Shown here: in pieces, positions 1 through 64,000 of the stretch
Position numbering within the stretch: position 1 is the first letter of the stretch
How the letters are laid out: every line of letters begins with the position of its first letter
Source: an uncultured bacterium
Lineage (GTDB): Bacteria; Omnitrophota; Omnitrophia; Omnitrophales; Aquincolibacteriaceae
Assembly: GCA_964606385.1 (NCBI GenBank)
Contig: CAZSFZ010000002.1
Location: forward strand, 35,119-99,118
Length of the DNA: 64,000 nucleotides
Direction: 5' to 3'
Notes under the pieces: generated by a model
Seen by the model: the letters and a program-made list of their open reading frames with translations, nothing else
Databases searched by the model: none
Told to the model about the DNA's origin: nothing
Position numbers and translations under genes: made by a program

Positions 1-673
1 TGAGCGACCCTCCGTGCTCGATCTTGCGGGCGGAACCAAAAATGCGCCGCGGTACTTCCATGGAACGCGCATCCACCCCGCCGGAAAGCGTGCGGCCACT
101 GGAGCGCTGTTCCGCGTTATGCACACGCGCCAAACGCGTCAGAGAATCCACCAGGACCATCACATTCGCTCCTGCCCCGACCTCCTGATACACCTGCTTC
201 ATCAATTCGCGGGCAGTTTCGATATGATGCTCGTAAGGCTGATCGGAGGAAGACCACCGGACCTCGGCCGTCACGCTCCGGCGGAAATCCGTCACTTCCT
301 CAGGCCGTTCGTCGATCAGAAGCACGTAAAGTTTTATTTCAGGATGGCTTTTTGCGACCGATTGGCAAATATGTTTCAAAAAGGTCGTTTTCCCGGATCC
401 TGGAGGCGCCACGATCAGCCCCCGCTGCCCCATCCCGATCGGACAGATCAGATCCATAACGCGCATCGTCATTTCCTGAGAACCATCCTCGAGCCGGATG
501 CGGGGAGAAGGATCGATAGCGGTACTCGCGAAGAACTTCTGTTCCTCTTCATTGACGGTACGATGCGGCTCGGCATGGGCCGGCCGGTGAAACGAACGAT
601 GCGGGTGCGGGGCGGGTCTTCCACGTCCTGAGTGGCGCTCCCGGCGGGGACCGCGATGATCGAAATTTCTCAT
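1..673 (-). CDS. rho: Transcription termination factor Rho, 3'-truncated by the window edge; ATG at 673, only ~95 aa precede the Walker A
   Basis: The minus-strand translation from 673 gives ...RIRLEDGSQEMTMRVMDLICPIGMGQRGLIVAPPGSGKTTFLKHICQ...LLIDERPEEVTD...VLVDSLTRLARVHN...SGRTLSGGVD...PRRIFGSARKIEHGGSL. These match the Rho ATPase core: Walker A, the Q-loop region and the R-loop. The frame stays open to position 1. Confidence 0.8.
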   Translation of the reverse strand, partial: MRNFDHRGPRRERHSGRGRPAPHPHRSFHRPAHAEPHRTVNEEEQKFFASTAIDPSPRIRLEDGSQEMTMRVMDLICPIGMGQRGLIVAPPGSGKTTFLKHICQSVAKSHPEIKLYVLLIDERPEEVTDFRRSVTAEVRWSSSDQPYEHHIETARELMKQVYQEVGAGANVMVLVDSLTRLARVHNAEQRSSGRTLSGGVDARSMEVPRRIFGSARKIEHGGSL

Positions 674-675
674 GA

Positions 676-2478
676 TTAAAGTTTTCCTATTTTCTTTTCC
701 AATGAATTCCACTCCGCCTCGGCGGTCTCGATCTGGATCTGGACTTCTTTCAAACGCGCGTTGCGTTCCTTGGAATAATGGAGGGGGTTTTTCGCCATCT
801 CCGCGAGGATCTTGTCGCGCTCCTCCGTAAAATGCCGCGCGCGACCCTCGGCCTTCTCCATTTGTTTGCGCAGTTTGTTCAATTCCGCTTTTTGGTCGTT
901 CTTTTTAGGTTTAGGAGCTTCCGCGGGAGCGGCCGGAATATCCTTGGCGATAGTGGAGGGCAAGCCCTCATCTTCGCGGTCTTCCTCCTCGCCCCGGGCC
1001 ACCTGTTCCAGATGGTAAACGTAATCTTCATAACTTCCGGGATAGTGAAGGACACGGCCTTTTTTGATCTCAAGGATGTCCGTCGCCAGAAGGTTCACGA
1101 AAGTCCGGTCGTGGCTGATAAAAACGACTGTGCCGGAAAAAGACCGGAGGGCGTTCGCGAGGGCCTCGACCGTCTCAAAATCCAGATGGTTCGTCGGTTC
1201 GTCGAGGAGCAGCACATGGCTTTTGGAAAGCAGGATCCCCGCGAGCACGAGCCTTGCCCGTTCGCCGCCGCTCAGTACTTTGACCTTCTTTTCAACGTCA
1301 TCGCCCTTAAAAAGAAAGCATCCGGCCATATCGAGCACGTCTTGGCGGGTCACACCGTCGGCGCTTTCGCGCGACAGGTACGTGTAAATATCATCCTCCG
1401 GATCCAGCACCGAGAACACATGCTGCGCGTAATAGGCGATCTTGAGCCCTGTCCCCCAGCGAAAGCTTCCGCCCTTGGCGGCCAGGCTTCCCGCGAGCGT
1501 CCGGAGGAACGTAGTTTTCCCTTCGCCGTTATTCCCGAGCACGGCAACATGTTTTCCGCGTTCGATCTCCAGGCCGATATTCCGCGCGATATCTTTTTCC
1601 GGATAACCGATCGTAAGGTTCTCGCAAGCCACGGCCACGCCCGCCTTGGGTTCCACCGGCGGGATGCGGATCTTGACCCCGCTCATCGGGTGAGCGATCT
1701 CGATCGTTTTAAGCTTCGCGAGCTGTTTCATTTTGGATTGAGCCCGGGTCGCGGTCGAGGCCTTCGCTTTGAACCGGTCGATAAAGGTCTGAAGCTGTTC
1801 CCGTTTTTTGTCGACCCCGCGGTTATAGGCCTCTTTTTGAGCGAGCTGTTCTTCCTTGAACTCGAAATATTCTTCGATATCTCCCGGATACAGGGCCAGT
1901 TCGCCGTTCTCGACCTCCAGGGTATGGTCACAGGTCCGCTTCAGGAATTCCCGGTCGTGGGAAACAACAAGATACCCGCCTTTGAAGTTCAGCAGAAAAT
2001 TCTCGAGCAGGATCAGGGTCGCGAGGTCCAGGTAATTACTCGGCTCGTCCAGGATCAGGAAGTTCGGATCCCCCAGGAGCATCGCCGCGAGCTTCACGCG
2101 CGTCTGAAAACCACCCGGAAGATTCCGCACCGATTCTTCGAGCATCTTGTTCTTGAGCTGGAACCGGGCAGCCATTTGGGCGCATTCCCAGTGCTCGCAC
2201 CGTGTCGTCCGCATCAGAAAAGCCAAAACGCTTTCCCCCGGCTTGAACGTATCGTGCTGTTCCAGATAACTTAGGCGCAGGGCGGTGTTGCGGATGATCG
2301 ACCCGCTATCGGCAGACTCATGGCCCGTGATGATGCGGCAAAGCGTGGACTTCCCGGCACCGTTACGGCCGATCACGCCGATCTTCTGGTCGTCACCGAA
2401 AGACGCCGTCGCGGAATCCAGAATGGTCACAGCCCCGTAAGCCTTGTGGAGCTCATTGACTTGTAGAAGAACGGTCAT
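676..2478 (-). CDS. ABC-F family ATPase (tandem ABC domains, Uup/EttA-like translation factor) with a C-terminal coiled-coil extension
   Basis: Two Walker A motifs (GRNGAGKST; GNNGEGKTT) and two ABC signatures (LSGGE-like) are present. There is no transmembrane domain. The C-terminus is a K/E-rich coiled coil. Length is 600 aa. Confidence 0.85.
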   Translation of the reverse strand: MTVLLQVNELHKAYGAVTILDSATASFGDDQKIGVIGRNGAGKSTLCRIITGHESADSGSIIRNTALRLSYLEQHDTFKPGESVLAFLMRTTRCEHWECAQMAARFQLKNKMLEESVRNLPGGFQTRVKLAAMLLGDPNFLILDEPSNYLDLATLILLENFLLNFKGGYLVVSHDREFLKRTCDHTLEVENGELALYPGDIEEYFEFKEEQLAQKEAYNRGVDKKREQLQTFIDRFKAKASTATRAQSKMKQLAKLKTIEIAHPMSGVKIRIPPVEPKAGVAVACENLTIGYPEKDIARNIGLEIERGKHVAVLGNNGEGKTTFLRTLAGSLAAKGGSFRWGTGLKIAYYAQHVFSVLDPEDDIYTYLSRESADGVTRQDVLDMAGCFLFKGDDVEKKVKVLSGGERARLVLAGILLSKSHVLLLDEPTNHLDFETVEALANALRSFSGTVVFISHDRTFVNLLATDILEIKKGRVLHYPGSYEDYVYHLEQVARGEEEDREDEGLPSTIAKDIPAAPAEAPKPKKNDQKAELNKLRKQMEKAEGRARHFTEERDKILAEMAKNPLHYSKERNARLKEVQIQIETAEAEWNSLEKKIGKL

Positions 2479-2506
2479 GATCTAAAATTCTTTTTTATGA
2501 AGATTG

Positions 2507-2535
2507 ATTATGATTTTTTAAAAATAGCGGGGCAA
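2507..2535 (-). promoter_or_regulatory. Candidate sigma70-type promoter for the ABC-F/rho unit (TTGCCC-17-CATAAT)
   Basis: The minus-strand -35 TTGCCC lies at 2530-2535 and the -10 CATAAT at 2507-2512, with a 17-nt spacer. They sit in an AT-rich 83-bp spacer upstream of the ABC-F start at 2478. Confidence 0.4.
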
Positions 2536-2561
2536 TATTTTTCTATGACGACGATGAAATT

Positions 2562-3704
2562 TTAAGCTCGAGAGGCGATGATCTTCGCCACGGCTTCCGG
2601 CGTGATGTCGTTATGCTCGCCGAACACGGAATCCCGTTCCGCGAAACGCTCGCGCACCTTGCGAGCGGCTTCCTTGGCCTGGATCTTGTAATCCCCCAGC
2701 CGCGTCGGCATCTTCAGGGAATGGAAAAAGGCTTCGGTCTTCACGATGGCTTCTTTGGCGGTCTTGACATTCCACACGCGCCGTCCGTATTGCTCCAGCT
2801 TCTTTTTCTTGGCGGTTAGTTTGTATTGCCACACCCCCGGCAGCACGATCGCGAGCGTCTCGGCATGGTCCAGACCGTAAAAAGCGGTAAGTTCATGAGC
2901 GATCATGTGCGTGGACCAGTCCTGCGGCACGCCGCAGCCGATCAGGTTGTTCAGGGCAAGCGTCGCGCTCCACATGAAGGTCGTGCGAGCTTCGTAGTCT
3001 TTCGGCTTTTTCAGGGTCACGGCCGCGACTTCAATCAAGGTTTGAAGGATCGACTCCGCCATCCGGTCCTGAAGCGGGGCCTCGGCCGGGTAGGTCATGT
3101 ATTGTTCCATCACATGGACAAAAGCGTCGACGATCCCGTTACGCGTCTGTTTTTCCGGTAAAGAAAAAGTCGTTTCCGGATCGAGCACGGAGAACACCGG
3201 GAAAACATGTTTCGACGCGAAATAAAGTTTTTCCTGGGTGGCTTTGCGCGAAATCACGGAATTCCCGTTTGATTCGGATCCGGTCGCGGGAAGCGTGAGT
3301 ACGGTCCCGACGGGAATCGCTGTTTTTACATTAGCCCCGCATTCTTTGAGGATGGCCCAAGGGTCCGCGCCTTCAAAACGGGCCGCGGCCGCGATGAATT
3401 TCGCGGCATCCAGCACCGAACCGCCGCCAACCGCCAGAATAAAACCGATCTTGTCTTTTTTGACGGTCTCAACAGCCTTCAGGCACGTTTCGTAAAACGG
3501 GTTCGGTTCGATCCCCGCGAACTCGGTCACGCGAAAGCCCTTCAAAGCCGCCTTCACCTGTTCATAGACGCCGTTCTTCTTGATCGACCCCCCGCCGTAG
3601 AGAAAAAGCACGGGCAGTTCTTTCGGAATACGGTTGGTGATCTCACGGATCATGCCTTTGCCGAAGAGGATCTCGGTGGGATTTTTGTAAGTGAAGTTCT
3701 GCAT
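2562..3704 (-). CDS. Iron-containing (group III) alcohol dehydrogenase family protein
   Basis: A GGGSVLDAAKFIAAAA NAD-binding motif and a His-rich metal site (HVMEQY...H) typical of Fe-ADH are present. Length is 380 aa. An AGGAG SD lies 7 nt upstream of the start. Confidence 0.8.
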   Translation of the reverse strand: MQNFTYKNPTEILFGKGMIREITNRIPKELPVLFLYGGGSIKKNGVYEQVKAALKGFRVTEFAGIEPNPFYETCLKAVETVKKDKIGFILAVGGGSVLDAAKFIAAAARFEGADPWAILKECGANVKTAIPVGTVLTLPATGSESNGNSVISRKATQEKLYFASKHVFPVFSVLDPETTFSLPEKQTRNGIVDAFVHVMEQYMTYPAEAPLQDRMAESILQTLIEVAAVTLKKPKDYEARTTFMWSATLALNNLIGCGVPQDWSTHMIAHELTAFYGLDHAETLAIVLPGVWQYKLTAKKKKLEQYGRRVWNVKTAKEAIVKTEAFFHSLKMPTRLGDYKIQAKEAARKVRERFAERDSVFGEHNDITPEAVAKIIASRA

Positions 3705-3794
3705 GTTCAGCTCCTATGAAAAGACACCACGGCCCTGGACCGTTACGGAAGGCGGCTTCAGGATCTCATGCCGCCAAGGGCCCTGCGCGCCCGA

Positions 3795-5249
3795 TCAATA
3801 CTTGTAATGTTCGGGCTTGAAGGGACCTTCGACAGGAACGTCAAGGTATTCGGACTGTTTTTTCGTGAGTTTCGTGAGCCGGGCACCCAATTTATCAAGA
3901 TGCAACCGGGCCACTTCCTCATCGAGCTTCTTATCCAGGCGGTAGACCCCGGGTTTTTTCGGGTTCAGGGCCAGATCGATCTGCGCGAGCGTCTGGTTCG
4001 TGAAAGAATTCGACATCACGAAACTCGGATGCCCCGTGGCACAGCCCAGGTTCACAAGACGGCCTTCGGCGAGCAGGATGATCGAATGTCCGTCCGGAAA
4101 TACGTACTTGTCGACCTGCGGCTTGATATTGATCCGCTTGATCCCCGGCCATTTCTGGAGCTTGGAAACTTCGATCTCATTGTCAAAATGTCCGATGTTG
4201 CAGACGATCGCCTCGTCTTTCATCCTGGACATGTGTTCAGCCGTGATCACGTCGATATTGCCTGTCGTGGTCACGTAAATATCGCCGATATCAAGCACAT
4301 CCTCGAGGCGCGCGACCTGGTAGCCGGCCATGGACGCCTGAAGGGCGCAGATCGGATCGATCTCCGTCACGATCACGCGGGCTTTAAGTTCCGCCAGGGA
4401 CTGGGCGCTGCCTTTTCCAACATCGCCATAGCCCAAGACCACCGCGACTTTCCCGGCGATCATGACGTCCGTCGCGCGTTTGATACCGTCCACAAGGGAC
4501 TCGCGGCAGCCGTAAAGATTATCGAACTTGGATTTGGTCACGGAATCGTTCACGTTGATCGCGGGAACCAGGAGTTTTCCCTGTTCCTGCATTTTGTAAA
4601 GACGGTGAACGCCCGTCGTCGTTTCTTCCGAAACGCCTTCCCATTCCTTCACAACACCATGCCACTTCTTGGGTTCGCTCTTGAGGACTTGCTTGAGCAG
4701 CTTGAAAAGCTCGATCTCATCCTGCGTCTCGACTTTCTTATCAAGGAGCTTCGGGTTCTTTTCCGCATCATAACCCAGATGGATCATGAGCGTCGCATCC
4801 CCGCCGTCATCCACGATCAGGTTCGGCCCCTTGCCCCCCGGAAAATTGAGCGCCTGGAGCGTGCACCACCAGTAATCGGCGAGCGTCTCCCCTTTCCACG
4901 CGAAGACCGGAATGCCTTTGGCCGCAATGGCCGCGGCAGCATGGTCCTGGGTGGAGAAGATATTGCAGGAACACCACCGCACGTCCGCCCCGAGTTCCAC
5001 GAGCGTCTCGATCAGGACCGCGGTCTGGATGGTCATGTGGAGACTGCCCATGATCCGCTTGCCATTGAGCGGCTTTTTCGGCCCGTACTTCGCGCGGGTC
5101 GCCATGAGCCCCGGCATTTCTTTCTCGGCCATAACGATCTCTTTACGGCCCCAATCAGCCAGCGAGAGATCGGCGACCTTGAAGTCCTGCGTTTTCTTGG
5201 AAGAAACCTTCTTTTTCATGGTTTTCTCTTTTTTCTCCAGCGTTAGCAT
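3795..5249 (-). CDS. ahcY: Adenosylhomocysteinase (S-adenosyl-L-homocysteine hydrolase)
   Basis: The N-terminus reads [17 protein letters not shown], followed by a central NAD-binding region ([10 protein letters not shown]) and a [13 protein letters not shown]-terminus. Length is 484 aa. An AAGGTAGGGG SD lies upstream of the ATG at 5249. Confidence 0.9.
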
Positions 5250-6430
5250 GCCGCCCCTACCTTGGTGCAGGCGCAGCCGCCCTTGAGCTTCAGAGCCTTC
5301 CGGAGCTCGTCGACCTTATCCGTTTTTTCCCAGGTGAACCCGGCTTCGCTGCGGCCAAAATGACCGTAAGCGGCGGTCTTGTTATAGATCGGACGACGAA
5401 GGTCCAAAGTGCTGATGATCCCGCGCGGCGTGAAATCGAACACCTTCGTGACGGCATCCGTGATCGCTTCTTCGCTGACCTTGTTCGTCCCGAACGTGTC
5501 CACGCGGATCGAAACGGGCTTGGCCACGCCGATCGCGTAAGAAACCTGGATCTCGCAGCTGCCCGCGAGGCCCGCGGCGACGATGTTCTTCGCCACGTAA
5601 CGCGCGAAATAGGCAGCCGAACGGTCGACCTTGGACGGATCTTTGCCGCTGAACGCGCCGCCGCCATGACGTCCCATGCCGCCATAGGTGTCGACAATGA
5701 TCTTGCGGCCCGTGAGACCGGTATCGCCATGGGGACCACCGACTTCAAAGCGGCCTGTCGGATTGATGAAGATCTTGGTATTCTTATCCATGAGCTTCGC
5801 GGGGATCACTTTTTTGATCACTTTTTCCGTGAGGTCTCTTTGGATGGTCGAGAGCTGGACGTCGCCGTCATGCTGGGAAGAAAGCACCACCGCTTCCACG
5901 CGCACCGGCTTTTCATTATCGTATTCGACCGTGACCTGGCTCTTGGAGTCCGGCCGCAGGTACTTGATCTCGCCTTTTTTACGGACCGCCGTAAGATAGC
6001 GGACCAGTTTTTGCGCCAACATGATCGGAAGCGGCATCAGCTCTTCAGTCTCATCCGTCGCATAACCGAACATCATGCCCTGGTCCCCGGCGCCGCCGGT
6101 ATCCACGCCCATCGCGATATCGGGCGACTGCGTGTGCAGTGCGACATCGATCTTGCAGGTCTTGTAGTCAAAGCCGATCTTGGAATCCACATAACCGATC
6201 TTCTTGATCACATCGCGCGCGACTTTTTCCGCGTCGACCTTGCCTTTGCTCGTGATCTCACCGGCGATGGTCATGCGGTCCGTCGTGGCAAGGCATTCGC
6301 AGGCCACGCGGGAGGCCGGGTCCTGGGCCAGATAAGCGTCCAGGATCGCGTCCGAGACCTGGTCGCAAACCTTGTCCGGATGCCCTTCAGAAACCGATTC
6401 GGAAGTGAAGAAATAGTGCCCTTTTTTCAT
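5243..6430 (-). CDS. metK: S-adenosylmethionine synthetase
   Basis: The protein begins [32 protein letters not shown] and contains the GGGAFSGKD motif. The listed ORF was trimmed to the internal ATG at 6430, which has an AAAGGAG SD. The N-terminal 136 codons of the listed ORF are non-coding read-through. Confidence 0.9.
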
Positions 6431-6437
6431 GATAGTC

Positions 6438-7196
6438 TTACTCCTTTGGATTTGTTGGGGTATTGACGATGGCGTTGGCTTTCTGATAAGAGACGAGGTC
6501 ACCGATATCCAACCATTTTCCCTTAAGAGAAAAAGCAAAAAGGCCCGATGTTTCCGCCAGCCAACGCATATAATGGCCAGGTTGGTCGGTATTATGGCCG
6601 CTTGAGATATACCTGTCAAGCAGGCTGAAAGTCTCCTTGGGAAGCCAGTAAATGCCGCTCGAGGCGAGCGTGGTGGTCGGCTGGGGCGGTTTTTCCTGGA
6701 ACTCCAGGATCTTCCCTTCCTGATCGGTCCGGACGAGGCCGTACCGTTTGGCGAGCTCCTTGTCCCCGACGTCATAGACGGCGATGACCCCGTGCGGACG
6801 CTTCTTTTGGCCGAAATCCACAAAAGAGGCCAGGTCAAAATCGAAGAAATTATCGCCCGCGATCACCAAAAGATCGCAGGGATCGACCTTTTCCGTCTTA
6901 ATGACGTAGGCCAGGTCCCCGATCGCCCCGAGCCGGGTCTCATTACTCGTCGTCTGATCGTTCACGACCTTGACCGGCCAGGGATATTTCGCCTTCGAGA
7001 CCCAGGATTCGAAATGTCCGGCAAACTTCTGATTGCTTACAAGATACACCGTCTCCACGCCAGAAACCTTCTGCACGCGTTCGAGGATCCATTCGAGAAT
7101 GGGTTTATTCCCCACGGGAAGTAAAGGCTTGGGGGTGTTTTCGGTCAAAGGATAAAGACGCGTCGCGTATCCCGCGCAAAGAATAATGACTTTCAT
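6438..7196 (-). CDS. Sugar-phosphate nucleotidyltransferase (NTP_transferase fold; mannose-1-P / heptose-1-P guanylyltransferase-like)
   Basis: The N-terminus reads [35 protein letters not shown], a GXGTRL nucleotidyltransferase signature. Length is 252 aa. Confidence 0.7.
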
Positions 7197-8170
7197 TTCA
7201 TCGCCTCCTTGATCCGGTCGATCATGCAGATGGACATCGGATCGACCTTATAAAGTTTCGCGAGCTCGCAGCTCGCCCAGTCCCCGAGAAGGATCATGGA
7301 AAAGATACGGGCCAGGGCCCCTTCCCCGCGCGCCTTGAACTCAACAACTTCGGCGCCCTGTTCCCGGATCGCCTGCATCGCGACCTTCTTCTTCCTGCGA
7401 AGCCAATCCGGCTCATTGCGGTCCGTCAGGAAAATGGCGGCCGATCGCGCGATCTTGAATTTCGGGAATCCCCACCCTTCGATCTCATGGTGGAACATCT
7501 CGGGCAACGCCTCGCAGGAGGCAAGCGTTTTCGCGTTCTCCGCGAATTGCGTGCGCCAACGGAGCGCCACCGACTGCATCAGGCCCCCGCCATAGATCGC
7601 GATATTCTTGTTCAAGAGCCGTTTCGCGAGTTTGCGCGCTTCCGCGGCCGGGAAATGATGGACCTCTTGAAGTACTTCCCGGATCTCTTGGGTGGAAACG
7701 GAGAACCACCGATAACGCATAAAAAGAAAAAGCAACGAGAAGGTGGTGTAGCCGATCGCAAAACGCGGCGGGTAGCCCTGAGGCAGACGAAAGAAAGGGA
7801 TCTTTCTTTTCAGCGCTTCCTTGGCGAGCCATCCCCCCGAAGCCACCACAAGAAAATGCGCCTTGCGTGCAACCGCCTGTTCAAAGATCGCCTCCACTTC
7901 GTGCGTGTTCCCCGAGTAGCTCGAAAGAATCACGATCGTCCTGGAATCGACCCATTCGGGAAGCCGCGATGTCCGGTTCACGGTCCAATGAATGCGCGAA
8001 CGGCTCTGCGCGATCGTCCCGAGGATATCGCCGCTAATGGCGGAACCGCCCATCCCGCAATAAAGGACCTTTTCCGGTCTTTTGATAAACGAGGCCGGCA
8101 GGCTGATCCCCTTGGCGATCGCGCGGGCCTTGGTGATCTGGTGGGCTAAATCTTTTAGATACACTTCCAT
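7193..8170 (-). CDS. SIS-domain sugar isomerase, bifunctional phosphoglucose/phosphomannose isomerase-like
   Basis: Length is 325 aa with a two-SIS architecture. It contains CGMGGSAISGD and SYSGNTHE motifs. Confidence 0.6.
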   Translation of the reverse strand: MEVYLKDLAHQITKARAIAKGISLPASFIKRPEKVLYCGMGGSAISGDILGTIAQSRSRIHWTVNRTSRLPEWVDSRTIVILSSYSGNTHEVEAIFEQAVARKAHFLVVASGGWLAKEALKRKIPFFRLPQGYPPRFAIGYTTFSLLFLFMRYRWFSVSTQEIREVLQEVHHFPAAEARKLAKRLLNKNIAIYGGGLMQSVALRWRTQFAENAKTLASCEALPEMFHHEIEGWGFPKFKIARSAAIFLTDRNEPDWLRRKKKVAMQAIREQGAEVVEFKARGEGALARIFSMILLGDWASCELAKLYKVDPMSICMIDRIKEAMK

Positions 8171-9918
8171 TATTCGTCGGCAAGCTCCTCACAAACGTCT
8201 TTGAGCTTTTCCCTGAGAAACGCGTAGGTCTCTTTCCCCGTGCGGAACGCGAGGGCCCGCTGGGCGAATTCCGTCGCGTCGGCATACCGGATCGAACGGA
8301 TCGCTTTTTTGATCTTGGGGAGCATGACCGGGCTCGCGCTGATCTCGTCGATCCCGAGCCCCACAAGCAGGATCGCGATCGCGGGGTCCGAAGACATCTC
8401 CCCGCAGCTTCCCACCCAGATATTGTGGCCGTGACCGTTCCGGATCGTGATATCGATCAATCTCAGGATCGCCGGATGGGTCGGCTCGTAAAGATGCGCG
8501 ATCTTTTCGTTCATGCGGTCGATCGCGAGCACGTACTGGATCAGGTCGTTCGTCCCCAGCGAAAAAAAATCCACTTCCTTGGCGAGCACATCGCTCGCGA
8601 GGGCCGCCGAAGGGATCTCGATCATCGCCCCGACCTGGATCTCCTTATTGAACGGAATGCCTTCCTTTTCAAGTTCGGCTTTGGCGGCGTCCAGGATCTC
8701 GCGCGCCGCGCGCACCTCGTAAACCCCCGTTACCATCGGATACATGATCTTCAGATTGCCGTGAACGCTCGCGCGCAGGATCGCCCGCAACTGCGTCTTG
8801 AAAATGTCCGTGCGGGTCAGGCAAAACCGGATCGCCCGCCATCCCAGGTAAGGGTTCATTTCATGAGGGATCTCCAGCGTGGAAGCGAACTTGTCGCCGC
8901 CGAGGTCGAGCGTGCGGATCACCACCGGATGCGGGTGCATCGATTCCGCGATCTTGCGGTAGGCCTCGTATTGTTCTTGCTCGGTCGGGAGCGTCGAGCG
9001 GTTCATATAAAAATATTCCGTCCTGAAAAGGCCAACCCCTTCGCCGCCATGGGAAGTGACCGATGCTGCTTCATGATGAAACTCGATATTCGCGGCCAGC
9101 GTGATGCGCTTTCCGTCGAGCGTTTCCGCCGGCAGGTCGCGCAGTTTTTCGAGCTCCCCGCTTAACTGATGGAAGCGGGTCTCCTGGGAATTGAACTTGT
9201 TGATCGTGGCCTGGTCGGGATTGATGACAACGACCCCGTGCGTTCCGTCCACGATGATCGTGTCGCCGTCCTGAAGTTCGTTCACGATCTTCTCGAGGCC
9301 TACCACGGCAGGGATCTCAAGCGAACGCCCGAGGATCGCGGTATGTGATGTGGCCCCGCCGATCTCCGTCACGAACGCCATCACCTTGTTCCTGTCGAGC
9401 GAAGCCGTATCGGAAGGCGAAAGATCGTGCGAAGCGATGATTACTTTGCCTTCAAATTCTTCAAGGCGTTTTTTCTCTTCCCCGCAGAGATTGGAAAGCA
9501 GGCGCTTGCCCACGTCGCGGATATCGGAGATACGTTCCTTCAGGTATTCATCATTGATCTGGGAAAAAGCCTGGAAATAGCGCTGGATCACGGCCGCGAA
9601 GGCGTACTCCGCCCCCACTTTTTCGTTCTTGATCACCTCGATCACGTCTTCGATCAGGGTCCGGTCTTCGAGGATCAAAAGGTGCGCGGTAAAGATGTCC
9701 GAACTTTCGCGGCCGATCTGGTCGGAAAGTTTCCGGCGAATGCCGAGGATCTCGGTGCGGGTGCGCGTCAGCGCTTCCTCGAACCGGGCGATCTCGTTGG
9801 AGATCTGCTCGGGCCCGACCGATCTTTTGGGAAGGTTAAAGGAGCCCCCGCTATGCAGCACGAACACCTTGCCGATCGCGATGCCGGGAGAGACCCCGAT
9901 CCCCTTGTAGTCCGTCAT
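8170..9918 (-). CDS. ptsI: Phosphoenolpyruvate-protein phosphotransferase (PTS enzyme I)
   Basis: The N-terminal phospho-His domain (GGATSHTAILGRSLEIPAVVG) and a C-terminal PEP-utilizing domain are present. Length is 582 aa. Confidence 0.9.
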   Translation of the reverse strand: MTDYKGIGVSPGIAIGKVFVLHSGGSFNLPKRSVGPEQISNEIARFEEALTRTRTEILGIRRKLSDQIGRESSDIFTAHLLILEDRTLIEDVIEVIKNEKVGAEYAFAAVIQRYFQAFSQINDEYLKERISDIRDVGKRLLSNLCGEEKKRLEEFEGKVIIASHDLSPSDTASLDRNKVMAFVTEIGGATSHTAILGRSLEIPAVVGLEKIVNELQDGDTIIVDGTHGVVVINPDQATINKFNSQETRFHQLSGELEKLRDLPAETLDGKRITLAANIEFHHEAASVTSHGGEGVGLFRTEYFYMNRSTLPTEQEQYEAYRKIAESMHPHPVVIRTLDLGGDKFASTLEIPHEMNPYLGWRAIRFCLTRTDIFKTQLRAILRASVHGNLKIMYPMVTGVYEVRAAREILDAAKAELEKEGIPFNKEIQVGAMIEIPSAALASDVLAKEVDFFSLGTNDLIQYVLAIDRMNEKIAHLYEPTHPAILRLIDITIRNGHGHNIWVGSCGEMSSDPAIAILLVGLGIDEISASPVMLPKIKKAIRSIRYADATEFAQRALAFRTGKETYAFLREKLKDVCEELADE

Positions 9919-9922
9919 TGGT

Positions 9923-10240
9923 TTATTCTCCGAAATTCGATTCGATCAATTTGGCAAGGGCTTCCATGGCCGCTTCGGCGTCCTTGCCGGTCACCCGCAC
10001 GGTGATCGAGGAACCCATTTCCGCCGCGAGCGTCATGATGCCCATGATCGACTTGCCGTCGATCTTGAGATCTTCTTTTTGAACTTCCACCGAAGCCTCG
10101 AACCGGTTCGCGGTCTGGACAAAGACCGCGGCGGGACGGGCGTGAAGCCCTAATTTATTCCCGATCACAAAGGTCCTTTCGACCGGCTCCGGGCCGGATC
10201 TCTTTTTCCGTTTGTTCATACCCGCGTCATTCTTCGGCAT
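9923..10240 (-). CDS. ptsH: Phosphocarrier protein HPr
   Basis: FVIGNKLGLHARPAAVFV contains the active-site His. The GIMTLAA motif is present. An SD (CAGGAGC) precedes the ATG at 10240; an alternative start lies at 10219. Confidence 0.8.
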   Translation of the reverse strand: MPKNDAGMNKRKKRSGPEPVERTFVIGNKLGLHARPAAVFVQTANRFEASVEVQKEDLKIDGKSIMGIMTLAAEMGSSITVRVTGKDAEAAMEALAKLIESNFGE

Positions 10241-11486
10241 GTTCGATATGCTCCTGGTAATGCTCCAGCACGAGTTTCATCAGAAGTTCGGCGTTGTGGC
10301 GGACCTGTTCCCCCTCCTGAAGCACGTCTCCCTGGATGACCTGATAACCCTTTTCCCGGATCTTTTCGATATCCAGCTTGACCGGCACGGATCCCTGTTT
10401 GGCATAACGCTGCAACAGGACCGGCGGGATGACCGCCGTGTTCACAAAACACGCGTCCACGATCCTCGGGTCCGTATGCTCCAGGATCACGTTCAGGTGG
10501 TCGAGGGCGCTCATCCCGGTCGTTTCGCCCGGCTGCGTCATCGTGTTCATGATATAGACTTTATAGGCATCCGACCGGAGCACGGCATCCCGGATATCCT
10601 TGATCAAAAGGTTCGGCAAAATACTGGTATAAAGGCTTCCCGGCCCCATCAGCACGATATCCGCGATCTCGATCGCATCCAAAGCTTCCTGACAGGCCCT
10701 GCAATCATCCGGCCGGAGACGGATACTGCGAAGCGGTTTTTTCAGGTCCGTGATGTTCGTTTCGCCCTCGGCGGAGGTCCCGTCCATGAATTCGCCCACG
10801 AGGGTCACTTTTTCAAGCGTTGAAGGAAGCACGCGCCCCCGGATCGCCAAAACCTTGCTCGACTCCGCGATCGCCTTTTCGAAATCGCCCGTTACCATCG
10901 AGAGCGCCGTGATAAAAAGATTCCCGAAGCTATGCCCTTTCAAACCCTCGCCCAGGTCAAAGCGGTACTGAAAAAGATCGCGGATCAGCGGTCCCGCGTC
11001 GGCCAGCGCCACCAGGCAGTTCCGGATATCGCCCGGAGGCAGGATATCCATTTCGTCGCGCAGACGCCCCGAACTCCCGCCCGTGTCCGTGACGGTCACG
11101 ATCGCCGTGATGTTGCTCGTAACGGTCTTGATCCCCGAAAGCATCGTGCTCAGGCCCGTCCCGCCTCCGATCGCCACGATCCGCGGCCCGTGGAGGAGCG
11201 ATTCCCCGCGGCGCTTCTGGTAGACGATATCCACCAACGAATCATTTCCATTCAGGGGCATCAGGGCGCGCACAAAGATCCGCACCATGTTCTTGATCGA
11301 GGTATAAATAAGAAAGATCCCGAGGATCAGCAGGGCCGTCGCGAACGACGCGAGCAGCACGCTCGTCTTGGACATCGTCTGCACGGTCAGAAGGGCCACG
11401 ACCACGATGAACCCAAGCCCCAACGAGCAGAGGATGATCCACCGTTTGATCCCGATCCCGGGGTAGAACCATTTGAAGAATTTCAT
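10227..11486 (-). CDS. YvcK/UPF0052 (CofD-like, gluconeogenesis factor family) protein with an N-terminal 2-TM extension
   Basis: IVAIGGGTGLSTMLSGIK is the YvcK/CofD signature. Two hydrophobic helices lie in the first 60 aa. Length is 419 aa. Confidence 0.75.
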   Translation of the reverse strand: MKFFKWFYPGIGIKRWIILCSLGLGFIVVVALLTVQTMSKTSVLLASFATALLILGIFLIYTSIKNMVRIFVRALMPLNGNDSLVDIVYQKRRGESLLHGPRIVAIGGGTGLSTMLSGIKTVTSNITAIVTVTDTGGSSGRLRDEMDILPPGDIRNCLVALADAGPLIRDLFQYRFDLGEGLKGHSFGNLFITALSMVTGDFEKAIAESSKVLAIRGRVLPSTLEKVTLVGEFMDGTSAEGETNITDLKKPLRSIRLRPDDCRACQEALDAIEIADIVLMGPGSLYTSILPNLLIKDIRDAVLRSDAYKVYIMNTMTQPGETTGMSALDHLNVILEHTDPRIVDACFVNTAVIPPVLLQRYAKQGSVPVKLDIEKIREKGYQVIQGDVLQEGEQVRHNAELLMKLVLEHYQEHIEHAEE

Positions 11487-11514
11487 AAAAGTGCCGGCAA
11501 AAAGCGGGGCCGGA

Positions 11515-11979
11515 TCAGGCCTTGCGGTTCTCTTCTTTGGAGATCAGGTCGTAGATGTCCTTCGGCGTCTTGCATTTCCGGATCAGCTCGCAGAAATAGG
11601 TGTCGCGCAAAAGCCTTGAGATCTGGGCAAGCGCCTTGAGGTGCGGCCCGGCCGTATCTTTGGGCGCGACCAGCAGGAAGAGGATGTAAACGGGTTCCCC
11701 GTCGAGGGCTTCAAAATTCACGCCCTTGCGGCTCACGCCGAGCACAGCCACCAGGCCGTCGACCTTGTCGGTCTTTCCGTGCGGAATGGCGATCCCCTGC
11801 CCGATCCCCGTGGAGCCCAGGTTCTCGCGTTCGATCAGGGCGCGCAGGATATTTTTCTTATCCCCCACATCCTTGACCTCGGCCAGCAGGTCGACCATCT
11901 CTTTTAAAATGCCTTCTTTGTCGGTCGCTTCCAGATCGACCTTGATGCCCTTCACGCTCAAAAAATCTGTGATCTTCAT
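11515..11979 (-). CDS. ptsN: PTS IIA-type nitrogen regulatory protein PtsN (EIIA-Ntr)
   Basis: GIAIPHGK contains the phospho-His. Length is 154 aa. The gene sits between hpf and the yvcK-like gene, as in canonical clusters. Confidence 0.8.
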   Translation of the reverse strand: MKITDFLSVKGIKVDLEATDKEGILKEMVDLLAEVKDVGDKKNILRALIERENLGSTGIGQGIAIPHGKTDKVDGLVAVLGVSRKGVNFEALDGEPVYILFLLVAPKDTAGPHLKALAQISRLLRDTYFCELIRKCKTPKDIYDLISKEENRKA

Positions 11980-12012
11980 GGATATTTCCTCCGGATTAAA
12001 AAAGGTTGCGGA

Positions 12013-12564
12013 TCAGAATCCCGGCTCGATAAGCCCGTGACTCCCGTCCTTGCGTTTATGGATGACATTCACCGCGTTCGTGTCCTGATTCATGAAAACA
12101 AGAAAGGTGTCCGGAGAGATCTCCAGCTGCAGGCTGGCCTCTTCGACCGACATCGGCTTCGCCGCGAAGGCCGGCGAGCGGACGATCTTCGGATGATCGG
12201 CGGGCAAAATGCTCTCCGCCTCGATCATTCCGAAAGCGCGTGCGACCTTGGCCGATGTCCTGGAATTTTTCTTATGATGCCCTTTGGTCTTGGAGCGGAA
12301 TTTCTTCAGCTGCTTCTCGACCCGGGCATACGCTTCATCCATCGCCGCGAAGATATTCTCCTTCGCCTCGCCCAAACCGAACGCGTGAAAATTCTTGGCG
12401 GAAAGCGTGATCTCGGCCTTGAAGATATATTTTTCTTTTTTAAGGAACACATGCGCCTCCACGAGCCGGGGCGCGTATTTTTCGAATTTAGGGAGGCGTT
12501 CTTCCAGATGTTCCTTCATGCCTTCCGTGATCTTGAGATTCTGCCCTGAAAAACGGATATCCAC
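12013..12564 (-). CDS. hpf: Ribosome hibernation promoting factor (long form)
   Basis: The N-terminus reads MDIRFSGQNLKITEGMKEHLEERL, a sigma54-modulation/RaiA fold. A C-terminal dimerization domain is present. Length is 183 aa. Confidence 0.85.
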   Translation of the reverse strand: MDIRFSGQNLKITEGMKEHLEERLPKFEKYAPRLVEAHVFLKKEKYIFKAEITLSAKNFHAFGLGEAKENIFAAMDEAYARVEKQLKKFRSKTKGHHKKNSRTSAKVARAFGMIEAESILPADHPKIVRSPAFAAKPMSVEEASLQLEISPDTFLVFMNQDTNAVNVIHKRKDGSHGLIEPGF

Positions 12565-12621
12565 TTTAAATGTCCTCCTTGAAAGTGCTTCGATGGATTA
12601 CTTGAGAAAAGCGGTGTCGGA

Positions 12622-13347
12622 TTACGCTAGCGTGAACCTTTCGCCGAGATAGATCTCCCGGGCTTTGGCGTCGGAAGCGAGGAACTCCGAGGTCCCGGAG
12701 ACCTCGACCTTGCCCTCGAAAAGAAGATAAGAACGGTCCGTAATGGAAAGCGTTTCTCGGACGCTGTGATCCGTGAGCAGGATGCTCAAGCCCTGGGCTT
12801 TGAGCCGCTGCAGGATCTTCTGCACTTCAAAAACGGCGATCGGGTCCACGCCACTAAAGGGCTCGTCCAGAAGGATCAGCGAAGGGTTCGTGACCAGCGC
12901 CCGCGTGATCTCAAGGCGCCGCCTTTCGCCGCCGGAAAGCGTGTAAGCCTTGTTCTTGGCAAGATAAGCGATATCGAGATCGTTCAAAAGCCTCTTGAGG
13001 CGCCGGTCCCGCTCTTCCTGCGGGATCTCCAGCGTTTCCAGGATCGCCATGATATTCTCTTCCACCGTCAGCTTTCGGAAGATCGAGGGTTCCTGAGAAA
13101 GGTAACCGATCCCGAGACGCGCCCGCTCGAACATCGGAAGGTTCGTAATCTCCTCACCCCGGAAAAAGATCTGTCCGGCTTCCGGACGGATCACGCCGAC
13201 CACCATGTAAAACGACGTGGTCTTTCCGGCGCCATTCGGACCCAAAAGCCCGACGATCTCGCCGCGGGAGATCTGGATATTGACGCCGTTGACGACGGTC
13301 CGTCCCTTATAACTTTTAGTGAGCTGCCTTGTCTCAAGTAAATTCAT
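12622..13347 (-). CDS. lptB: LPS export ABC transporter ATP-binding protein
   Basis: Walker A (GPNGAGKTT) and the ABC signature LSGGERRRLEI are present. Length is 241 aa. The gene lies adjacent to an OstA-like gene. Confidence 0.85.
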   Translation of the reverse strand: MNLLETRQLTKSYKGRTVVNGVNIQISRGEIVGLLGPNGAGKTTSFYMVVGVIRPEAGQIFFRGEEITNLPMFERARLGIGYLSQEPSIFRKLTVEENIMAILETLEIPQEERDRRLKRLLNDLDIAYLAKNKAYTLSGGERRRLEITRALVTNPSLILLDEPFSGVDPIAVFEVQKILQRLKAQGLSILLTDHSVRETLSITDRSYLLFEGKVEVSGTSEFLASDAKAREIYLGERFTLA

Positions 13348-13349
13348 GA

Positions 13350-14231
13350 CTAAAGCACTCCTTTTTCTAAGTTGCTGGCATCCCCGCTGAAATAAAGGGC
13401 CTCCGTGTCCCCGCCCAGGATGATACGTCCTTCGTCCGCCAGATAGATCACACTATCCGAATAAGTCTTGTTGCCGTCGGGATTCTCGATCACGACATCT
13501 CCCGCGGAAACGATCTTGGAAACGCGGCGGCTGACGCGGTTGTAATAAACGTCCATGGTGTCAGCGGTCAGCTTGCCCCGGGAATCCTGCGCCACCACAT
13601 TGTCCCGGAAATGAGCGATGTTCTTTTCGTAGTCCACGACAAGCGGTCCGTCACAGGTGATCGTTGTGGGCCCGGTTTCCTTGTCCTCGGCGTTCTGCAC
13701 GATCACGGTCACGTTTTTATGGAATTTTACTTTTTTGAGGTTCGTCTCAGCGCGGGCTCCGGTGCCTTCCACATTGATATTGTCCTTCTTGACCTGCGCC
13801 GGAAGATCCGTCTCCACGATATGTTCGGAGGGGCTCATATCCAGGGCCTCGGTCACAAGGCGCGTCCCGTCATCGGTCGTGGCGACCACGTTCTTTTCAA
13901 GGCGGACCTTGTTGTTCTTTTTATCGTAATTACCATGGTCCGCCGTCACGGTCACGGGAACTTCTTCGGCATAGGCCTTGGCCATCACGTTCATGAGCTG
14001 TACGTTATTGGAAAGGATGTCCGCGGAATCCCCCTCGATCTCGATCTCCCGCTGGCCCTCGGGTGTGTATTTAGTAAAAGAGAAAGAAAAGATCCTCTGG
14101 GGTTTTTGTTCAGACGCTTTTTCGGTGCCCTTCGCGGCCCTGTGTTTCCGGGTGATGACCACCTGGACCTGCACAAAGAAAACATAAAAAACCACAAGCG
14201 CGGCAAAAATAAGAACCAGACGTTTCATCAT
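13350..14231 (-). CDS. LptC/LptA-family (OstA-like) LPS transport periplasmic protein with an N-terminal membrane anchor
   Basis: An N-terminal TM helix is followed by repeated beta-strand-rich segments typical of the OstA-like jellyroll. It sits directly upstream of lptB. Length is 293 aa. Confidence 0.55.
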   Translation of the reverse strand: MMKRLVLIFAALVVFYVFFVQVQVVITRKHRAAKGTEKASEQKPQRIFSFSFTKYTPEGQREIEIEGDSADILSNNVQLMNVMAKAYAEEVPVTVTADHGNYDKKNNKVRLEKNVVATTDDGTRLVTEALDMSPSEHIVETDLPAQVKKDNINVEGTGARAETNLKKVKFHKNVTVIVQNAEDKETGPTTITCDGPLVVDYEKNIAHFRDNVVAQDSRGKLTADTMDVYYNRVSRRVSKIVSAGDVVIENPDGNKTYSDSVIYLADEGRIILGGDTEALYFSGDASNLEKGVL

Positions 14232-14253
14232 GAGCGTTTCACTATCTCCCTAA

Positions 14254-14325
14254 GACTGCGCACCTTAAAATGAATATTGGCGCAGCATTGTACCGTTGAC
14301 CCTTAAAATTGAATATCAAACGGTG
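14254..14325. repeat. Two adjacent hairpins whose loops carry the motif CCTTAAAAT(T)GAAT
   Basis: 14256-14285 has stem ctgcgc/gcgcag with loop accttaaaatgaatattg. 14292-14324 has stem accgtt/aacggt with loop gacccttaaaattgaatatca. A third copy lies at 42466-42504. Confidence 0.6.
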
Positions 14326-15266
14326 TTAAGTTCCGCTTGAGCCACGTGTTCCGGCTTTGTTTTCCAGCGGTCATGCATCCACCCCCACTGTTCGGGGTAA
14401 CGGCGGATCAACACTTCAAAATCACTCATCCAGGCTTCCGTATACTTCCGGATCGAGGCTGTCCGGTCGCCGCCTTCGATCTTCGGCCGCATCAAAGTCC
14501 CCAAAAGGAGTTTGTAGCGATTCCCGGGCATCCGGACCATACAAGCCGGCAGGATCGGCGCCCCCAGCGCCATGGCGAATTTCACCGGTGCCACCGAAGT
14601 GTAAGCGGGTTTCCCGAAAAAATCTACGAAAACGCCGCGCACCCGGTCCATATCCTGATCGGGCAAAAGACCGACGATCTCGCCGGCTTTTAAATGCTTA
14701 TGGATCTGCCGGGCCGCCTCATCTTGGTAGATCGTCTGGACCCCTACCGATCTCCTGAGCCCCACGATCCATTGATTATACGGCTCGTAATAGATCCGCC
14801 GGCCGACCACCGCGCCCTGAAAACCCTGAAGGCCGAAAATGCCGGCCAGGAGCTCCCAGTTGCCCATGTGTGGGGTCATTATAATGAGCCCCTTCCCTTC
14901 TTGCAAAATATCTTTGCAAAAAGAATAGGCGTCGCCGACTTCCACGAACGAGGCGGCCTTGTCACGGGACAGCGTGGCAAACCGGAGGAAATCCACGGCG
15001 GTCCGGAGCATATGCCCCATCACCCCGCGCCCGATCGTTTCTAATTCCTCGAAACTCTTTGTGTCGCCGTAGGCAAACTTCAGATTTTCAAGAACCTTCG
15101 TTCTCTGCCGGGCGACCAGCCGGTACCCCAGGCTTCCGGCCCAGTCCGCAAGCGCTAAAGCCATCCCCCGCGGCAAAAGCAGCAACAAGCTCGCGCCGAG
15201 CCGGGTCAGGAGATAAAGCGGATAACGGTAGAACTTTCTCTTGGCCATAGTCCCAATACTTATCAA
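14316..15266 (-). CDS. Lipid A biosynthesis (Kdo2-lipid IVA) acyltransferase, LpxL/LpxM/HtrB family
   Basis: The HMGNWE (HX4D/E) acyltransferase motif is present and the C-terminus reads YPEQWGWMHDRWK. Length is 316 aa. Confidence 0.75.
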   Translation of the reverse strand: MISIGTMAKRKFYRYPLYLLTRLGASLLLLLPRGMALALADWAGSLGYRLVARQRTKVLENLKFAYGDTKSFEELETIGRGVMGHMLRTAVDFLRFATLSRDKAASFVEVGDAYSFCKDILQEGKGLIIMTPHMGNWELLAGIFGLQGFQGAVVGRRIYYEPYNQWIVGLRRSVGVQTIYQDEAARQIHKHLKAGEIVGLLPDQDMDRVRGVFVDFFGKPAYTSVAPVKFAMALGAPILPACMVRMPGNRYKLLLGTLMRPKIEGGDRTASIRKYTEAWMSDFEVLIRRYPEQWGWMHDRWKTKPEHVAQAELNTV

Positions 15267-15339
15267 TTTTAACGAAGTTGAAATTGGGGCAATCCCAACT
15301 GCCCTTCATGTAAAAAAATCTAACGTTGGGATAGGCGGG

Positions 15340-16311
15340 TTAAACCCGGCCCGCCCTCATCAGGTCCTGAACGTCCAGTAGGCCCACAACGCGGCGGTTC
15401 CTGTCCACCACAGGTAATTCGTCGATCCGGAGGGATTCCATGATATGGAACGCCTCTTCCGCGAGTTTTTCCCTCTGGATATACCGGGGCTTGAGCGTGG
15501 CAAATTCCGCGACAGGACGATTCAGGATCTTTTCCCCGCCTGTTTTAAGATGACGCCTGAGATCCCCGTCGGTAAATACGCCCACCAATTTCCCATCCCG
15601 GTCAACGATCGTGCAGCTTCCCGCCCGGGAAGCGGTGATCTTAAGAAGCGCCTGACGCACCGGGGTTTTGATCCCCACGAGCGGATTGGCTTTACCCGTG
15701 CGCATGATCTCCGAAACTTTCAGCAATCGCTTACCGAGACTTCCCGCCGGATGAAGCTCCGCGAAATCCTCGGAGCGGAATCCTTTTTTCTTGAGAAGCG
15801 CGAACGCGAGCGCGTCTCCTATGGCAAGCGAGGCGGTTGTCGAAGCCGAAGGTGCCAGGTTCAACGGACAGGCCTCGCGCCGCACGCCGAGGTCCAATAC
15901 CTTATCCGCATTTTTTCCGAGCGTGGAGGACGGGACGCTCGTCAGCGCGACAAGCTTCACGCCTTTCTTCTTCAAAAGAGGGATCAGCCTCACGATCTCT
16001 TCGCTTTCGCCGCTTTGCGAGATCGCGATTACAAGGTCCTTGGACGTGACCATCCCGAAATCACCGTGCACCGCTTCCGCCGGATGGAGGAAGAACGTGG
16101 GAGTTCCCGTCGAGGCCATGGTCGCGGCGATCTTGCGGGCGATAAAACCGGGCTTCCCCATCCCCGTCAGGATCACGCGGCCCCTGCAATCCGCCAGCCA
16201 TTGCACCACGGTCTCGAAATCCCTGCCGATCCTGGAACGGAGGCGCGAGATCGCGAGCGCTTCCATCCGGAGCACTTCTTTGGCGAGCTTGACGACGTTC
16301 GATTTTTTCAT
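15340..16311 (-). CDS. kdsD: Arabinose-5-phosphate isomerase (KpsF/GutQ family; SIS + CBS domains)
   Basis: The SIS motif ISQSGESEE is followed by tandem CBS domains. The start was trimmed to MKKSNVV at 16311, 2 nt after the kdsA stop. Confidence 0.85.
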   Translation of the reverse strand: MKKSNVVKLAKEVLRMEALAISRLRSRIGRDFETVVQWLADCRGRVILTGMGKPGFIARKIAATMASTGTPTFFLHPAEAVHGDFGMVTSKDLVIAISQSGESEEIVRLIPLLKKKGVKLVALTSVPSSTLGKNADKVLDLGVRREACPLNLAPSASTTASLAIGDALAFALLKKKGFRSEDFAELHPAGSLGKRLLKVSEIMRTGKANPLVGIKTPVRQALLKITASRAGSCTIVDRDGKLVGVFTDGDLRRHLKTGGEKILNRPVAEFATLKPRYIQREKLAEEAFHIMESLRIDELPVVDRNRRVVGLLDVQDLMRAGRV

Positions 16312-16313
16312 GT

Positions 16314-17147
16314 TCAGGACTCTCCGCCGGCGCATTTTTTAAAGGCGAGCAGTTTTTGAAGCAAGGGTTTCAGCTTGGAAAACGCGAGCGCATTGGGCCC
16401 GTCCGAAAGCGCCCGGGCCGGATTTTCATGGATCTCCATGAACACGGCATCCGCTCCGGCCGCCACGGCGCAGCACGCGAGCGTGGGAATGAATTCAGAC
16501 ATGCCGCCGGACGCCGTTCCCTTCCCGCCGGGCACCTGGACCGAATGCGTGGCGTCATAGACTACGGGATATCCGAAGCCCCGCATGATCGGGATCGCGC
16601 GAAAATCATTCACGAGATTATTGTAGCCAAAACTCGTGCCGCGTTCGGTGAGAAGGATCTTCTTGCACCCAACCTCCTCCAGCTTATCGATCATATTCTT
16701 CGCTTCCCAAGGAGAGAGAAATTGCCCCTTTTTCACATTCACGATCTTCCCCGTCGCCGCGGCCGCAAAGAGAAGGTCGGTCTGACGGCAAAGGAACGCG
16801 GGGACCTGCAGGATATCCGCGACTTCGGCCACGGGCGCCGCCTGTTCGGGCGTGTGGAAATCCGTCAACACGGGCAGCTTGAACTCCTTTTTGACCCGCG
16901 CGAGGATCTTTAATCCCTTCTCGATGCCCGGGCCTCGGAACGAACGGATCGACGAACGGTTAGCCTTGTCAAAACTTGCCTTAAATACATAAGGCACTTT
17001 GAGTGAACGCGCGACACCCGAGATCTTTTCCGCAAGCCGGAGCGTGCCTTTTTCGTCCTCGATTACGCAGGGCCCGCCGATCAGCACAAGCTTGCGGGGA
17101 TCCCCAAAAACGATTGAACCCAGAGCGACTTTATGCATGGATCTCAT
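16314..17147 (-). CDS. kdsA: 2-dehydro-3-deoxyphosphooctonate aldolase (KDO-8-phosphate synthase)
   Basis: [13 protein letters not shown] and the DATHSVQ.PGG motif are present. Length is 277 aa. Confidence 0.9.
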
Positions 17148-18831
17148 TCATCTCCTGTGCTGGTGTTTCCGGTTTTGCGAGCTCCGGTTTTTGGTGGACG
17201 GGAACTTCCAAACCGCATTCTTCCTGAAAAGCGAGGGCGTGACGAATGAACTCCCGGAAAAGCGGGTGCGCCCGGTCCGGCTTGGATTTGAATTCGGGAT
17301 GGAACTGAACGGCGAGAAACCACGGATGATCTTCCAGTTCGATCATTTCGACGAGCTTCCCATTCGGAGAGATCCCCGAAAGCTTCATGCCGGCCTTCTG
17401 GAATTTTTCGCGGTATTCGTTGTTGAATTCATAACGGTGACGGTGACGTTCCGAGATCTCTTCCGCCTTGTAAGCCTTGTAAGCCAACGTTTCTTTCTTG
17501 ACCTGGCAAGGATACGCGCCCAAACGCATCGTGCCTCCCAAGTCCTTCACATTCTGCTGCTCCTCGAGAAGGCTGATCACCGGGAAAAGCGTCTTTTTGT
17601 TGAATTCGGTGGAGTGCGCGCCTTTCATGTCCAGGACATTGCGGGCAAACTCGATCGCCGCGCACTGCATCCCGAGACAGATGCCGAAAAAAGGGACTTT
17701 CTTCTCGCGGCAATACTGGATCGCCTTGAGCTTGCCTTCGATCCCCCGGCTGCCGAACCCTCCGGGCACGAGAACCCCCGAAACCCCTCTGAGCTGCTGT
17801 TCCATCGAACGGCTCGTCTCAAGCTTTTCGGAATTGATCCTCTTGATCACAACACCCGAGTCGTTGGCGATCCCGCCATGCTTCAAAGATTCATAAATGG
17901 ACTTGTAAGCATCCTGCAACTCGATGTACTTCCCCACCACGGCGATCTTGACCATGTGTTTGGGATGGAGCGTGATATCGACCACGCTCTTTTTCCACTC
18001 GTGAAGACTTCCTGACTTGTATTCGATCTTGAGCTTCTGACAGATGACCTTGTCGATCCCCTCTTGTTTGAAGGTAAGGGGGCATTCATAGATCGAAGCC
18101 ACATCCCGCGCCTCGATCACGGCCTCGGGCTCCACGTTGCAAAAAAGCGCGATCTTGTCCTTCATCGCCTGGTCGATCTTTTTTTCCGTGCGGCAGATCA
18201 GAATGTCCGGCTGGATCCCGATCTCGCGAAGCGTTCCGACGCTGTGTTGCGTGGGCTTCGTCTTAAGTTCCCCCGCGGCCCGGATGTAAGGGACAAGCGT
18301 CAAATGGATGAAAAGGGAGTTTTCGCGGCCGACTTCATGACGGTATTGGCGGGCCGCTTCGAGGAACGGCAGGGACTCAATATCGCCGGCCGTGCCTCCG
18401 ACTTCCGAAATGACAATATCGTAGCGCTTGTTGCGGGAAACGTTCCGGATGCGCTCCTTGATCTCGTTGGTGATATGCGGCACGACCTGCACGGTCCCGC
18501 CCAAATAATCCCCGCGGCGTTCTTTGGTGATCACGCTGTAATAGACCTGACCACTCGTGACGTTGTTCTCGCGCCCCAACGTCGTATGCGTAAAGCGTTC
18601 GTAATGGCCGAGATCGAGGTCCGTTTCGGCGCCGTCATCGGTGACATACACCTCGCCGTGCTGGAAAGGATTCATGGTCCCCGGATCGACGTTGAGGTAA
18701 GGGTCCAGCTTCTGGATCGCGACCTTGAGGCCCTTCGCTTCCAGGATCTTCGCGATCGACGCGGACGCGATCCCCTTTCCAAGGGATGAAACCACACCTC
18801 CAGTCACAAAAATATGTTTCGGCATATTCAA
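17131..18831 (-). CDS. pyrG: CTP synthase
   Basis: [17 protein letters not shown] is followed by a C-terminal glutamine amidotransferase domain (GICLGMQ). Length is 566 aa. Confidence 0.95.
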
Positions 18832-19655
18832 TTCCTCACGGGGTTGACCTGCAATCGTTTTTCGACCTCACGCAGGTCCTCTTCCGTGTCCACGCTGATG
18901 AAATCATACGCCGTTTCGATCACGCGAATGGAACGGCCCCTTTCGAGGACCCTTAATTGTTCCAACTTTTCGATGTTTTCCAGAACGCCCGGTTTCCAGT
19001 TCACGAACTCCAGAAGAAAATCGCGGCGATACCCGTAAACCCCCAGATGCTTTAAAAAGCTGAAGGCGCCATCCTGCTTGCCCTGGCTTCCATTTTCTTT
19101 TCTCAAAGGATTGCCAGGACTAGCCCGATTAACCTTTGAATCTTGCAATGGAGAATTGGGCTTGCCTTGAAAAAAGGGGATCGTCGCCCGCGAAAAATAA
19201 AGCGCGTTCCCGTCCTCGCCGCAAACCACTTTAACAACATTCGGATTCTCATAGCTTTCCCGGTCGGTCATGCGCACGGCCAGGGTCAGCATGTCCATAT
19301 TTTTCGATCTTTCGAAAATGCCGACCATCTCATCCAGCGCTTTCGGGTCCACGAGCGGCTGGTCGCCCTGGATATTGATCACCAGCTCCTGCTTGAAATG
19401 TCCCATCACTTCCGCGATGCGCGACGTGCCGTTCGGATGGTCCTTGCGGGTCATAAAAGCCTTGCCCCCGAACCCTTCCACGCATTGCTGGATGCGGGCG
19501 TCATCGGTCGCGACGATCACATCCTCGAGTTTTTTCGCCTGCCGGGCGCGCTCCCAAACATGCTGGATCATGGGTTTCCCGGCGATCACACGCAGGATCT
19601 TCTCGGACAATCTTGTGGAGCCTAAACGCGCGGGAATAACGCCAAGGGCTTTCAT
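18828..19655 (-). CDS. kdsB: 3-deoxy-manno-octulosonate cytidylyltransferase (CMP-KDO synthetase), with a ~25-aa low-complexity insertion
   Basis: The N-terminus reads [16 protein letters not shown] and the protein contains [12 protein letters not shown] and EQLRVLE. An extra [35 protein letters not shown] segment lies between conserved blocks. Confidence 0.85.
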
Positions 19656-20671
19656 GCTTTTCGGATCGCTTCCTCAAGTTCTTCGGGGGTCACCGTCGCG
19701 GTCCCGAGCTTCCCGACCACGATCCCGGCGGCAAGATTAGCGAGTTTCGCGGCTTCCTGCATTTTAGCGCCTGCCGCCAGGGCAAGTGCGAGCGTCGCGA
19801 TCACTGTATCCCCGGCACCTGAAACGTCATAAACTTCGCGCGCGGCGGTCGGAACCCGGGTCAGCTTTTTATTTTTCTCAAAAAGAGCCATGCCGTCCTC
19901 GCCCAGCGTGATCAACACGGAATCAAGTTTCAATTTTTTCATGAGTCCCCAACCCACCGTTTCCAATTCCGGGGCTTTGTAGCAGGCTCCATGCGTCCGC
20001 TCATAGCCGGTGTAAGCCTCGCTGCGGTTCGGGGTAATGCAGGTCACGCCCTGATAATAAACAAAGTTCTTTTCTTTGGGGTCCACCAGCACGGGTTTTT
20101 TGAACTTCTTGGCAAGACGAACGATCTCTTTCAACAGGAAGGGCTGCATCACACCTTTGCCGTAATCCTCCAGGATCACGACATCCATGCGTTTGATATT
20201 CTCACGCACGAATTTGAGGATCTTGAGAAGATCCGTTTTGGAAACATCGTCCGTTTTCTCACGGTCAAATCGGACCACCTGCTGGGAATGTGCGATCACG
20301 CGGGTCTTAAGGGACGTCGGACGTTCCGGGTCATAAACGATCCCGCCGATTTCGATCCCTTGCTGGCGCATCGCCTTGAGCAGCATGCGTCCGTAGAGAT
20401 CACGGCCCACGACCCCGCAGGGACAGACCTGCCCCTGGAGAGAACGGATGTTGTTCGCCACATTGAGCGATCCCCCCGGCATGAAGGATTCCCGCTCAAC
20501 CTTGACCACCGGAACCGGCGCTTCGGGGGAAATACGCTTCACGCTTCCCCATACAAATTGGTCCAGGATGAAATCACCGATCACGAGCACACGGCCTCCT
20601 TGAAACCTTTCCAGGATCTCGAGAAAGCGTCTTTTTTCCAGACTGCTCAACGGTAAGGATACGGTCTTCAT
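19652..20671 (-). CDS. hldE: D-beta-D-heptose 7-phosphate kinase (HldE domain I / RfaE1-like PfkB kinase, kinase-only)
   Basis: VLVIGDFILDQFVWGSVKRISPEAPVPVVKV matches the HldE N-terminus and the C-terminal motif is GAGDTV. It is 339 aa and has no adenylyltransferase domain. A GGGGGA SD lies upstream. Confidence 0.85.
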   Translation of the reverse strand: MKTVSLPLSSLEKRRFLEILERFQGGRVLVIGDFILDQFVWGSVKRISPEAPVPVVKVERESFMPGGSLNVANNIRSLQGQVCPCGVVGRDLYGRMLLKAMRQQGIEIGGIVYDPERPTSLKTRVIAHSQQVVRFDREKTDDVSKTDLLKILKFVRENIKRMDVVILEDYGKGVMQPFLLKEIVRLAKKFKKPVLVDPKEKNFVYYQGVTCITPNRSEAYTGYERTHGACYKAPELETVGWGLMKKLKLDSVLITLGEDGMALFEKNKKLTRVPTAAREVYDVSGAGDTVIATLALALAAGAKMQEAAKLANLAAGIVVGKLGTATVTPEELEEAIRKA

Positions 20672-20688
20672 AGTCCCCCTAAATAACG

Positions 20689-20722
20689 AGGACAGGCTTA
20701 TTTTTCTACAAGAGCCTGTCCT
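20689..20722 (-). promoter_or_regulatory. 5'-UTR hairpin between the predicted TSS and the hldE SD
   Basis: A 9-bp perfect stem (aggacaggc/gcctgtcct) encloses a 16-nt loop. It lies downstream of the TAGAAT box and upstream of the SD. Confidence 0.4.
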
Positions 20723-20747
20723 CTTCCATCTTGAATTTTAGGACTGC

Positions 20748-20776
20748 ATTCTAGCATCAGCGCTGAGCAGTGTCAA
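20748..20776 (-). promoter_or_regulatory. Near-consensus sigma70 promoter TTGACA-17-TAGAAT driving hldE-kdsB-pyrG-kdsA-kdsD
   Basis: The minus strand reads TTGACActgctcagcgctgatgcTAGAAT. The -35 lies at 20771-20776 and the -10 at 20748-20753. Confidence 0.6.
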
Positions 20777-20789
20777 TTAAAGGAATTTT

Positions 20790-20820
20790 TTATAACCTAT
20801 TGCTATATAACAGGTTATAA
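20790..20820. promoter_or_regulatory. Palindrome TTATAACCT-N13-AGGTTATAA, centred ~38 bp upstream of the -35 of the hldE promoter
   Basis: A perfect 9-bp inverted repeat flanks a 13-bp AT-rich centre. No U-tract follows on either strand. It lies just downstream of the FmdB gene. Confidence 0.4.
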
Positions 20821-20840
20821 ATAAATTTAACCCCAAAATC

Positions 20841-21113
20841 TTATTTTTTCTTAGTCTCGCAGGATGAACAGTCCCCGGAGCAACCGGAAGAAGAGGGCTT
20901 GTCCTTTTGGGCGGCTTCCTTGTAGCCTTTGGAGCGATAGTCCGTCTGGTAGAAACCGCTTCCCTTAAAGAGTACCCCGGCCCCGCCCGAGATCATGCGC
21001 TCCGCCTTGGATTTCCCGCACTTGGGGCACTTCTTGATGGCTTTTTCCGTCATGGACTGATATTTCTCGAATCGGTGGCCGCAGGCCCCGCATTCGTATT
21101 CATAGGTCGGCAT
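20841..21113 (-). CDS. FmdB-family zinc-ribbon protein
   Basis: MPTYEYECGACGHRFE...CPKCG gives a CxxC-X17-CxxC arrangement. The tail is Cys-rich (CSGDCSSC). Length is 90 aa. Confidence 0.75.
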   Translation of the reverse strand: MPTYEYECGACGHRFEKYQSMTEKAIKKCPKCGKSKAERMISGGAGVLFKGSGFYQTDYRSKGYKEAAQKDKPSSSGCSGDCSSCETKKK

Positions 21114-21136
21114 GGATCATTTTCCTTTCAAAAAGC

Positions 21137-22651
21137 TTACGCTTCAAAAAGACTGACGGTGGAAAAATCAGTATCGCTTGTAACATTGATCCCGAGACGC
21201 TTGAGCCCCTTGTCGTCTCCGGAGGTCGGAATGTGCGTCATATGCGCCTCACATCCGTTCAGCTCCTTTAACTTCGACATGGCCGCCTCCGCGGAAGGGT
21301 TGGTCGCGGCGCTGATACTCAGAGCCACCAGGATCTCGTCCAAATTGAGGCTCACGGCGTGGGCCCCCATGATGTCCTGCTTCATACGGCCGATGGATTC
21401 GATCACGCCGAGCGACAAGAGATGGATCTGGTCGGGGATCCCGGCGAGTTTCTTCACGGCATTCAGCACAAGGCTGGATGCGGCATGCATGAGCGGCGTG
21501 TTCTTCCCCGTCACGATCGACCCGTCATGAAGCTCGAGCGCGGCGCCGCAATAGATCCCCTTATTCCCTTCTCCGAGACGCTGGAGCTCCTGCGCGACTT
21601 CGCGCGCGGGAAGCACGACGCGCCGGTCCTCAATCTTCGCGTCGAGCTCGCGCATCAAAAGCTCGGTCCGCTGCGCGGCCTCTTTCTCCACGAATCCCAT
21701 CACGTACTCGCAGGAATAACGGAAAAAACGCGAGATCACTTCCTGCGTCGCGGCCTTGCGGACCGCCTCATCGTCCACGATGCCGAAACCGGCGCAGTTG
21801 ACCCCCATATCCGTGGGCGATTTATAGATCGAACGTTTCCCCATGATCTTTTTCAGGATGCGCTGAAGCACCGGGAAGATCTCGAGATCGCGGTTGTAAT
21901 TGACCGTGGTCTTTTTGTAAGCCTCCAGATGGAACGAATCGATCATGTTGATATCGCCCAGGTCCGCCGTCGCCGCCTCATAAGCCACGTTCACGGGATG
22001 CTTGAGCGGCAAGTTCCAGATCGGAAAGGTCTCGAATTTCGAGTACCCGCTTTCGAGACCGCGTGTGTGATCATGATAAAGCTGTGAGAGGCAGGTCGCG
22101 AGCTTTCCGCTCCCCGGCCCGGGCCCCGTCACGATCACGATCGGATTTTTGGTTTGGATGTACTCGTTCGCCCCGTAACCTTCGGGACTCACGATGAGCT
22201 CCACATCCGTGGGATACCCTTTTGTGAAACGGTGGGTACAAACGCGGATCCCGCGGCGCTCCAGCTTGTTCTTGAAGATCTTGGCGGCCGGCTGTTCGTT
22301 AAAACGGGTGATCACGACGGCTGTGACCGATAACCCCCAGGTCTTGAGGTCATCGATCATTTTGAAGGCATCCGCATCATACGTGATGCCGAAATCCGCG
22401 CGCAGTTTCCGCCGCTCGATATCCCCGGCATGAATACAAAGGATGATATCGATCTGGTCTTTCAGCTTTTGCAGCAACCGCATCTTGACGTTCGGATCGT
22501 ATCCCGGAAGGACGCGCGCCGCGTGATGATCGAAAAGAAGTTTCCCACCGAATTCGATATAAAGTTTGTTGCTGTATTTTTTGACCCGTTTCAGGATCGC
22601 TTCCGATTGTTCCTTAAGGTATTTATCGTTATCAAAACCGGCCTTCTTCAT
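21137..22651 (-). CDS. DUF1846/UPF0371-family protein with a P-loop (Walker A) motif
   Basis: IVIVTGPGPGSGKLAT is a Walker A motif. The start was trimmed to the ATG at 22651, preceded by an AGGGGAGGGG SD. Length is 504 aa. Confidence 0.7.
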   Translation of the reverse strand: MKKAGFDNDKYLKEQSEAILKRVKKYSNKLYIEFGGKLLFDHHAARVLPGYDPNVKMRLLQKLKDQIDIILCIHAGDIERRKLRADFGITYDADAFKMIDDLKTWGLSVTAVVITRFNEQPAAKIFKNKLERRGIRVCTHRFTKGYPTDVELIVSPEGYGANEYIQTKNPIVIVTGPGPGSGKLATCLSQLYHDHTRGLESGYSKFETFPIWNLPLKHPVNVAYEAATADLGDINMIDSFHLEAYKKTTVNYNRDLEIFPVLQRILKKIMGKRSIYKSPTDMGVNCAGFGIVDDEAVRKAATQEVISRFFRYSCEYVMGFVEKEAAQRTELLMRELDAKIEDRRVVLPAREVAQELQRLGEGNKGIYCGAALELHDGSIVTGKNTPLMHAASSLVLNAVKKLAGIPDQIHLLSLGVIESIGRMKQDIMGAHAVSLNLDEILVALSISAATNPSAEAAMSKLKELNGCEAHMTHIPTSGDDKGLKRLGINVTSDTDFSTVSLFEA

Positions 22652-22723
22652 GCAAACCCCTCCCCTGGTCATGGCGACGTTGCCGTGTGATTTGCTGCGG
22701 GATCGATATTTAGGACGGACTGG

Positions 22724-22732
22724 ATTCTACCA
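22724..22732 (-). promoter_or_regulatory. Extended -10 promoter (TGGTAGAAT) upstream of DUF1846
   Basis: The minus strand reads catggTAGAATccagtccgtccTAAATATC. The -10 and downstream block are near-identical to the hldE promoter (TAGAATgcagtccTAAAATTC). The -35 is weak. Confidence 0.4.
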
Positions 22733-22787
22733 TGGGAGGCGGAAAGAAAGAACGGCTTAATTCAGAAAAGGACCGGGAGGGGCTCGG

Positions 22788-23579
22788 TCAGGCGGCGTGG
22801 CCGGGTTCGTAAGCGGCAAGTTCGGCGACCACCTCGCCCAGCACGGGCACCTTGACCTTCATGAGAAGCGGGATGCGGCGCTCATCCAGGCTCATCCATC
22901 CCCTGACCTTGCCGCGCCGGACAAAAAACCCCTCGAAAAGCACTATCGGTTCGACCTCAACAGCCTGAAAAATACCCACATCATCGATCTTCATCTCCCG
23001 GACACCTTTCGTGGCCACCTCGAGATCCCAGTTCTTTTCATCCGCGTTCACCGGGATCATGACTTTGGAATCCGGTTTCAAGTCCTGCAGGCGGAGCCAG
23101 TAACAGCAGGAGATCTGGTCCTGAACGTCTTTCGGGATGAACATTTCCTTGCGGCTGTTGTCCTTGCGGGAATAGAAACGGCCGACATGCCCCTCCTGGT
23201 CATACTCCATGGATTCGTCGGTCCAGTAACGCCCTTCCTTGATCTTTTTTTCATACCGGAGGGAATGAAAACGCTCAACATCGATGTAGCTGTGATGCGT
23301 GTCCCGGACCTTGTAGATCCAGTCCAGGATCGCGCGGGAACGAACGTTGATCTCAATGTGATAGGCATCGCGATCGTTCACCTTGACGATCTCTTTGACC
23401 GTCGCCTCCGCTTCCCCGACGGGGAGCCCTGCGTAACGGACCTCAAATTTGATCTTTTCCCCGAGAAATATTTTTCCCGCGGAACTTTCGGAGGCCGGAA
23501 AAACCGTTTCCGCGTTTTCCGCAAAACCCGCGGGGATGAGCAACCCGCACAGGAAGAGGACCAGCACCGCTTTTTTCAT
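22788..23579 (-). CDS. DUF3108-family secreted protein
   Basis: The signal peptide is MKKAVLVLFLCGLLIPAGFA and a beta-rich body follows. The start was trimmed to 23579, 3 nt after the upstream stop. The long N-terminal ORF extension is discounted as non-coding. Confidence 0.65.
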   Translation of the reverse strand: MKKAVLVLFLCGLLIPAGFAENAETVFPASESSAGKIFLGEKIKFEVRYAGLPVGEAEATVKEIVKVNDRDAYHIEINVRSRAILDWIYKVRDTHHSYIDVERFHSLRYEKKIKEGRYWTDESMEYDQEGHVGRFYSRKDNSRKEMFIPKDVQDQISCCYWLRLQDLKPDSKVMIPVNADEKNWDLEVATKGVREMKIDDVGIFQAVEVEPIVLFEGFFVRRGKVRGWMSLDERRIPLLMKVKVPVLGEVVAELAAYEPGHAA

Positions 23580-23584
23580 AGACC

Positions 23585-24334
23585 TCAATTCCGGATCGTT
23601 CCGTCCAGGCCGATCACGATCCTTTTGACGGGAAGCTTGGTGCCGGAGAGTTCGACCGCTTCCTGGGCCATGCGGAAAAGGCCCGAACAGCAAGGCACTT
23701 CCATGATCACCACGGTCAGGGAATACACGGTATTGTTTTTCAGAAGTTCGGCGATCTTTTCGACATAACCGCCTGTGTCGTCGAGCTTGGGACAGGCGAT
23801 GACCAGCCTTTTCCCCTTGAGCATGTCCTGATGAAAACTTCCGAGCGCGAAAGCTGTGCAATCCGCCGCGATCAGAAGATCGCACTCCTTGAAATAAGGC
23901 GCGACCGGCGAGATCAAATGCAGCTGGATCGGCCACTGACTGAGCTCGGAGGGGGCGCCTCCCGCGGCCGAAGCTTCCGGTCTGGCGGAAGCCTCTCTTT
24001 TAAATTCGCGCGCCATCGAACCCGGGCAACCGCCAAACGACGGTAAAGCCGGCGCTCCGTGAACTTTTTTTGCGGCTTCGGGGCCCTGGGTCTTCATCAC
24101 ATGTTGAAAAGCGGCCTTGGCATCGTATTCCGCGCTCTCACGCTCCACGATCTTGAGGGCGTCCACGGGACAAACATCCAGGCAGGCCCCCATCCCGTCG
24201 CAGAAGATCTCTTTAACGAGCACGGCCTTTTTATGTTCATCCAGCACCAGCGCGCCTTCCGCGCATGCCTGGGTGCAGAGCCCGCATCCGTTGCATTTTT
24301 CCCTGTCGATCTCAATGATCTTTCGTTTTGCCAT
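23585..24334 (-). CDS. 4Fe-4S dicluster ferredoxin-domain protein with a C-terminal Cys-containing domain (function unknown)
   Basis: Two cluster motifs, CNGCGLCTQAC and CDGMGACLDVCP, are present. C-terminal cysteines include ACPKLDD and VPCC. An AAGGGG SD precedes the ATG at 24334. The gene overlaps the end of the upstream GT9 gene. Confidence 0.65.
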   Translation of the reverse strand: MAKRKIIEIDREKCNGCGLCTQACAEGALVLDEHKKAVLVKEIFCDGMGACLDVCPVDALKIVERESAEYDAKAAFQHVMKTQGPEAAKKVHGAPALPSFGGCPGSMAREFKREASARPEASAAGGAPSELSQWPIQLHLISPVAPYFKECDLLIAADCTAFALGSFHQDMLKGKRLVIACPKLDDTGGYVEKIAELLKNNTVYSLTVVIMEVPCCSGLFRMAQEAVELSGTKLPVKRIVIGLDGTIRN

Positions 24335-25409
24335 GGAGGACCCCTTGGATTTTTGAAAAAACCTCGCCCGGACCCAATTCTTTAAGACAGGCGATCGTCG
24401 GACACTGTTTATTATAACGGAATTTGTAATAACAGGGGCGGCAATCAAGGCCCTCCTTAAAAACAGCCCGGGCATCTTCCACGGGCGGGTAAGGCCCGTA
24501 AACTTCCGGAGGAACGGGTCCGTAGAACGCCACGAGCGGGACGCGAAGCGCGCGCGCCAAATGCACAAGGCCCCCGTCATTCCCGATAAAAAGCGCCGAC
24601 TTTTCAAGGACCTTCGCCGTTTGTGCCAGCTTCAGTTCCCCCGCCAGTACGATCGAGGGCGGCTTGATCATCGCCTGCAATTCCTCACAAAGCGCCCGTT
24701 CGGACCGACTTCCCAGGATCGCGACGCCGCGAAGGCCCCGCTCCGCCTGGATCTTCGCGATCAATGCCGCGAAGTTTTTCACGGGCCAGCGCTTGAAAGC
24801 GGCTTCCTTTCCCCAGGAATCCCCGCCTCCCGGAGCGACGGCGAGGAACCGTTCGGGAAGCAGTTTGAGCTTGTTCGCGACTTCCACCCCGATCAACGCG
24901 ACGGGTTTCGGAAAATAATATTCCAGAAAACGGTCCTCGACGGGGATGCCGGCCCTTTCCGCGAGGTCACAATAAAAATCCGCCGCGTGTTTTTTCCAGA
25001 AAGCCTCCGGGAGCGGGTAGCGGATGTTATGAAAAACCGCCCGGTTCTTGTACGCGAACCCCGCGCATTTCGGGACCCCAAGCAAGAACCGGCCCAGGAA
25101 GGCGTGCTCACGCCGAAGCGAGTAGTCCAGGATCAGATCGTAGTGTTTTGCACGCAGCTTTCGCCCCAGCTCCCACAGGTCCCGAAGATTTTGGAACGCA
25201 TTCTGGCGATGGGCACGGTCCTTGTCCACGACGAAAATCTCATTGATATGGGGATTGTTTTCCACGGCCTCGCGCGTCCGGGAACCCAAGAGCAGGTCCA
25301 CGGTCTCGACCGTCGGGATCAATCGCAGGGCCCGCATGACCGGCGTCACGAAAAGAAGGTCCCCGATCCCGTAAGGATGAACGATGAGCACCCGCCGAAG
25401 CGTTCTCAT
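24312..25409 (-). CDS. Glycosyltransferase family 9 (LPS heptosyltransferase-like), paralog 1
   Basis: The N-terminus has the GT9 motif RVLIVHPYGIGDLLFVTPVMRALR and the C-terminus reads GNDGGLVHLARALRVP. Length is 365 aa. Confidence 0.8.
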   Translation of the reverse strand: MRTLRRVLIVHPYGIGDLLFVTPVMRALRLIPTVETVDLLLGSRTREAVENNPHINEIFVVDKDRAHRQNAFQNLRDLWELGRKLRAKHYDLILDYSLRREHAFLGRFLLGVPKCAGFAYKNRAVFHNIRYPLPEAFWKKHAADFYCDLAERAGIPVEDRFLEYYFPKPVALIGVEVANKLKLLPERFLAVAPGGGDSWGKEAAFKRWPVKNFAALIAKIQAERGLRGVAILGSRSERALCEELQAMIKPPSIVLAGELKLAQTAKVLEKSALFIGNDGGLVHLARALRVPLVAFYGPVPPEVYGPYPPVEDARAVFKEGLDCRPCYYKFRYNKQCPTIACLKELGPGEVFSKIQGVLHGKTKDH

Positions 25410-26465
25410 TTAATGCATCTCCGGGACGGATCCGTGAAGAAGATCGCGCGCCGCGGCATAAACATCCTCCACGGCGATCTCATCGATGTAAGTGAATTTC
25501 CGCTCCGCCGCGGGAATATGAGAAACGTCTTTGGCGATCACCCGCCCGCGGCCTCCCAAAGGCCTCCAGCGTTCGGGTCCGAGCCCGGGTTCGTACCTTC
25601 CAAAAATGGAGACCACCGGCGTTTCGACGGCGGTCGCGATATGGACGGGCCCTGAATCATTCGAGATCAGCAGGGCTGCGCGTTTAAACAAGGCCCCAAG
25701 ATGCCCGAGCGAAAGTTTACCGCTCAGGTCCACCACGGGAATGTTTGTCCCCGCTTTCAGTTTTTGGACGGTCTCCCGGTCTTTGGCCGTTCCGATCGCG
25801 AGAAAAACATACGATCTTTCTTTCGCCATTTTCGTCACAAGCGCCGCGAAACGTTCCGCGGGCCACATTTTGGTCGCGTCACTTGCCGAAGGATTAAGCA
25901 CGATCCAGGGCCGGTCGTTCGGGATTTTATAAAATGCCAAAAGGTTTTCGAGCGAGCGGACCGCCCGGTTTGTCACAGGAAAAAAAAGACTTATTTTTTG
26001 CGGTGGAACGATCCCGAGAGGTTCCAGGAGGTCAAAAAGATATTCGGCCTCTTGTTTTTTCCCTTCTTTTTTGTCGTAGGGGTGGGCATGCGTGAGGGCC
26101 CAGGGAGCGCGGCGGGCATAACCGATGCGTACGGGGATCCCCGCGATCCAGGCGGCAAGGTGCATCCGATTCGTCCCGTGAGCGTGGATGACCAGGTCGA
26201 ATTTTTTATTCCCGAGGCTCTGGCTGAAATCAAGCTGCCCCCAAAAACCCCGCTCCTTCCCTTTTTTATCGTAAAGGATCGCTTCGTTCAGATACGGGTT
26301 CTCTTCGACGATCTCCCGGTGCTCGAGGAATACCAGGGCCGCGATCCATGCCCGCGGAAATTTTTCGCGCAGGGCTTTAAAAAGCGGGGTCGTGAGGACC
26401 AGGTCCCCGATACGGTCCGTCCGTGTGACGAGAATACGCGGAGCGTCAGGCAGCTTGATCGGCAT
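25410..26465 (-). CDS. Glycosyltransferase family 9 (heptosyltransferase-like), paralog 2
   Basis: RILVTRTDRIGDLVLTTPLFKALR and SNDSGPVHIATAV are present. Length is 351 aa. Confidence 0.8.
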   Translation of the reverse strand: MPIKLPDAPRILVTRTDRIGDLVLTTPLFKALREKFPRAWIAALVFLEHREIVEENPYLNEAILYDKKGKERGFWGQLDFSQSLGNKKFDLVIHAHGTNRMHLAAWIAGIPVRIGYARRAPWALTHAHPYDKKEGKKQEAEYLFDLLEPLGIVPPQKISLFFPVTNRAVRSLENLLAFYKIPNDRPWIVLNPSASDATKMWPAERFAALVTKMAKERSYVFLAIGTAKDRETVQKLKAGTNIPVVDLSGKLSLGHLGALFKRAALLISNDSGPVHIATAVETPVVSIFGRYEPGLGPERWRPLGGRGRVIAKDVSHIPAAERKFTYIDEIAVEDVYAAARDLLHGSVPEMH

Positions 26466-27408
26466 TCAGAAGCTCCAGCGAGAGCCGGACCACTTTTTCG
26501 GGTTTCAGACCGTGAAAACAGCTGCGCTCGGCGTAGGGCAATTTATCGGAACCGCAGGAACAGGCTGCGGCTTCTTCGCGCGCGATGCGGAATTTCGGTC
26601 CTTCATGCCCGTATTTTTCGTGGTTCGTCGGGCCGAAGATCCCGACGGTCGGCGTCCCCATCTCGGATCCAAGATGCATGATCGCGCTGTCGTTGGCGAT
26701 CACGAGCGCCGCGTTCGCGATCAGGGCCGCCGTTTCAGGGAGGATCAGTTCACCGCAAAGAACGCTCACAACTCCGGGAAGTTCGGACTCGATGCTGTCC
26801 GCGACCGGTTTTTCATTCAGCGTCCCGACCAAAAGGACTTTTTTTCCCGTTTTTTCATGAAGCGCCTTAATGACCTCTTTAAAGTATTTGACGGGCCAGC
26901 GCTTCCGTTCACTCGCGGCTCCCGCCGCCACCAGGATCCACCCGTTCTTTTCCGTCACCCCGAAGACTTCCAGCGTCCGCATGGCGAACACTTCATCCGC
27001 TTTATTGAAGAAAAGAAAAGTGGGCGGGACGGAAATGCCGGGCTCAACGGCCTCGAGCATTTCAAGATGGCGTTCCCGCATGTTGACCCGCGTGAATTTC
27101 CTGAAAAGAGGCGTTCGCTTCTTGCAGGAAACCAGGAACGGGATCGCGGTATTGCGAAGATCCACGACGAGGTCATACCGGGCTTTCCGAAGTTCCCCGA
27201 TAAATTTCAGTTTTTTCCAAAAAGAGGCTTTTTTGTCGTAGATCACGATCTTGTGGATGTCCGGACTCCGTTGCAGGACGCTTTGGGCGCGGGGACCGAC
27301 CACCACCGTAAGACGCGCTTCGGGATACTTCTTCGAAAGCGCCATGATCACGGGAGTCGTCAGGATCACATCCCCAAAATTACTTAAGGTCACCACAAGA
27401 ATGTTCAT
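26446..27408 (-). CDS. Glycosyltransferase family 9 (heptosyltransferase-like), paralog 3
   Basis: MNILVVTLSNFGDVILTTPVIMAL and ANDSAIMHLGSEMGTP are present. Length is 320 aa. Confidence 0.8.
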   Translation of the reverse strand: MNILVVTLSNFGDVILTTPVIMALSKKYPEARLTVVVGPRAQSVLQRSPDIHKIVIYDKKASFWKKLKFIGELRKARYDLVVDLRNTAIPFLVSCKKRTPLFRKFTRVNMRERHLEMLEAVEPGISVPPTFLFFNKADEVFAMRTLEVFGVTEKNGWILVAAGAASERKRWPVKYFKEVIKALHEKTGKKVLLVGTLNEKPVADSIESELPGVVSVLCGELILPETAALIANAALVIANDSAIMHLGSEMGTPTVGIFGPTNHEKYGHEGPKFRIAREEAAACSCGSDKLPYAERSCFHGLKPEKVVRLSLELLNADQAA

Positions 27409-28427
27409 GGCCGCCTCAGGACCCTTTCGATCGCGTCAAAAACTTCTTCGGGAACAATATGGGAAAGCCAGCCTTCTTCCGGAAGATCTTTGCCGAAAAA
27501 AGGCACCGGATATCCCGTCGGGACGTATTGTAACACGAGACTTTCGCCGCTCCCACGGGGTCCGGTGAGTTTGGGGTCCGTGGGGCCGAACAGGGCAACG
27601 ACCGGAGCCCCGACGCCGGAGGCGATATGCATGGGCCCGGAGTCTCCCGTCACAAGGCACGCGGCGTGTTTATAGACAGCCGCCGAAACGCGCAACCCCG
27701 TTTTCCCGACCAGGGAGATCACTTTGGCATTTCGGACCGAAGTGGCCAGCGCCTCCCAAAGCAGTTCGTCCTGGGAGGATCCCGTGACCACGACCGGAAG
27801 TTTCCACCTCATTTCGATCATCTCGGCAAGTGCCGCAAAATGTCCGACCGGCCAGCGCTTGGGCTCCCAATTGGCGCCTAAATGAAAACAAATATACCGA
27901 GAGTGTTTCCCGACACCGTGGGATTCAAGGATGCTCCGCGCGGCTTGCTCATCTTCTTCTTTGTAAAAAAACTGGTATTCTTTTTTGTCGGGAAGCTCAA
28001 ATCCCGCCCCGCGCATCATATTGAAGAAATAATCCAGCTGATGCATCAGTTGAGCGGGCTCCTGGACCGCCCGCGTCATAAACATCTTCCGCCCTTTTCC
28101 GTAGCCGATACGCTCTTTGACGCCCGCCATCGCTAAAAGCGCCGCGCGGGAACGGGAGCGATGGAAAAGATATCCTTGCTCCCAAGGCCCTTGTTTCCTT
28201 AACTCCATTAAAAATCCGGCCCGGGAGAGCCAGGAGCGGTGCGTGCTTTTTTCATCGAAACTTAAAAAACCCGAAACCGCAGGATGCGCTTCAAGGATCT
28301 CCCGGCAGCGCTCCGGGGCCATGCAAACGATCGAAGCCTCGGGATATTTTTTTTTGATGAGATCGAGCGCCGGCATCTGAAAAAGCAGGTCGCCGAGCCA
28401 ATTCTTCATCACCGCAAGGATCTTCAT
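27405..28427 (-). CDS. Glycosyltransferase family 9 (heptosyltransferase-like), paralog 4
   Basis: MKILAVMKNWLGDLLFQMPALDLI and TGDSGPMHIASGVGAP are present. Length is 340 aa. Confidence 0.8.
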   Translation of the reverse strand: MKILAVMKNWLGDLLFQMPALDLIKKKYPEASIVCMAPERCREILEAHPAVSGFLSFDEKSTHRSWLSRAGFLMELRKQGPWEQGYLFHRSRSRAALLAMAGVKERIGYGKGRKMFMTRAVQEPAQLMHQLDYFFNMMRGAGFELPDKKEYQFFYKEEDEQAARSILESHGVGKHSRYICFHLGANWEPKRWPVGHFAALAEMIEMRWKLPVVVTGSSQDELLWEALATSVRNAKVISLVGKTGLRVSAAVYKHAACLVTGDSGPMHIASGVGAPVVALFGPTDPKLTGPRGSGESLVLQYVPTGYPVPFFGKDLPEEGWLSHIVPEEVFDAIERVLRRP

Positions 28428-30520
28428 GACGCGAGAACCCTCTGGCAGTGTTCAAAAACTTCTTCCACGGAAATATGCTTGAGGCAGGCCAGGGTCTCTT
28501 TGGCCTTGCAAACGCCGTTGTAACACGGCTGGCACGGCAGATGATGCGAAAGCACATCGATCTTTTTTCCGGGCGGCACATGGCGCTTGGCGTCCGTCGG
28601 ACCAAAAAGCGCAACGATCGGGACGTTCATGGCGGCCGCCATATGAAGCGGCGCCGTATCCCCGGTCACGACCAGATGGAATTGTTTAAAAAATGCCGGT
28701 AATTCGTTCAGCTCGGTTTTGCCCATAAGGTCCAGGATCTTGCCGGTCCCGAAAGAATAAAAAGGCTGTCCCAGGTCGGCCTCCTCGGAAGAGCCGATCA
28801 GCACGATCCTCGCGTCATATTTTTCCAGAAGCCGTTTGGCCAAAGCGACAAAATGTTCCGACGGCCAGCGTTTGCTCGGCCAGTTCGGACTGGACCCCAT
28901 CACGAACCCGATGATCCGTGTAGATTCCTTCGGTTCAAGCGTCGCGATCATTTGTTTTGCTTTTTCAAGGTCCGCGGCCTTAGGCCAGAGTTCCAGGGCG
29001 TCATCGAATTTAACGACGCCGGCCTTGGACAGAACACGGAATTGATGGCGCAGGGGCGAATCACCGACCTCAAAGGTCCTGTCGGGCCGGTTCAGCAGAA
29101 AACCCCATTGCCCGCGTTCGAAACCGAAACGCTGGACCGCTCCCCCGAGATAAGCGAGGAGATGCGTCCATTTATTATTATGGAGATCGACGGACATATC
29201 GAAACCTTCACGGCGCACGCGGCGGGCGGTTTTCAGAAGATAAAAAAGATTCGAAAGTTTCTTCCGGTCCACCAGGATCATGTCATCCAGATACGGGCAG
29301 GATGAAACGATCGGCGCGAGTTTACGGTCCACCAGAAGCGTGATCGCCGCGTCCGGATAACGCTCCTTAAGCATCCGGAGGCTCGGCACGACCAGGATCA
29401 GGTCCCCCATCGCCCCCAGCTTGATCACCAGGATCCGCCGGCGTTTGCGGACTTCCTGATAAACGTCGAGCGTTTTCTTGACCATTTGCTCGAGGTTGAA
29501 CTGCTCCTCCACTTTTTTCCTCAATTTCACCGCAAACGATTTGGCCTTTTCCCGGTCCGTCAGAAGCTCGTACATGGCCTCCGCCATGGCGGGAATATTG
29601 CGCGGGGGGAACAAAAGCCCCGTCTCATGGTGCTCAATAATGTCCCGAACGCCACCCAGCCATGTCGCTACCACAGGCGTTCCCACCGCTCCCGCTTCAA
29701 TGACAACACGGCCGAAGGGCTCGGGGATCAGCGAGGAAAGAACCAACAGGTCGGATGCCGCCAAAAGGCCGGGAACGTCGCGGGTCGGGGGCAGGATCTT
29801 GACACAAGATTCAAGTCCAAATTGATGGACCGTTTTTTTCATCAGGTCTGTGTAACGGTGCCGACCGCGTCCTTCGGACCCTACGATCCAGACTTCAAAA
29901 TGGGAAAGCCGGCTTCGGAGCAGGTGCACGGCCTTAAGGAATTCCACCTGTCCTTTGCCGGCGGAAAATCTTCCCATCTGAAGGATCCGCATGGGACCTT
30001 TATGTTTTTCGAATTTTGCGAAGGAAAAGGTGAATTGAGAAAGGTCGACGCCCCGAGGGATCAGCCGGATGCGATCCGGCGGCACGTTGAATTCGTCGAT
30101 CATTCGCCGCCCGATCGCGTGTGAAGCCACGATCACGCGTTTGCCCCATCCCATGACATAACTCATGGGATGCACGGAATAGTGGCCGTGGCAGGTTGTG
30201 ATGAACGGAACGCCGGTCTTGCGTGCCGCAAGCCACCCGAGCCACGCCGGGACGCGGCTTCGCGCGTGAATGATATCCACACGCTCGCGCTGAATGATCT
30301 TCACGAGTTCTTCGACCAGAAAAAGTCCGGCCAATGATTTCTGATGAACGGGAAGCCCGTAATGAGGGATACCGATCTTTTGGAGCTCGGCCACGAGCGA
30401 CCCGCCGGATGAGACGACTACCGTCGCGTGGCCTTCCTTTTTCATGGCGCGCGCGAGGTCCACGACCCCGCGTTCGGTCCCGCCGAGTTCGAGTCCCGGC
30501 AAAAGCTGCATTACCTTCAT
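28424..30520 (-). CDS. Fused GT4 (group-1 glycosyltransferase) + GT9 heptosyltransferase-like protein
   Basis: The N-terminal ~370 aa form a GT4 fold (EPFGRVVIEAGAVGTPVVAT). The C-terminal ~330 aa are GT9 (ILVIKLGAMGDLILVVPSL...TGDTAPLHMAAAMNVP). Length is 698 aa. Confidence 0.8.
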   Translation of the reverse strand: MKVMQLLPGLELGGTERGVVDLARAMKKEGHATVVVSSGGSLVAELQKIGIPHYGLPVHQKSLAGLFLVEELVKIIQRERVDIIHARSRVPAWLGWLAARKTGVPFITTCHGHYSVHPMSYVMGWGKRVIVASHAIGRRMIDEFNVPPDRIRLIPRGVDLSQFTFSFAKFEKHKGPMRILQMGRFSAGKGQVEFLKAVHLLRSRLSHFEVWIVGSEGRGRHRYTDLMKKTVHQFGLESCVKILPPTRDVPGLLAASDLLVLSSLIPEPFGRVVIEAGAVGTPVVATWLGGVRDIIEHHETGLLFPPRNIPAMAEAMYELLTDREKAKSFAVKLRKKVEEQFNLEQMVKKTLDVYQEVRKRRRILVIKLGAMGDLILVVPSLRMLKERYPDAAITLLVDRKLAPIVSSCPYLDDMILVDRKKLSNLFYLLKTARRVRREGFDMSVDLHNNKWTHLLAYLGGAVQRFGFERGQWGFLLNRPDRTFEVGDSPLRHQFRVLSKAGVVKFDDALELWPKAADLEKAKQMIATLEPKESTRIIGFVMGSSPNWPSKRWPSEHFVALAKRLLEKYDARIVLIGSSEEADLGQPFYSFGTGKILDLMGKTELNELPAFFKQFHLVVTGDTAPLHMAAAMNVPIVALFGPTDAKRHVPPGKKIDVLSHHLPCQPCYNGVCKAKETLACLKHISVEEVFEHCQRVLAS

Positions 30521-32466
30521 ATCATGGCCCCCAACTTCTCAACCAATGCGCCTTTTTCGCGCTGAAGGACCGCCGTCGCGGGTTTTTTAACGAGTTCCGT
30601 GATATTCTTTTCCAAATCCGCCAAACCGCTCAAGGTCACGAGCCCGCGCTGCGCGAGGATCTGGTGAAAACGGTAATGTTTCGCGGGAAGGTCGCCTTCG
30701 CCGCAGCTTAGCACGATCACATGCTTCCCAGTCCCTACGGCTTCCGAGATCATAGCGAGACTGTCTTCCGTCACGATCAGAAGCTCCGCAAGCCCCATCA
30801 TGCCGCCCGCGGCGTAGGGCGGGTTTTCCTCGTTCGCCGCCACAAAAAATCTGCAGCCCGGATGCTGGACAAGTGTGTTTTTAAGAAAACGTTCCGCGGG
30901 CGCGGAGGTCCGGCGTGAAGTGGTGATCATGTAATCCCCCGCGTGAGTACTGACGCGCTTCAAAACCGAACAGAGTTTTTCCATATCAGAAACGGTCAGG
31001 TCATAACCCCGCGTGGCGCCGCCGATAAAGACCGCTATCTTCGGGCGCGCACTTTCCTCAAGCTTTGCGAGAAGTTCTTTCACATCCGATTCGCGGTCCA
31101 TGATTTTATAACCGCTTGGCATGATCACGCAGCGAAGCGTCCTCTTCGGTACTTTGCCTCCATCATGCGCCGGCACGATCGCAAGATCGTAGTGCGTCAG
31201 GGAGTAGGGAAAAGGCGGCTTCATGATGACGATCTTTTTGGCGCCGGTTTCTTTCGCGAGAAGCATCTGGATGGGCGCAAGGCCGGAACCCGCCGCGATC
31301 AGGTAGTCCGCGCTCACCGGCTCGATCGCCTGAAAAGTTTCCGCCGTCAGAAAGGGCTTGAGCCAGGAAAGTCGCCCCTGGATCCAGGGTTTCATCAAAA
31401 AAGCCAATCCGAAAAGAGCCATCCTGTGGAAAGCTGAACGGTATTCGACATGGATCCGTTCCGTCTCGAATTTAAGGCCGGGACGGCCGTGGAATTCCTT
31501 GAACTCCGAAAGCATCTCGGCCACAACTTCGGACTGCTTAAAATGGCCCGCCTTCCCGTCTGAAAGGATCACGATCTTCCGGTCCCAGGAATATTTCCAG
31601 CGTTTGTTCTCCCAGAGCCATTGATTCGGAAATTTGCGGATAAAACCTTCGAGCAATTCAATATATTGCCGGGCCTGGAACTCGATACGCGCTTGCGGCT
31701 CAAGGGAGGGGTCATCTTTCAGGACCTCCTCGGAATACACCTCATGCTCACGTCCTCCGGTCCTCACAATAAAGAACGGCATGATGAACGCGTCCGTCCG
31801 GTGCGCTAACTGGAAAGCCCCGATCGGGACCGTGGTTCTCCTCCCAAAGAACGGAAGGATGATCCCCTCGGTTTTTCCGGCCGATTGGTCGCCAAGCACC
31901 CCTACCATTTTTTTCTCCCGGAGCGCGCGGATCAGACCGCGGATACCCGCGCCGCGGCTGATCGAGACCGATCCGTGACTCTCGCGAAGTTCATTGATCA
32001 ATCCGTTAAGCTTGGGATATTTCTGATCGCGCGCCAGCACATAGATCGGTGTGCCGCGAAGCCCGGACCAGACCTGCAAAAGTTCCCAATTCCCGAAATG
32101 GGCGGTGAGAAGCACCCCGCCGTGCCCCGAACGCAGAAGCGCTTCATAGCGTTCCAGGTGGTGGATCTTGACATCGAGATCATGGTGCTTGCGTTTCATC
32201 TTCCTGAACGACATGATCTCTACCACATTTTGTCCCATGAACCCGAAGTGATCGCGCACGGCTTTCCATCGCTCGCGTGGCGTCAATTGGCTCCCAAGCG
32301 CCGCCTTCATGTTGATGTAAGCCACGCGGCGCTTCTTTGAAACATAGAAGATTCCGCGGCCCAAAAGATCACCGATCTTCAGTCCCGCGGAAAAGGGGAT
32401 GCGTTCAAAAATAAAAATGAGTATGTGGGCGACGGAACAAGCCGCCCGGTCAAGCAGGTCATTCAT
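30517..32466 (-). CDS. Fused LpxL/HtrB-family lipid A acyltransferase + DUF1022 (ELM1-like) domain protein
   Basis: The N-terminal ~300 aa carry the HFGNWE acyltransferase motif and PNQWLWENKRW. The C-terminal ~340 aa resemble DUF1022/ELM1 (GT-B-like). Length is 649 aa. Confidence 0.7.
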   Translation of the reverse strand: MNDLLDRAACSVAHILIFIFERIPFSAGLKIGDLLGRGIFYVSKKRRVAYINMKAALGSQLTPRERWKAVRDHFGFMGQNVVEIMSFRKMKRKHHDLDVKIHHLERYEALLRSGHGGVLLTAHFGNWELLQVWSGLRGTPIYVLARDQKYPKLNGLINELRESHGSVSISRGAGIRGLIRALREKKMVGVLGDQSAGKTEGIILPFFGRRTTVPIGAFQLAHRTDAFIMPFFIVRTGGREHEVYSEEVLKDDPSLEPQARIEFQARQYIELLEGFIRKFPNQWLWENKRWKYSWDRKIVILSDGKAGHFKQSEVVAEMLSEFKEFHGRPGLKFETERIHVEYRSAFHRMALFGLAFLMKPWIQGRLSWLKPFLTAETFQAIEPVSADYLIAAGSGLAPIQMLLAKETGAKKIVIMKPPFPYSLTHYDLAIVPAHDGGKVPKRTLRCVIMPSGYKIMDRESDVKELLAKLEESARPKIAVFIGGATRGYDLTVSDMEKLCSVLKRVSTHAGDYMITTSRRTSAPAERFLKNTLVQHPGCRFFVAANEENPPYAAGGMMGLAELLIVTEDSLAMISEAVGTGKHVIVLSCGEGDLPAKHYRFHQILAQRGLVTLSGLADLEKNITELVKKPATAVLQREKGALVEKLGAMI

Positions 32467-33515
32467 CAGTTCTTGACTCCCAAGAGACGGAACAGCCGGT
32501 CCGTCAGGATCTCCTCCCCCGACACGACCTTGAGGCGCGCGGCCAGGACGAGAGGGTTAAGCGTTTCCGCGATAAGCTGGCGGGAACGGTAAAAATCCTT
32601 TTCCGTCGTGATGATCTCTTCCGCGCCAGCGGATTGCGCGACTTCCTTGACCTTCAGAAGTTCTTCTTTGGTGTATTCATGATGGTCCAGGAATTCAAAG
32701 TTCCGGACCGTTTTGAGCTGGTAACGCTGCAGGACGAGCTGGAAAGACCGTGGCGTTCCGACCGCCGCAAAGGAGGCGACGCGCCGGCCGTTCATTTTTT
32801 CGATCGCCATCCGGACCTTGGTCTTCGCGCGATAGAGGAAAAGCACCTCCATCATGGTCTCGATGATCCTGGCCTGGGGCGCCAGCGCGGCGATCTTTTC
32901 TTTGAGCTTTTTAAGCTCTTCCGGGGTCACCAGGTTCACATGGGTAAGCACAATGATGGCCGCGCGGTTTAAAACGCCGAGCGGTTCGCGCAGAATGCCT
33001 CGAGGGATAAGCTTTCCGTTCCCAAAAGGATTGAGCGAGTTGATGACGATGATATCCACATCGCGGTGAAGGACCTGGTGCTGAAGACCGTCATCCAGGA
33101 TGGCGATGTCCACGTGCCTTTTTTCTTCTTTGACGCGCTGGGCGACTTTCGCGCGGTCTTTTCCGACCCCGATCACCGCGGCTGGAAGATGATTCTGGAG
33201 TTCTAGGGCTTCGTCATGACTGTAACCGCGCGTAAGGACCAGAGGAACACGCCGGTGCATGCCGATCTTGCGCGCCAGGTACTCCACAAAAGGGGTTTTG
33301 CCGGTCCCGCCCCAGGTCAGATTCCCGACACTGATCACGGGATAAGGAAGATGTTTTCGCTTCAGGACCTTTTTTTCATAGAGCCTGCGGAACGTCTGGA
33401 CTCCGAGCCCGTAACCCCATGCCGCGAACGAAAGAAAGCCCGAAAGCACGCCGCCCGTCGGGTCATTTTGCTTGTCCTCCGCCAAGAGACGGAAGTAATT
33501 CTTCATGCTGTCCAT
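32466..33515 (-). CDS. lpxK: Tetraacyldisaccharide 4'-kinase
   Basis: VISVGNLTWGGTGKTPFVEYLARK is the LpxK P-loop. Length is 349 aa. Confidence 0.85.
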   Translation of the reverse strand: MDSMKNYFRLLAEDKQNDPTGGVLSGFLSFAAWGYGLGVQTFRRLYEKKVLKRKHLPYPVISVGNLTWGGTGKTPFVEYLARKIGMHRRVPLVLTRGYSHDEALELQNHLPAAVIGVGKDRAKVAQRVKEEKRHVDIAILDDGLQHQVLHRDVDIIVINSLNPFGNGKLIPRGILREPLGVLNRAAIIVLTHVNLVTPEELKKLKEKIAALAPQARIIETMMEVLFLYRAKTKVRMAIEKMNGRRVASFAAVGTPRSFQLVLQRYQLKTVRNFEFLDHHEYTKEELLKVKEVAQSAGAEEIITTEKDFYRSRQLIAETLNPLVLAARLKVVSGEEILTDRLFRLLGVKN

Positions 33516-34857
33516 TGCCTAAAATCCTTTCTTGGGTACGCCGGCCCTTCAGGAACGTCAGGATCCACCCGGCCTGACGTTTGCTGGCACCCCGTAAACG
33601 GTTAACGATCTGAAAAGCTTTTTGCCCCATCGTACAACGCTTGCCCTCATTCGCGAGGAGCTCTGCCGCCGCGGACGACAATTCGTCCGGGGCCGAGATC
33701 CTGAGAGCGCCGCCGTCATGATCGAGCTGGTGGTAGATCTTGTGAAAGTTAAAAACGTGCGGTCCATGGATGACCGCCTTGCTGAAACGCGCGGGCTCGA
33801 TCGGGTTCTGACCCCCGTGAGGGATCAGGCTCCCGCCCATGAACACGAGATCCGCGATTCCGTACAGATTTTTGAGAACTCCCAACTGGTCCAGGATCTG
33901 CACCTGAGGGGCGATCCATTGTCCCTCCGGCCCGGAACCTTCTTGCTTCTTTGATGATGATAAGACCATACTGAAACCGAATTTTTCTAATTGCCTCAAA
34001 AGACCTTCCGAGCGTTCAATGTGGCGCGGCGCGAGGACCAGCTTGAGAGCCGGGAACCGCTCACGCAGTATTTTGAAGGATGTCAGAAGCGCTTCTTCTT
34101 CTCCCGGATGCGTGCTGCCCGCGATCCACACGATATCTTCCGGCGCATAGCCCCAGGCCTGCCGTAATTCCGCGGGATGGACCGCGTTGTCTCCCAGCCA
34201 TTCCGCTTGGTCGAACTTCATGTTCCCCATATCCCGCACGGATTCCGCGGTGATGCCCAATTGGCGGAAGCGGTCCGCGTCGTCCGGGGATTGCGCCAGC
34301 ACAAAATCAAGCTTCCCCCAGAGCGGCGTGAAAAGCCAAGGGAAAACCCGGTACCGCTTGAAGGAACGTTGGGACAACCGGGCATTGATCACGCCAACCG
34401 GGATATCCCTTCGTTTGGCTTCCGTCAAAAGGTTCGGCCAGATCTCGGTTTCGACCAGCAAAAGACAGACCGGCTGGAAGAGATCCAAAAAGCGTTTGAC
34501 CACGGCGGTCAGATCGAACGGAAAATAACAGACATGGACCCGTTCCCCCGCGAACTTTTTCGCGATCCTCTGGCCCGTGGGTGTCACCGTCGTGAGTAAT
34601 AGATCGAATTCCGGCGCCGAAGCCAGCCACTCCTGGATGAATTTCTCGACCGCCATCACTTCCCCAACGCTCACGGCATGAAGCCAGATTATTTTTTTAC
34701 CTTTAAATTTCCCAGCCCAATCCTTCGGAAAAATCCCGCGGCGCTCACGCCAAAGCGCGGAGGGATCTTCGGCCTGACGAAGCTTCATTAGGAAGATGGG
34801 CGCATAAAAGATCCCGAAAACGATAAACGCCAAATTATAGAGAATATTTCTGATCAT
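33463..34857 (-). CDS. waaA: 3-deoxy-D-manno-octulosonic acid (Kdo) transferase
   Basis: An N-terminal TM helix is followed by WLHAVSVGEVMAV. The GT30 C-terminus has GGSLIPHGGQNPIEPA. Length is 464 aa. Confidence 0.85.
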   Translation of the reverse strand: MIRNILYNLAFIVFGIFYAPIFLMKLRQAEDPSALWRERRGIFPKDWAGKFKGKKIIWLHAVSVGEVMAVEKFIQEWLASAPEFDLLLTTVTPTGQRIAKKFAGERVHVCYFPFDLTAVVKRFLDLFQPVCLLLVETEIWPNLLTEAKRRDIPVGVINARLSQRSFKRYRVFPWLFTPLWGKLDFVLAQSPDDADRFRQLGITAESVRDMGNMKFDQAEWLGDNAVHPAELRQAWGYAPEDIVWIAGSTHPGEEEALLTSFKILRERFPALKLVLAPRHIERSEGLLRQLEKFGFSMVLSSSKKQEGSGPEGQWIAPQVQILDQLGVLKNLYGIADLVFMGGSLIPHGGQNPIEPARFSKAVIHGPHVFNFHKIYHQLDHDGGALRISAPDELSSAAAELLANEGKRCTMGQKAFQIVNRLRGASKRQAGWILTFLKGRRTQERILGNGQHEELLPSLGGGQAK

Positions 34858-34903
34858 TTTCTGTCTTCTTTTAAGATTTCCAATTTAAATTCAAAATAAA
34901 ATC

Positions 34904-35782
34904 TCACGCCCTCGGATGCGCCGCCGCGTAAGCATCCTTCAAGCGCTGGGTCGTCACGTGCGTGTAGATCTGTGTGGTCGAAAGATTCGCGTGCCCCAAA
35001 AGCTCCTGAACACTCCGAAGGTCCGCCCCGCGATCCAGCATGTGCGTCGCGAACGAATGGCGGAACGTGTGAGGCGAGATCTCTTTCCCGAGCCCCGTCC
35101 GTTTCACATATTTCAGGATCATCCTCCGGACGCTCCGGTCCGTGAGACGGCTCCCGATCCGGCTGATGAACAAAGGTTTCTTGATCGCGTTCGCGGCTTC
35201 GCGCGGAGCCTTCATGTCCAGGTAAGCGCGCAAAACGTTCAGAGCCGTTTGTCCCACGGGCACGATCCGTTCCTTTTTCCCTTTACCTCGCACCCGGACA
35301 AGCCCCTGAAAAAAATCGAGATCATCATGATTGAGCCCCGCGAGTTCGCTCACGCGAAGACCGGAGCTATAGAGCATCTCGAGGATCGCCTTGTCGCGCT
35401 TCTCCTCCCAATTGTTTCTGGAGGGGGCTTCCAGAAGTTTCGTGATTTCATCGGGATTCATGAACGAAGGAAGTTTCTTTTCCTTCTTGGGGGTCGCAAT
35501 CCCCGCCGCGGGGTTCTGCGTCAGGATGTTTTCTCGCACCAGGTATTTGAAGAATGAACGGAGGCAGGCGAGTTTGCGGGAAATGGAGCTTTTGCTGTAA
35601 TCTCGGGTCTTCAAGAACGCCAAAAAAGAGCGGATGTCTAGGTACGTCAGGTCCTTGAAATCCTTTTCGGCGATGAATTTCCCGAATTCCCGGAGGTCGA
35701 TCCCGTAGTTCTTGACCGTGTGCTCGGAAGCGCCCTTTTCGGTCGCGAGAAAACCCAGGAAGTCTTCGACGTTTTTACTCAT
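34904..35782 (-). CDS. Tyrosine recombinase XerC/XerD family
   Basis: The C-terminal catalytic region reads HTFRHSFATHMLDRGADLRSVQELLGHANLSTTQIYTHV. Length is 292 aa. Confidence 0.85.
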   Translation of the reverse strand: MSKNVEDFLGFLATEKGASEHTVKNYGIDLREFGKFIAEKDFKDLTYLDIRSFLAFLKTRDYSKSSISRKLACLRSFFKYLVRENILTQNPAAGIATPKKEKKLPSFMNPDEITKLLEAPSRNNWEEKRDKAILEMLYSSGLRVSELAGLNHDDLDFFQGLVRVRGKGKKERIVPVGQTALNVLRAYLDMKAPREAANAIKKPLFISRIGSRLTDRSVRRMILKYVKRTGLGKEISPHTFRHSFATHMLDRGADLRSVQELLGHANLSTTQIYTHVTTQRLKDAYAAAHPRA

Positions 35783-35792
35783 GGTCTGCGGC

Positions 35793-37907
35793 TCAAGGAG
35801 CTTCAGAGGCTTCGACGTCGTCTTCTTTTTTCGGCAGTTCGTTCACCACATACGTGCACTTCGGGTAGTTCGAACAGCCGTAAAAAGCCCGGCGTCCTTT
35901 CGCGCGGCGCTTGACCAGTTCCCCGCCGCAGCCCGGCACGGAACAAAAGAAGCCGGTCGGAATGGAACGCGTGTATTTGCATTCCGGAAAACCGGAGCAC
36001 GCCATGAACTTGCCGAATCGTCCGAACTTGATCATGACCTGCTTGCCGCACAACGCGCACTTGAGCTCCGTGGGGATCGGGGCCTGTTTCACGCTCTTCA
36101 TCTCGGTCTGCGCGCGCACCAGAAGCTCTCCGAAAGGCGCGTAAAAATCTTTCAGCACTTTCACCCACTCCATCTTTCCTTCTTCGATCTCATCAAGCTC
36201 TTCTTCCATAAGCGCCGTAAACTCGGTGTCCAGGATCGTCGGAAAATGTTTGACCAGAATATCCACGACCGTTTCTCCGAGCTCGGTCGGCATGAGCGCG
36301 CCGCCTTTGCGTTCGGCATACACGCGGCTCAGGATGGTCGAGATCGTCGGGGCGTAGGTGCTCGGCCGGCCGATGCCTTTTTCTTCGAGCAGTTTGATCA
36401 AGCTGGCGTCGTTGAAACGCGGCGGCGGTTTCGTGAAATGCTGTTCGCCCGCGAGTTCGTGAAGCTTGAGAGCCTGTCCGGCTTTAAGGTCCGGAAGCTC
36501 TGCCGCCTCGGGCGCTTCTTCCTCTTCATTCTCCTTGCTATTATCTTTTTCCGTCTTGATCTCGCCGAAGGCGGCCGTAAATCCCAGGAAAAGGCTTTTT
36601 TTGCCGGTCGTTCGGAATTCGTATTTCTCGCCCGCGTGGATCGCGATAGCTGTGTGTTCGTCGATGGCCGGCGTCATCTGGGACGCCAGGAATTTTCTCC
36701 AGATCAGCTCATAAACCTTGAGCTCATCACTTTCGAGGAATTGCCGCACGGACTCCGGAGTACGGAAAGCCGAGGTCGGACGGACCGCTTCATGGGCCTC
36801 CTGCGCGCCTTTCCGGGATTTATAGACGGGCGGTTTTTCGGGGAGGTAATCTTTGCCGAATTTTTCGAGAATATAGCGGGAGGCCTCTTCCTGCGCGCTC
36901 GCAGCGATGTTCACCGAATCGGTTCTCATGTAGGTGATCAGACCGACGCTTCCTTCCTCACCGAGCTCAACACCTTCGTAAAGTTTCTGCGCGATGCGCA
37001 TCGTGTTCGCGGCCGAAAACCCGAGCCGGCTGTACGCTTCCTGTTGAAGTTTGCTCGTGGTATAAGGCGCCTGGGGCTTGCGGCGCTTTTCGGTCTTATC
37101 CACCGTCGCGACCTTAAAGGGGAGCTGTTCCAGTTCCTTTTTGGTTTTTTCCGTTTCTTCTAAATTTTTCAGTTCCGGCTTGGTTTTATCGATCTGGACC
37201 AATCGGGAGAGAAAGATCCTGGAGGCGTCAGGGCCTTCGGAAGCAGAAAGCTTCGCGTCGATCGTCCAATATTCCTGGGAAACGAACTTTCGGATCTCGC
37301 GCTCGCGGTCCACGACGAACCTCAAGGCCACCGACTGCACGCGGCCCGCGCTCAAGCCGCGGCCCACGTTCTTCCAAAGAAGCGGACTCAGTTGATACCC
37401 GACCACGCGGTCCAGAACGCGGCGCGCCTGCTGGGCGTTCACAAGGTTCATATCGATGGCGCGCGGATGATCAAAAGCTTTCAGCACCGCGGACTGGGTG
37501 ATCTCGTTGAATTCCACACGGAGGATCTTCGGCCCGTGGCCTTCCTCGGAAAAAATATGCGCCAAGTGCCAGCTGATGGCTTCCCCTTCACGGTCCGGAT
37601 CGGGGGCCACATAGATCGTTTCTTTTTCCTTGGCGTCTTGTTTGAGCTGTTTGACCGTCTTGGTCGCCCGGCGGATGATGATGTACTCGGGCGCGAAATC
37701 ATGTTCCAGGTCCACCCCCATCCGGCTCTTCGGAAGGTCCCGGACGTGGCCCATGGACGCCACGACCTGAAAGTCGCGGCCGAGGAACTTATTGATGGTT
37801 TTAGCCTTGGCGGGTGATTCTACGATCACCAAGTACTTAGGACCCTTCGAGGTTTTGGATGCTTTTTCCGCCTTTGAGGATTTCACACTCTTCTTTGCTT
37901 TGACCAC
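35793..37907 (-). CDS. topA: DNA topoisomerase I
   Basis: The Toprim N-terminus reads YLVIVESPAKAKTI and C-terminal Zn ribbons are present. It has a GTG start at 37907 with an AGGGAGG SD 5 nt upstream. Length is 704 aa. Confidence 0.9.
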   Translation of the reverse strand: MVKAKKSVKSSKAEKASKTSKGPKYLVIVESPAKAKTINKFLGRDFQVVASMGHVRDLPKSRMGVDLEHDFAPEYIIIRRATKTVKQLKQDAKEKETIYVAPDPDREGEAISWHLAHIFSEEGHGPKILRVEFNEITQSAVLKAFDHPRAIDMNLVNAQQARRVLDRVVGYQLSPLLWKNVGRGLSAGRVQSVALRFVVDREREIRKFVSQEYWTIDAKLSASEGPDASRIFLSRLVQIDKTKPELKNLEETEKTKKELEQLPFKVATVDKTEKRRKPQAPYTTSKLQQEAYSRLGFSAANTMRIAQKLYEGVELGEEGSVGLITYMRTDSVNIAASAQEEASRYILEKFGKDYLPEKPPVYKSRKGAQEAHEAVRPTSAFRTPESVRQFLESDELKVYELIWRKFLASQMTPAIDEHTAIAIHAGEKYEFRTTGKKSLFLGFTAAFGEIKTEKDNSKENEEEEAPEAAELPDLKAGQALKLHELAGEQHFTKPPPRFNDASLIKLLEEKGIGRPSTYAPTISTILSRVYAERKGGALMPTELGETVVDILVKHFPTILDTEFTALMEEELDEIEEGKMEWVKVLKDFYAPFGELLVRAQTEMKSVKQAPIPTELKCALCGKQVMIKFGRFGKFMACSGFPECKYTRSIPTGFFCSVPGCGGELVKRRAKGRRAFYGCSNYPKCTYVVNELPKKEDDVEASEAP

Positions 37908-37960
37908 AAGGCCTCCCTACGGATTAAAGACAAGGTCTGGACTATGTAAATTGAGGGTGA

Positions 37961-37989
37961 ATTCTAAACAAAATGAAGGGGATTGTAAA
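37961..37989 (-). promoter_or_regulatory. Candidate sigma70 promoter for topA (TTTACA-17-TAGAAT)
   Basis: The minus-strand -35 lies at 37984-37989 and the -10 at 37961-37966. They are ~55 nt upstream of the topA GTG. Confidence 0.5.
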
Positions 37990-38033
37990 CGGCAAGTTTA
38001 TCGGACGCTTGTAACTCTAGGGCCCAAAACAGA

Positions 38034-38429
38034 TTATGAGATCTGGTCCCAGGGATCCCCTTTAGGCTTCGCGCCGGCAGGCGGGCTTTTTTTGACATTC
38101 CCGTGAGGGAGCTTGTAGAGGGATTCCAGCTCCATGATCTGGGAATCACGCACCGCTTCCTTCTCGACCCGGCGGACCAAGCGCTTTAAAGCGCCGACGC
38201 GCATGCCGAATTTCTCGATACAAAGCGTGGTCAGCAAACGCGCCAGGATGTTCATGTGGACCTCAAGGTCGGTTAACCGTTCATCCACCCTTTCTCCCTC
38301 TTCGTTGGCTTTACTTACGTCCTTTTTGAGCTCTGCCAGTTTTGTATAGAGGGAAAGGACCTCCTTAAACACCCCGGCTGTTTTATGAGCCCCAGTCCTT
38401 TTGTTTTTAGCGCGCTTCCTCTTGGGCAT
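38034..38429 (-). CDS. Hypothetical small basic coiled-coil protein (131 aa)
   Basis: The ORF has an AGGTGG SD 6 nt upstream of ATG 38429. The N-terminus is MPKRKRAKNKRTGAHK and the rest is helical/coiled-coil. I recognise no family. Confidence 0.45.
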   Translation of the reverse strand: MPKRKRAKNKRTGAHKTAGVFKEVLSLYTKLAELKKDVSKANEEGERVDERLTDLEVHMNILARLLTTLCIEKFGMRVGALKRLVRRVEKEAVRDSQIMELESLYKLPHGNVKKSPPAGAKPKGDPWDQIS

Positions 38430-38449
38430 TTTCACCACCTTTCGATTCA

Positions 38450-38478
38450 AGTCTAACACACAAAACCGTCCTTGGGAA
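38450..38478 (-). promoter_or_regulatory. Weak candidate promoter (TTCCCA-17-TGTTAGACT) for the small hypothetical gene
   Basis: An extended -10-like TGnTAGACT lies at 38450-38458 and a -35-like element at 38473-38478, immediately downstream of the terminator. Confidence 0.3.
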
Positions 38479-38484
38479 AAGGCC

Positions 38485-38522
38485 AAAAAAAAGGGGCAAG
38501 CGATTTAACGCTTGCCCCTTTT
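38485..38522 (-). terminator. Rho-independent terminator after the RDD gene (bidirectional hairpin)
   Basis: The stem ggggcaagcg/cgcttgcccc (10 bp, 6-nt loop) is followed on the minus strand by 8 U. On the plus strand 4 T follow. Confidence 0.6.
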
Positions 38523-38543
38523 CCAGTAAAAACCAGGTTTTAA

Positions 38544-38984
38544 CTAAGCTTCAACAACCTGCGTCTTGGCCCAATTATCCGCGAGACGGTGCCCCTTGAC
38601 GATGAGCATCACGATCTCGATCAGATACCCCAGCACCAGCACGAACGGAATGATCAAAAGGATGTTCCTCAAGAAAGCCTGGAGCCAAGTCACTTTCTCC
38701 CCCGTCAAACTGACGATCTTGACCTTAACCATCGCGCGTCCGGGAGAATAAACCGCATCACGGAACATCAACCAAAGGACGTTCACGATCACAAGGACCA
38801 CGCTGCGGACCACATCCGGTGCCGCCAAAAGAACGATGCCGATCACCACACCAAGAACAATGGGAATGACGACCAGATCGATCAGACCTGCCGCAAATCT
38901 TTTTCCCTTACTTGCTGGAACCAATCCGTCCATCTTTGACTCCTTTCGGTTAAGCAATGCGTCCTTAACAAGACATGTTTTCAC
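38544..38984 (-). CDS. RDD-family membrane protein
   Basis: RFAAGLIDLVVIPIVLGVVIGIVL and further TM helices are present. Length is 146 aa. An internal ATG at 38933 is an alternative start. Confidence 0.6.
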   Translation of the reverse strand: MKTCLVKDALLNRKESKMDGLVPASKGKRFAAGLIDLVVIPIVLGVVIGIVLLAAPDVVRSVVLVIVNVLWLMFRDAVYSPGRAMVKVKIVSLTGEKVTWLQAFLRNILLIIPFVLVLGYLIEIVMLIVKGHRLADNWAKTQVVEA

Positions 38985-39069
38985 ATAAAACTCTATAGAG
39001 AAAACATCCGCCTGTCAAAACTTTTTATTACGAACCGTTAGATTAATAACGGCTTCCTCCCCCCGGAGC

Positions 39070-40224
39070 TTAACACGGCAAAGCGTATCTCCCGTCCTGG
39101 TTCCTTCGGACCTTTTTTGTCAATTCCAGCCTCAGGAGGAGGGATGGCAATTTCGAGGATTCAAGACCCGTGAATTCAAGGATCTCCTCCTGGGCAAGTG
39201 GGCCCTCCTCTTTCAAGAGTTCTTCGATCACACAGCCTTCTTCAACGGACAAAGATACTTCCTCTTTTTCCGGAGAGGTAAAAAAACGCGCCTCTGGGTC
39301 GACAGGATCAGAAGTCCCGTGGAGAACGGGCTCCGCTTTGTTTTCGAGCTTTAACCGGTCCGCCAACGCCAAAAGGATATCCTCCGCTGACTCCGCAAGA
39401 CAGGCGCCCTCCTTGATCAGTTGATGCGTTCCACGGGAAGTGAGCTGGTCTACGGGTCCCGGAAGCGCGAATACTTCCCGCCCTTGCTCGACAGCCTGGT
39501 GCGCCGTGATCAGGGATCCGCTCCGCGAGTGGGCTTCCACCACGAAAGTCGCGTACGAGAGACCGGAAAGGATCCGGTTCCGTCGCGGAAAATTTTCCGG
39601 CAGGGGCGGTGTGCCAAGCGGATATTCGCTCAACACGGTTCCCCGTTCCGAAATCCTTCGAGAAAGGTCCTCGTGTTCCTTGGGATAGACAATGTCGAGG
39701 CCGCATCCTAGAACCGCGATCGTACGGCCGTAGGACACCTGCAACGCCGCCTCATGCGCGATCTGGTCGATCCCGCGCGCGAGACCTGAAACGATCGTAA
39801 GGCCCCTTGCCGCCAATTCCTGAGCGAATTTTTTCGCCTGCATCCGGCCGTAGAAACTTGGGTGCCGCGTCCCCACGATCGCAATGGCATTCCGGTCATT
39901 TTCAACAAGCGTTCCTTTTTTATAAAGGAGAAGCGGAGGATCCGGGATCTCTTTGAGGCCTGCCGGATAATCCGGGTCCGTGTATAGAAGAAAACCGATC
40001 CCCTTTTGGGCGCAGAGCTCCGCTTCTTTTTTCGGATCAAAAGAGCCGCCCTCTTTTATCGATACCGGAAGCTCTTTGAGAAGATTCTCTGCCTCCATAA
40101 GCGTGATGATCTCCCGGGCACACTTCCCTTCCGAGAGCCATATCGCCGCTTTTCGTCTTCCGTCGATCCGGAGCCTGTTCAGAATTAAAAAAGCTTTTAT
40201 TTCGTCCGCCTCTGCGTTGGTCAT
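39070..40224 (-). CDS. dprA: DNA processing protein DprA (Smf)
   Basis: The Rossmann core contains AIVGTRHPSFYG, VSGLARGID and HSRSGSLITA. The C-terminus is winged-helix-like. Length is 384 aa. Confidence 0.85.
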   Translation of the reverse strand: MTNAEADEIKAFLILNRLRIDGRRKAAIWLSEGKCAREIITLMEAENLLKELPVSIKEGGSFDPKKEAELCAQKGIGFLLYTDPDYPAGLKEIPDPPLLLYKKGTLVENDRNAIAIVGTRHPSFYGRMQAKKFAQELAARGLTIVSGLARGIDQIAHEAALQVSYGRTIAVLGCGLDIVYPKEHEDLSRRISERGTVLSEYPLGTPPLPENFPRRNRILSGLSYATFVVEAHSRSGSLITAHQAVEQGREVFALPGPVDQLTSRGTHQLIKEGACLAESAEDILLALADRLKLENKAEPVLHGTSDPVDPEARFFTSPEKEEVSLSVEEGCVIEELLKEEGPLAQEEILEFTGLESSKLPSLLLRLELTKKVRRNQDGRYALPC

Positions 40225-40733
40225 GGATGAAATCCGATCAGGGGCTTTTTCCGAACAGGAGGATTTGCCAGCCTCCGAATGGCCTTATAGAGAACCCGAA
40301 AATTAGCGTCATAATTTATCCGCATTTCCTCGATCTTCCGAGATAGATCTTTATGAGTCGCAAGGATCTCTCTTAATTTTACAAACGCTCGGACCACCTG
40401 CAGACTCATCTGAACCGCTAGCTTTGTATTGAGCACGCTCGCCAGCATCATGGCACCATATTCTGTAAAAGCATAAGGAAGCGCTGTTGAAAATTTGAGC
40501 TGCCGGAGGTGGTCGCAATTTGCGACCACCTCCTTCTTTTCTTTTTGAGTCAAACGGAACATAAAGTCCTGCGGAAAACGATCTTTATTCCTGCGCACTT
40601 GTTCATTGAGCCGCTTGGTGCTAACCCCATAAAGACCCGCAAGGTCAGCATCCAACATAACCTTTTGTCCTCGAAGGAATAGGATTGTTCCGAAGATTCT
40701 TTCGAAGGGGATAGGGCTGTTTTGTCTTTTCAT
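40221..40733 (-). CDS. ORF6N-domain (KilA-N-like, phage antirepressor-type) protein
   Basis: RGQKVMLDADLAGLYGVSTKRLNEQVRRNKDRFPQDFMFRLT is the ORF6N signature. The gene is ~45% GC versus ~58% for its neighbours, and an AT-rich 90-bp spacer lies upstream. Confidence 0.7.
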   Translation of the reverse strand: MKRQNSPIPFERIFGTILFLRGQKVMLDADLAGLYGVSTKRLNEQVRRNKDRFPQDFMFRLTQKEKKEVVANCDHLRQLKFSTALPYAFTEYGAMMLASVLNTKLAVQMSLQVVRAFVKLREILATHKDLSRKIEEMRINYDANFRVLYKAIRRLANPPVRKKPLIGFHP

Positions 40734-40823
40734 GAATATAAACTAATAAAATATTGATAAAAATGCAATAATTATTTTTTAAAACACCCATGAAAAGCGC
40801 TCTATTAGATGGATTGCAGAAGA

Positions 40824-41921
40824 TTACTTCGCGCCGGCGAGGCGGAGGATCGTGCGGACGTTCTCGAGAGGAATGTTCTTTTCGACGGTGACTTTGCCGA
40901 TCCGGCGCGGCAGGACAAAACGCAGGGCCCCCCGGCTTTTTTTCTTATCCGTCATCATGACTTTCAATATGTCCGCGGCTTTCAAATTATACTTTTTAAT
41001 CGAAACCGGAAGCTTCATGGAAACCAAGAGCCTCATCTGACGCCAAGGAAGGTCTTGGGAGCAAAGCCCGAGGTCCGCGGCCAACTGCGCCGCCATCATC
41101 ATGCCGATCGCGACCGCTTCCCCATGCACAAGATCCTGAAAGCGGAGCGCTCCTTCGATCCCATGGGCAAAAGTGTGCCCGTAATTCAGCATGGCGCGTT
41201 GACCTTTTGTTTCGAACTCATCCCGGCTGACCACGCCAGCCTTGGTCTTCGCGCAGGCCAACACGATCTTCTCGGTCGCGCGAATGTCTTTTCGTAAAAT
41301 ATGTTTCGCGTTTTTCTCCAAGAATTTGAAAAGCACCGGATCGCTGATCACGCCGTATTTCACGACCTCTCCCAATGCCGCGCAAAGCTCCCGCGGCGGC
41401 AATGAGCGCAGCGTATCCACGTCCGAGATCACAAGCGCCGGCGGCCAAAAGGCCCCCATAAGATTTTTTCCCTCTTTAAGATCGATCGCGGTTTTTCCGC
41501 CGATCGCGCTGTCGACTTGGGCAAGAAGGGTCGTCGCCACGTTCACATAACGGATCCCGCGCAGATAGACCGCCGCCGCGAACCCCGCGAGGTCACTCAC
41601 GACGCCCCCGCCTACCGCCACGATCCCGTCCCGGCGTTCAAATCCCTTGGCAAGAAGCGCGTACGCAAGGCGGAAAAGTTCCGCGCCTGATTTCGCGATC
41701 TCCCCGTCAGGAAGCGTATGGGAATAGACCTGAAACCCTTTTTTGGAAAGCGAGGCGCTGATCACCTTAAGATAAGGAGCGAGATTTTTCTGGGACACGA
41801 TCATGAGCTTCGCGCCGGGAGTAAAGATCCCGGACGCCAGGGCTCCGGTCCGGGGCAACAAACCCCGGCCGACGCAGATCCCGTAATTCCCTTTCAGGCT
41901 TTTCACCTGGATGGTTTTCAT
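40824..41921 (-). CDS. aroB: 3-dehydroquinate synthase
   Basis: The NAD-binding motif GGGVVSDLAGFAAAVYLRGIRYVNVATTLLAQVDSAIGGK is present. Length is 365 aa. Confidence 0.9.
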   Translation of the reverse strand: MKTIQVKSLKGNYGICVGRGLLPRTGALASGIFTPGAKLMIVSQKNLAPYLKVISASLSKKGFQVYSHTLPDGEIAKSGAELFRLAYALLAKGFERRDGIVAVGGGVVSDLAGFAAAVYLRGIRYVNVATTLLAQVDSAIGGKTAIDLKEGKNLMGAFWPPALVISDVDTLRSLPPRELCAALGEVVKYGVISDPVLFKFLEKNAKHILRKDIRATEKIVLACAKTKAGVVSRDEFETKGQRAMLNYGHTFAHGIEGALRFQDLVHGEAVAIGMMMAAQLAADLGLCSQDLPWRQMRLLVSMKLPVSIKKYNLKAADILKVMMTDKKKSRGALRFVLPRRIGKVTVEKNIPLENVRTILRLAGAK

Positions 41922-42442
41922 GTTCTTGTCCTCAACATCTCCTGGATCTCTCCTGCCACATCTTCTGCGATCTTGCCGTCCGTCAACACGGAAAAATGAC
42001 AGGCGTTTTCATAAAAAATTTCCCGGTCGCTCAGGATCTGTTTCAACGCCCCGAACGGGTCCGGCTTATTCAGAAGCGGCCGGTCTTTGGAATACCGCAC
42101 CCTTTGCCACAAGGATTCCGCCGTCGCTTTAAGGAGCACCACTTTCCCGGTCTTCTTCATGCGCCGCACATTCTCTTCGCGAAGCACGATACCGCCGCCC
42201 GTCGCGACCACCTGGCCTTTTTGTTTGGAGATATGCTCCAGGACCTGGGACTCCACATCCCGGAAATAGGGCTCTCCTGATGACGCAAAGATCTCGGGGA
42301 TCGTCCGTTTTTCCTTGGCCTGGATCTCGGCATCGAGATCCACGAACCGGAAGCCCAGCCGAGCCGCCAGATCTTCCCCGGTCACGGTCTTGCCGGACCC
42401 CATCATGCCGATCAGATAGACGTTGTCAGTACCGTTATTCAT
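41918..42442 (-). CDS. aroK: Shikimate kinase
   Basis: The P-loop reads YLIGMMGSGKTVTG. Length is 174 aa. No SD precedes the ATG. Confidence 0.85.
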   Translation of the reverse strand: MNNGTDNVYLIGMMGSGKTVTGEDLAARLGFRFVDLDAEIQAKEKRTIPEIFASSGEPYFRDVESQVLEHISKQKGQVVATGGGIVLREENVRRMKKTGKVVLLKATAESLWQRVRYSKDRPLLNKPDPFGALKQILSDREIFYENACHFSVLTDGKIAEDVAGEIQEMLRTRT

Positions 42443-42465
42443 AGATAAATACGGGTTAACGGTAC

Positions 42466-42504
42466 GACACTGTGAACCCTTAAAATGAATCGCAACACAG
42501 TGTC
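42466..42504. repeat. Third copy of the loop-motif hairpin (CCTTAAAATGAAT), overlapping the aroC stop codon
   Basis: A 9-bp perfect stem (gacactgtg/cacagtgtc) encloses the loop aacccttaaaatgaatcgcaa. The motif lies ~33 nt upstream of the aroK ATG. Confidence 0.6.
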
Positions 42505-43621
42505 AGGCACGGATCTGTTTTAAATAACCTTCGTAATTGCGGCGGATCTCACGGACGGAATCGCCGCCGAATTTCTCAAGAAAGGCATCAGCCAGCGTAT
42601 AAGCTACGAGCGCTTCCCCGATCACACTCCCCGCCGGTACCGCGCAGGAATCGCTGCGTTCAAAGTCCGCCTTTTCCATCTTCTTGGTTCTCATGTTCAC
42701 CGAAGCGAGCGGCTTCGCGAGCGTCGAGATCGGTTTCATCGTGAGACGGACCACCAGATCCGCCCCGTTGGTCATGCCCCCTTCAAGACCGCCGGCATGG
42801 TTCGTTTTATGGAAATAGCCGCGAGCTTTTCCGTAGAAGATCTCGTCATGCGCTTCGGAACCCGGAATGCCGGCCAGCGCCACACCTTCCCCGATCTCCA
42901 CCGCCTTGGCGGATTGCTGGCTCATCAGGATCATGGCAAGCCGCGCGTCGAGCTTTCTTTCAAAATGGACATAAGAACCCAGGCCGATCGGAAGTCCCGT
43001 GGCACGGACTTCATATTTTCCGCCCAACGAATCCCCGTGCTTCATGGCTTTTGTGATCGCCTGCATCATGGCTTTTTCGGTTTTTCTGCAAACGCAGCGA
43101 ACGGGAGAATCCTTGGTCCCCTGGCGGATCTCCGCCACGGAAATATCGCACGCGGGAAGCGAGACGGAACCGATCTGGACCACATGCGCCGCGATATCGA
43201 TCCCAAACGTTTTGAGCAGAAGCTTGCAGGCCGCGCCGACCGCGACACGCATGGACGTTTCACGGGCACTTGAGCGCTCCAGCACCGCGCGAATCCCCTG
43301 ATCGTATTTCAGGGCACCGGCGAGGTCCGCGTGCCCCGGACGGGGACGGAAAAGCTCCGGCATCTCTTCGATCTTGAAATCCTTATTCGTCAGAAGGAAT
43401 CCCAACGGCGCGCCGGTCGTGACCTTTTTGATCACGCCGCCCATGATCTCCACAGCATCCGTTTCGATCTTCTGCCTGCCCCCGCGGCCGTAACCTCCCT
43501 GGCGGCGGCGCATCTCCGCGTTGATAAAATCCAGGTCGAGCGCGAGGCCGCTCGGAAACCCTTCCAAAATAGCGGCCATGTAATGGCCGTGCGATTCTCC
43601 CGTTGTGATGTATCGAAGCAT
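42503..43621 (-). CDS. aroC: Chorismate synthase
   Basis: MLRYITTGESHG...RPGHADLAGALKY...GGRSSARET matches chorismate synthase. Length is 372 aa. Confidence 0.9.
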   Translation of the reverse strand: MLRYITTGESHGHYMAAILEGFPSGLALDLDFINAEMRRRQGGYGRGGRQKIETDAVEIMGGVIKKVTTGAPLGFLLTNKDFKIEEMPELFRPRPGHADLAGALKYDQGIRAVLERSSARETSMRVAVGAACKLLLKTFGIDIAAHVVQIGSVSLPACDISVAEIRQGTKDSPVRCVCRKTEKAMMQAITKAMKHGDSLGGKYEVRATGLPIGLGSYVHFERKLDARLAMILMSQQSAKAVEIGEGVALAGIPGSEAHDEIFYGKARGYFHKTNHAGGLEGGMTNGADLVVRLTMKPISTLAKPLASVNMRTKKMEKADFERSDSCAVPAGSVIGEALVAYTLADAFLEKFGGDSVREIRRNYEGYLKQIRA

Positions 43622-43622
43622 C

Positions 43623-44435
43623 TTAGTGAACTCCGTAGGTTTTTGCTAAAAATCGGAGGACTTCATCCCCCATCATGAACATGAACGCCCCGGCCAGCGC
43701 CAGGAAAGGGCCGAACGGGATCGTTTCCTCTTTTTTCACAAAACGCTGCCAAAGCGCGAACGGCAAAGCCGGAAAAGGCGCCAGAAGGAACACCAGGCCC
43801 ACTTTGGTCACGCCGATAAAAGCGCCGATCATGGCAAGAAGCTTCACGTCGCCGCCGCCCATACTGTCTTTTTTGAAAGCCAGCTTCCCCAGCCATCCAA
43901 CCAAAATCAGGATCCCGCCCCCGGCGACAAGGCCGGCCAGGGAGGCAATAAACTTTTGATACCAAAGCGCCTGTTCAAAATGCCCGTGCCCGGTAACGCT
44001 CAGAGCAAGTCCGGCGATCATCCCGCCGATCGTGATCTCGTCCGGGATCAGGCCGGTCTCAAAATCCGTCATGGTCGCCACGATGATCATGGCGAAAAAG
44101 ATACAAGAAGACACGAACTCCGCCGACAGGCCGTACTGCCGCCACAAAAGCCACGCGATCAGGGCCGCGGTCAACTCTACCAGAAAATAGCGGAACGCGA
44201 TCGGGCGGCGGCAACGGAAACATTTACCCTGAAGCAAAAGATAGCTCAAAAGCGGAATGTTTTCATACCAGGGGATCTTGGCTTTGCAATGCGGACAAAA
44301 AGACCTCGGGACAACGACCGAAAGATCGCGCGGCATCCGGTGAATGCACACGTTCAGGAAGCTCCCCACGACGGCCCCCATGACAAAAACGAACCATGGT
44401 GTTATCGGGTCCATATTATTCCCCTTTTCCTGCAA
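43623..44435 (-). CDS. Prepilin (type IV leader) peptidase, A24 family
   Basis: An N-terminal zinc-ribbon-like segment (CPHCKAKIPWYENIPLLSYLLLQGKCFRC) is followed by multiple TM helices and the catalytic motif DFETGLIPDE. Length is 270 aa. An alternative start lies at 44414. Confidence 0.8.
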   Translation of the reverse strand: MQEKGNNMDPITPWFVFVMGAVVGSFLNVCIHRMPRDLSVVVPRSFCPHCKAKIPWYENIPLLSYLLLQGKCFRCRRPIAFRYFLVELTAALIAWLLWRQYGLSAEFVSSCIFFAMIIVATMTDFETGLIPDEITIGGMIAGLALSVTGHGHFEQALWYQKFIASLAGLVAGGGILILVGWLGKLAFKKDSMGGGDVKLLAMIGAFIGVTKVGLVFLLAPFPALPFALWQRFVKKEETIPFGPFLALAGAFMFMMGDEVLRFLAKTYGVH

Positions 44436-45297
44436 GCGCTTGAAGCAACGCCTTACGCATGACTTCGACCGGTGCCCTCTTCCCTGTCCAGTGTTCCAAG
44501 GCGCGGGCCCCCTGATAAAGCAGCATCCCGAGCCCGTTCAAGGTTTTATGCCCTTTCCTCTTCGCTCCACGAAGAAAAGGCGTCATCGCCGGATTGTAGA
44601 TCAGGTCCATGAAAAATATTTTTTTCGTGCTGCGGCGGGGGATCCATGCGTCCGGCATCACCCGCGGATCCCTGGGCTTGAGTCCCAACGGCGTCGCATT
44701 AATGATAACATCGGCTTTTTGAACGGCCTCCTTGACCTCCTCCGTTCCGGCCAAAACAGCCCTGAAAAGCACCTTTTTAAATAGCTTACGCATGTCCTGA
44801 GCGATCTTTCGCGCTTTTTCAGGAAAACAGTCCGTGATCAGGACCTCCCGAGCGCCCTCCCGCGCAAGACCGTAAACAACCGCCCGTGCCGCGCCGCCGG
44901 CCCCAAGCACCACGGCCCGCTTCCCCGCCGGACGGAACCCGCCGTCCTTCATGAGCGCGAGAAGGAAACCTTCCATGTCGGTATTTGTTCCGACCCATCG
45001 CTTCCCGCTCTTGAAAACCGTGTTCACCGCGCCGATCGCCCGGGCTTCCGGCCGTACCTGATGCAGATACTTCAGGACGGTTTCTTTATAGGGCACCGTC
45101 ACATTGAAACCGGAAAGAACGAGCTTCGAGGCCTGCTTCATGAGTTTTTTAAAAGCGGCGGGTGCGAGGTCCAGGACGATGTAGTTCGCGTCGATCCCGA
45201 GCTTCCGGAACGCGGCCTCGTGCATGAAGGGTGACAGCGTATGAGAAAGGGGGTGACCGAAGATCCCGTAAAGTTTGAAGGACTTTACCGTTTTCAC
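44416..45297 (-). CDS. aroE: Shikimate dehydrogenase
   Basis: The N-terminus has the shikimate-binding motifs YGIFGHPLSHTLSP and SGFNVTVPYK and the central NADP motif reads GAGGAARAV. Length is 293 aa. Confidence 0.85.
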   Translation of the reverse strand: MKTVKSFKLYGIFGHPLSHTLSPFMHEAAFRKLGIDANYIVLDLAPAAFKKLMKQASKLVLSGFNVTVPYKETVLKYLHQVRPEARAIGAVNTVFKSGKRWVGTNTDMEGFLLALMKDGGFRPAGKRAVVLGAGGAARAVVYGLAREGAREVLITDCFPEKARKIAQDMRKLFKKVLFRAVLAGTEEVKEAVQKADVIINATPLGLKPRDPRVMPDAWIPRRSTKKIFFMDLIYNPAMTPFLRGAKRKGHKTLNGLGMLLYQGARALEHWTGKRAPVEVMRKALLQALAGKGE

Positions 45298-46841
45298 ACC
45301 GGAGAGGGCTGGCTCGGGGCCCGTTGGGAATTCGCCGAAACTTTATTGAGCGCGAAAAGATACGCCCGGACGCTGGCCTCAATGATATCGGTGCTTGTGC
45401 CGCGGCCGGTCACTTCTTTAGAACCGATCTCCAATTTGACCAGCACTTCGCCCAAAGCGTCCTTACCGCCCGTGACCGATTGAAGGCCGTAATGGATCAA
45501 TTTAGCCTTGGAGTTCACGATCTTTTCGATCGCTTTATAACAGGCATCCACGGGACCGTCCCCGGTCGAGGTCGCCTCTTTGACTTTACCTTCATACGAA
45601 AGCTTGATCTGGGCGCAGGGCTTCGAACCGGTCTCCGAGACGACTTTCATGGACACCAGTTTCCACGTCTCCGGGATCTTGGCGATCTCGCTTTGCAGGA
45701 TCGCCTCGAGGTCCTCGTCAAAAATATATTTTTTCTTGTCCGCCAGGGCCTTGAATTGGACGAATGCCTGATCGAGCTCCTTGGGCGCCAAACGGAACCC
45801 GAGTTTTTTCACGCGAACTTCAAACGCATGTTTTCCGGAAAGTTTTCCGAGCATCAGCTGGCTCCCCGAAAGCCCGATCTTTTTTGGATCCATGATCTCG
45901 TAGGTCTGGCGTTTCTTGAGCACGCCGTCCTGATGGATCCCGGAAGCGTGCCAAAAGGCGTTCCGCCCGACGATCGCCTTGTTGGGCTGGACGACCATAC
46001 CCGTCAAGTTGGACACCAAGCGCGACGCCTTCGTGATCTCCGAAAGCTTGATGTCTGTATAACAGTGCATGAAATCCGGACGCGTATCGATCGTCATGGC
46101 GATCTCTTCGATGGAGGCGTTCCCCGCCCGTTCGCCGATGCCGTTCACGGTACATTCGACCTGGTTCGCTCCGGCCAACACCGCGGCTAGGGAATTCGCG
46201 GTCGCGAGCCCGAGATCGTTGTGGCAGTGGACTGAAAGCACGACCCTTTTGCCGAGGCCCGGGTTTTTCTTGATCAGGAACCGGATCAACTCCGTGAATT
46301 CCTGCGGCACGGTATACCCCACCGTATCGGGGATATTGATCGAAGTCGCTCCGGCGTGGATCGCGGCCCGGACCGTTTCGGCCAAAAACTCACGCTCAGT
46401 ACGGGACGCGTCCTCGGGAGAAAATTCGATATATTTGAAATCCTTGGCGGCGGATTTGATCTGCTGCTCCACCATCGCAAGGATCTCTTTTTTGTTTTTC
46501 TTGAGCTTGAACTCGCGATGGATCTGCGAGGTCGCGAGAAATACATGAAGGCGTTTTTTCGCCGCGCCCTCGAGCGCCCTGCGGCAGGCATCGATATCCC
46601 TCGGGATCATCCTGGAAAGACCGCAGATCACGGGTTTGCGCACACTTTCCGCGATCATCGAGACGGCCTTCATCTCTCCCGGCGAGGAGGCCGGAAAACC
46701 CGCTTCAATCACATCGACATTCAGCCGCTCAAGCTGGCGCGCGATCTTCAGCTTCTCGTCGGGCGTGAGCGATGCCCCGGGCGACTGTTCGCCGTCCCTG
46801 AGCGTGGTGTCGAATATATATATCTTACGTTTGTTTTTCAT
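45294..46841 (-). CDS. leuA: 2-isopropylmalate synthase
   Basis: The TIM barrel has IFDTTLRDGEQSPG and HCHNDLGLA motifs. A C-terminal LeuA regulatory domain is present. Length is 515 aa. Confidence 0.9.
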   Translation of the reverse strand: MKNKRKIYIFDTTLRDGEQSPGASLTPDEKLKIARQLERLNVDVIEAGFPASSPGEMKAVSMIAESVRKPVICGLSRMIPRDIDACRRALEGAAKKRLHVFLATSQIHREFKLKKNKKEILAMVEQQIKSAAKDFKYIEFSPEDASRTEREFLAETVRAAIHAGATSINIPDTVGYTVPQEFTELIRFLIKKNPGLGKRVVLSVHCHNDLGLATANSLAAVLAGANQVECTVNGIGERAGNASIEEIAMTIDTRPDFMHCYTDIKLSEITKASRLVSNLTGMVVQPNKAIVGRNAFWHASGIHQDGVLKKRQTYEIMDPKKIGLSGSQLMLGKLSGKHAFEVRVKKLGFRLAPKELDQAFVQFKALADKKKYIFDEDLEAILQSEIAKIPETWKLVSMKVVSETGSKPCAQIKLSYEGKVKEATSTGDGPVDACYKAIEKIVNSKAKLIHYGLQSVTGGKDALGEVLVKLEIGSKEVTGRGTSTDIIEASVRAYLFALNKVSANSQRAPSQPSPV

Positions 46842-46879
46842 ATTCGTTTTTGATCATTGCTGACCCGTCCAACTTGAAA

Positions 46880-46945
46880 CGGGGCCATGGGCCACGTCTT
46901 CCGGGCCACGAAAACGCTTTTTCGTGGTCCGTGTCCCGTGGCCCT
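46880..46945. repeat. GGGCCACG/CGTGGCCC-based repeat cluster with a hairpin, in the ilvC-leuA spacer
   Basis: A GGGCCATGGCCC palindrome is followed by GGGCCACG repeats in both orientations. A 12-bp hairpin (ggccacgaaaa-cgct-ttttcgtggtcc) and gtgtcccgtggccc follow; on the plus strand the outer arms GGGCCACG (46903-46910) and CGTGGCCC (46937-46944) pair and are followed by TTTTAATTT. A 16-nt block (gggacacggacCacg) is shared with the rsmA insertion. Confidence 0.6.
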
Positions 46946-46951
46946 TTTAAT

Positions 46952-47953
46952 TTATTTCGCTTTTTTGATGAATTCCATCATCCCGCGGAGCTGCGCGCCG
47001 ACCTTCTCGATCCCGTGCTGTTCGCAGGCTTCGCGCATTTTCTTGAAGTTCGGACGGCCTTTCTTGTTCTCTTCCATCCATTCCTTCGCGAATTTCCCGT
47101 CCACGATCTCCTTCAGCATCTTTTTCATTTCCTTGTGGGTCTCTTTCGTGATCACGCGAGGCCCGCGGGTGTAGCCGCCGTATTCCGCGGTATCCGACAC
47201 GCGTTTGTACATGCCGCTGATCCCGTGCACGAACATCGCATCCACGATGAGCTTCACTTCGTGGAGGCATTCAAAATACGCCATCTCGGGCTGGTATCCG
47301 GCTTCGACCAGCGTGTCGTAACCGGCCGTGATGAGGTCGCTCAAACCGCCGCAAAGAACCGCCTGCTCGCCGAAAAGATCCGTTTCGGTCTCTTCCTTGA
47401 ACGTGGTTTCGATCACACCCGCGCGGGCGCCGCCGATCGCTTTCGCGTACGCGAGGCCGACCTGGAGCGCTTTGCCGCTGGGGTTCTGTTTCACGGCCAC
47501 CAGGCACGGCACGCCGCCGCCTTCGACGAACTGGGAACGCACGAGCGAGCCCGGGCCTTTCGGCGCGACCATGAACACGTCGATCTCTTTCGCCGGCTGG
47601 ATATAACCGAAATGGATATTGAACCCGTGGGAAAAACAGAGCGCTTTCCCCGCCTTCATGTGAGGGGCGATATGTTTTTCATAGATCTCGGCCTGGAGAT
47701 GGTCCTGCGTCAGGATCTGGATGATGTCCGCCTGCTGGGCCGCTTCGCTCGCGGAGATAGGTTTGAAACCGTCTTTGACCGCCTGTTCGTAGTTCGGCGT
47801 TCCGGGGATCTCGGACACGATCACGTCCACACCCGAATCGCGGAGGTTCAGGCCCTGACCGCGGCCCTGGATCCCGTAACCGATGATGGCGACTTTTTTT
47901 CCTTTGAGAAGGTTCAGGTCCGCGTCTTTATCGTAATAAATTTTAACTGCCAT
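46952..47953 (-). CDS. ilvC: Ketol-acid reductoisomerase
   Basis: MAVKIYYDKDADLNLLKGKKVAIIGYGIQGRGQGLNLRDSG matches IlvC. Length is 333 aa. Confidence 0.95.
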   Translation of the reverse strand: MAVKIYYDKDADLNLLKGKKVAIIGYGIQGRGQGLNLRDSGVDVIVSEIPGTPNYEQAVKDGFKPISASEAAQQADIIQILTQDHLQAEIYEKHIAPHMKAGKALCFSHGFNIHFGYIQPAKEIDVFMVAPKGPGSLVRSQFVEGGGVPCLVAVKQNPSGKALQVGLAYAKAIGGARAGVIETTFKEETETDLFGEQAVLCGGLSDLITAGYDTLVEAGYQPEMAYFECLHEVKLIVDAMFVHGISGMYKRVSDTAEYGGYTRGPRVITKETHKEMKKMLKEIVDGKFAKEWMEENKKGRPNFKKMREACEQHGIEKVGAQLRGMMEFIKKAK

Positions 47954-47986
47954 TTTATTTTCCTTTCGTTTGTGACGATGTTGAGA

Positions 47987-48535
47987 TTATTTCTTTTTTG
48001 ATTTTTTTGTTTTCTTGCAACCGCCGCTCTTACCGCCGCATTTGGCGGGGGCCTTGAGCGCTCCCCGGCGGGCCATGGCGATCTGCCCCGTCCGGACGAC
48101 TTCCTTAAGGTCAAAAGGACGCAGCAGCTCCAGCATCGCGTCGATCTTGCCTTCACTGCCCGTGACCTCGATCGTCAGGGTTTCCGGGCTCACGTCCACG
48201 ATCTTCGCGCGGAACGTGTTCACGACATGCATGATGTCGTTACGGTTGGAGGCGTTCGCTCCGATCTTGATCAACACCAGCTCGCGCGCGATCATGTCCT
48301 GGATCGTCAGGTCCTCCACGCGGATCACGTCCACAAGCTTGTTGAGCTGTTTCATGATCTGCTCGACCACACGGTCGTCCCCGTTCGCGATCACGGTCAT
48401 ACGCGACACCTCGGGATCCTGGGTCTCCCCGACCGCGAGGCTGTCGATATTGAATCCGCGCGCCGAAAAAAGTCCCGCCACGCGCGCCAGAACGCCAAAA
48501 TGATTTTCCACCAACACTGAGATCGTATGTTGCAT
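47987..48535 (-). CDS. ilvN: Acetolactate synthase small (regulatory) subunit, with a Lys-rich C-terminal tail
   Basis: The ACT domain begins MQHTISVLVENHFGVLARVAGLFSARGFNI. The C-terminal extension is CGGKSGGCKKTKKSKKK. Length is 182 aa. Confidence 0.85.
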   Translation of the reverse strand: MQHTISVLVENHFGVLARVAGLFSARGFNIDSLAVGETQDPEVSRMTVIANGDDRVVEQIMKQLNKLVDVIRVEDLTIQDMIARELVLIKIGANASNRNDIMHVVNTFRAKIVDVSPETLTIEVTGSEGKIDAMLELLRPFDLKEVVRTGQIAMARRGALKAPAKCGGKSGGCKKTKKSKKK

Positions 48536-48553
48536 GACTATTTTCCTCGCTGT

Positions 48554-50239
48554 TTAAGCCATATCCATGATCTGGTCCAGGGCATTCCCGGCCGGCACCA
48601 TGGGATACACATTCGCTTCTTTGGAAACAAGACATTGGACAACGACAGGGCCCTTGTGGGCCAGCGCCTTTTTGATCGCCGGCACGACTTCGCTTTTCTT
48701 CCGGACCTTAAGCGCCAGAATGCCGTAGGCCCCCACCAGTTTCACGAAATCGGGATTGGACGGACCGATCACGGAACCCGAATAACGCCGCTTGTAAAAA
48801 AGTTGCTGCCATTGACGGACCATCCCGTAGTACCCGTTATCCAGGACAAAAGTCTTTACCGGCACTTTGTTGTAAGCCGCGGTCGCGAGCTCCGTCATGG
48901 TCATCTGGAACGATCCGTCCCCTTCAATGCAGACCACCGTCTCTTTGGGTTTTCCGATCTGGGCCCCCACCGCCGCGGGGAAACCATACCCCATCGTTCC
49001 CAGCCCGCCGGAGGTGAGCATCGTACGCGGCCGGTCGAATTGATACCATTGCGCTGTCCACATCTGATGCTGCCCGACGCCCGTCACCACGATCGCCCGG
49101 TGCTTCGTCAGTTCCCCGATCTTTTCGATCACATACGCCGGATGGATCGCTTGGCCCGCGCTTTCGTACTTCATCGGATGTTTTTGTTTCCAGGCGGCGA
49201 TCTGGGAAAGCCATTCCTTCAGCTCCGGACGCTTGTCCGCCACGAGCGCGTTCAGCCTTTCCATCGCCTGTTTTACATCGCTCACCACGGGCACATGCAC
49301 CCGCACGGTCTTGGAGATCGACGCGGGATCGATGTCGATATGAATGATCTTCGCGTGCGGCGCGAATTTCGCCACATTGCCGGTCACGCGGTCGTCAAAA
49401 CGCGCGCCGACGCCGATCAGGACGTCCGAATTCTGCACCGCGTAATTGGCGAAATGCGTGCCGTGCATCCCGAGCATTCTCAAAGAGGACGCGTGCGTTT
49501 CCGGAAAAATCCCGAGGCCCAGGATCGTCGTCGTGACCGGGATCCCCGTTCTTTCGGCGAATTCCAGGATCGTTTTTTCCGCGCCGGAGATGATCGCGCC
49601 ACCGCCCACATAAAGCACGGGCCGCTTGCTCGCGCGGATCAATTCGGCCGCCTTGGAGATCTGTTCCTCCACGCCTGGACATTCCACATCCGGCTGGTAA
49701 CTTCGGATAAAAACATCCTTCGGCCACACGAACTCCGTTTGGGCGCGGCTGATGTCGACCGGGAAATCGATCAACACGGGACCGGGCTTTCCGGTCGTCG
49801 CGATATAGAACGCTTCGCGCACGGTCTTCGCGATGTCGCGGACATCCTTGATCAAAAAATTGTGTTTGGTCACGGGACGCGTGATCCCGACGATGTCGAC
49901 TTCCTGGAACGCGTCGCTTCCGATCGCGTTCGTGGTCACCTGCCCGGTGATGCAGACCATCGGCACGGAATCCATGTATGCCGTCGCAAGGCCCGTCACG
50001 GTATTCGTCGCCGCCGGCCCCGAGGTTACGAGACAAACGCCTGGACGTCCCGTCGCGCGGGCATAACCATCGGCCATGTGCGTGGCGCCCTGTTCGTGCT
50101 TGGTCAGGATCAGCTTGATCTTGGAATCATAGAGCACATCGTAGGTAGGCAGAATAACCCCGCCCGGGAGCCCGAACACATGCTCCACGCCCTCTTTTTC
50201 AAGACACTTGATCAGGATCTGCGCGCCTGTTAATTTCAT
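48554..50239 (-). CDS. ilvB: Acetolactate synthase large (catalytic) subunit
   Basis: The ThDP motif GLGTMGYGFPAAVGA and the N-terminus LTGAQILIKCLEKEGVEHVFGLPGG are present. Length is 561 aa. An AGAGGAAA SD is present. Confidence 0.9.
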   Translation of the reverse strand: MKLTGAQILIKCLEKEGVEHVFGLPGGVILPTYDVLYDSKIKLILTKHEQGATHMADGYARATGRPGVCLVTSGPAATNTVTGLATAYMDSVPMVCITGQVTTNAIGSDAFQEVDIVGITRPVTKHNFLIKDVRDIAKTVREAFYIATTGKPGPVLIDFPVDISRAQTEFVWPKDVFIRSYQPDVECPGVEEQISKAAELIRASKRPVLYVGGGAIISGAEKTILEFAERTGIPVTTTILGLGIFPETHASSLRMLGMHGTHFANYAVQNSDVLIGVGARFDDRVTGNVAKFAPHAKIIHIDIDPASISKTVRVHVPVVSDVKQAMERLNALVADKRPELKEWLSQIAAWKQKHPMKYESAGQAIHPAYVIEKIGELTKHRAIVVTGVGQHQMWTAQWYQFDRPRTMLTSGGLGTMGYGFPAAVGAQIGKPKETVVCIEGDGSFQMTMTELATAAYNKVPVKTFVLDNGYYGMVRQWQQLFYKRRYSGSVIGPSNPDFVKLVGAYGILALKVRKKSEVVPAIKKALAHKGPVVVQCLVSKEANVYPMVPAGNALDQIMDMA

Positions 50240-50294
50240 CCTTTGTTTTCCTCTTGGATCTGCGGAAATGTCCCGCTTGAGCTACGGAAGGAAT

Positions 50295-51335
50295 TTAAAC
50301 CGCGAAAAAGTCTTTAACGCCCTTCTTGAATTTTCCCTTCCAGGTCTTCTGATTTTGCGCCACGGTGACCTCCCAGCTTTGCCCCATGGATTCCATCCAG
50401 TCAAAGGCCGCCTTTTTAAATTCCAGATCGTTCGCTTCTTCATCGGTCTTGTATTCCACCAGATGGATCGGATAGCCCTTCTGCTGGAGTTTGTCGAACC
50501 AGGCCTGATTCTTGGCCCGTGCATCGCTATCCGCTTTCAAGGCGACATAGAACGGCACTTGGTCCGCCGCGTCGGAGTGTGGGTCGATCAGCTGATAAAA
50601 AGGCCCATCCCACGCCTGCCCGATCAGCGTGGCAGCCGTGAATTCCTTGGGATATTTGACCGCTAAATAGGCCGCGTAATGAGCGCCGAGGTCCTTGCCG
50701 ACGATATAAACCCTCTTTTTGCTGATCGGAAAACGTTCGATCATATCGTTCTTCAAAGACAACATCCATTCATCCAGCCGGTAGGGCGTGTCCCCTTCCT
50801 TCGGCCAAAGAGAATAGGGCGCCAGAAGGAAAATGCTTTTGCGCTGCGCCAACCCCGTCAGGTATTCGATCTGCTGCTCCGCTTTCGCGTCTTCGGCCGG
50901 GGCGATGATGACGAGCGGATAAGTCCGGTCGGTTTTATAATCCTTCGGCGCGAAAAGAAAAACAGGATATTTGTATCCGCTTACTTCCACCAATCCGGAA
51001 GGATTCGAGGCCGTAAACACCTGGGTTTCCGGCATGTCCCTGGAGGCGTCTTGAGACGCTGCTGTAGCGGGCACTGCCGGCATTAAAGGGGCGACAGCAG
51101 CCGCAACCGGCTGGCTCTCGGAAACCGGCAAAGCCACGCTTTGCGCGGACTGGGCCTCCGCGGCAGCTACCACATCTTCCAGCACCTGTTCTTCTTCCTG
51201 CTGGGGCAAGGATTCATCATAATTGGCCGCGGCTTTTTGCTCTTCCACGGGCGTTAAAGCGCGCACGGAGACGCTCCCCACAAAAAGAAATAATCCTAAA
51301 AAAAAGAAAAAAATACTCTTGCGATAGTTTTCCAT
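50295..51335 (-). CDS. Secreted alpha/beta-hydrolase-fold (esterase-like) protein with a Pro/Ala/Gln-rich linker; catalytic Ser and His apparently not conserved
   Basis: The signal peptide is MENYRKSIFFFFLGLFLFVGSVSVRA, followed by a low-complexity linker. The nucleophile-elbow position reads VGKDLGA (Asp in place of Ser). The C-terminal HLVEYKTDEE lacks the usual GH. An AAGAGG SD lies upstream of ATG 51335. Confidence 0.5.
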   Translation of the reverse strand: MENYRKSIFFFFLGLFLFVGSVSVRALTPVEEQKAAANYDESLPQQEEEQVLEDVVAAAEAQSAQSVALPVSESQPVAAAVAPLMPAVPATAASQDASRDMPETQVFTASNPSGLVEVSGYKYPVFLFAPKDYKTDRTYPLVIIAPAEDAKAEQQIEYLTGLAQRKSIFLLAPYSLWPKEGDTPYRLDEWMLSLKNDMIERFPISKKRVYIVGKDLGAHYAAYLAVKYPKEFTAATLIGQAWDGPFYQLIDPHSDAADQVPFYVALKADSDARAKNQAWFDKLQQKGYPIHLVEYKTDEEANDLEFKKAAFDWMESMGQSWEVTVAQNQKTWKGKFKKGVKDFFAV

Positions 51336-51417
51336 TTGAGACCTCTTGATCTCGTCTGCCCGCACAGGCAGTTGGGGACCTGAATTGACGTAACTTGCTG
51401 GAACAAAAGAGGTTATT

Positions 51418-51445
51418 ATTATATGGATAAGCTCCGGAATGTCAA
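51418..51445 (-). promoter_or_regulatory. Consensus sigma70 promoter TTGACA-16-TATAAT upstream of the secreted hydrolase-like gene
   Basis: The minus strand reads ctgcgTTGACAttccggagcttatccaTATAATaataacc. The -35 lies at 51440-51445 and the -10 at 51418-51423. Confidence 0.6.
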
Positions 51446-51493
51446 CGCAGCTGAAAATCGCGGGAAATCGCCTTTTTTATGAAAAAAGCGGGG

Positions 51494-53949
<2,456 letters not shown>

Positions 53950-53953
<4 letters not shown>

Positions 53954-54648
53954 TCAGATCTCCTTTTGGGCAATACGCTCTTCCGGTCCTTCCCCGCGAC
54001 CAGAACCACCATTTCGCCCTTCCGGGGCTTACGTGTCATATCCTGAATAAGTTCGGACAAACGGCCCCGCAACACTTCTTCGAATTTTTTCGTGAGCTCG
54101 CGCGCGACCGCGCCTTCGCGGTCGCCGAAAACCTCCAGCATGTCCTGAAGCGCTTTCACGATACGGAAAGGCGATTCAAAGAATATCAGTGTTTCCTCGC
54201 GGCCCGCAAGCGCTTCGAGCTCATGCCGCCGGCGTTGCCCCTTATTTGAAAGAAAACCGAGAAAGCTGAAACTGTCGGTCGGAAGACCGCTCAAGACCAG
54301 CGCCGTTGTGACGGCGGAAGGCCCAGGCAGGACCTCCATCGGCAGTCCTTGTGCCAGCGCTTCATGGACGATCTGGAACCCAGGATCGGACACAAGCGGT
54401 GTCCCGCCGTCCGAAACCAGGGCCAGGCGCTTTCCTTCTTTTAAAAGAGCCGTAAGCCCCGCGGTTTTTTGCGGAGCACTGTGGTCGTGATAGCTGAGAA
54501 GCGGCTTCGAAATTTCATAATGATGTAACAGCTTCTGCGTCTGCCGCGTATCTTCGCAAACAATGATGTCCGCCTGCTTCAAGGCCTCCAGCGCCCGCAA
54601 GGTGATATCGGAAAGATTGCCGATCGGGGTCGGGACAACGGTCAGCAT
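53950..54648 (-). CDS. rsmI: 16S rRNA (cytidine1402-2'-O)-methyltransferase
   Basis: MLTVVPTPIGNLSDITLRALEALKQADIIVCEDTR is the tetrapyrrole-methylase-like fold. Length is 232 aa. Confidence 0.85.
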
Positions 54649-54653
54649 AAGGC

Positions 54654-55661
54654 TCAGTGATTCCTTTCAAGCACGTAATCCGCGAGCTGTTCCAGGCTGG
54701 TTCTAAAAACGGACGGCGGAAAGATCTCGAGCTCGCGTTTGGCCAGCGTCATGAAGGTTCTGGCTTTTCCGAGGGCGTAATCCAGGGCCCCGCTCTTCTG
54801 GAGGGTTTCCCGCAATATCGAAAGACGCCTGGACTGGCTCCGGGAGTAAAGGATGCGGACCACTTTATCGCGCTCCCCGGACGCGAGGCAGTGGATCACC
54901 GGCAGCGTGTAGACCCCTTCTTCAAGGTCCGAACCGAGGGTCTTGCCGAATTCGCTTTCGGTTCCGTAAAAATCCAACGCGTCGTCCGTGATCTGGAACG
55001 CCATCCCGAAAAAAGTCCCGAACCGGCCGAGCGCTTCGGCTTTTTCGGGCTCGATCCCCCAGATGAGCGCCCCGGTCTGAAGCGCGCACGCGAGTAGTGA
55101 AGCGGTCTTCTTTCGAATGATCTCAAGATGAATCTCTTCGGTCAGATTGATGTTCTTTTTTTCGCTGATCTCCTGAACCTCTCCTTCGCAGATCTCGCCG
55201 GCGGTCTTCAGGAAAAGCGGGATGATCTTGTCGTTCCCGTAACGGAAGATCGTGACGATCGCGCGGTCGTGGAAATAATCCCCCGCAAGAACCGCAGCCT
55301 GCGGCCCTGATTTCACATGAAGCGCGGAGACGCCGCGCCGCAAAGGCGCCGAATCAATGATATCGTCATGGATCAATGTCGCAGCGTGAAAGATCTCGGT
55401 CGCGGCAGCCAGATAAAGCTCCGCGGTTTCGTTGCGTTCGGAAGGGATCTCCTGTCCGGGTTTCAGAGAGCGGGCGAGGCCGGCGCCCAGAAGGATCAGG
55501 GCGGGCCTCAGGAGTTTTCCGTTTTTGGAGAAAAAATGGTCGACCATCTCGCGCATCTTGCCGATGGGCGTGTCCAGCGTCTCCCGGACCAGAGAAGGGA
55601 CCCGCAAAATACCGGACTGAATGGGGGCGTAAATGTCTTTAAGCGTCAGCGTGGTTCTCAT
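54654..55661 (-). CDS. ispB: Polyprenyl diphosphate synthase (octaprenyl/heptaprenyl-type trans-IPPS)
   Basis: The first Asp-rich motif is LIHDDIID and the second is ITDDALD. Length is 335 aa. Confidence 0.8.
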   Translation of the reverse strand: MRTTLTLKDIYAPIQSGILRVPSLVRETLDTPIGKMREMVDHFFSKNGKLLRPALILLGAGLARSLKPGQEIPSERNETAELYLAAATEIFHAATLIHDDIIDSAPLRRGVSALHVKSGPQAAVLAGDYFHDRAIVTIFRYGNDKIIPLFLKTAGEICEGEVQEISEKKNINLTEEIHLEIIRKKTASLLACALQTGALIWGIEPEKAEALGRFGTFFGMAFQITDDALDFYGTESEFGKTLGSDLEEGVYTLPVIHCLASGERDKVVRILYSRSQSRRLSILRETLQKSGALDYALGKARTFMTLAKRELEIFPPSVFRTSLEQLADYVLERNH

Positions 55662-55712
55662 AGGAGGCTGTATTATAACAAAAAGGTCTTTTCCCCTGAG
55701 GGATATTTCCGG

Positions 55713-56612
55713 TCACGGATTCTGAGGGTCCAGCGCTTCTGCCAGGCGGAGGAATTGTTCGAGCGAAAGGGTTTCGCCGCGAAGCTTGGGGGGGAAACCG
55801 AGTTTCCCGAAAAGGGCCTCAAGCTCTTCCCGGTTTCGTCGGGGCTTAAGGGCCTGGGTGAACAGCGCCAAAAGGGTCTTACGGCGCTGGCTGAACGCGA
55901 TGCGGACAACCTCGAGAAGAAATGCTTCGTTTTTCACCCCGACAGAACTTTTAAAATCGTACCGGATGACCCGCGACATCACCTCCGGCGGAGGCAGAAA
56001 ACATTTAGGGGAAACGTCAAAAAGGAACTCGGTATCCCCGTAAAGTTTGCCCGTAACGCTCAGGCGTCCATAGTCTTTTTCCCCGGCCTTCGCAGTAAGG
56101 CGTGCCGCGACTTCTTTTTGAAGCATCAAAACGGCGCTGGAAAAGACCTTCGCGTGCTCCACGAGATGAAAAAGAATGGGTGTGCTGATGTAGTAAGGAA
56201 GATTCCCGATCACTTTGATTTTAGGGACACGTCCGTCGGGACACGGACACGCGAAGGGATCCCGTGGCCCGTGGCCCGTGGCCCGTGGCGCCAATAACTC
56301 TGTCAAGTTGGTCTTAAGGATATCAGCATGGATCAATTGAAACCGGTCCGGGTGTTCCGGCAAAAGTTCCCGGGTCAAAATATCAACAAATTTGGGATCC
56401 GTCTCCACCGCTAAAAGCGGAAAGCCCCGGCCCAACACTTCGCGCGTAACGGCTCCGAGCCCCGGTCCGATCTCGAGGACGCGCTCCCCCGGCCGAAGGT
56501 CCAGCGCGTCCACGATCTTGCGGATCGTATTGGGATCCATGAGAAGATGTTGCCCCAAGTGGCCGCGGATCCGGAGGTTGTATTTTTTGAGTAGTTCTAT
56601 TTGCGTGAGCAT
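55713..56612 (-). CDS. rsmA: 16S rRNA (adenine1518/1519-N6)-dimethyltransferase, with a ~18-aa repeat-encoded insertion
   Basis: GQHLLMD, VLEIGPGLGAVT and IGNLPYYISTP are conserved. The inserted ...RATGHGPRDPFACPCPDGRVP... precedes IGNLPY and is encoded by the repeat at 56223-56290. Confidence 0.85.
   Translation of the reverse strand: MLTQIELLKKYNLRIRGHLGQHLLMDPNTIRKIVDALDLRPGERVLEIGPGLGAVTREVLGRGFPLLAVETDPKFVDILTRELLPEHPDRFQLIHADILKTNLTELLAPRATGHGPRDPFACPCPDGRVPKIKVIGNLPYYISTPILFHLVEHAKVFSSAVLMLQKEVAARLTAKAGEKDYGRLSVTGKLYGDTEFLFDVSPKCFLPPPEVMSRVIRYDFKSSVGVKNEAFLLEVVRIAFSQRRKTLLALFTQALKPRRNREELEALFGKLGFPPKLRGETLSLEQFLRLAEALDPQNP
56223..56290. repeat. GGGACACG/GTGGCCC repeat block inside the rsmA coding region
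   Basis: The plus strand reads gggacacgtccgtcgggacacggacacgcgaagggatcc, followed by the heptamer GTGGCCC x3 plus GTGGCGC (56263-56290). A 16-nt block is shared with the ilvC-leuA spacer repeat (46880-46945). Confidence 0.65.
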
Positions 56613-57601
56613 TTCGCGAGAACGGCTGTCTTGGCAAGACGGAGCGCCGCGAGCATCGAAGAGGCGTCCGCTTTGCCCTGGTAGGCGATATCGAAAGCCG
56701 TCCCGTGGTCCGGAGAAGTGCGGATGTAAGGAAGCCCGAGCGTCACGTTCACACCGTCATGGAACGCCACAAGCTTGAACGCCGTGAGGGCCTGATCGTG
56801 ATACATGGCGATCACGCCGTCGTATTTACCGTGATAGGCAGCATGAAAAAGAAGGTCCGCCGAAAAAGGACCGCAAGCGTGAACGCCTTTCCGGCAGGCG
56901 GCGCGGACCGCGGGCGCGATGACTTTTTCTTCTTCACCCCCGAATTCCTTCCCATGAGGATTCAGCGCGCAGACGGCGATCTTTGGTTTTTTGATGGCAA
57001 GCCCGTGCCTGAGCATTTCCTCCGTTAAAAGGATCTTTTCCAGGATCCCTTTGGAGGTGAGATGGGCACTCACTTTTTTGAGCGGTACATGGATCGTGGC
57101 AAGCGTCACGTTCAGACGGGGGCTTACGAACATCATGGCAAAACGCCGGGCCTTGGCCGTTTCGGCGAGGAATTCTGTGTGCCCGATGAATTTTTTATCC
57201 AATAGACGGATCGCAGCCTTGTTCACAGGCGCTGTCACGATCGCATCCACGACACCTTTTTGAGCCAACGAAGCGGCCTTCTCGACCGCGGCAAGCGCCT
57301 GACGACCGTTCTCGCGGCAGAGCTTCCCCGTTTGAAAGGTTCCCCCGCCCGGAAGCTCCTCTGAAATGTCATAAAAATAAATATTCCCGGGACGAAAGGT
57401 TCCGGAAGTGACGGACGAAACGGTTTTGAAAGGAAGCCAGAGACCTGTTTTTTGGCATAGGGTCTTAAACGCCTGACGGGAGCCCAGAAGAAGGTACGCG
57501 AAACGCCTGGAAGGTTTTTCTTTTTGGAGGGCCTTCACGACAATCTCAGGACCAATGCCTCCCGGATCGCCCATCGTCACTGCCAGCACGGGACAGTTCA
57601 T
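56597..57601 (-). CDS. pdxA: 4-hydroxythreonine-4-phosphate dehydrogenase
   Basis: MNCPVLAVTMGDPGGIGPEIVVKAL...TAPVNKAAI...HGTAFDIAYQGKADASSM matches PdxA. The start was trimmed to ATG 57601, giving an ATGA overlap with the surA stop. Confidence 0.85.
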   Translation of the reverse strand: MNCPVLAVTMGDPGGIGPEIVVKALQKEKPSRRFAYLLLGSRQAFKTLCQKTGLWLPFKTVSSVTSGTFRPGNIYFYDISEELPGGGTFQTGKLCRENGRQALAAVEKAASLAQKGVVDAIVTAPVNKAAIRLLDKKFIGHTEFLAETAKARRFAMMFVSPRLNVTLATIHVPLKKVSAHLTSKGILEKILLTEEMLRHGLAIKKPKIAVCALNPHGKEFGGEEEKVIAPAVRAACRKGVHACGPFSADLLFHAAYHGKYDGVIAMYHDQALTAFKLVAFHDGVNVTLGLPYIRTSPDHGTAFDIAYQGKADASSMLAALRLAKTAVLAKCSRK

Positions 57602-58569
57602 TTGATCGAAATGTAAGCCGCCTTTTTCACTTCTTCCATCCAGTCGCGGAACCTTGCGGCGCTTTTCTCCTGGAAAAGGTATCCCGCGATCTGGTCTTTC
57701 ACTTCCTCGAAATAACGGATTTTCTCGGGCTCGCGCGCTTCGATGCGGAACATATGGTAGCCGACCGGTGTTTCCACGATCTCCGTCACCTCGCCGATAG
57801 AGGCCTTGAAGATCACGTTGTCCACCGATTCGATCATGGCGCCGCGGTCGATCCATTCCCCGACACCCCCCTGTTTAGCGTGGCTGTCTTCGGAAAAATC
57901 CTTCACGATCTGGTCGAAATTCCGGTACATGCGGATCTTTTGCGCCAAGAGCTCGATCCGCTGTTTGGCCTCTTCGTCTGTCAGGCCTTTTTCGCGCGCC
58001 TCACCGCTTTTCTTGATCGTAAGCGATTTCACCTGAACGCGTTCCTTGGTCTTGAACTGATCGGGATTATTCTTGTAGAACTCCTCGACTTCGGCCGGAG
58101 ACACGATCACTTTGGAGCGGATCTCCCGGTCCTGGAGCTGGCGGACCATCGCCTGCTTTTTAAGGCGTTCCCGGAGGGCTTTCATGGTCAAGCCTTCCCG
58201 TTCGAGCAATTCATCCAGCGCCTCGGGTTTTTCCATTTTGGATTTGAAGGTCTGGAGCTCTTTTTCAACTTCCTCGTCCTTGACCTCGATCCCCATCGCG
58301 ACCGCTTCCTGGTACACAAGCTTATCCTCGATCATCTGGCTCAACATCTTGTGCCGGATCTCGCCCATCACCTGGACAAGCTCCTGGCCGCTGTATTCCT
58401 TGCTGTATTGTTCATAGAGCGGTCTTAAAAAAGTATCCAGCTCCGCTTGCGTGATGACTTCATCATTAACGACCGCCACCACCCGGTCCAGGAGCTCTTC
58501 CTGGGCCGCATAGGCCGGGGACACGGAGAGCGCCATAGATAATATAAGGAGGAAAATGAGCTTTTTCAT
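57598..58569 (-). CDS. surA: Periplasmic chaperone/peptidyl-prolyl isomerase SurA family
   Basis: The signal peptide is MKKLIFLLILSMALSVSPAYA. An N-terminal chaperone domain and a C-terminal parvulin-like PPIase (GEVTEIVETPVGYHMFRI) follow. The start was trimmed to 58569. Confidence 0.75.
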   Translation of the reverse strand: MKKLIFLLILSMALSVSPAYAAQEELLDRVVAVVNDEVITQAELDTFLRPLYEQYSKEYSGQELVQVMGEIRHKMLSQMIEDKLVYQEAVAMGIEVKDEEVEKELQTFKSKMEKPEALDELLEREGLTMKALRERLKKQAMVRQLQDREIRSKVIVSPAEVEEFYKNNPDQFKTKERVQVKSLTIKKSGEAREKGLTDEEAKQRIELLAQKIRMYRNFDQIVKDFSEDSHAKQGGVGEWIDRGAMIESVDNVIFKASIGEVTEIVETPVGYHMFRIEAREPEKIRYFEEVKDQIAGYLFQEKSAARFRDWMEEVKKAAYISIK

Positions 58570-58632
58570 GAGGCCGGTATTATACAACAAATAGAAGAAC
58601 TCGGGGAACGGGAAGCGTTTAACGCCGGCGGA

Positions 58633-58657
58633 CCACCCCACCTACGAGGTGGGGTGG
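58633..58657. other. GC-rich perfect hairpin (11-bp stem, 3-nt loop) 14 nt downstream of the mfd stop
   Basis: ccaccccacct-acg-aggtggggtgg forms the hairpin. No U-tract follows on either strand. Confidence 0.5.
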
Positions 58658-58671
58658 GTTGATGTTCACTG

Positions 58672-60561
58672 TTAACCGGCTTTCACCTCTTCCACCGATT
58701 TTTTGAGCATCCGGCAATAGAGGTCGAAACCGACGGCGTGGATGAAACCGCTTTGCTCATGTCCGAGGAGGTTCCCGGCGCCGCGGATCTCGAGATCTTC
58801 CATGGCGATCTTGAACCCCGATCCCAGTTGCGTGAATTTTTCGATCGCGTGAAGCCGTTTTTCCGCGTCCTGCGTCATGACCCAATTCTTGGGGATCAGG
58901 AAGTAGGCGTACGCCTGCCGCTTTTCCTTGAACCGGCCCACGCGGCCCCGCAATTGGTAAAGGTCCGCAAGCCCAAAACAGTCGGCGCGGTCCACGATGA
59001 GCGTATTCACATTCGGAATATCGATCCCGGACTCCACAATGCAGGTCGAGATCAGGCAGTCGATCTCGCCTTTCAGGAACCTTTTCATCACATTTTCCAG
59101 CATGTCGACATGCATCTGTCCGTGCATCACACCGAAGCGTACCCCCGGCAAAAGCTTCGTCAACCGGTCATGGACCCGGTCGATCGATTGCACGCGGTTA
59201 TGCACAAAATAGATCTGCCCTTGGCGCGCGAGCTCCCGCTCGATCGCCTGTTTGATGATATTCTCGTGATATTCCATCACAAAGGTCTCGACCGGCATGC
59301 GGCTCTTGGGCGGAGTATCGATCACGGACATGTCGCGCACGCCGAGAAGCGCCATGTGAAGCGTCCGCGGGATCGGCGTGGCCGTAAGCGTCAGCACATC
59401 CACCTGGGTACGCATCTGCTTGAGTTTTTCCTTGTGCCGCACGCCGAAGCGCTGCTCCTCGTCAATGACAACGAGCCCCAGGTCCTTGAAGCGGATATCC
59501 CGGGAAAGAAGCCGGTGCGTTCCGATCACCACATCCGTCGCGCCTTCCTGGAGAGACTTTACAATCGCCTTTTGCTGTTTGGGTGTCTGGAACCTCGAGA
59601 GAAGTTCGACCGTCACGGGGAAATTTTTCGCGCGCTCCTTTAAAAGCACGTAATGCTGCTCCGCCAGGATCGTGGTGGGCACAAGAAAAGCGGCCTGCTT
59701 CCCGCCCATGACCGCCTTGAAAGCCGCCCGCATCGCGACTTCGGTTTTGCCGTACCCCACGTCTCCACAGAGCAGGCGGTCCATCGGACCAGTGGATTCC
59801 ATGTCCTTTTTGACCTCTTCGATCGCGCGTCTTTGCCCCGGCGTTTCTTCGAAAGGGAATTCTGATTCAAATTCCTCCTGCCACGGCGTGTCCTTGGGAA
59901 ACGCGAGCCCTTGAAGCAGGCTGCGCTTGGCCTGGATCTCGAGGAGGTCTTTGGCGACCTTATGGAGCGCCGCCTTCGTCCTTTGCTTGGTCCGTTCCCA
60001 TTCCTGGGTGTTGAGCTTGGTGAGTTTTGGCTCGGCCCCGGACCCGCCAATATACCGCTCCACGGGCTCTTCAAGGGAAAGATAGAGGATCTCGCGTTCG
60101 GCGTATTCGATCGCCATGCAGCGGGTGCGCGCCCCTTGCATCTGAATGACTTTGGTGCCGAGGAAGCGGCCGATGCCGTACTTGAGGTGGACGATGATAT
60201 CGCCGCGTTCAAGGCCTTTCGTACCCGCCACCGGCTCAAAGGTCTCGAACCTTTCCTCCATGCGCCGGAGTTTTTTGCGGAAGAGGTCCGAGATCTCGAT
60301 CAGGAAGACTTCGTCAAACGTGGTCGTGCTTTCACCCGTCGTGAGTGAAAAATCGCGGATCTGGACAGGCACGTCCCCCTGGAACTGAACGCGGACCGGA
60401 AGACGGTAGGTCGCAGGATAGATGTCCACCACCCCGCCGCGCACGGCGAACTCCCCCGGAAGCGCGACATGCTCCCTCTTCTGATAGCGAAGCCCGGCGA
60501 GAAGCTCCTGGAGCGCTTCGATCCCGATCGGGGCGTGGGTCTTAAGGCGTCTGATCTCCAT
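58672..60561 (-). CDS. mfd: Transcription-repair coupling factor Mfd, short form lacking the N-terminal UvrB-homology module (D1a/D2) and the C-terminal D7
   Basis: The protein begins within D1b (GEFAVRGGVVDIYP...VRVQFQGD). It contains the RNAP-interaction domain and the full SF2 translocase (GDVGYGKTEVAMRAAF; DEEQRFGV; QLRGRVGR). It ends at ...LKKSVEEVKAG, where E. coli Mfd continues ~165 aa. Length is 629 aa versus ~1150. Confidence 0.8.
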   Translation of the reverse strand: MEIRRLKTHAPIGIEALQELLAGLRYQKREHVALPGEFAVRGGVVDIYPATYRLPVRVQFQGDVPVQIRDFSLTTGESTTTFDEVFLIEISDLFRKKLRRMEERFETFEPVAGTKGLERGDIIVHLKYGIGRFLGTKVIQMQGARTRCMAIEYAEREILYLSLEEPVERYIGGSGAEPKLTKLNTQEWERTKQRTKAALHKVAKDLLEIQAKRSLLQGLAFPKDTPWQEEFESEFPFEETPGQRRAIEEVKKDMESTGPMDRLLCGDVGYGKTEVAMRAAFKAVMGGKQAAFLVPTTILAEQHYVLLKERAKNFPVTVELLSRFQTPKQQKAIVKSLQEGATDVVIGTHRLLSRDIRFKDLGLVVIDEEQRFGVRHKEKLKQMRTQVDVLTLTATPIPRTLHMALLGVRDMSVIDTPPKSRMPVETFVMEYHENIIKQAIERELARQGQIYFVHNRVQSIDRVHDRLTKLLPGVRFGVMHGQMHVDMLENVMKRFLKGEIDCLISTCIVESGIDIPNVNTLIVDRADCFGLADLYQLRGRVGRFKEKRQAYAYFLIPKNWVMTQDAEKRLHAIEKFTQLGSGFKIAMEDLEIRGAGNLLGHEQSGFIHAVGFDLYCRMLKKSVEEVKAG

Positions 60562-60628
60562 GACGTGTTATTTTAACACAAAATGAAGACACCCATTCCG
60601 CGGAAGAGAGGCAACTTGAAGAGGAGAA

Positions 60629-61795
60629 TTATTTGAAGATCTTGGCGATGCGCTGGACGGCAGTTTCGATATCTTTTTCGGAACAAGCGTAGCTCATGCG
60701 GATGTGCTGCGGGCTGCCGAAAGGTTCGCAAGGAATGACGGCGACATGGACTTCGTCGAGAAGCCTTTTCGCGACCTCAAAACCCTTAAGGCCCGTTCCC
60801 GAGATATCCACAAAGAGATAGAAGGCCCCGTTCGATTTGAAGGGCTTGAAGGACTTCACGGCCTTGAGTTTTTCAATGAAAAGGTCGCGGCGTTTCTGGA
60901 ACACCTCGCACATTTTTTCGGCTTCCGCGTCTCCCTGATCCAAAGCGACCACGGCACCGGGCTGCGTGAAAGAAACAGGATTGGAGGTCGAATGGCTCTG
61001 GATGCTTTCGACGGCCTTGGCCAGGGTTTTGTCCGGGAACGCGGCATAACCAAGCCGCCATCCCGTCATCGCGTAAGCCTTGCTGTGCCCGTTGACGATC
61101 ACCGTGCGTTTGGCGATCTCGGGGTCGAGCGACGCGATCGAGGCGTGCTTCCGGCCGTCAAAAACAAGCTTCTCGTAGATCTCATCGCTTAACACGATCA
61201 CATTCGGGAATTTTTTGAGCACCGCGCAAAGGGCCTTGAGCTCTTCGGCGGTATAGACCGCGCCTGTCGGGTTCGATGGCGAATTGAGGATGAGGATCTT
61301 GGACTTGGGCGTAAGCGCTTTTTCAAGCACTTCAGGGGTGATCTTGAAATCCGTCTTTTCCGTGGAAGACAGAAAAACGCTTGTCCCGCCGAGTACCGTC
61401 ACCATCTCCGGATAGCTCAGCCAATACGGCACCGGGATCAACACTTCATCGCCGGAGTTCAGGAGCGCGAAAAGCACATTAAAGATGACGTGCTTGGCGC
61501 CGCAGCCGACCACGATCTGTTCCGGCGTGAAATCCAGCCCCTGGTCGCGCTTGAGTTTGCGGCAGATGGCCTGACGGAGCTCTACGGTCCCCGGGACGGG
61601 AGTGTACTTGGTGTTCCCTTTTTTGAGGGATTCGATCGCGGCGTCCTTGATGAAAGCGGGCGTGTCAAAATCCGGCTCGCCGGCGGAGAGGGAGATCACG
61701 TCGATCCCCTGCGCCTTCATCGCTTTCGCCTTGGCAGCGATCTCAAGCGTGACCGAAGGCTTGACCGACAAAACTCGCGCGGAAAGCTCCATCAT
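60629..61795 (-). CDS. Aspartate/aromatic aminotransferase (class I PLP-dependent)
   Basis: A PLP-lysine region (NGHSKAYAMTGWRLGY) and LSAGEPDFDTP near the N-terminus are present. Length is 388 aa. Confidence 0.85.
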   Translation of the reverse strand: MMELSARVLSVKPSVTLEIAAKAKAMKAQGIDVISLSAGEPDFDTPAFIKDAAIESLKKGNTKYTPVPGTVELRQAICRKLKRDQGLDFTPEQIVVGCGAKHVIFNVLFALLNSGDEVLIPVPYWLSYPEMVTVLGGTSVFLSSTEKTDFKITPEVLEKALTPKSKILILNSPSNPTGAVYTAEELKALCAVLKKFPNVIVLSDEIYEKLVFDGRKHASIASLDPEIAKRTVIVNGHSKAYAMTGWRLGYAAFPDKTLAKAVESIQSHSTSNPVSFTQPGAVVALDQGDAEAEKMCEVFQKRRDLFIEKLKAVKSFKPFKSNGAFYLFVDISGTGLKGFEVAKRLLDEVHVAVIPCEPFGSPQHIRMSYACSEKDIETAVQRIAKIFK

Positions 61796-61807
61796 CTTCT
61801 CCGAAAA

Positions 61808-62371
61808 TTAATTTTCGTCGCCTTTGAGGAATTTTCTGAGCTTGCCCAGGAACCCGCCCTTTTTCTCCGAATCCTTCTTCTCTTCTTTCTTCGGAGCCTC
61901 GGATTCCTTTTTAGCCTCGACGGCTTTAGGGGATTCCTTGGCCGGCGTTTTTTCCGAAGCTTTTTCGGCAGGCTTTGCGGCTTTTTTCTTTTTGGCCTTT
62001 TTGGCGGGAGCCTCGAACACGGCGGTCCATTCCAAAAGCGCCATTTGAGCGCCGTCGCCGGCGCGATAGCCCATGCGAAGCACGCGGGTATAGCCGCCCT
62101 TACGGTCCTTGAAAAGCGGGGCGATCTGCGTGACCAGGATGCGCGCGATCTCGGGATCCCGGACCTTGGAGATCAGAAGCCGGCGGGCATGAAGCCCGTC
62201 GCGCTTCGCGATCGTGATCATCTTGTCCGCGAGCGCGCTGGTCTCTTTGGCCTTGGCGTGCGTCGTCTCGATGCGTTTTTTCAAGACAAGCGCCCGCACG
62301 AGGTTCCGGAGCTTCGCGGTGCGGTGTGAGGTAACGACCCCTAATGTCCTTCTACGGCGTTGATGGCGCAT
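61808..62371 (-). CDS. rplQ: 50S ribosomal protein L17 with a ~65-aa Lys/Ala/Glu-rich C-terminal extension
   Basis: MRHQRRRRTLGVVTSHRTAKLRNLVRALV...TTHAKAKE is the L17 core of ~120 aa. The tail reads APAKKAKKKKAAKPAEKASEKTPAKESPKAVEAKKESEAPKKEEKKDSEKK. Confidence 0.9.
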   Translation of the reverse strand: MRHQRRRRTLGVVTSHRTAKLRNLVRALVLKKRIETTHAKAKETSALADKMITIAKRDGLHARRLLISKVRDPEIARILVTQIAPLFKDRKGGYTRVLRMGYRAGDGAQMALLEWTAVFEAPAKKAKKKKAAKPAEKASEKTPAKESPKAVEAKKESEAPKKEEKKDSEKKGGFLGKLRKFLKGDEN

Positions 62372-62380
62372 GGCGGATCC

Positions 62381-63388
62381 TTATAATTCTGAAGGGGCTG
62401 CGGCGGCCGCGCCCTTGTTCGGCACAGAGTCCTCAATGTTCATCCCGAGATGCAGGTTCATCCCGGTCAGGATGGCATTGATCTCGTTTAAGGACTTCTT
62501 TCCGAAGTTTTTGTATTTGAGCATTTGCCCTTCGGTCTTCTGGATCAGGTCGCCGATCGTCTTGATGTTGGCGGCTTCCAGGCAGTTGGCGCTGCGGACC
62601 GAAAGTTCGAGCTCGCTGATCGGCTTGTGGATCATGTCCAGGAACTCCTTGTCCTCGACCTCTTCCTCTTCCTCTTCTTCCGGAAGTTCGCCGTAGTTCA
62701 CGAACACATCGAGATGGCGCTGAAGGATGTTCGACGCGTAAAGAAGGGCTTCTTCCGGGCCCATGGCGCCGTTCGTCCAGATCTCGAGGAGCAGGCGGTC
62801 ATAATCGGTGGTCTGTCCCACACGGGTGTCTTCCACGTAGAAGTTCACCTTGGTGACGGGCGAGAAGGAAGAATCGACGGTCACCACCCCGATCGAAGCG
62901 TCTTCCTGCTTGTTCTTCTCGGCGGACACATAACCGCGGCCCCGGCCGACTTCCATTTCCATCTTGAAGTTCTGGTTCTTGCTCAGCGTGCAGATCACAA
63001 GGTCCGGGTTCACGATCTCGACGGTCTCATCCGCCTGGATGTCGCCCGCCTTGACCGGCCCCTGTTTCTTGACGTCAATGAAGATCTTCTTCGGCCCTTT
63101 GCCGTGATAGCGGAGCACGAGTTTTTTCACGTTCATGACGATCTGGGCGCCGTCTTCGACCACGCCGTCGATCGCGGAAAATTCGTGCAGCATCCCTTCG
63201 ATCTTGATCGAGGTCACCGCGGCCCCGTCGATCGAGGAGATCAACACGCGGCGAAGCGCGTTCCCGATCGTGGTCCCGTAACCGCGTTCGAACGGTTCGG
63301 CAACGAACTTGCCGTAATTGGGCGTCAGCGACCCTTGTTCCGCTTCGAGGCGCTTCGGCATTTCAAAAGTTTTCCAGCGAATACCCAT
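62381..63388 (-). CDS. rpoA: DNA-directed RNA polymerase alpha subunit
   Basis: The NTD reads ...FEMPKRLEAEQGSLTPNYGKFVAEPFERGYGTTIGNALRRVLISS. The C-terminal domain contains the helix-hairpin-helix segment ISELELSVRSANCLEAANIKTIGDL. Length is 335 aa. Confidence 0.95.
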   Translation of the reverse strand: MGIRWKTFEMPKRLEAEQGSLTPNYGKFVAEPFERGYGTTIGNALRRVLISSIDGAAVTSIKIEGMLHEFSAIDGVVEDGAQIVMNVKKLVLRYHGKGPKKIFIDVKKQGPVKAGDIQADETVEIVNPDLVICTLSKNQNFKMEMEVGRGRGYVSAEKNKQEDASIGVVTVDSSFSPVTKVNFYVEDTRVGQTTDYDRLLLEIWTNGAMGPEEALLYASNILQRHLDVFVNYGELPEEEEEEEVEDKEFLDMIHKPISELELSVRSANCLEAANIKTIGDLIQKTEGQMLKYKNFGKKSLNEINAILTGMNLHLGMNIEDSVPNKGAAAAAPSEL

Positions 63389-63444
63389 GGTGTTTCCTCC
63401 TTATGCGAGTCCAGTAAAAAACTTCTTCAAAACAGCCCGTTGTG

Positions 63445-64000
63445 TTATTTCGAGTACAATTCGACGATCAGCGCTTCTTCCACGGGGATCCCCGCGTCCG
63501 CTTTGGTGGGCAGCCGGGTGATCGTTCCGGTCAATTTTTCGCGATCGAGCGCGAGCCATTCCGGCGCGCTCAGGTCTTTCCACTTCTCGAGGCTCGCCTG
63601 GATCCTCTTGATCGTCGCTTCTTTCTGCTTTACGGTAATCTTGTCCCCGACCTTGCAGATATAGGACGGGATGTTCACTTTCTTGCCGTTCACCGTGATG
63701 TGCCCGTGCCCGACCATCTGGCGCGCTTCCCTGCGGGAACCGCCAAACAGGAGCCGGAACACGACGTTGTCCAAACGGCGTTCGTGAAGCTGGATCAGCA
63801 TTTCACCTGTAACGCCCTGCATCCGGACCGCGCGAGCAAAAAATACGCGGAACTGACGCTCCGTCACGCCATAGATCCTTTTCATTTTCTGTTTTTCGCG
63901 AAGCTGAACGCCGTAGTCGGAGATCTTCTGGCGGGCCAAACCGTGCTGGCCGGGCGGCTTCGATAAACGCTTGTCATGCTTCTCATCGGTCGTACGGCGA
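63445..64000 (-). CDS. rpsD: 30S ribosomal protein S4, 5'-truncated by the window edge
   Basis: ...KPPGQHGLARQKISDYGVQLREKQKMKRIYGVTERQFRVFF...GHGHITVNGKKVNIPSY matches S4. The frame continues upstream past position 64000. Confidence 0.9.
   Translation of the reverse strand, partial: RRTTDEKHDKRLSKPPGQHGLARQKISDYGVQLREKQKMKRIYGVTERQFRVFFARAVRMQGVTGEMLIQLHERRLDNVVFRLLFGGSRREARQMVGHGHITVNGKKVNIPSYICKVGDKITVKQKEATIKRIQASLEKWKDLSAPEWLALDREKLTGTITRLPTKADAGIPVEEALIVELYSK

Follow-up and report, generated by a model that had tools for sequence, protein, structure and literature searches.

A probable regulated promoter with a conserved dyad operator and a leader hairpin in front of the Kdo/heptose/CTP operon of an Omnitrophota bacterium

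In the gal operon of E. coli, the GalR operators OE and OI are located at -60.5 and +53.5, and at lac CRP is centred at -61.5, which is the usual geometry for an activator. It is common for a dual regulator to activate from approximately -60 and to repress from +1. A dyad with a related core is the BirA operator bioO (TGTnAAC-N14-16-GTTnACA), which is situated in front of biotin genes. At the RNA level, attenuation and antitermination of LPS and polysaccharide operons are represented by the E. coli waaQ leader (JUMPStart/ops together with RfaH) and by LoaP-type leaders. Outer-membrane LPS is made at a rate set by the control of Kdo, heptose and CTP supply, and some of the genes concerned belong in E. 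coli to the locus kdsD-kdsC-lptC-lptA-lptB-rpoN-hpf-ptsN-rapZ-npr. To our knowledge, gene regulation is almost undescribed in the phylum Omnitrophota, which is known nearly only from metagenome-assembled and single-cell genomes, and a literature search found no paper on this subject.

The operon considered here, hldE-kdsB-pyrG-kdsA-kdsD, occupies positions 15340..20671 on the minus strand of the window, by which we mean the whole 64-kb stretch of DNA that was analysed. It consists of hldE (19652-20671, with the ATG at 20671), kdsB (18828-19655), pyrG (17131-18831), kdsA (16314-17147) and kdsD (15340-16335), and the stop and start codons of neighbouring genes overlap. The name hldE can be kept in the sense of an HldE/HldA-type heptose-7-P kinase, with the refinement that the product of 339 aa is a kinase-only protein with a PfkB domain. 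Downstream of kdsD follow lpxL-like, lptC/A, lptB, hpf and ptsN genes. The order kdsD ... lptC/A, lptB, hpf, ptsN, ..., HPr is therefore like that of the E. coli locus, but hldE, kdsB, pyrG and kdsA are joined to its front, rpoN is absent, and promoter and operator are unrelated. The gap of 169 bp upstream of hldE (20672-20840; 36% G+C versus 56% genome-wide) contains a promoter, a dyad and a leader hairpin, all on the minus strand. Judged from these elements and their conservation, the gap is probably a regulated, sigma-70-like promoter of the housekeeping type, equipped with a dyad operator and a leader hairpin and serving the Kdo/heptose/CTP operon. The regulated expression that the first-pass annotation of this DNA had suggested is thereby supported, since dyad and promoter are conserved, the hairpin is kept within a clade and a second copy of the dyad exists.

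The promoter was identified by a consensus scan and by alignment of relatives. It comprises the -35 hexamer TTGACA (20771..20776, minus strand), a spacer of 17 nt and the extended -10 element TGCTAGAAT (20748..20756), in which TG (20756-20755) and one further base precede TAGAAT (20753-20748). Eleven of the 12 hexamer positions agree with the consensus, and the whole window holds four sites with at least 11/12 consensus positions, compared to 0.19 expected. The alignment of the hldE promoter is gap-free in 35 of 37 Omnitrophota relatives. TTG-AC of the -35 hexamer is present in all 37 and the complete TTGACA in 35, the exceptions being TTGGACA with an insertion of 1 nt (L019) and TTGACT (L033). 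Within the -10 element TG, T1, A2, A5 and T6 are conserved (TGnTAnnAT), while positions 3-4 are free, and the sequence of the spacer is not conserved (0.1-0.4 bits per position versus 1.4-1.7 in the hexamers). Since only the contact positions are conserved and the spacer is fixed in length but free in sequence, this is the usual sigma-70 pattern, and it agrees with the near-consensus promoter proposed from the sequence before. Canonical sigma-70 signals, including an extended -10 element, are thus used at this Omnitrophota locus. According to standard sigma-70 geometry (7 +/- 2 nt after the -10 element), transcription is predicted to start at about 20741 (20739..20743, minus strand).

Directly 5' of the -35 hexamer there is a pyrimidine-rich block (20777..20786, minus strand, approximately -45 to -36), which reads ATTCCTTTAA in the window and has the family consensus TTTCCTTTCA, with 0.6-1.4 bits per position in the alignment of relatives. 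A matrix built from this block plus the -35 hexamer scores 26 at the hldE promoter and 10 at the next best site of the window. The block is not a genome-wide promoter feature: it is absent from the other three near-consensus promoters, and the matrix does not exceed 10 elsewhere in the window. It had been overlooked in the first-pass annotation.

Further upstream lies a palindrome of 31 bp, TTATAACCT-N13-AGGTTATAA, at 20820..20790. Its 9-bp arms are perfect, as described before, and extend to 16 nt at 88% identity. Shuffling of the 169 bp gives P ~0.013-0.016 for a perfect inverted repeat of at least 9 bp in DNA of such composition. The previous statement that its centre is located about 38 bp upstream of the -35 hexamer has to be corrected: the centre is at 20805 (~-64), 29 nt upstream of the first -35 base. 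Moreover, the conserved unit is not formed by the 9-bp arms but by a core of 25 bp, TAAC-N3-TT-N7-AA-N3-GTTA, which is kept in about 35 Omnitrophota relatives and reads TAAC-CTG-TT-ATATAGC-AA-TAG-GTTA in the window (20793..20817). TAAC/GTTA and TT/AA are conserved at mirror positions around alignment column -29, and the outer arms are two helical turns apart. The distance between GTTA and TTGACA is 16 nt in nearly all relatives and 17 in one (L031); two relatives (L019, L024) have one 1-nt gap each elsewhere in the alignment. The dyad is kept irrespective of whether the upstream gene encodes FmdB, DUF1846 or a polysaccharide deacetylase, and it is decayed in four relatives (L032-L034, L037). 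A covariation test found 65.3% of the arm positions paired; shuffles gave 65.1%, and 225 of 500 reached at least the observed value. Since the arms do not covary, the dyad is a DNA sequence motif, that is, a protein site rather than a hairpin. Together with the symmetric conserved bases and the fixed distance to the -35 hexamer, this supports the earlier view of a site for a dimeric transcription factor, and the dyad would serve as operator for a DNA-binding protein that acts as a dimer and has its gene outside the window.

The palindrome is neither unique nor unconserved, since a second copy of the dyad exists in the window besides those kept in the relatives. The search for other copies, which had been recommended for defining a regulon, covered the window and 10 kb past its left edge. 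The 9-bp-arm palindrome has no further match in the window at up to 3 mismatches (0 expected), whereas the core recurs once, on the minus strand at 51391..51415 (TAAC-CTC-TT-TTGTTCC-AG-CAA-GTTA). Matches to the core pattern are expected 0.04 times per 64 kb; there are 0 mismatches at hldE and 1 at 51391. Apart from this second dyad and the one at hldE, the 64 kb hold no good match. The second dyad is situated 30 kb from hldE and scores 20.1, which is reached in 1 of 100 null windows. The 10 kb to the left of the window (L061) contained no further dyad, and a matrix scan revealed no second operator above 8 bits near the hldE promoter of the window. In 432 kb of compared loci, all 37 matches with at most 1 mismatch fall at hldE promoters (30), at hydrolase promoters (6) or in one leader (L035), and no stray match of the core occurs.

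The second dyad spans approximately -4 to +21 of a promoter with 12/12 consensus positions (TTGACA-16-TATAAT, 51418..51445, minus strand), which is followed downstream by the gene of a secreted alpha/beta-hydrolase (50295-51338, minus strand). Conservation in eight of eight relatives covers promoter and dyad but does not extend to the spacer DNA upstream. With a matrix built from the hldE sites only, the hydrolase dyads of the relatives score 20-27 bits, and in all nine sequences the dyad begins 2 nt past the -10 element. Both sites occur on the same contigs in L003/L056, L004/L057, L014/L055 and L009/L058. Based on these two loci, the hldE and hydrolase promoters might form a small regulon of one predicted regulator.

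Between the promoter and hldE the leader carries a hairpin (20688..20723, minus strand), which is seen in the fold and in relatives. The presence of a hairpin had been noted before, its stem being given as 9 bp; it is in fact a perfect stem of 11 bp, GAGGACAGGCU/AGCCUGUCCUC, with a loop of 14 nt. The arm GAGGACAGGCT (20723-20713) pairs with AGCCTGTCCTC (20698-20688), including seven G-C pairs, and the predicted dG is -21.6 kcal/mol (z -6.3). A perfect repeat of at least 11 bp in this region has P ~0.001-0.002 in shuffles. The stem is followed by the U-rich tract GUUAUUU (20681..20687), by the Shine-Dalgarno sequence AGGGGGA (20674..20680; AGAGGGAC in relatives), by CU and by the ATG at 20671. 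Comparison across relatives, as had been advised, demonstrated that the hairpin is confined to the closest clade, where it is found at the same place in 10 relatives. The stem sequence itself is kept apart from C-to-U substitutions that give G-U pairs (sense strand), the loops are variable (13-22 nt), and no true compensatory change was detected in the main stem among the hairpin-bearing relatives. The tail in the window, GUUAUUUAG, is an interrupted tract with 5 U in 9 that follows the G+C-rich stem. The tract is likewise interrupted in L001, L010 and L012, reads CUUUUUU in 6 of the 10 relatives and CCUUUUU in L005 and L009. The element is not a dispersed repeat of the REP or MITE type, as it occurs once in the window, and relatives carry it nowhere but at the orthologous site. 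A leader peptide of seven codons running into the stem (ATG GAA GAG GAC AGG CUC UUG UAG) was also rejected, because relatives lack the ATG. An Rfam 15 scan of 20400-21200 with E up to 10 gave only sub-threshold chance matches of microRNA type (17-19 bits versus gathering scores of 53-79).

How should these elements be interpreted? A+T-rich DNA is enriched in promoter-like hexamers and A/T palindromes, so that a region with so low a G+C content in this genome might in principle acquire all of them without function. The shuffles (P ~0.015 and ~0.001-0.002 for the repeats of 9 and 11 bp, respectively) and, decisively, the retention of all three elements across genomes whose flanking non-coding DNA is unalignable refute this reading, so that we regard none of them as a chance feature and give the idea practically no weight. 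A role of the palindrome as a hairpin in RNA or DNA, such as one that terminates the upstream fmdB transcript or marks it for processing, is also very improbable. The palindrome does start 20 nt past the fmdB stop codon and folds as RNA with 13 pairs (-11.9 kcal/mol, z -4.4), but the pairing of its arms equals that of column shuffles and its stem is A/U-rich and followed by A's rather than U's. Furthermore, its distance is fixed to the -35 hexamer and not to the upstream stop codon, it survives a change of the upstream gene, in three relatives (L006, L011, L016) fmdB is followed by a GC-rich terminator that is distinct from the dyad and located before it, and the second copy is found downstream of a promoter instead of behind a gene. 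A dif/Xer recombination site, considered with regard to an XerC/D-like recombinase at 34904-35782, does not fit either, since the dyad is found at two promoters in fixed phase and twice in the window. With the dyad taken as a protein site, the direction of regulation comes into question. The arrangement at hldE resembles gal and lac, with an upstream dyad near -60, one to two turns before the -35 hexamer and in fixed phase, and a stretch between them for docking of the alpha C-terminal domain. As in gal, two relatives (L029 and L035) possess an extra operator downstream of the hldE promoter, at approximately +34 and +39, whereas the hldE promoter of the window is without one; unlike at lac, the core promoter is near-consensus. 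On balance we lean towards negative modulation of hldE by the dyad protein rather than class-I activation, which appears somewhat doubtful, because the core promoter is already near-consensus, even in those relatives where the dyad has decayed, and because of the downstream operators in these two relatives. The bound protein would have to act on RNA polymerase from upstream, either by way of the alpha subunit and the UP-like block or by looping. The same protein would bind the second operator, which overlaps the start site of the hydrolase promoter, so that it could there only repress by occlusion. A dual regulator, repressing only at the hydrolase gene and activating hldE in class-I fashion from about -64 through contact of the alpha C-terminal domain with the block at -45 to -36, seems rather unlikely to us. 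The lone site 5' of the -35 hexamer, its strictly fixed spacing and the position of the conserved block, exactly that of the alpha C-terminal domain in class-I complexes, speak for such an arrangement. However, a perfect -35 hexamer combined with an extended -10 element in nearly all relatives is atypical of activator-dependent promoters, and the four relatives with a decayed dyad retain the extended -10 element along with TTGACA (three) or TTGACT (L033). In addition, L029 and L035 have their second operator past the start site, which is a repressive position, and the centre at -64 misses the classical class-I positions by about 2.5 bp and is off the -61.5/-71.5 face unless the start is 2-3 nt upstream of the predicted one.

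For the leader hairpin, a stem of 11 bp followed by a U-run gives the appearance of an attenuator, and it could be a partial intrinsic terminator that damps the output of the strong promoter; we put this forward tentatively, at a little under an even chance. The loop exceeds the 3-8 nt of typical terminators and a simple consensus terminator scan did not call the hairpin, while canonical terminators consisting of hairpin and T-run are present elsewhere in this genome according to a strict stem-based scan, which was used because a loose ViennaRNA version was too permissive (252 matches). Regarding an antiterminator, the only alternative to be seen has 5 bp (GUCCU/AGGAC), and folding of the alignment yields nothing but the hairpin. 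We consider it unlikely, though worth weighing, that the hairpin is a stability or translation element, which protects the mRNA or keeps the ribosome-binding site unpaired, or that it terminates a small RNA of about 60 nt transcribed from the same promoter. Conservation of the stem sequence itself, and not just of the pairing, would suit both. In the 5' arm AGGAC resembles GGGAC of the ribosome-binding site; the 3' arm, with GUCCUC, could pair with this site (GGGGGAC) if the stem did not form, and the minimum-free-energy fold of the leader allows alternative pairings there. For a small RNA one may point to the A/U-rich stretch of about 26 nt, conserved in part, that lies 5' of the hairpin. On the other hand, some 19-26 nt separate the predicted 5' end from the hairpin, more than would suit a protective stem at the 5' terminus, and the conserved U-run would not be needed by a pure stability element. 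Two relatives (L005 and L007) carry 55-90 nt between hairpin and hldE with no new promoter there, so that read-through must occur. Finally, where the hairpin is missing in relatives, hldE is served directly by the same promoter. The proposed partial terminator resembles the waaQ and LoaP leaders insofar as a structured 5' leader with a terminator-like signal precedes an operon for envelope polysaccharide; it differs from them in that it is clade-restricted and that no antiterminator alternative was found. An RfaH/ops (JUMPStart) element (GGCGGTAG, GGCGGTAGnnT) has no match with up to 1 mismatch in 20672-20840, and the window yielded no NusG paralogue.

The pattern TAAC-N3-TT-N7-AA-N3-GTTA matches no operator known to us. 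To BirA/bioO there is a resemblance only, consisting of a long operator with outer half-sites about two turns apart and of a common (T)AAC...GTT(A) core, to which may be added that one source gives the hydrolase the label pimeloyl-ACP methyl ester carboxylesterase. In contrast to bioO, the dyad lacks TGT/ACA ends, the columns flanking TAAC being T/C-rich, and its inner TT/AA is not a feature of BirA sites; moreover, it targets LPS precursors instead of biotin genes, and the hydrolase is a secreted protein of the PHB-esterase type. A Pfam search of approximately 55 ORFs detected no classical helix-turn-helix or other DNA-binding regulator in the 64 kb, and none was found among the upstream genes of distant relatives. 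All that Pfam yielded in this respect were the adjacent FmdB-type zinc-ribbon protein and an ORF6N-domain protein (40221-40733). Many relatives with a retained dyad lack the FmdB gene next to it.

Since the supply of Kdo, heptose and CTP determines how fast LPS is made, a dedicated transcriptional switch at this point would bear on envelope homeostasis. One might go further and suppose that the dyad is the operator of an undescribed, Omnitrophota-wide envelope regulator, which couples this supply to the secreted esterase and further targets, with the clade-specific leader terminator as a second, factor-dependent layer of the antitermination type; we regard this broad view as speculative and rather improbable. 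If it were true, it would be the first defined regulon of this uncultivated phylum. With two conserved targets, the operator motif can be used for regulon scans in Omnitrophota and for fishing the regulator. Taken by itself, the hldE control region is a sound but fairly ordinary case of bacterial gene control: operator, promoter and leader hairpin are a textbook mechanism and thus useful, but not surprising, to a specialist.

The label mentioned above for the hydrolase is a generic one, and the protein has GKDLG in place of GxSxG. Conservation of its leader reaches well beyond the dyad, and part of this conservation could therefore serve another function at the RNA level.

The 169-bp gap at 20672-20840 (minus strand) separates the stop codon of a gene for an FmdB-type zinc-ribbon protein of 90 aa (20841-21113, minus) from the ATG at 20671 of a PfkB-family kinase gene (minus), the 339-aa product of which corresponds to the kinase domain of HldE. 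Downstream of it, kdsB, pyrG, kdsA and kdsD follow with overlapping stop and start codons, and beyond kdsD the order within 7193-20671 (minus) is lpxL-like, lptC/A, lptB, hpf, ptsN, CofD/YvcK-like, HPr and EI. On the upstream side there are DUF1846, DUF3108, four GT9 heptosyltransferase genes, lpxK and waaA. Given this gene content on both sides of the gap, the window is therefore a single long LPS gene cluster. The gene order mirrors the kdsD-lptCAB-rpoN-hpf-ptsN-rapZ-npr locus of E. coli, although rpoN is missing between lptB and hpf and the two loci have unrelated promoters. Right behind the kdsD stop codon there is a terminator-like hairpin with a TTTTTTT tail (~15290-15335, minus), which suggests that the hldE-kdsD unit may stop short of the lpxL-like gene.

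The hldE promoter consists of TTGACA (20776-20771, minus), a 17-nt spacer and TAGAAT (20753-20748, minus) with TG in front, and agrees with the consensus at 11 of 12 positions plus the TG. Only 0.19 sites with at least 11/12 agreement are expected in the 64 kb; there are four, each on the gene-bearing strand. With the kinase protein as query and one genome per species, 52 loci were returned, 40 of them from metagenome-assembled and single-cell genomes of Omnitrophota (protein identity 60-94%). The non-coding flanks of these loci are unalignable; anchored at TTGACA, 35 of 37 upstream regions are gap-free over ~90 nt. The hexamer itself is present in 35/37 aligned relatives, the exceptions being the loci L019 (TTGGACA) and L033 (TTGACT). 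According to the information content, the base after the -35 hexamer is C, the spacer shows no conservation, and TGnTAnnAT is kept, the third and fourth positions of the -10 being free, a pattern that is the signature of a housekeeping-sigma promoter. Immediately 5' of the -35, a pyrimidine-rich block (family consensus TTTCCTTTCA, in the window ATTCCTTTAA; 20786-20777, minus) equals the dyad arms in its degree of conservation and is confined to the hldE promoter; it could be a docking site of the alpha subunit or the site of a second factor. In the short-leader relatives (L006, L011, L013-L018, L022-L026, L040), CCTTC is kept around the predicted start (columns +33 to +37 in the alignment anchored at TTGACA), followed by leaders of ~30 nt with a weak or not obvious Shine-Dalgarno sequence. 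Other promoter-like sites with 11/12 agreement on the minus strand are found at 53369 (TGGACA-16-TATAAT with TG, upstream of an enolase gene) and at 6619 (TTGACA-17-CATAAT, upstream of metK), both lacking the dyad.

The palindrome, promoter and hairpin described in the first-pass annotation are all present, on the minus strand, with the corrections that the hairpin stem comprises 11 bp instead of 9 and that, counted from the first T of TTGACA, the dyad centre lies 29 nt upstream, not ~38 (position ~-64 relative to the predicted start). To this list we add a core motif, a second target, the overlooked TTTCCTTTCA block and the terminator-like character of the hairpin. The palindrome TTATAACCT-N13-AGGTTATAA (20820-20790, minus) is unique in the window even at 3 mismatches, with 0 matches expected, and a perfect repeat of at least 9 bp has a P of ~0.015 in shuffles of the 36%-GC region itself. 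Information content over the aligned relatives delimits a 25-bp core, TAAC-N3-TT-N7-AA-N3-GTTA (20817-20793, minus), and the perfect 9-bp arms in the window simply represent a copy of this conserved dyad with very high symmetry. It ends at a fixed distance of 16 nt from the -35 and is kept beside the promoter whether the upstream gene encodes FmdB, DUF1846 or a polysaccharide deacetylase. L029 (3887-3911) and L035 (3964-3988) carry second copies downstream of the hldE promoter, with centres at ~+34 and ~+39; together with the -64 site, they resemble the two-operator arrangement of gal.

Among 37 sequences, the 16 possible arm pairs are formed in 65.3% of cases, as compared to 65.1% after column shuffling (225 of 500 shuffles were as high or higher). 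The remaining covariation measures agree, and no compensation was found between the variable N3 positions. Since observed pairing equals that of the shuffles, the symmetry is fully accounted for by conserved base identities, and at the sequence level the dyad behaves as a protein-recognised site and not as an RNA or DNA stem. A terminator of fmdB can be ruled out, because the arms are A/T-rich and followed by A's; several relatives possess a distinct GC-rich terminator ahead of the dyad.

The first-pass annotation had proposed a search for further copies of the palindrome, and the core motif indeed recurs. A matrix derived from the hldE sites gave one other strong match in the window (51389-51417, score 20.1; next best 12.9), a score reached by 1 of 100 Markov-null windows. 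Compared with the core pattern alone, this site shows one mismatch and the hldE site none, with 0.04 sites of at most one mismatch expected per 64 kb. The match adjoins a perfect promoter, TTGACA-16-TATAAT (51445-51418, minus); dyad and promoter together occupy 51391-51445 (minus), upstream of a gene for a secreted alpha/beta-hydrolase (50295-51338, minus). Here the dyad starts 2 nt past the -10 and spans the predicted start. Both elements are kept in all eight relatives from which the orthologous region was taken (hydrolase identity 56-85%), and the DNA from the preceding divIC-like gene to the hydrolase -35 is not conserved in them. Against the matrix built on hldE sites alone, these sites reach 20-27 bits and show, as at hldE, constant TAAC, GTTA and inner A/T pair and variable N3; four genomes have both sites on one contig. 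Core matches with at most one mismatch in the 432 kb of fetched loci fall on 30 hldE promoters, 6 hydrolase promoters and the hldE leader of L035, with none elsewhere. The hydrolase has G-K-D-L-G in place of the usual GxSxG nucleophile elbow, and a signal-like N-terminus followed by a long Ala/Pro/Gln-rich linker.

At the level of sequence comparison, a housekeeping-type promoter, a fixed-phase dyad, the same dyad on a second promoter and a leader hairpin are all demonstrably conserved, and the earlier interpretation as a regulated operon gains support from the conservation of dyad and promoter and from the second target. We propose that one dimeric DNA-binding protein would occupy both dyads; it would be encoded outside the 64 kb, and no classical regulator gene was found among ~55 ORFs of the window. 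At the hydrolase promoter this protein would have to repress, because the putative operator covers the predicted start. At hldE it would act from ~-64. Both the conserved block at -45 to -36 and the strictly kept gap of 16 nt argue that the bound protein makes a stereospecific contact with RNA polymerase. From this position, class-I activation would be favoured on base rates and geometry. However, the core promoter is already near-consensus and still so in L032-L034 and L037, in which the dyad has decayed, and the extra putative operators in L029 and L035 also speak against activation. We therefore lean slightly towards negative modulation at hldE, via contact inhibition or looping.

In its architecture the locus would work like gal, lac and other sigma-70 promoters under classical operator control, so that the mechanism is not surprising and of a kind already known. 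There is also a resemblance to BirA/bioO, in the (T)AAC...GTT(A) core and in the two-turn distance between the outer half-sites. BirA operators are defined by TGT/ACA ends, and a BirA site was rejected, since these ends and biotin genes are both missing here. Our literature search turned up nothing on the dyad motif or on promoters of Omnitrophota, and the locus is a useful way into the gene regulation of this uncultivated phylum.

The leader hairpin has a perfect 11-bp stem, GAGGACAGGCU / AGCCUGUCCUC (20723-20713 / 20698-20688, minus), with a 14-nt loop, and is followed by GUUAUUU, AGGGGGA, CU and the ATG. Alone it folds with -21.6 kcal/mol (z = -6.3), and a perfect repeat of at least 11 bp has a P of 0.001-0.002 in shuffles of the 36%-GC region itself; the hldE upstream region gave no Rfam match. 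There is a single exact copy of the stem GGACAGGC...GCCUGUCC in the window. The comparison across relatives suggested earlier places the stem unchanged at the orthologous leader position of 8 close relatives; L008 and L012 have it with one or two C-to-U changes, and more distant relatives lack it and have ~30-nt leaders behind the same promoter. Loops vary in sequence and length (13-22 nt), and the nine core stem pairs are never broken in the alignment fold. The sole substitutions lead to G-U pairing in the sense strand, whereas the opposite strand would have A-C mismatches, so the structure works in the mRNA.

Most economically, the hairpin may be read as a partial intrinsic terminator (attenuator) gained by one clade. 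The U-run after the stem is CUUUUUU in 6/10 relatives, CCUUUUU in L005 and L009, interrupted in three others, and weaker in the window. A ribosome-binding site directly follows it in most relatives, with ~7-10 nt between in L003, L004 and L027. In L005 and L007, hairpin and hldE are separated by 55-90 nt more, without a recognisable promoter, so transcription must pass through the hairpin there. Canonical hairpin-plus-T-run terminators exist elsewhere in the genome, for instance at 38487-38524 and after kdsD. The long loop, the lack of an evident antiterminator structure in leader folds and the absence of an ops element from the leader speak against an attenuator. A stability or translation element, or a short leader RNA, are real alternatives.

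In L049 (Aminicenantes), three copies of AAAAAAGGGACAG(G/T)G lie at 3740-3830, upstream of the locus's own hldE promoter. The last copy makes up GGGGACAGGC...GCCTGTCCCC with TTTTTT behind it, and its 8-nt stem is the one of the Omnitrophota hldE leader hairpin, a likeness that may reflect a shared motif or chance. The leaders of L003, L004 and L027 carry, between start and hairpin (~+10 to +25), a perfect palindrome ATAATTC-N-GAATTAT that is weakly present in the window (AAATTCAAGAT). In L009 (~3800-3900), an insertion of ~100 nt separates the conserved promoter from the leader hairpin and holds a 13-bp perfect palindrome, CTGTAGGGCACAT/ATGTGCCCTACGG.

Follow-up and report, generated by a model that had tools for sequence, protein, structure and literature searches.

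A FrdX-type iron-sulfur protein gene, probably relocated from a nitrosative-stress setting, in the heptosyltransferase operon of an Omnitrophota bacterium

Introduction

A gene for an iron-sulfur (Fe-S) protein lies among the lipopolysaccharide (LPS) core glycosyltransferase genes of an uncultured Omnitrophota bacterium, and the question raised by this locus is whether the protein takes part in LPS-core chemistry or belongs to another system altogether. The locus was analysed within a stretch of 64,000 nucleotides, referred to here as the window. The first-pass annotation of this DNA had compared the protein with the ferredoxin-like partners of polysaccharide-modifying enzymes, an analogy that is weighed below against the distribution of the whole protein family.

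The name frdX designates a ferredoxin-like gene that in delta-proteobacteria and clostridia shares both its location and its regulation with hcp and hcpR (PMC545781, PMC1274295). Hcp is the hybrid cluster protein, which detoxifies nitric oxide. A response of FrdX to NO or nitrite is known only from D. vulgaris, D. gigas and C. difficile (PMC1274295, PMC4534486, PMC12915319). In D. gigas, frdX is induced by GSNO in an HcpR1-dependent manner, along with a cupin gene (PMC4534486), while frdX of C. difficile (CDR20291_2075) responds to NO with a 150-220-fold induction and its knockdown confers sensitivity to NO (PMC12915319), a phenotype that could be due to polarity on hcp. Many Hcps are without an evident partner (PMC10210160). 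A literature search on "DVU2544", another named FrdX, returned no paper with that term.

Results

Position of the gene within the LPS-core operon

The features of the locus are listed below by window position.

23585..24334, minus strand: FrdX-type Fe-S protein gene, 249 aa and stop (ORF and sequence)
24312..24334, minus strand: last 23 nt of the GT9 gene, shared with the beginning of the FrdX-type gene, an overlap not kept in relatives
24341..24346, minus strand: Shine-Dalgarno-like AAGGGG, 6 nt before the FrdX-type ATG and within the GT9 coding sequence
24312..25409, minus strand: GT9 heptosyltransferase gene directly upstream (Pfam Glyco_transf_9, 4e-29)
24312-28427: four consecutive GT9 genes, of which 24312..25409 is the last
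28424-30520: GT4-GT9 fusion preceding the four GT9 genes
22788..23579, minus strand: DUF3108 gene, downstream (Pfam DUF3108, 1.6e-35)

The Fe-S gene at 23585-24334 is real. Its ORF runs from an ATG at 24334 to a TGA stop at 23585-23587, and the product of 249 amino acids, predicted at about 250 in the first-pass annotation, is identical to a public protein (P0001; E = 5e-163); more than 8000 homologs of the window protein were scored. The start codon was set by alignment of the N-terminus MAKRKIIEIDREKC, which is common to more than 30 homologs, and the longest mechanical ORF, of 340 aa from a TTG at 24607, was therefore rejected as the gene. The upstream GT9 gene closes with CAT TGA at 24312, and the FrdX-type ATG lies inside it, as had been described, by 23 nt. 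This overlap is peculiar to the present strain: the two genes are +12, +18, +29, +69 and +103 nt apart in relatives where the gene order is the same, and relatives carry AAAGGAG at the site equivalent to the AAGGGG of the window. On the other side, the spacer to DUF3108 is 5 nt (GGTCT, with the DUF3108 ATG at 23579) and not the 3 nt reported before.

The GT9 protein encoded directly upstream also matched the NCBIfam heptosyltransferase II model (9e-35, under the curated cut-off). Further genes of the operon encode GT9, GT4, LpxL-ELM1, DUF3108, DUF1846, zinc ribbon, PfkB kinase, KdsB, PyrG and KdsA proteins, and no recognisable redox enzyme was found among the remaining operon genes. The DUF3108 protein has a signal peptide in its sequence, and is thus exported. 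No promoter-like site was detected between the GT9 gene and the FrdX-type gene, and neither an internal promoter nor an HcpR site was found within the GT9 gene itself. The FrdX-type gene is almost certainly co-transcribed with the heptosyltransferase/LPS-core operon, and its placement there, as first proposed, was confirmed. At 0.573, its GC content does not differ from that of the neighbouring genes (0.55-0.58), so that any insertion would not be recent; this composition, together with a fixed position across the clade, rules out a recent horizontal insertion.

The 64-kb window contains no Hcp, Crp, Rrf2 or cupin gene, and an HcpR-type palindrome (TTGAC-N4-GTCAA or TGTGA-N6-TCACA) is absent upstream of the gene. 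One-mismatch matches to the HcpR box occur three times in the 64 kb, none of them near the gene, which is the level expected by chance.

Domain architecture of the protein

Three regions of the protein were distinguished, as follows.

24140..24319, minus strand: ferredoxin domain (Fer4 dicluster-type), residues ~6-65 (Pfam)
24017..24031, minus strand: linker motif G-C103-P-G-S, nearly invariant, with a candidate extra cluster ligand
23588..23950, minus strand: AF_0155 domain (PF27217), residues ~129-249 (precomputed Pfam annotation on the identical P0001)

A Pfam search with the window protein gave matches to Fer4_10 (6.3e-10), Fer4_7 (2.1e-9) and Fer4_6 (6.9e-8), all of which pass the cut-offs and bear out the original call of an Fe-S protein, and fold comparison showed that the N-terminal fold resembles ferredoxin domains. 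The protein had also been credited with two canonical CxxCxxCxxxCP motifs. Two Cys motifs are indeed present, but motif 1 (C14-xx-C17-xx-C20-xxx-C24) is followed by Ala instead of Pro, and in motif 2 (C45-DGMGA-C51-LDV-C55-P, or Cx5Cx3CP) the second Cys is replaced by Met/Leu. This pattern of the two motifs is kept in 66 of 66 aligned homologs, and the canonical 8-Cys pattern of the clostridial 2x[4Fe-4S] ferredoxins is absent from the window protein and from all homologs aligned. A second motif without its second Cys is likewise a feature of the 7Fe ([3Fe-4S][4Fe-4S]) ferredoxins. Beyond both motifs, five more Cys are conserved (C103, C159, C181, C215 and C216), which brings to twelve the Cys conserved over the 66 homologs, at identities down to about 40%. 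In the linker, C103 and P104 are conserved at 90% or more in the 66 diverse homologs and are invariant in 33 closer ones.

The C-terminal ~120 residues of the identical protein, and of all listed homologs, carry PF27217 as a precomputed annotation; this call was taken over as it stands, the model being newer than the Pfam copy searched. In that copy, which predates PF27217, three diverse C-terminal domains gave no match even at E <= 10. FrhB/FdhB_C (PF04432) and DUF362 (PF04015), which had been suggested as possible identities, were rejected as they matched neither these C-terminal domains (E <= 10) nor the full-length protein. Judging by its name, AF_0155, the PF27217 family is uncharacterised, and a literature search on "AF_0155" returned only unrelated accession numbers. 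Used alone as a query, the domain matched 1989 clusters at 50% identity, and 1200 clusters at E <= 1e-10.

The motifs QWPxQL, ADC, CPKLD and VPCCxG of this domain are invariant or nearly so in three alignments with the window protein as reference, and the Cys-bearing C-terminal domain seen in the first reading of the sequence was thus supported. An AF2 model built with 33 close homologs was unusable (pLDDT 58.7), and the 66-sequence alignment, which includes representatives of 50% clusters, raised the pLDDT to 92.3. The domain is predicted to have a small alpha/beta (flavodoxin/Toprim-like) fold with a beta-alpha-beta order, where the Cys stand just after the strands: C159 after strand 1, C181 (CPKLD) after strand 2 and C215-C216 (VPCCxG) after strand 3. 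Among solved structures, no sequence or fold relative of the domain was found except generic alpha/beta folds. NuoB, the N-domain of the [NiFe]-hydrogenase small subunit and MvhD have their Cys in loops after successive parallel strands, with a tandem CC pair. The predicted topology of the AF_0155 domain would share this Cys placement and the CC pair with such NuoB-like flavodoxin-fold Fe-S modules, as an analogy only. The residues C159, C181 and C215/C216, which lie along the C-terminal edge of the sheet, would ligate a further cluster. The number of clusters and their ligands are deduced from conservation and topology, not from coordinates. Compared with clostridial 2x[4Fe-4S] ferredoxins, 7Fe ferredoxins, PorD, AprB and the PAPS reductase beta subunit, FrdX adds the linker Cys and a Cys-bearing alpha/beta domain of 120 residues.

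The variant motif 2 also bears on whether the protein could be a redox- or NO-sensing Fe-S signalling protein, analogous to sensors of the LdpA type, and not an electron carrier. The region of this motif weakly matches the Pfam LdpA Fe-S cluster-binding domain (1e-4, under the cut-off). Of 150 family representatives, 41 matched the same domain, the best of them at an E-value of 9e-8. Against such a function, a DNA-binding or signalling output domain is absent: over the 150 representatives, Fer4 is the only recurring domain partner of AF_0155, and isolated fusions of other kinds appear to be artefacts of gene calling. Family members moreover have dedicated regulators (Crp/Fnr, Rrf2) encoded beside them, and a sensor is highly improbable.

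Genomic context of the family

The survey of genomic context covered more than 15 phyla, with 79 species-representative loci. ORFs were called by a greedy longest-ORF procedure, which produces spurious ORFs in high-GC loci, and the neighbour counts are therefore lower bounds. A Crp/Fnr regulator (HcpR-like) is a neighbour in at least 23 of the 79 loci, mostly at position -1, and Hcp (Prismane, 1e-158) in at least 15, followed by NsrR-like Rrf2 regulators (at least 9), cupin (at least 6) and YgbA_NO (at least 4). GT9 neighbours were detected in three loci, all from Omnitrophota. In 31 of 77 loci the box TTGAC-N4-GTCAA, allowing up to one mismatch, precedes the gene by 63-153 nt. It matches the published HcpR consensus wyTTGACnnnnGTCAArw (PMC1274295), and its density upstream was 1.33 per kb, compared to 0.04 per kb in the remainder of these loci, an enrichment of about 30-fold. 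Hcp and/or an HcpR box occur in 41 of the 79 loci and at least one nitrosative-stress-type neighbour or site in 46, while 30 are without any such flag.

Individual loci showed the same association. A homolog with 69% identity opens a FrdX-Hcp pair behind the box cTTTGACTTAAGTCAAAg; on a RefSeq-annotated Roseburia plasmid, hcp and a Crp/Fnr regulator accompany a protein annotated as "4Fe-4S binding protein", which aligns with 97% of the query at 41% identity; and in C. botulinum the gene of the homolog and a Crp/Fnr gene are divergently oriented, a cupin gene being close by. When the Acetoanaerobium homolog was used as query, many Clostridium species were matched, C. difficile not being among them. 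Identity within the family is about 65-70% between phyla, and the close sequences form about 2000 clusters at 50% identity.

The Fer4 and AF_0155 architecture and the Hcp/HcpR context of the family therefore point to a FrdX-type ferredoxin. The FrdX of the HcpR regulon is likewise a ferredoxin-like Fe-S protein of about 250 amino acids, and homologs of the window protein at 41-69% identity occur in hcp/hcpR/cupin neighbourhoods, preceded by the published HcpR box. By architecture, gene context and regulator motif, the window protein is probably of the FrdX type. The closest stand-ins for the named FrdX proteins DVU2544 and CDR20291_2075 in this comparison were the Roseburia protein and the clostridial homologs beside Crp/Fnr genes. 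The window gene differs from these FrdX genes in having no HcpR box, regulator or hcp nearby and in being set in an LPS-core operon.

Two contexts of another kind, pointing to sulfur trafficking or Fe-S assembly, were observed in close homologs. A homolog with 71% identity ends a row of TusA, DrsE_2, cysteine desulfurase (NifS) and NifU_N genes, and the sister of the window clade sits after a DsrE-like gene. Both would fit a family that acts in the assembly or repair of Fe-S clusters, as a cluster carrier or as a source of electrons for a scaffold of the NifU/IscU type following damage by NO, in which case the link to Hcp would reflect a shared regulon. The family is co-regulated with NO-stress genes, and the comparable regulon of E. 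coli includes the iron-centre repair protein YtfE; a motif 2 short of one Cys and the CC pair could also point to a labile or transferable cluster. Among the roughly 85 loci inspected, however, only 2 had such a context, whereas Hcp is the commonest direct same-strand catalytic neighbour (15 loci), and the ferredoxin domain is of a kind typical of electron transfer. A role in assembly or repair is thus considered unlikely.

Conserved gene order in Omnitrophota

The order GT9 array, FrdX-type gene and DUF3108 recurs in at least six Omnitrophota lineages with protein identities of 73-89%, and the junction between the FrdX-type gene and DUF3108 is always tight in this clade, from -4 to +20 nt. 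The surroundings are less constant: at one locus (L084) a GDSL lipase and a response regulator are inserted after DUF3108, and at another (L091) AhpC/DUF308 is inserted and two GT9 genes are fused. The position flanked by GT9 and DUF3108 outlasted these local rearrangements with its junction still tight, which exceeds the strict need of a random passenger. Hcp, Crp, Rrf2 and cupin genes were not found at the relatives L004, L005, L007, L084 and L091, and no hcp lies within 10 kb of the gene in Omnitrophota relatives. Phylogenetic analysis placed the Omnitrophota copies in one monophyletic clade, nested among sequences linked to Hcp/HcpR but themselves without the HcpR box, and no clade-specific change was detected at conserved residues of the protein. 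Outside this clade, GT9 or DUF3108 neighbours occur in none of 76 species-level loci.

These data bear on whether the protein has been recruited as a working redox partner or switch for a step in the LPS core or outer membrane, in the GT9, DUF1846 or DUF3108 pathway. Recruitment would explain the kept position and the coupling to DUF3108: the order is shared by at least six lineages, at protein identities as low as about 73%, despite rearranged surroundings, and the junction is close throughout. The lost HcpR box also agrees with it, as does the failure to find hcp anywhere in the 64-kb window or, in the relatives, within 10 kb. On the other hand, synteny in the clade extends over the whole region, and the conserved order may reflect no more than shared descent. 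A known redox enzyme is absent from the operon, the Fe-S protein is cytoplasmic (without a signal peptide) whereas the DUF3108 protein is exported, and both the 0 of 76 loci elsewhere and the unchanged conserved residues speak against a new function. Recruitment is accordingly quite unlikely. The more specific proposal that an Hcp-type ferredoxin was captured by this LPS-core/outer-membrane operon, either to provide redox (or NO/O2) input or to serve the products of DUF1846 or DUF3108, would explain its persistence between the last GT9 gene and DUF3108 after the rearrangements and the loss of the HcpR box, and is regarded as very unlikely.

The co-occurrence with GT9 arrays on which the first-pass annotation had asked for a check therefore holds within the Omnitrophota clade and fails elsewhere. 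The analogy with polysaccharide partners was not sustained, as no polysaccharide association exists in the family and the GT9 linkage is confined to one clade, by descent; since co-occurrence is limited to close relatives, the functional implication drawn from it largely fails. The placement in an LPS operon is found only in one Omnitrophota lineage, and is thus a quirk of this lineage and not evidence for a role in polysaccharide metabolism.

Discussion

The window protein is probably a FrdX-family multi-cluster Fe-S electron carrier, ancestrally a partner of Hcp, that was relocated to the LPS operon as a passenger. It would be a cytoplasmic protein in which an N-terminal ferredoxin domain and a C-terminal AF_0155 domain serve in electron transfer. 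The ferredoxin domain would hold one [4Fe-4S] cluster and a second cluster that either is [3Fe-4S] or takes C103 or D46 as a non-canonical ligand to complete it, and the AF_0155 domain would hold another. Low-potential electrons would pass to a partner protein, ancestrally Hcp, for the reduction of NO or hydroxylamine. In this Omnitrophota lineage the gene would have moved into the LPS operon and lost its HcpR box, being expressed from the operon promoter as a passenger with no part in heptose transfer.

A comparison with Hcr, the NADH:Hcp oxidoreductase of E. coli and other gamma-proteobacteria, places this proposal among known systems. Hcr is an FAD/NAD-binding reductase with a [2Fe-2S] cluster, and is unrelated as a protein type to FrdX, which is without a flavin- or NAD-binding domain, so that an upstream reductant would be needed. 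FrdX would nonetheless take the same place in the pathway as Hcr, that of a dedicated electron donor encoded beside hcp (PMC1274295).

The window protein adds to the known FrdX family, which is biochemically uncharacterised. The Fe-S gene in this heptosyltransferase operon would then be a relocated FrdX member and no clue to redox chemistry in the LPS core. The FrdX family is widespread in anaerobes and is tied strongly to the nitrosative-stress module of hybrid cluster protein and HcpR; it is the obvious candidate for the physiological electron donor of class I/III Hcp. The Omnitrophota copies sit constitutively in an essential operon, no longer coupled to HcpR, and offer a natural case in which a role of FrdX beyond Hcp may be studied.

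The FrdX-type gene and its operon

The gene under study encodes a protein of 249 amino acids and is real; an identical protein is present in public data, in which more than 8000 homologs were scored. The longest mechanical ORF opens at TTG 24607, and the start was placed at ATG 24334 because all close homologs align at their N-termini with the stretch MAKRKIIEIDREKC that opens the protein. The gene is part of a long minus-strand cluster in the window, listed below.

Features of the LPS-core cluster in the window, in cluster order
Head of the cluster, WaaA-like and LpxK genes (observed in the matching contig, L001)
30517-32466 (-), LpxL-ELM1 fusion
28424-30520 (-), GT4-GT9 fusion, 698 aa, with Glyco_transf_4, Glycos_transf_1 and a GT9 heptosyltransferase domain
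24312-28427 (-), four GT9 genes between the GT4-GT9 fusion and the FrdX-type gene
24312-25409 (-), upstream GT9 gene, overlapping the FrdX-type gene and ending 23 nt past its ATG
6 nt 5' of the FrdX-type ATG (-), Shine-Dalgarno-like AAGGGG
24334 (ATG) to 23585-23587 (TGA) (-), FrdX-type gene
From 23579 (-), DUF3108 gene, starting 5 nt past the FrdX-type stop
20841-22672 (-), DUF1846 gene (511 aa), then FmdB-type zinc ribbon gene (90 aa)
After the zinc ribbon (-), PfkB-type heptose kinase, KdsB, PyrG and KdsA genes

The first-pass annotation had placed the ATG inside the end of the upstream GT9 gene, as the 23-nt overlap bears out, and had given a spacer of 3 nt before DUF3108, which measures 5 nt. 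No recognisable redox enzyme is encoded among the cluster genes listed, signals resembling a promoter or terminator between the FrdX-type gene and its neighbours did not rise above background, and the GC content of the gene (0.573) equals theirs. Homologs of the hybrid cluster protein (Hcp), Crp, Rrf2 and cupin were absent from the whole 64-kb window, and one-mismatch matches to the box of HcpR, the Crp/Fnr-type regulator of Hcp, occurred there at chance level, none of them near the FrdX-type gene.

The cluster has further peculiarities. The LpxL-ELM1 ORF (649 aa) joins Lip_A_acyltrans (2.7e-42) to Mito_fiss_Elm1 (1.9e-42), a fusion also seen in the relatives L001 and L084, and the GT4-GT9 fusion heads a row of four more GT9 genes. 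The DUF1846 and zinc ribbon genes separate the glycosyltransferases of the LPS core from the genes for the heptose kinase, KdsB, PyrG and KdsA, and every related Omnitrophota locus (L004, L005, L084 and L091) has them at this place.

Domain architecture and cysteine motifs

Residues 6-65 form a ferredoxin domain (Pfam Fer4_10, Fer4_7, Fer4_6). The C-terminal half gave no Pfam match even at E <= 10 in a release older than PF27217, which excluded the FrhB/FdhB_C and DUF362 identities raised in the first reading; the precomputed annotation of the identical protein assigns it to PF27217 (AF_0155). Used as sole query, the AF_0155 domain retrieved 1989 clusters at 50% identity, 1200 of them at E <= 1e-10, and it was always C-terminal, in proteins of 110-395 aa; Fer4 was the only domain recurring alongside it in 150 representatives. 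A profile search of PDB sequences gave no matches. AlphaFold modelling from a shallow alignment reached a pLDDT of 58.7; a 66-sequence alignment that took in distant family representatives raised it to 92.3, a confident prediction. In this model a ferredoxin fold and two helices are followed by a flexible linker (94-128) and then by a beta-alpha-beta-alpha-beta-alpha-beta domain.

The two ferredoxin motifs had been described as canonical CxxCxxCxxxCP, which does not hold: motif 1 (C14xxC17xxC20xxxC24) is followed by Ala, and in motif 2 (C45-DGMGA-C51-LDV-C55-P) the canonical second Cys is replaced by Met or Leu throughout the family, as seen in homolog alignments. By analogy with clostridial ferredoxins, the second site would have three Cys ligands (C45 and C51, with C24 of motif 1), and may hold a [3Fe-4S] cluster, as 7Fe ferredoxins do, unless C103 or the invariant D46 supplies a further ligand. 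The variant motif is weakly similar to the Fe-S domain of LdpA, which would fit a sensor, a role that we regard as highly improbable.

The Cys-bearing C-terminal domain of the first-pass annotation was confirmed. Five further Cys are conserved, namely C103 (GCPGS linker motif), C159 (ADC), C181 (CPKLD) and C215-C216 (VPCCxG), and in the model C159, C181 and C215/C216 directly follow strands 1, 2 and 3, respectively. Given the beta-alpha-beta topology, such loops meet at the C-terminal edge of the parallel sheet, and we infer a putative third Fe-S site there. The product is probably a three-cluster electron-transfer protein.

Family neighbourhoods and the HcpR box

Loci were surveyed in one genome per species, with up to 10 kb on either side of the homolog, and the best 80 of 592 confirmed stretches (46-86% identity) were retained. 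They covered Omnitrophota, Aminicenantes/Acidobacteriota, Clostridia, Actinomycetota, Spirochaetota, Planctomycetota, Lentisphaerota, Chlamydiota, WOR-1, Zixibacteria, Sumerlaeota, Fibrobacterota, Caldisericota, and delta- and gamma-proteobacteria. Neighbours within five genes on each side were clustered and the clusters annotated.

Recurrent neighbours of FrdX-family homologs
Crp/Fnr regulator (cNMP_binding + HTH_Crp_2), 23 loci, mostly immediately upstream, same strand
Hcp (Prismane, 1e-158), 15 loci, at +1, +2 or -1, same strand
Rrf2 regulator, 9 loci, mostly at -1
Cupin, 6 loci
YgbA_NO ("nitrous oxide-stimulated promoter" family), 4 loci
GT9, 3 loci, all Omnitrophota

In 31 of 77 loci the start is preceded at 63-153 nt by the palindrome TTGAC-N4-GTCAA (one mismatch at most, usually none), at a density of 1.33 per kb upstream versus 0.04 per kb elsewhere in the same loci. 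In sequence it is the published HcpR motif, wyTTGACnnnnGTCAArw, found upstream of hcp and frdX (Rodionov et al., PMC1274295). Hcp or the box occurred in 41 of 79 loci, and at least one nitrosative-stress flag of this set in 46 of 79. On gene-called contigs, a 69%-identical homolog has Hcp 15 nt downstream and cTTTGACTTAAGTCAAAg upstream, and homologs of 68-70% identity follow a Crp/Fnr gene. In the RefSeq annotation of a Roseburia plasmid, hcp and Crp/Fnr genes stand in a row with a "4Fe-4S binding protein" gene, whose product is 41% identical across 97% of the query. In C. botulinum the homolog diverges from a Crp/Fnr gene and lies near a cupin gene.

The box is perfect across Aminicenantes, Clostridia, Parachlamydiales, Spirochaetota, WOR-1 and delta-proteobacteria (L009-L083; e.g. 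L092, 5930-5946), and the protein is 60-70% identical across those phyla, which points to very strong constraint or, alternatively, to the lateral spread of regulator and target as a pair. Between the divergent C. botulinum genes (L094, 4925-4945) the palindrome is GTAAC-N4-GTTAC, not TTGAC-N4-GTCAA, and may be a clostridial variant of the HcpR motif. The Actinomycetota subclade (L041, L043, L044, L046, L047, L051, L054) has no HcpR, Hcp or box and shows a third recurrent context, with genes for an MFS-type transporter-like protein and a Flavin_Reduct (PF01613) protein downstream; L092 likewise has a Flavin_Reduct gene, ahead of Crp.

The contexts with hcp, Crp/Fnr, cupin and the HcpR box fit the published definition of frdX, under which this ferredoxin-like gene shares both location and regulation with hcp and hcpR in delta-proteobacteria and clostridia (PMC545781, PMC1274295). 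In D. gigas, induction of frdX by GSNO depends on HcpR1 and is accompanied by that of hcp and a cupin gene (PMC4534486). In C. difficile, NO raises frdX expression 150-220-fold and a knockdown of the gene is sensitive to NO; in the authors' words, its "exact function remains unclear" (PMC12915319). On architecture, context and regulator motif, the window protein very likely belongs to the FrdX family, which is already known and biochemically uncharacterised; the window copy is a further member.

A family role in Fe-S assembly or repair in place of Hcp reduction appears rather unlikely. Such a role would accord with two loci, one with the row TusA, DrsE_2, cysteine desulfurase, NifU_N and FrdX (L093, 3383-6783; 71% identity) and one pairing a DsrE-like gene with FrdX (L006, 3369-4517; 79% identity), and these sulfur-trafficking and Fe-S-assembly contexts hint at a second functional association.

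Origin of the position in Omnitrophota

The order GT9 array, FrdX-type gene, DUF3108 is repeated in the species representatives L004, L005 and L007, in L084/L085 (75% identity) and in L091 (74% identity), and DUF1846, the zinc ribbon, PfkB, KdsB and PyrG also recur in these relatives. L084 has an inserted GDSL lipase and response regulator; L091 has two GT9 genes fused (741 aa) and DUF308 and AhpC/Redoxin peroxiredoxin genes inserted in mid array (1327-2253), which shows that redox or stress genes can occupy this operon without an obvious LPS role. The GT9-to-FrdX junction varies (-23 nt in the window; +12, +18, +29, +69 and +103 nt in relatives) and the FrdX-to-DUF3108 junction is tight throughout (-4 to +20 nt).

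In a neighbour-joining tree, the GT9-linked Omnitrophota sequences form one clade, nested among sequences with the HcpR box, Crp/Fnr or Hcp; its sister is L006, behind a DsrE-like gene instead, and no member of the clade has an upstream HcpR box. The association with GT9 does recur, but as lineage-specific synteny, and with GT9 neighbours in three loci, only in Omnitrophota, the link to polysaccharide chemistry implied at first is not borne out.

True recruitment to an envelope function, for which the lasting position and the tight DUF3108 junction are the sole arguments, is distinctly unlikely: no operon gene hints at a redox need, and the DUF3108 product is exported, whereas the Fe-S protein is cytoplasmic. 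With moderate confidence we favour an FrdX-family electron carrier relocated to the LPS-core operon; because nothing there suggests a redox requirement and the exported product cannot meet the cytoplasmic protein, we take its position to be that of a passenger. The ancestral setting would have been an HcpR/NsrR nitrosative-stress module, in which the protein would hand low-potential electrons to Hcp, a part played in enterobacteria by the Hcr reductase. In one Omnitrophota lineage the gene would then have moved into the LPS-core operon and escaped HcpR control, and would now be co-transcribed with envelope genes.

The electron donor of class I/III Hcp is an open question (PMC10210160). The interest rests with the FrdX family and not with the window locus, given its breadth, its conservation and a Cys-rich domain without a solved structure, and the family is a candidate for this missing donor.

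Follow-up and report, generated by a model that had tools for sequence, protein, structure and literature searches.

Gene organization of the locus

The stretch is a lipid A and inner-core LPS operon of an uncultured Omnitrophota bacterium. In the window (the whole 64,000-nucleotide stretch of DNA that was analysed) its genes run on the minus strand in the order waaA, lpxK, a fusion of an LpxL-type acyltransferase with an ELM1-like domain (LpxL::ELM1, 649 aa), a GT4::GT9 fusion (698 aa) and four single GT9 genes. Stop and start codons of successive genes overlap or abut from waaA through the GT9 array, and between waaA and the DUF3108 gene no junction has more than a 53-base overlap or a 5-base gap. 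These translationally coupled junctions bear out the original prediction of one continuous minus-strand operon; all open reading frames lie exactly where it put them, and Pfam backs every domain call.

The Kdo transferase gene waaA (33463..34857, minus strand, 464 aa) matches PF04413, the N-terminal domain, with 216 bits and NF004388 with 358 bits, under the cut-off of 438. Its position is identical across all Omnitrophota loci examined. It is followed by lpxK (32466..33515, minus strand, 349 aa), the tetraacyldisaccharide 4'-kinase gene, with 212 bits to PF02606 and 162.5 bits to TIGR00682, above the cut-off of 91.95. Then come the two fusion genes, LpxL::ELM1 (30517-32466) and GT4::GT9 (28424-30520), both assigned by Pfam and both on the minus strand, and the genes GT9a (27405..28427, 340 aa), GT9b (26446..27408, 320 aa), GT9c (25410..26465, 351 aa) and GT9d (24312..25409, 365 aa), also on the minus strand.

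The end of the GT9 array is coupled to a minus-strand gene for a two-cluster [4Fe-4S] protein (23585..24334, 249 aa, assigned by Fer4 family matches), which overlaps the GT9d stop by 23 nt and has equivalents at the same position in L004, L006, L007, L008 and L086. Starting 5 nt past it, a DUF3108 protein with a signal peptide is encoded (22788..23579, minus strand; PF11306, 122 bits; N-terminus MKKAVLVLFLCGLLIPAGFA), and a gene of this family also follows the GT9 array in several further loci. The gene lengths of 340, 320, 351, 365 and 249 aa recur unchanged in an independent Logan assembly of this organism (SRR15237811).

Downstream LPS genes and sugar supply

About 3.6 kb downstream of the GT9 array lies hldA (19652..20671, minus strand), encoding D-glycero-beta-D-manno-heptose-7-phosphate kinase (TIGR02198, 393.9 bits, cut-off 345), with a promoter-like site nearby at 20776-20748. 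The gene is found downstream of the GT9 array also in L001, L005, L007, L008, L011, L018 and L022. HldA is the only enzyme of the ADP-heptose pathway present among the ORFs of the window, where gmhA, gmhB, hldC and hldD had no match. The kdsB-pyrG-kdsA-kdsD block (15340..19655, minus strand; Pfam CTP_transf_3, CTP_synth_N, DAHP_synth_1 and SIS+CBS), with 326 bits to the KpsF/GutQ family model and junctions overlapping by 4 to 22 bases, is the CMP-Kdo supply.

The second LpxL gene of the original prediction is present as well: it encodes a stand-alone LpxL-family acyltransferase of 316 aa (14316..15266, minus strand; PF03279, 149 bits), located about 15 kb from the fused LpxL domain and 28% identical to it. 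Genes for LPS export follow on the minus strand at 12622..14231, namely an lptC/lptA-like fusion ORF (TIGR04409 for LptC, 78 bits, cut-off 38), whose C-terminal part is LptA-like, and lptB (ABC_tran). A pair of genes for a phosphoglucose/phosphomannose isomerase and a sugar-1-phosphate nucleotidyltransferase is found in the window at 6438-8170. We assign the operon to LPS synthesis because waaA and lpxK lie upstream in it and hldA, kdsB, kdsA, kdsD, the second lpxL and lptC/A-lptB lie downstream.

The LpxL::ELM1 fusion

The LpxL-type late acyltransferase domain takes up residues 1-293 of the 649-aa fusion (31588..32466, minus strand) and matches PF03279 over residues 11-291 with 145 bits. Its H-x4-E motif (H123 and E128) is invariant in 67 sequences, and the top Foldseek matches are A. 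baumannii LpxM (5knk, 5kn7), with PatA also among the nearest solved folds. The domain reached no NCBIfam equivalog cut-off; its best score there is 127.9 bits to NF006270, against 248.

Residues 294-649 (30520..31587, minus strand) form the ELM1/GtrOC1-like domain. It matches PF06258 (Mito_fiss_Elm1, formerly DUF1022) over residues 306-611, where its 146 bits exceed the gathering score. A GT-B fold is predicted for it with confidence (pTM of the full fusion is 0.85). Across the 67 sequences, whose identity goes down to 41%, its glycine-rich, TTSRRT and acidic TEDSxSMxSE motifs are invariant. In structure the domain is matched best by UDP-GlcNAc 2-epimerases and not by transferases, which counts against reading it as a transferase. 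Since it is fused to LpxL, we suggest that the ELM1 domain acts at the level of the LpxL substrate. In L023, an unrelated genomic context, lpxL and ELM1 are neighbours yet separate genes.

The GT4::GT9 fusion

The GT4 domain, residues 1-357 of the 698-aa protein (29450..30520, minus strand), matches PF00534 with 115.5 bits and PF13439 with 109.4 bits within residues 13-331. Its closest PDB chain is 7mi0 (E 6e-49), and no WaaG chain is among its PDB matches at E < 1e-5; identity to E. coli WaaG is 21% (BLASTP 42.7 bits), so that no specific similarity to WaaG is found. In each of the 19 Omnitrophota loci where the contig runs on, the GT4 domain directly follows the ELM1 domain. The remaining residues 358-698 (28427..29449, minus strand) form the WaaF-like GT9 domain 'fus', with 105 bits to PF01075 over residues 430-675.

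The original prediction read both genes as fusions, and both fusions are genuine. Proteins of at least 600 aa make up 113 of the 120 best clusters for LpxL::ELM1, and those of at least 680 aa 117 of the 120 best for GT4::GT9; the fusion junctions are conserved and without gaps. None of the complete Omnitrophota loci that we examined lacks either fusion, and the closed genome of Ca. Velamenicoccus archaeovorus (NZ_CP019384) is one of these. We found nothing in support of an assembly or frameshift artefact, an explanation whose probability is practically negligible and which we reject on the basis of more than 110 full-length independent clusters per fusion, the gap-free junctions, the closed genome and the agreeing second assembly.

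The five GT9 domains

All five predicted GT9-type domains of the array are well above the PF01075 (Glyco_transf_9) cut-off of 22 bits, with scores of 96-127 (GT9a 110, GT9b 96, GT9c 127 and GT9d 102 bits). Pairwise they are 22-27% identical, whereas each is 41-57% identical to its positional orthologs; judged by these sequence identities, the five domains are ancient, distinct orthogroups. The term 'tandem paralogs' suggests a recent duplication, which does not fit them. Bootstrap support is 0.92 for the fus, 0.97 for the GT9c and 1.0 for the GT9d orthogroup, and in the distance tree no link of the five orthogroups to the WaaC or the WaaF clade has a support above 0.10. This tree, a check called for in the original prediction, does not resolve how the five domains relate to WaaC or WaaF.

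Equivalents of E. coli WaaC D13, K192, E/D222, D261 and H266 are present in all five domains and in the L001 and L002 orthologs. By the published structure of WaaC, D13 is the catalytic aspartate after strand 1, and Lys192, Glu/Asp222, Asp261 and His266 are donor-binding residues.

Only the fus domain passes a curated heptosyltransferase cut-off, with 153.4 bits to the WaaF model TIGR02195 (cut-off 134.6); GT9a (130.4), GT9d (120.3), GT9b (120.0) and GT9c (119.1) stay under it. No GT9 domain reaches the WaaC (HepI) model TIGR02193 (cut-off 185.3; best GT9b, 99.9 bits), which is the top-scoring model for none of the five, nor the heptosyltransferase III/WaaQ model TIGR02201 (cut-off 170.2), where the best score, 131.9 bits, belongs to GT9c and is its best NCBIfam match. 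GT9a has 3tov and WaaF 1psw as its best PDB matches and ranks highest in hhalign against the WaaF-like profile. The profile of GT9d diverges most: its hhalign scores lie at about 270-370, those among the remaining groups at 450-620. GT9d also reads D-G-G where the other GT9 domains read D-[ST]-[GA]. GT9b matches TIGR04414 (autotransporter heptosyltransferase) weakly, with 19 bits versus a cut-off of 200.

Conservation across Omnitrophota and other phyla

Between 19 and 21 Omnitrophota loci keep the order xerC-waaA-lpxK-LpxL::ELM1-GT4::GT9-GT9a-b-c(-d), and that of Ca. Velamenicoccus archaeovorus LiM is among them. The fused enzymes and the GT9 domains are thus real and conserved over much of the phylum. 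Four of the GT9 domains are common across the phylum, while GT9d, the fifth, is specific among the loci surveyed to the subclade of the window (the window, L001, L002, L004, L006 and L008). Its protein clusters number at least 120, with identities reaching down to 52%, and every named one is from Omnitrophota. Partial arrays also occur (L005 has only GT9a and GT9b, L015 no GT9 downstream), and we count them against the reading that we prefer.

Fusions of neighbours differ by lineage: GT9a::b (in L001 and L002), GT9b::c (in L012, L018 and L036), c::d and WaaA::LpxK are found. Together with the fixed gene order, they suggest that neighbouring enzymes act successively or in a complex.

In line with the lineage-specific arrangement originally proposed, other phyla have a plain LpxL with 0-2 GT9 neighbours. 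These score 207-263 bits with the WaaF model or 170-180 bits with the WaaC model, a contrast to the five domains here which we count against the reading that we prefer. In Desulfobacterota, Nitrospirota and Armatimonadota (L038, L039, L047, L071 and L074) waaA-lpxK-lpxL likewise adjoin GT9 genes; however, LpxL is stand-alone there, the one or two GT9 are clean WaaF- or WaaC-like enzymes, and ELM1 and GT4::GT9 are absent.

Comparison with known systems

The closest studied relative of the ELM1 domain is A. baumannii A1S_2903 (GtrOC1). Both belong to PF06258, have a predicted GT-B fold, are predicted to act at the level of Kdo2-lipid A and are paired with a GT4 enzyme; in the present operon, however, ELM1 forms one protein with a late acyltransferase, and GT4 one with GT9. 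Acinetobacter LOS is free of heptose, whereas the present locus encodes an HldA kinase and five GT9 domains. We liken the GT4 domain to LpsB by its gene pairing. In A. baumannii the ELM1-like 2903 and the GT4 LpsB extend Kdo2-lipid A by KdoIII and GlcNAcA, each depending on the other (PMC10936431).

The E. coli/Salmonella enzymes WaaC, WaaF, WaaQ and WaaU (GT9) and WaaG (GT4) belong to the same Pfam families and show the same linkage to waaA. The original prediction compared the array with three GT9 enzymes of E. coli, but K-12 has all four of these annotated; the present locus has five, none clearly orthologous to WaaC or WaaQ. Unlike in the waa system, a GT4 and a GT9 share one polypeptide here, and the operon is shared with lpxK and lpxL. 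With LpxL/LpxM (A. baumannii LpxM, 5KN7) the acyltransferase domain has PF03279, the H-x4-E motif and the fold in common; here, however, a GT-B domain is attached at its C-terminus without a linker, and a stand-alone paralog exists.

Alternative explanations

The locus may be an inner-core operon in which at least one GT9, above all GT9d or GT9b, transfers a sugar other than heptose, so that the core is long and branched and not especially heptose-rich. We consider this possible, though rather doubtful. CAZy family GT9 includes a non-heptose activity, four of the five domains fall under every heptosyltransferase equivalog cut-off without a resolved grouping with WaaC or WaaF, GT9d combines the most divergent profile with the D-G-G variant, and the isomerase and nucleotidyltransferase pair at 6438-8170 is in keeping with another sugar. 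However, many loci have hldA beside the array, every donor-binding and catalytic position known from WaaC is retained and the fused GT9 exceeds the WaaF cut-off. It is very improbable that the array serves a non-LPS glycoconjugate (protein O-heptosylation of the TibC/Aah type, or capsule) and lies beside lipid A genes by chance: the GT9b match to TIGR04414, which would speak for it, is far under the cut-off, while translational coupling ties the array to lpxK and lpxL, and its position between waaA-lpxK-lpxL and hldA-kds-lpt is kept phylum-wide.

The ELM1 domain could also be something other than a glycosyltransferase, either a scaffold or partner without catalytic activity, or a nucleotide-sugar module of the epimerase/hydrolase type, which recruits or activates GT4 or supplies its donor. 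Plant ELM1 is an adaptor and not an enzyme (cited within PMC10936431), and the A. baumannii study explicitly leaves the role open (PMC10936431); transferase activity of ELM1-like proteins is without biochemical demonstration (PMC10936431), which we count against our preferred reading. Nevertheless, the invariant motifs point to a conserved ligand site, and in the E. coli reconstitution gna, 2903 and lpsB alone sufficed for the two added residues, with the authors favouring a transferase (PMC10936431). We therefore find a non-transferase role unlikely.

Proposed pathway

We suggest as the probable reading that this is a conserved operon for the late steps of lipid A and the synthesis of the LPS inner core, which would act at the cytoplasmic face of the inner membrane as follows. 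In step 1, LpxK and WaaA would make Kdo-lipid IVA. In step 2, the LpxL domain would add a secondary acyl chain. In step 3, the ELM1-like GT-B domain, rigidly fused to LpxL, would share its Kdo-lipid A substrate and, jointly with the GT4 domain that the next, translationally coupled gene encodes, may perform the first Kdo-proximal glycosylation; this step is modelled by analogy on A. baumannii 2903 plus LpsB. In step 4, the GT9 domains fus, a, b, c and d, with their catalytic residues intact, would each add one residue, most likely heptose from the donor ADP-heptose. The HldA kinase encoded nearby is indirect support for a transfer of L-glycero-D-manno-heptose to an LPS acceptor.

The original prediction pointed to a heptose- or Kdo-rich core, which is inferred from the locus; a heptose-rich core is plausible. 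The operon is an uncharacterised variant of the well-known LPS pathway rather than an entirely new type of system.

Organization of the operon

The module occupies one run of minus-strand genes. waaA (33463-34857) is followed by lpxK (32466-33515) and by the gene of a 649-aa LpxL::ELM1 fusion (30517-32466), a late acyltransferase domain (PF03279, residues 11-291) joined to an ELM1-like GT-B domain (PF06258, Mito_fiss_Elm1, formerly DUF1022, residues 306-611). Then comes a 698-aa GT4::GT9 fusion (28424-30520) with matches to GT4 families at residues 13-331 and to PF01075 at residues 430-675, and finally four single PF01075 genes, which we call GT9a (27405-28427, 340 aa), GT9b (26446-27408, 320 aa), GT9c (25410-26465, 351 aa) and GT9d (24312-25409, 365 aa). 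These are the ORF positions and the strand of the original prediction, an LPS inner-core operon with five GT9 domains and two fusion genes, and each of its domain calls is backed by Pfam. The second LpxL gene that it placed at 14316-15266 is also confirmed, as a paralog of the fused LpxL domain with 28% identity.

Between waaA and the DUF3108 gene, consecutive ORFs overlap by as much as 53 bases or are separated by no more than 5, several of the junctions being ATGA-type overlaps; thus, the claim of a continuous operon agrees with the sequence. Terminator-like sites in the operon are not commoner than in shuffled sequence (31 vs 29.2 expected) and are therefore uninformative on transcript ends. 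The separation of GT9a and GT9b as a frameshift of a fused gene is rejected: their junction is an ATGA overlap, and the same split is found in relatives at 79-82% identity (loci L004 and L006-L008) and in an independent assembly. The match to PF20706 (‘GT4 in conflict systems’, 27.3 vs the cut-off of 26) is set aside, as it sits under far stronger GT4 matches. A 100%-identical GT9d is present on a 196-kb NCBI contig and in an independent Logan assembly, the latter with identical gene lengths, and the source-named homologs come nearly all from Candidatus Omnitrophota.

Conservation of the module and of the fusions

Species-representative genomes were scanned by alignment of the fusion protein, and all fetched loci were annotated with local HMMs. 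The module, with the order xerC-waaA-lpxK-LpxL::ELM1-GT4::GT9-[GT4]-GT9a-GT9b-GT9c-[GT9d] (brackets mark genes of variable presence), is found in all Omnitrophota loci of sufficient length, among them the closed genome of Ca. Velamenicoccus archaeovorus LiM (L036, NZ_CP019384). GT9d is limited to the subclade of the window (the window, L001, L002, L004, L006 and L008), and an extra stand-alone GT4 takes its place in more distant clades. In L005 the array consists of just GT9a and GT9b, and in L015 no GT9 gene lies downstream. Neighboring genes are fused differently by lineage: GT9a::GT9b in L001 and L002, GT9b::GT9c in L012, L018 and L036, GT9c::GT9d in L008, and WaaA::LpxK in L016, an Omnitrophota MAG. 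Outside Omnitrophota the query is matched by its LpxL half only, with 0-2 adjoining GT9 genes.

Both fusions are real and old, and their reading as artefacts is refuted by full-length clusters and conserved junctions. The 120 best protein clusters for LpxL::ELM1 span 41-85% identity, and 113 of them are at least 600 aa long; for GT4::GT9 the 120 best span 53-91% identity, with 117 of at least 680 aa. The LpxL-ELM1 junction, QWLW..KRWKYSW..R..ILSDGK.GH.KQ, has no linker and belongs to the most strongly conserved parts of the protein, and GT4 and GT9 are joined by a basic pentapeptide, gap-free in 16 diverse sequences. With the ELM1 domain alone as query, an exhaustive HMMER search returned 2573 relatives at E ≤1e-3. 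Among the best 150 representatives of these (clusters at 50% identity), about 94 are called fused, since their length is 614-718 aa and the match begins near residue 295, and about 24 stand alone at a length of some 350 aa. Comparison locus L023 (9926-11978, plus strand) shows the Omnitrophota protein in unfused form: lpxL, of 305 aa, lies 67 nt from a separate ELM1 gene of 355 aa, and this isolated pair has unrelated neighbors (GH38 mannosidase, M28 peptidase, PIN).

Further fusions were noted among the comparison loci. WaaA::LpxK also occurs in Pectinatus haikarae (L060) and Anaerovibrio (L075), LpxK::LpxL in an Armatimonadia MAG (L068), and a 557-aa protein of a Nitrospiria MAG (L055) joins a WaaF-like GT9 to a GmhB-like HAD phosphatase; these, like the fusion of L016, are taken from longest-ORF calls.

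The five GT9 domains

The GT9 domains share 22-27% identity with each other and 41-57% with their positional orthologs, taken from loci whose fusion proteins are 55-59% identical to that of the window. With mutual identity below ortholog identity, they are five ancient orthogroups. The five domains in one array stand as predicted; recent copying, which the term ‘tandem GT9 paralogs’ suggests, does not. The comparison with E. coli as a user of three GT9 enzymes also fails: E. coli K-12 has four annotated GT9 heptosyltransferases, so the five domains here are an expansion by one, not two.

In a neighbor-joining tree (86 sequences by 337 columns, with 200 bootstraps and too few references whose specificity is proven) each orthogroup is monophyletic, with bootstrap values of 0.92 for the fused GT9, 0.67 for GT9a, 0.35 for GT9b, 0.97 for GT9c and 1.0 for GT9d. 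The phylogeny against WaaC, WaaF, WaaQ and WaaU thus recovers the five groups, and all their links to the WaaC-like and WaaF-like clades have support of 0.10 or less. Profile-profile comparison (hhalign) pairs the WaaF-like profile best with GT9a and the WaaC-like profile best with the fused GT9, as weak rankings rather than assignments. The curated heptosyltransferase cut-off of TIGR02195 is passed by the fused GT9 only (153.4 vs 134.6), GT9a staying narrowly under it (130.4), and the HepI model is the best-scoring one for none of the five domains. In this they are unlike the GT9 genes adjoining lpxL in Desulfobacterota, Nitrospirota and other phyla, which score cleanly as WaaF-like at 207-263 bits or as WaaC-like at 170-180 bits. 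All five domains and their orthologs retain residues equivalent to D13, K192, E/D222, D261 and H266 of E. coli WaaC, and judged by these residues none of the five looks dead. The most divergent of the five, GT9d, carries D-G-G in its donor motif.

The ELM1 domain

Sequence search of the PDB with the ELM1 domain gave no match below E = 0.05. Its AlphaFold2 model (67 sequences) has a confident GT-B fold with pLDDT of 92.9. The confidence of the full-length LpxL::ELM1 model (pLDDT 89.5, pTM 0.85) suggests that the two domains sit in fixed positions relative to each other. The N-terminal half of this model matches A. baumannii LpxM and mycobacterial PatA, and the acyltransferase motif H123-x4-E128 is invariant.

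VanOtterloo et al. 2024 showed that an A. baumannii mutant deleted for 2903 (GtrOC1) has a core truncated to Kdo2, a phenotype identical to that of deleting lpsB, a GT4 gene, and that KdoIII and GlcNAcA are attached to Kdo2-lipid A only if 2903 and LpsB are co-expressed, which is true in E. coli too (PMC10936431). The ELM1-like protein acts there directly on Kdo2-lipid A, and only together with its GT4 partner (PMC10936431). Omnitrophota have the same ELM1 and GT4 pairing in another arrangement, ELM1 being fused to an enzyme acting on Kdo-lipid A with the GT4 domain directly next. We found no other experimental work on bacterial ELM1-like proteins, and a literature search on PDB 7MI0, which among solved structures is the nearest to the GT4 domain, found nothing.

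Surroundings of the operon

The operon lies among housekeeping genes. Upstream are dprA, topA and xerC. Downstream follow genes for a [4Fe-4S] protein, DUF3108 and DUF1846, then hldA, kdsB, pyrG, kdsA, kdsD, lpxL2, an lptC/lptA-like ORF and lptB.

The 249-aa two-cluster [4Fe-4S] protein (23585-24334, minus strand) starts 23 nt inside the end of GT9d. It holds the same position in L004, L006, L007, L008 and L086, and its relatives also match PF27217 (AF_0155). The DUF3108 protein (22788-23579, minus strand) begins 5 nt past the [4Fe-4S] gene and bears an evident signal peptide, MKKAVLVLFLCGLLIPAGFA; L002, L012 and L019 likewise have DUF3108 after the GT9 array, and it may be an LPS-linked envelope protein.

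In the 169-nt gap upstream of hldA there is a near-consensus sigma-70-like promoter (20748-20776, minus strand; TTGACA, 17-nt spacer, TAGAAT, extended -10 TG), which suggests that hldA-kdsB-pyrG-kdsA-kdsD is a transcription unit apart from the GT9 operon. Directly upstream of lptB, a 293-aa ORF (13350-14231, minus strand) has an LptC domain at residues 8-176 (TIGR04409, 78 bits vs the cut-off of 38) and an LptA/LptD_N-like segment at residues 198-275; it looks like a fused LptC-LptA periplasmic bridge protein. At 6438-8170 (minus strand) genes of a sugar-1-phosphate nucleotidyltransferase (252 aa) and a bifunctional phosphoglucose/phosphomannose isomerase (325 aa) overlap by 4 nt, and this pair could be a donor source for the GT4 domains. 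Elsewhere in the window, a 629-aa Mfd-like ORF (58672-60561, minus strand; UvrB_inter, CarD_TRCF_RID, DEAD, Helicase_C) may be truncated or split, the usual length of Mfd being about 1100 aa.

Proposed assembly of the inner core

The analysis establishes domain content, conservation, catalytic residues and gene context; donor sugars, step order and complex formation in the following scheme are inferred. LpxK and WaaA would make Kdo-lipid IVA, and the LpxL domain would add a secondary acyl chain. The attached ELM1 domain, together with the GT4 domain of the next gene, would then add the first Kdo-proximal sugars. Each of the five GT9 domains would extend the core by one residue, with heptose the most probable sugar. 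The conserved gene order and the alternative neighbor fusions speak for steps that follow one another, or are physically associated, being encoded side by side.

A heptose-rich core in Omnitrophota is plausible. HldA scores above its curated equivalog cut-off (TIGR02198, 393.9 vs 345) and is the only ADP-heptose pathway gene of the window, gmhA, gmhB, hldC and hldD having been sought among its larger ORFs and none found. ADP-heptose may not be the donor for every GT9 domain. That the array serves a non-LPS glycan is unlikely, because of the gene coupling and the gene context. For the ELM1 domain, a role as a non-catalytic or epimerase-like partner is a possible alternative. A tentative and rather doubtful proposal is that the LPS inner core of Omnitrophota is built on a physically coupled enzyme chain; the phylum-wide LpxL::ELM1 fusion would then serve as a natural ‘Rosetta stone’ for the ELM1 family.

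Implications

Omnitrophota is a phylum of ultra-small, host-dependent bacteria, and what is known of LPS core synthesis comes, to our knowledge, almost wholly from Proteobacteria. The main survey of the phylum nowhere mentions LPS, heptose or lipid A (PMC10066038). We found no paper describing Omnitrophota LPS genes or the LpxL::ELM1 and GT4::GT9 fusions, and a literature search for published GT9 fusions gave nothing relevant. The NCBI pipeline already assigns to these proteins the names ‘lipopolysaccharide heptosyltransferase II’ and ‘ELM1/GtrOC1 family putative glycosyltransferase’. All components are from known families, and the practical impact is therefore modest.

If the coupled chain exists, bacterial ELM1-family proteins would be true glycosyltransferases at the Kdo-lipid A level, obligately paired with a GT4 enzyme, and the non-canonical two-enzyme step of Acinetobacter would be generalized to a distant phylum. 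The GT9a::GT9b, GT9b::GT9c and GT9c::GT9d fusions would then record the order of the remaining steps; they give testable predictions on step order and enzyme contacts, and the core may hold up to five heptoses. The main interest lies in this probable heptose-rich core and in the ELM1-plus-GT4 step, for which the conserved LpxL::ELM1 fusion is independent comparative support of the 2024 finding (PMC10936431), and LpxL::ELM1 with GT4::GT9 offers a compact two-gene construct as a test system.
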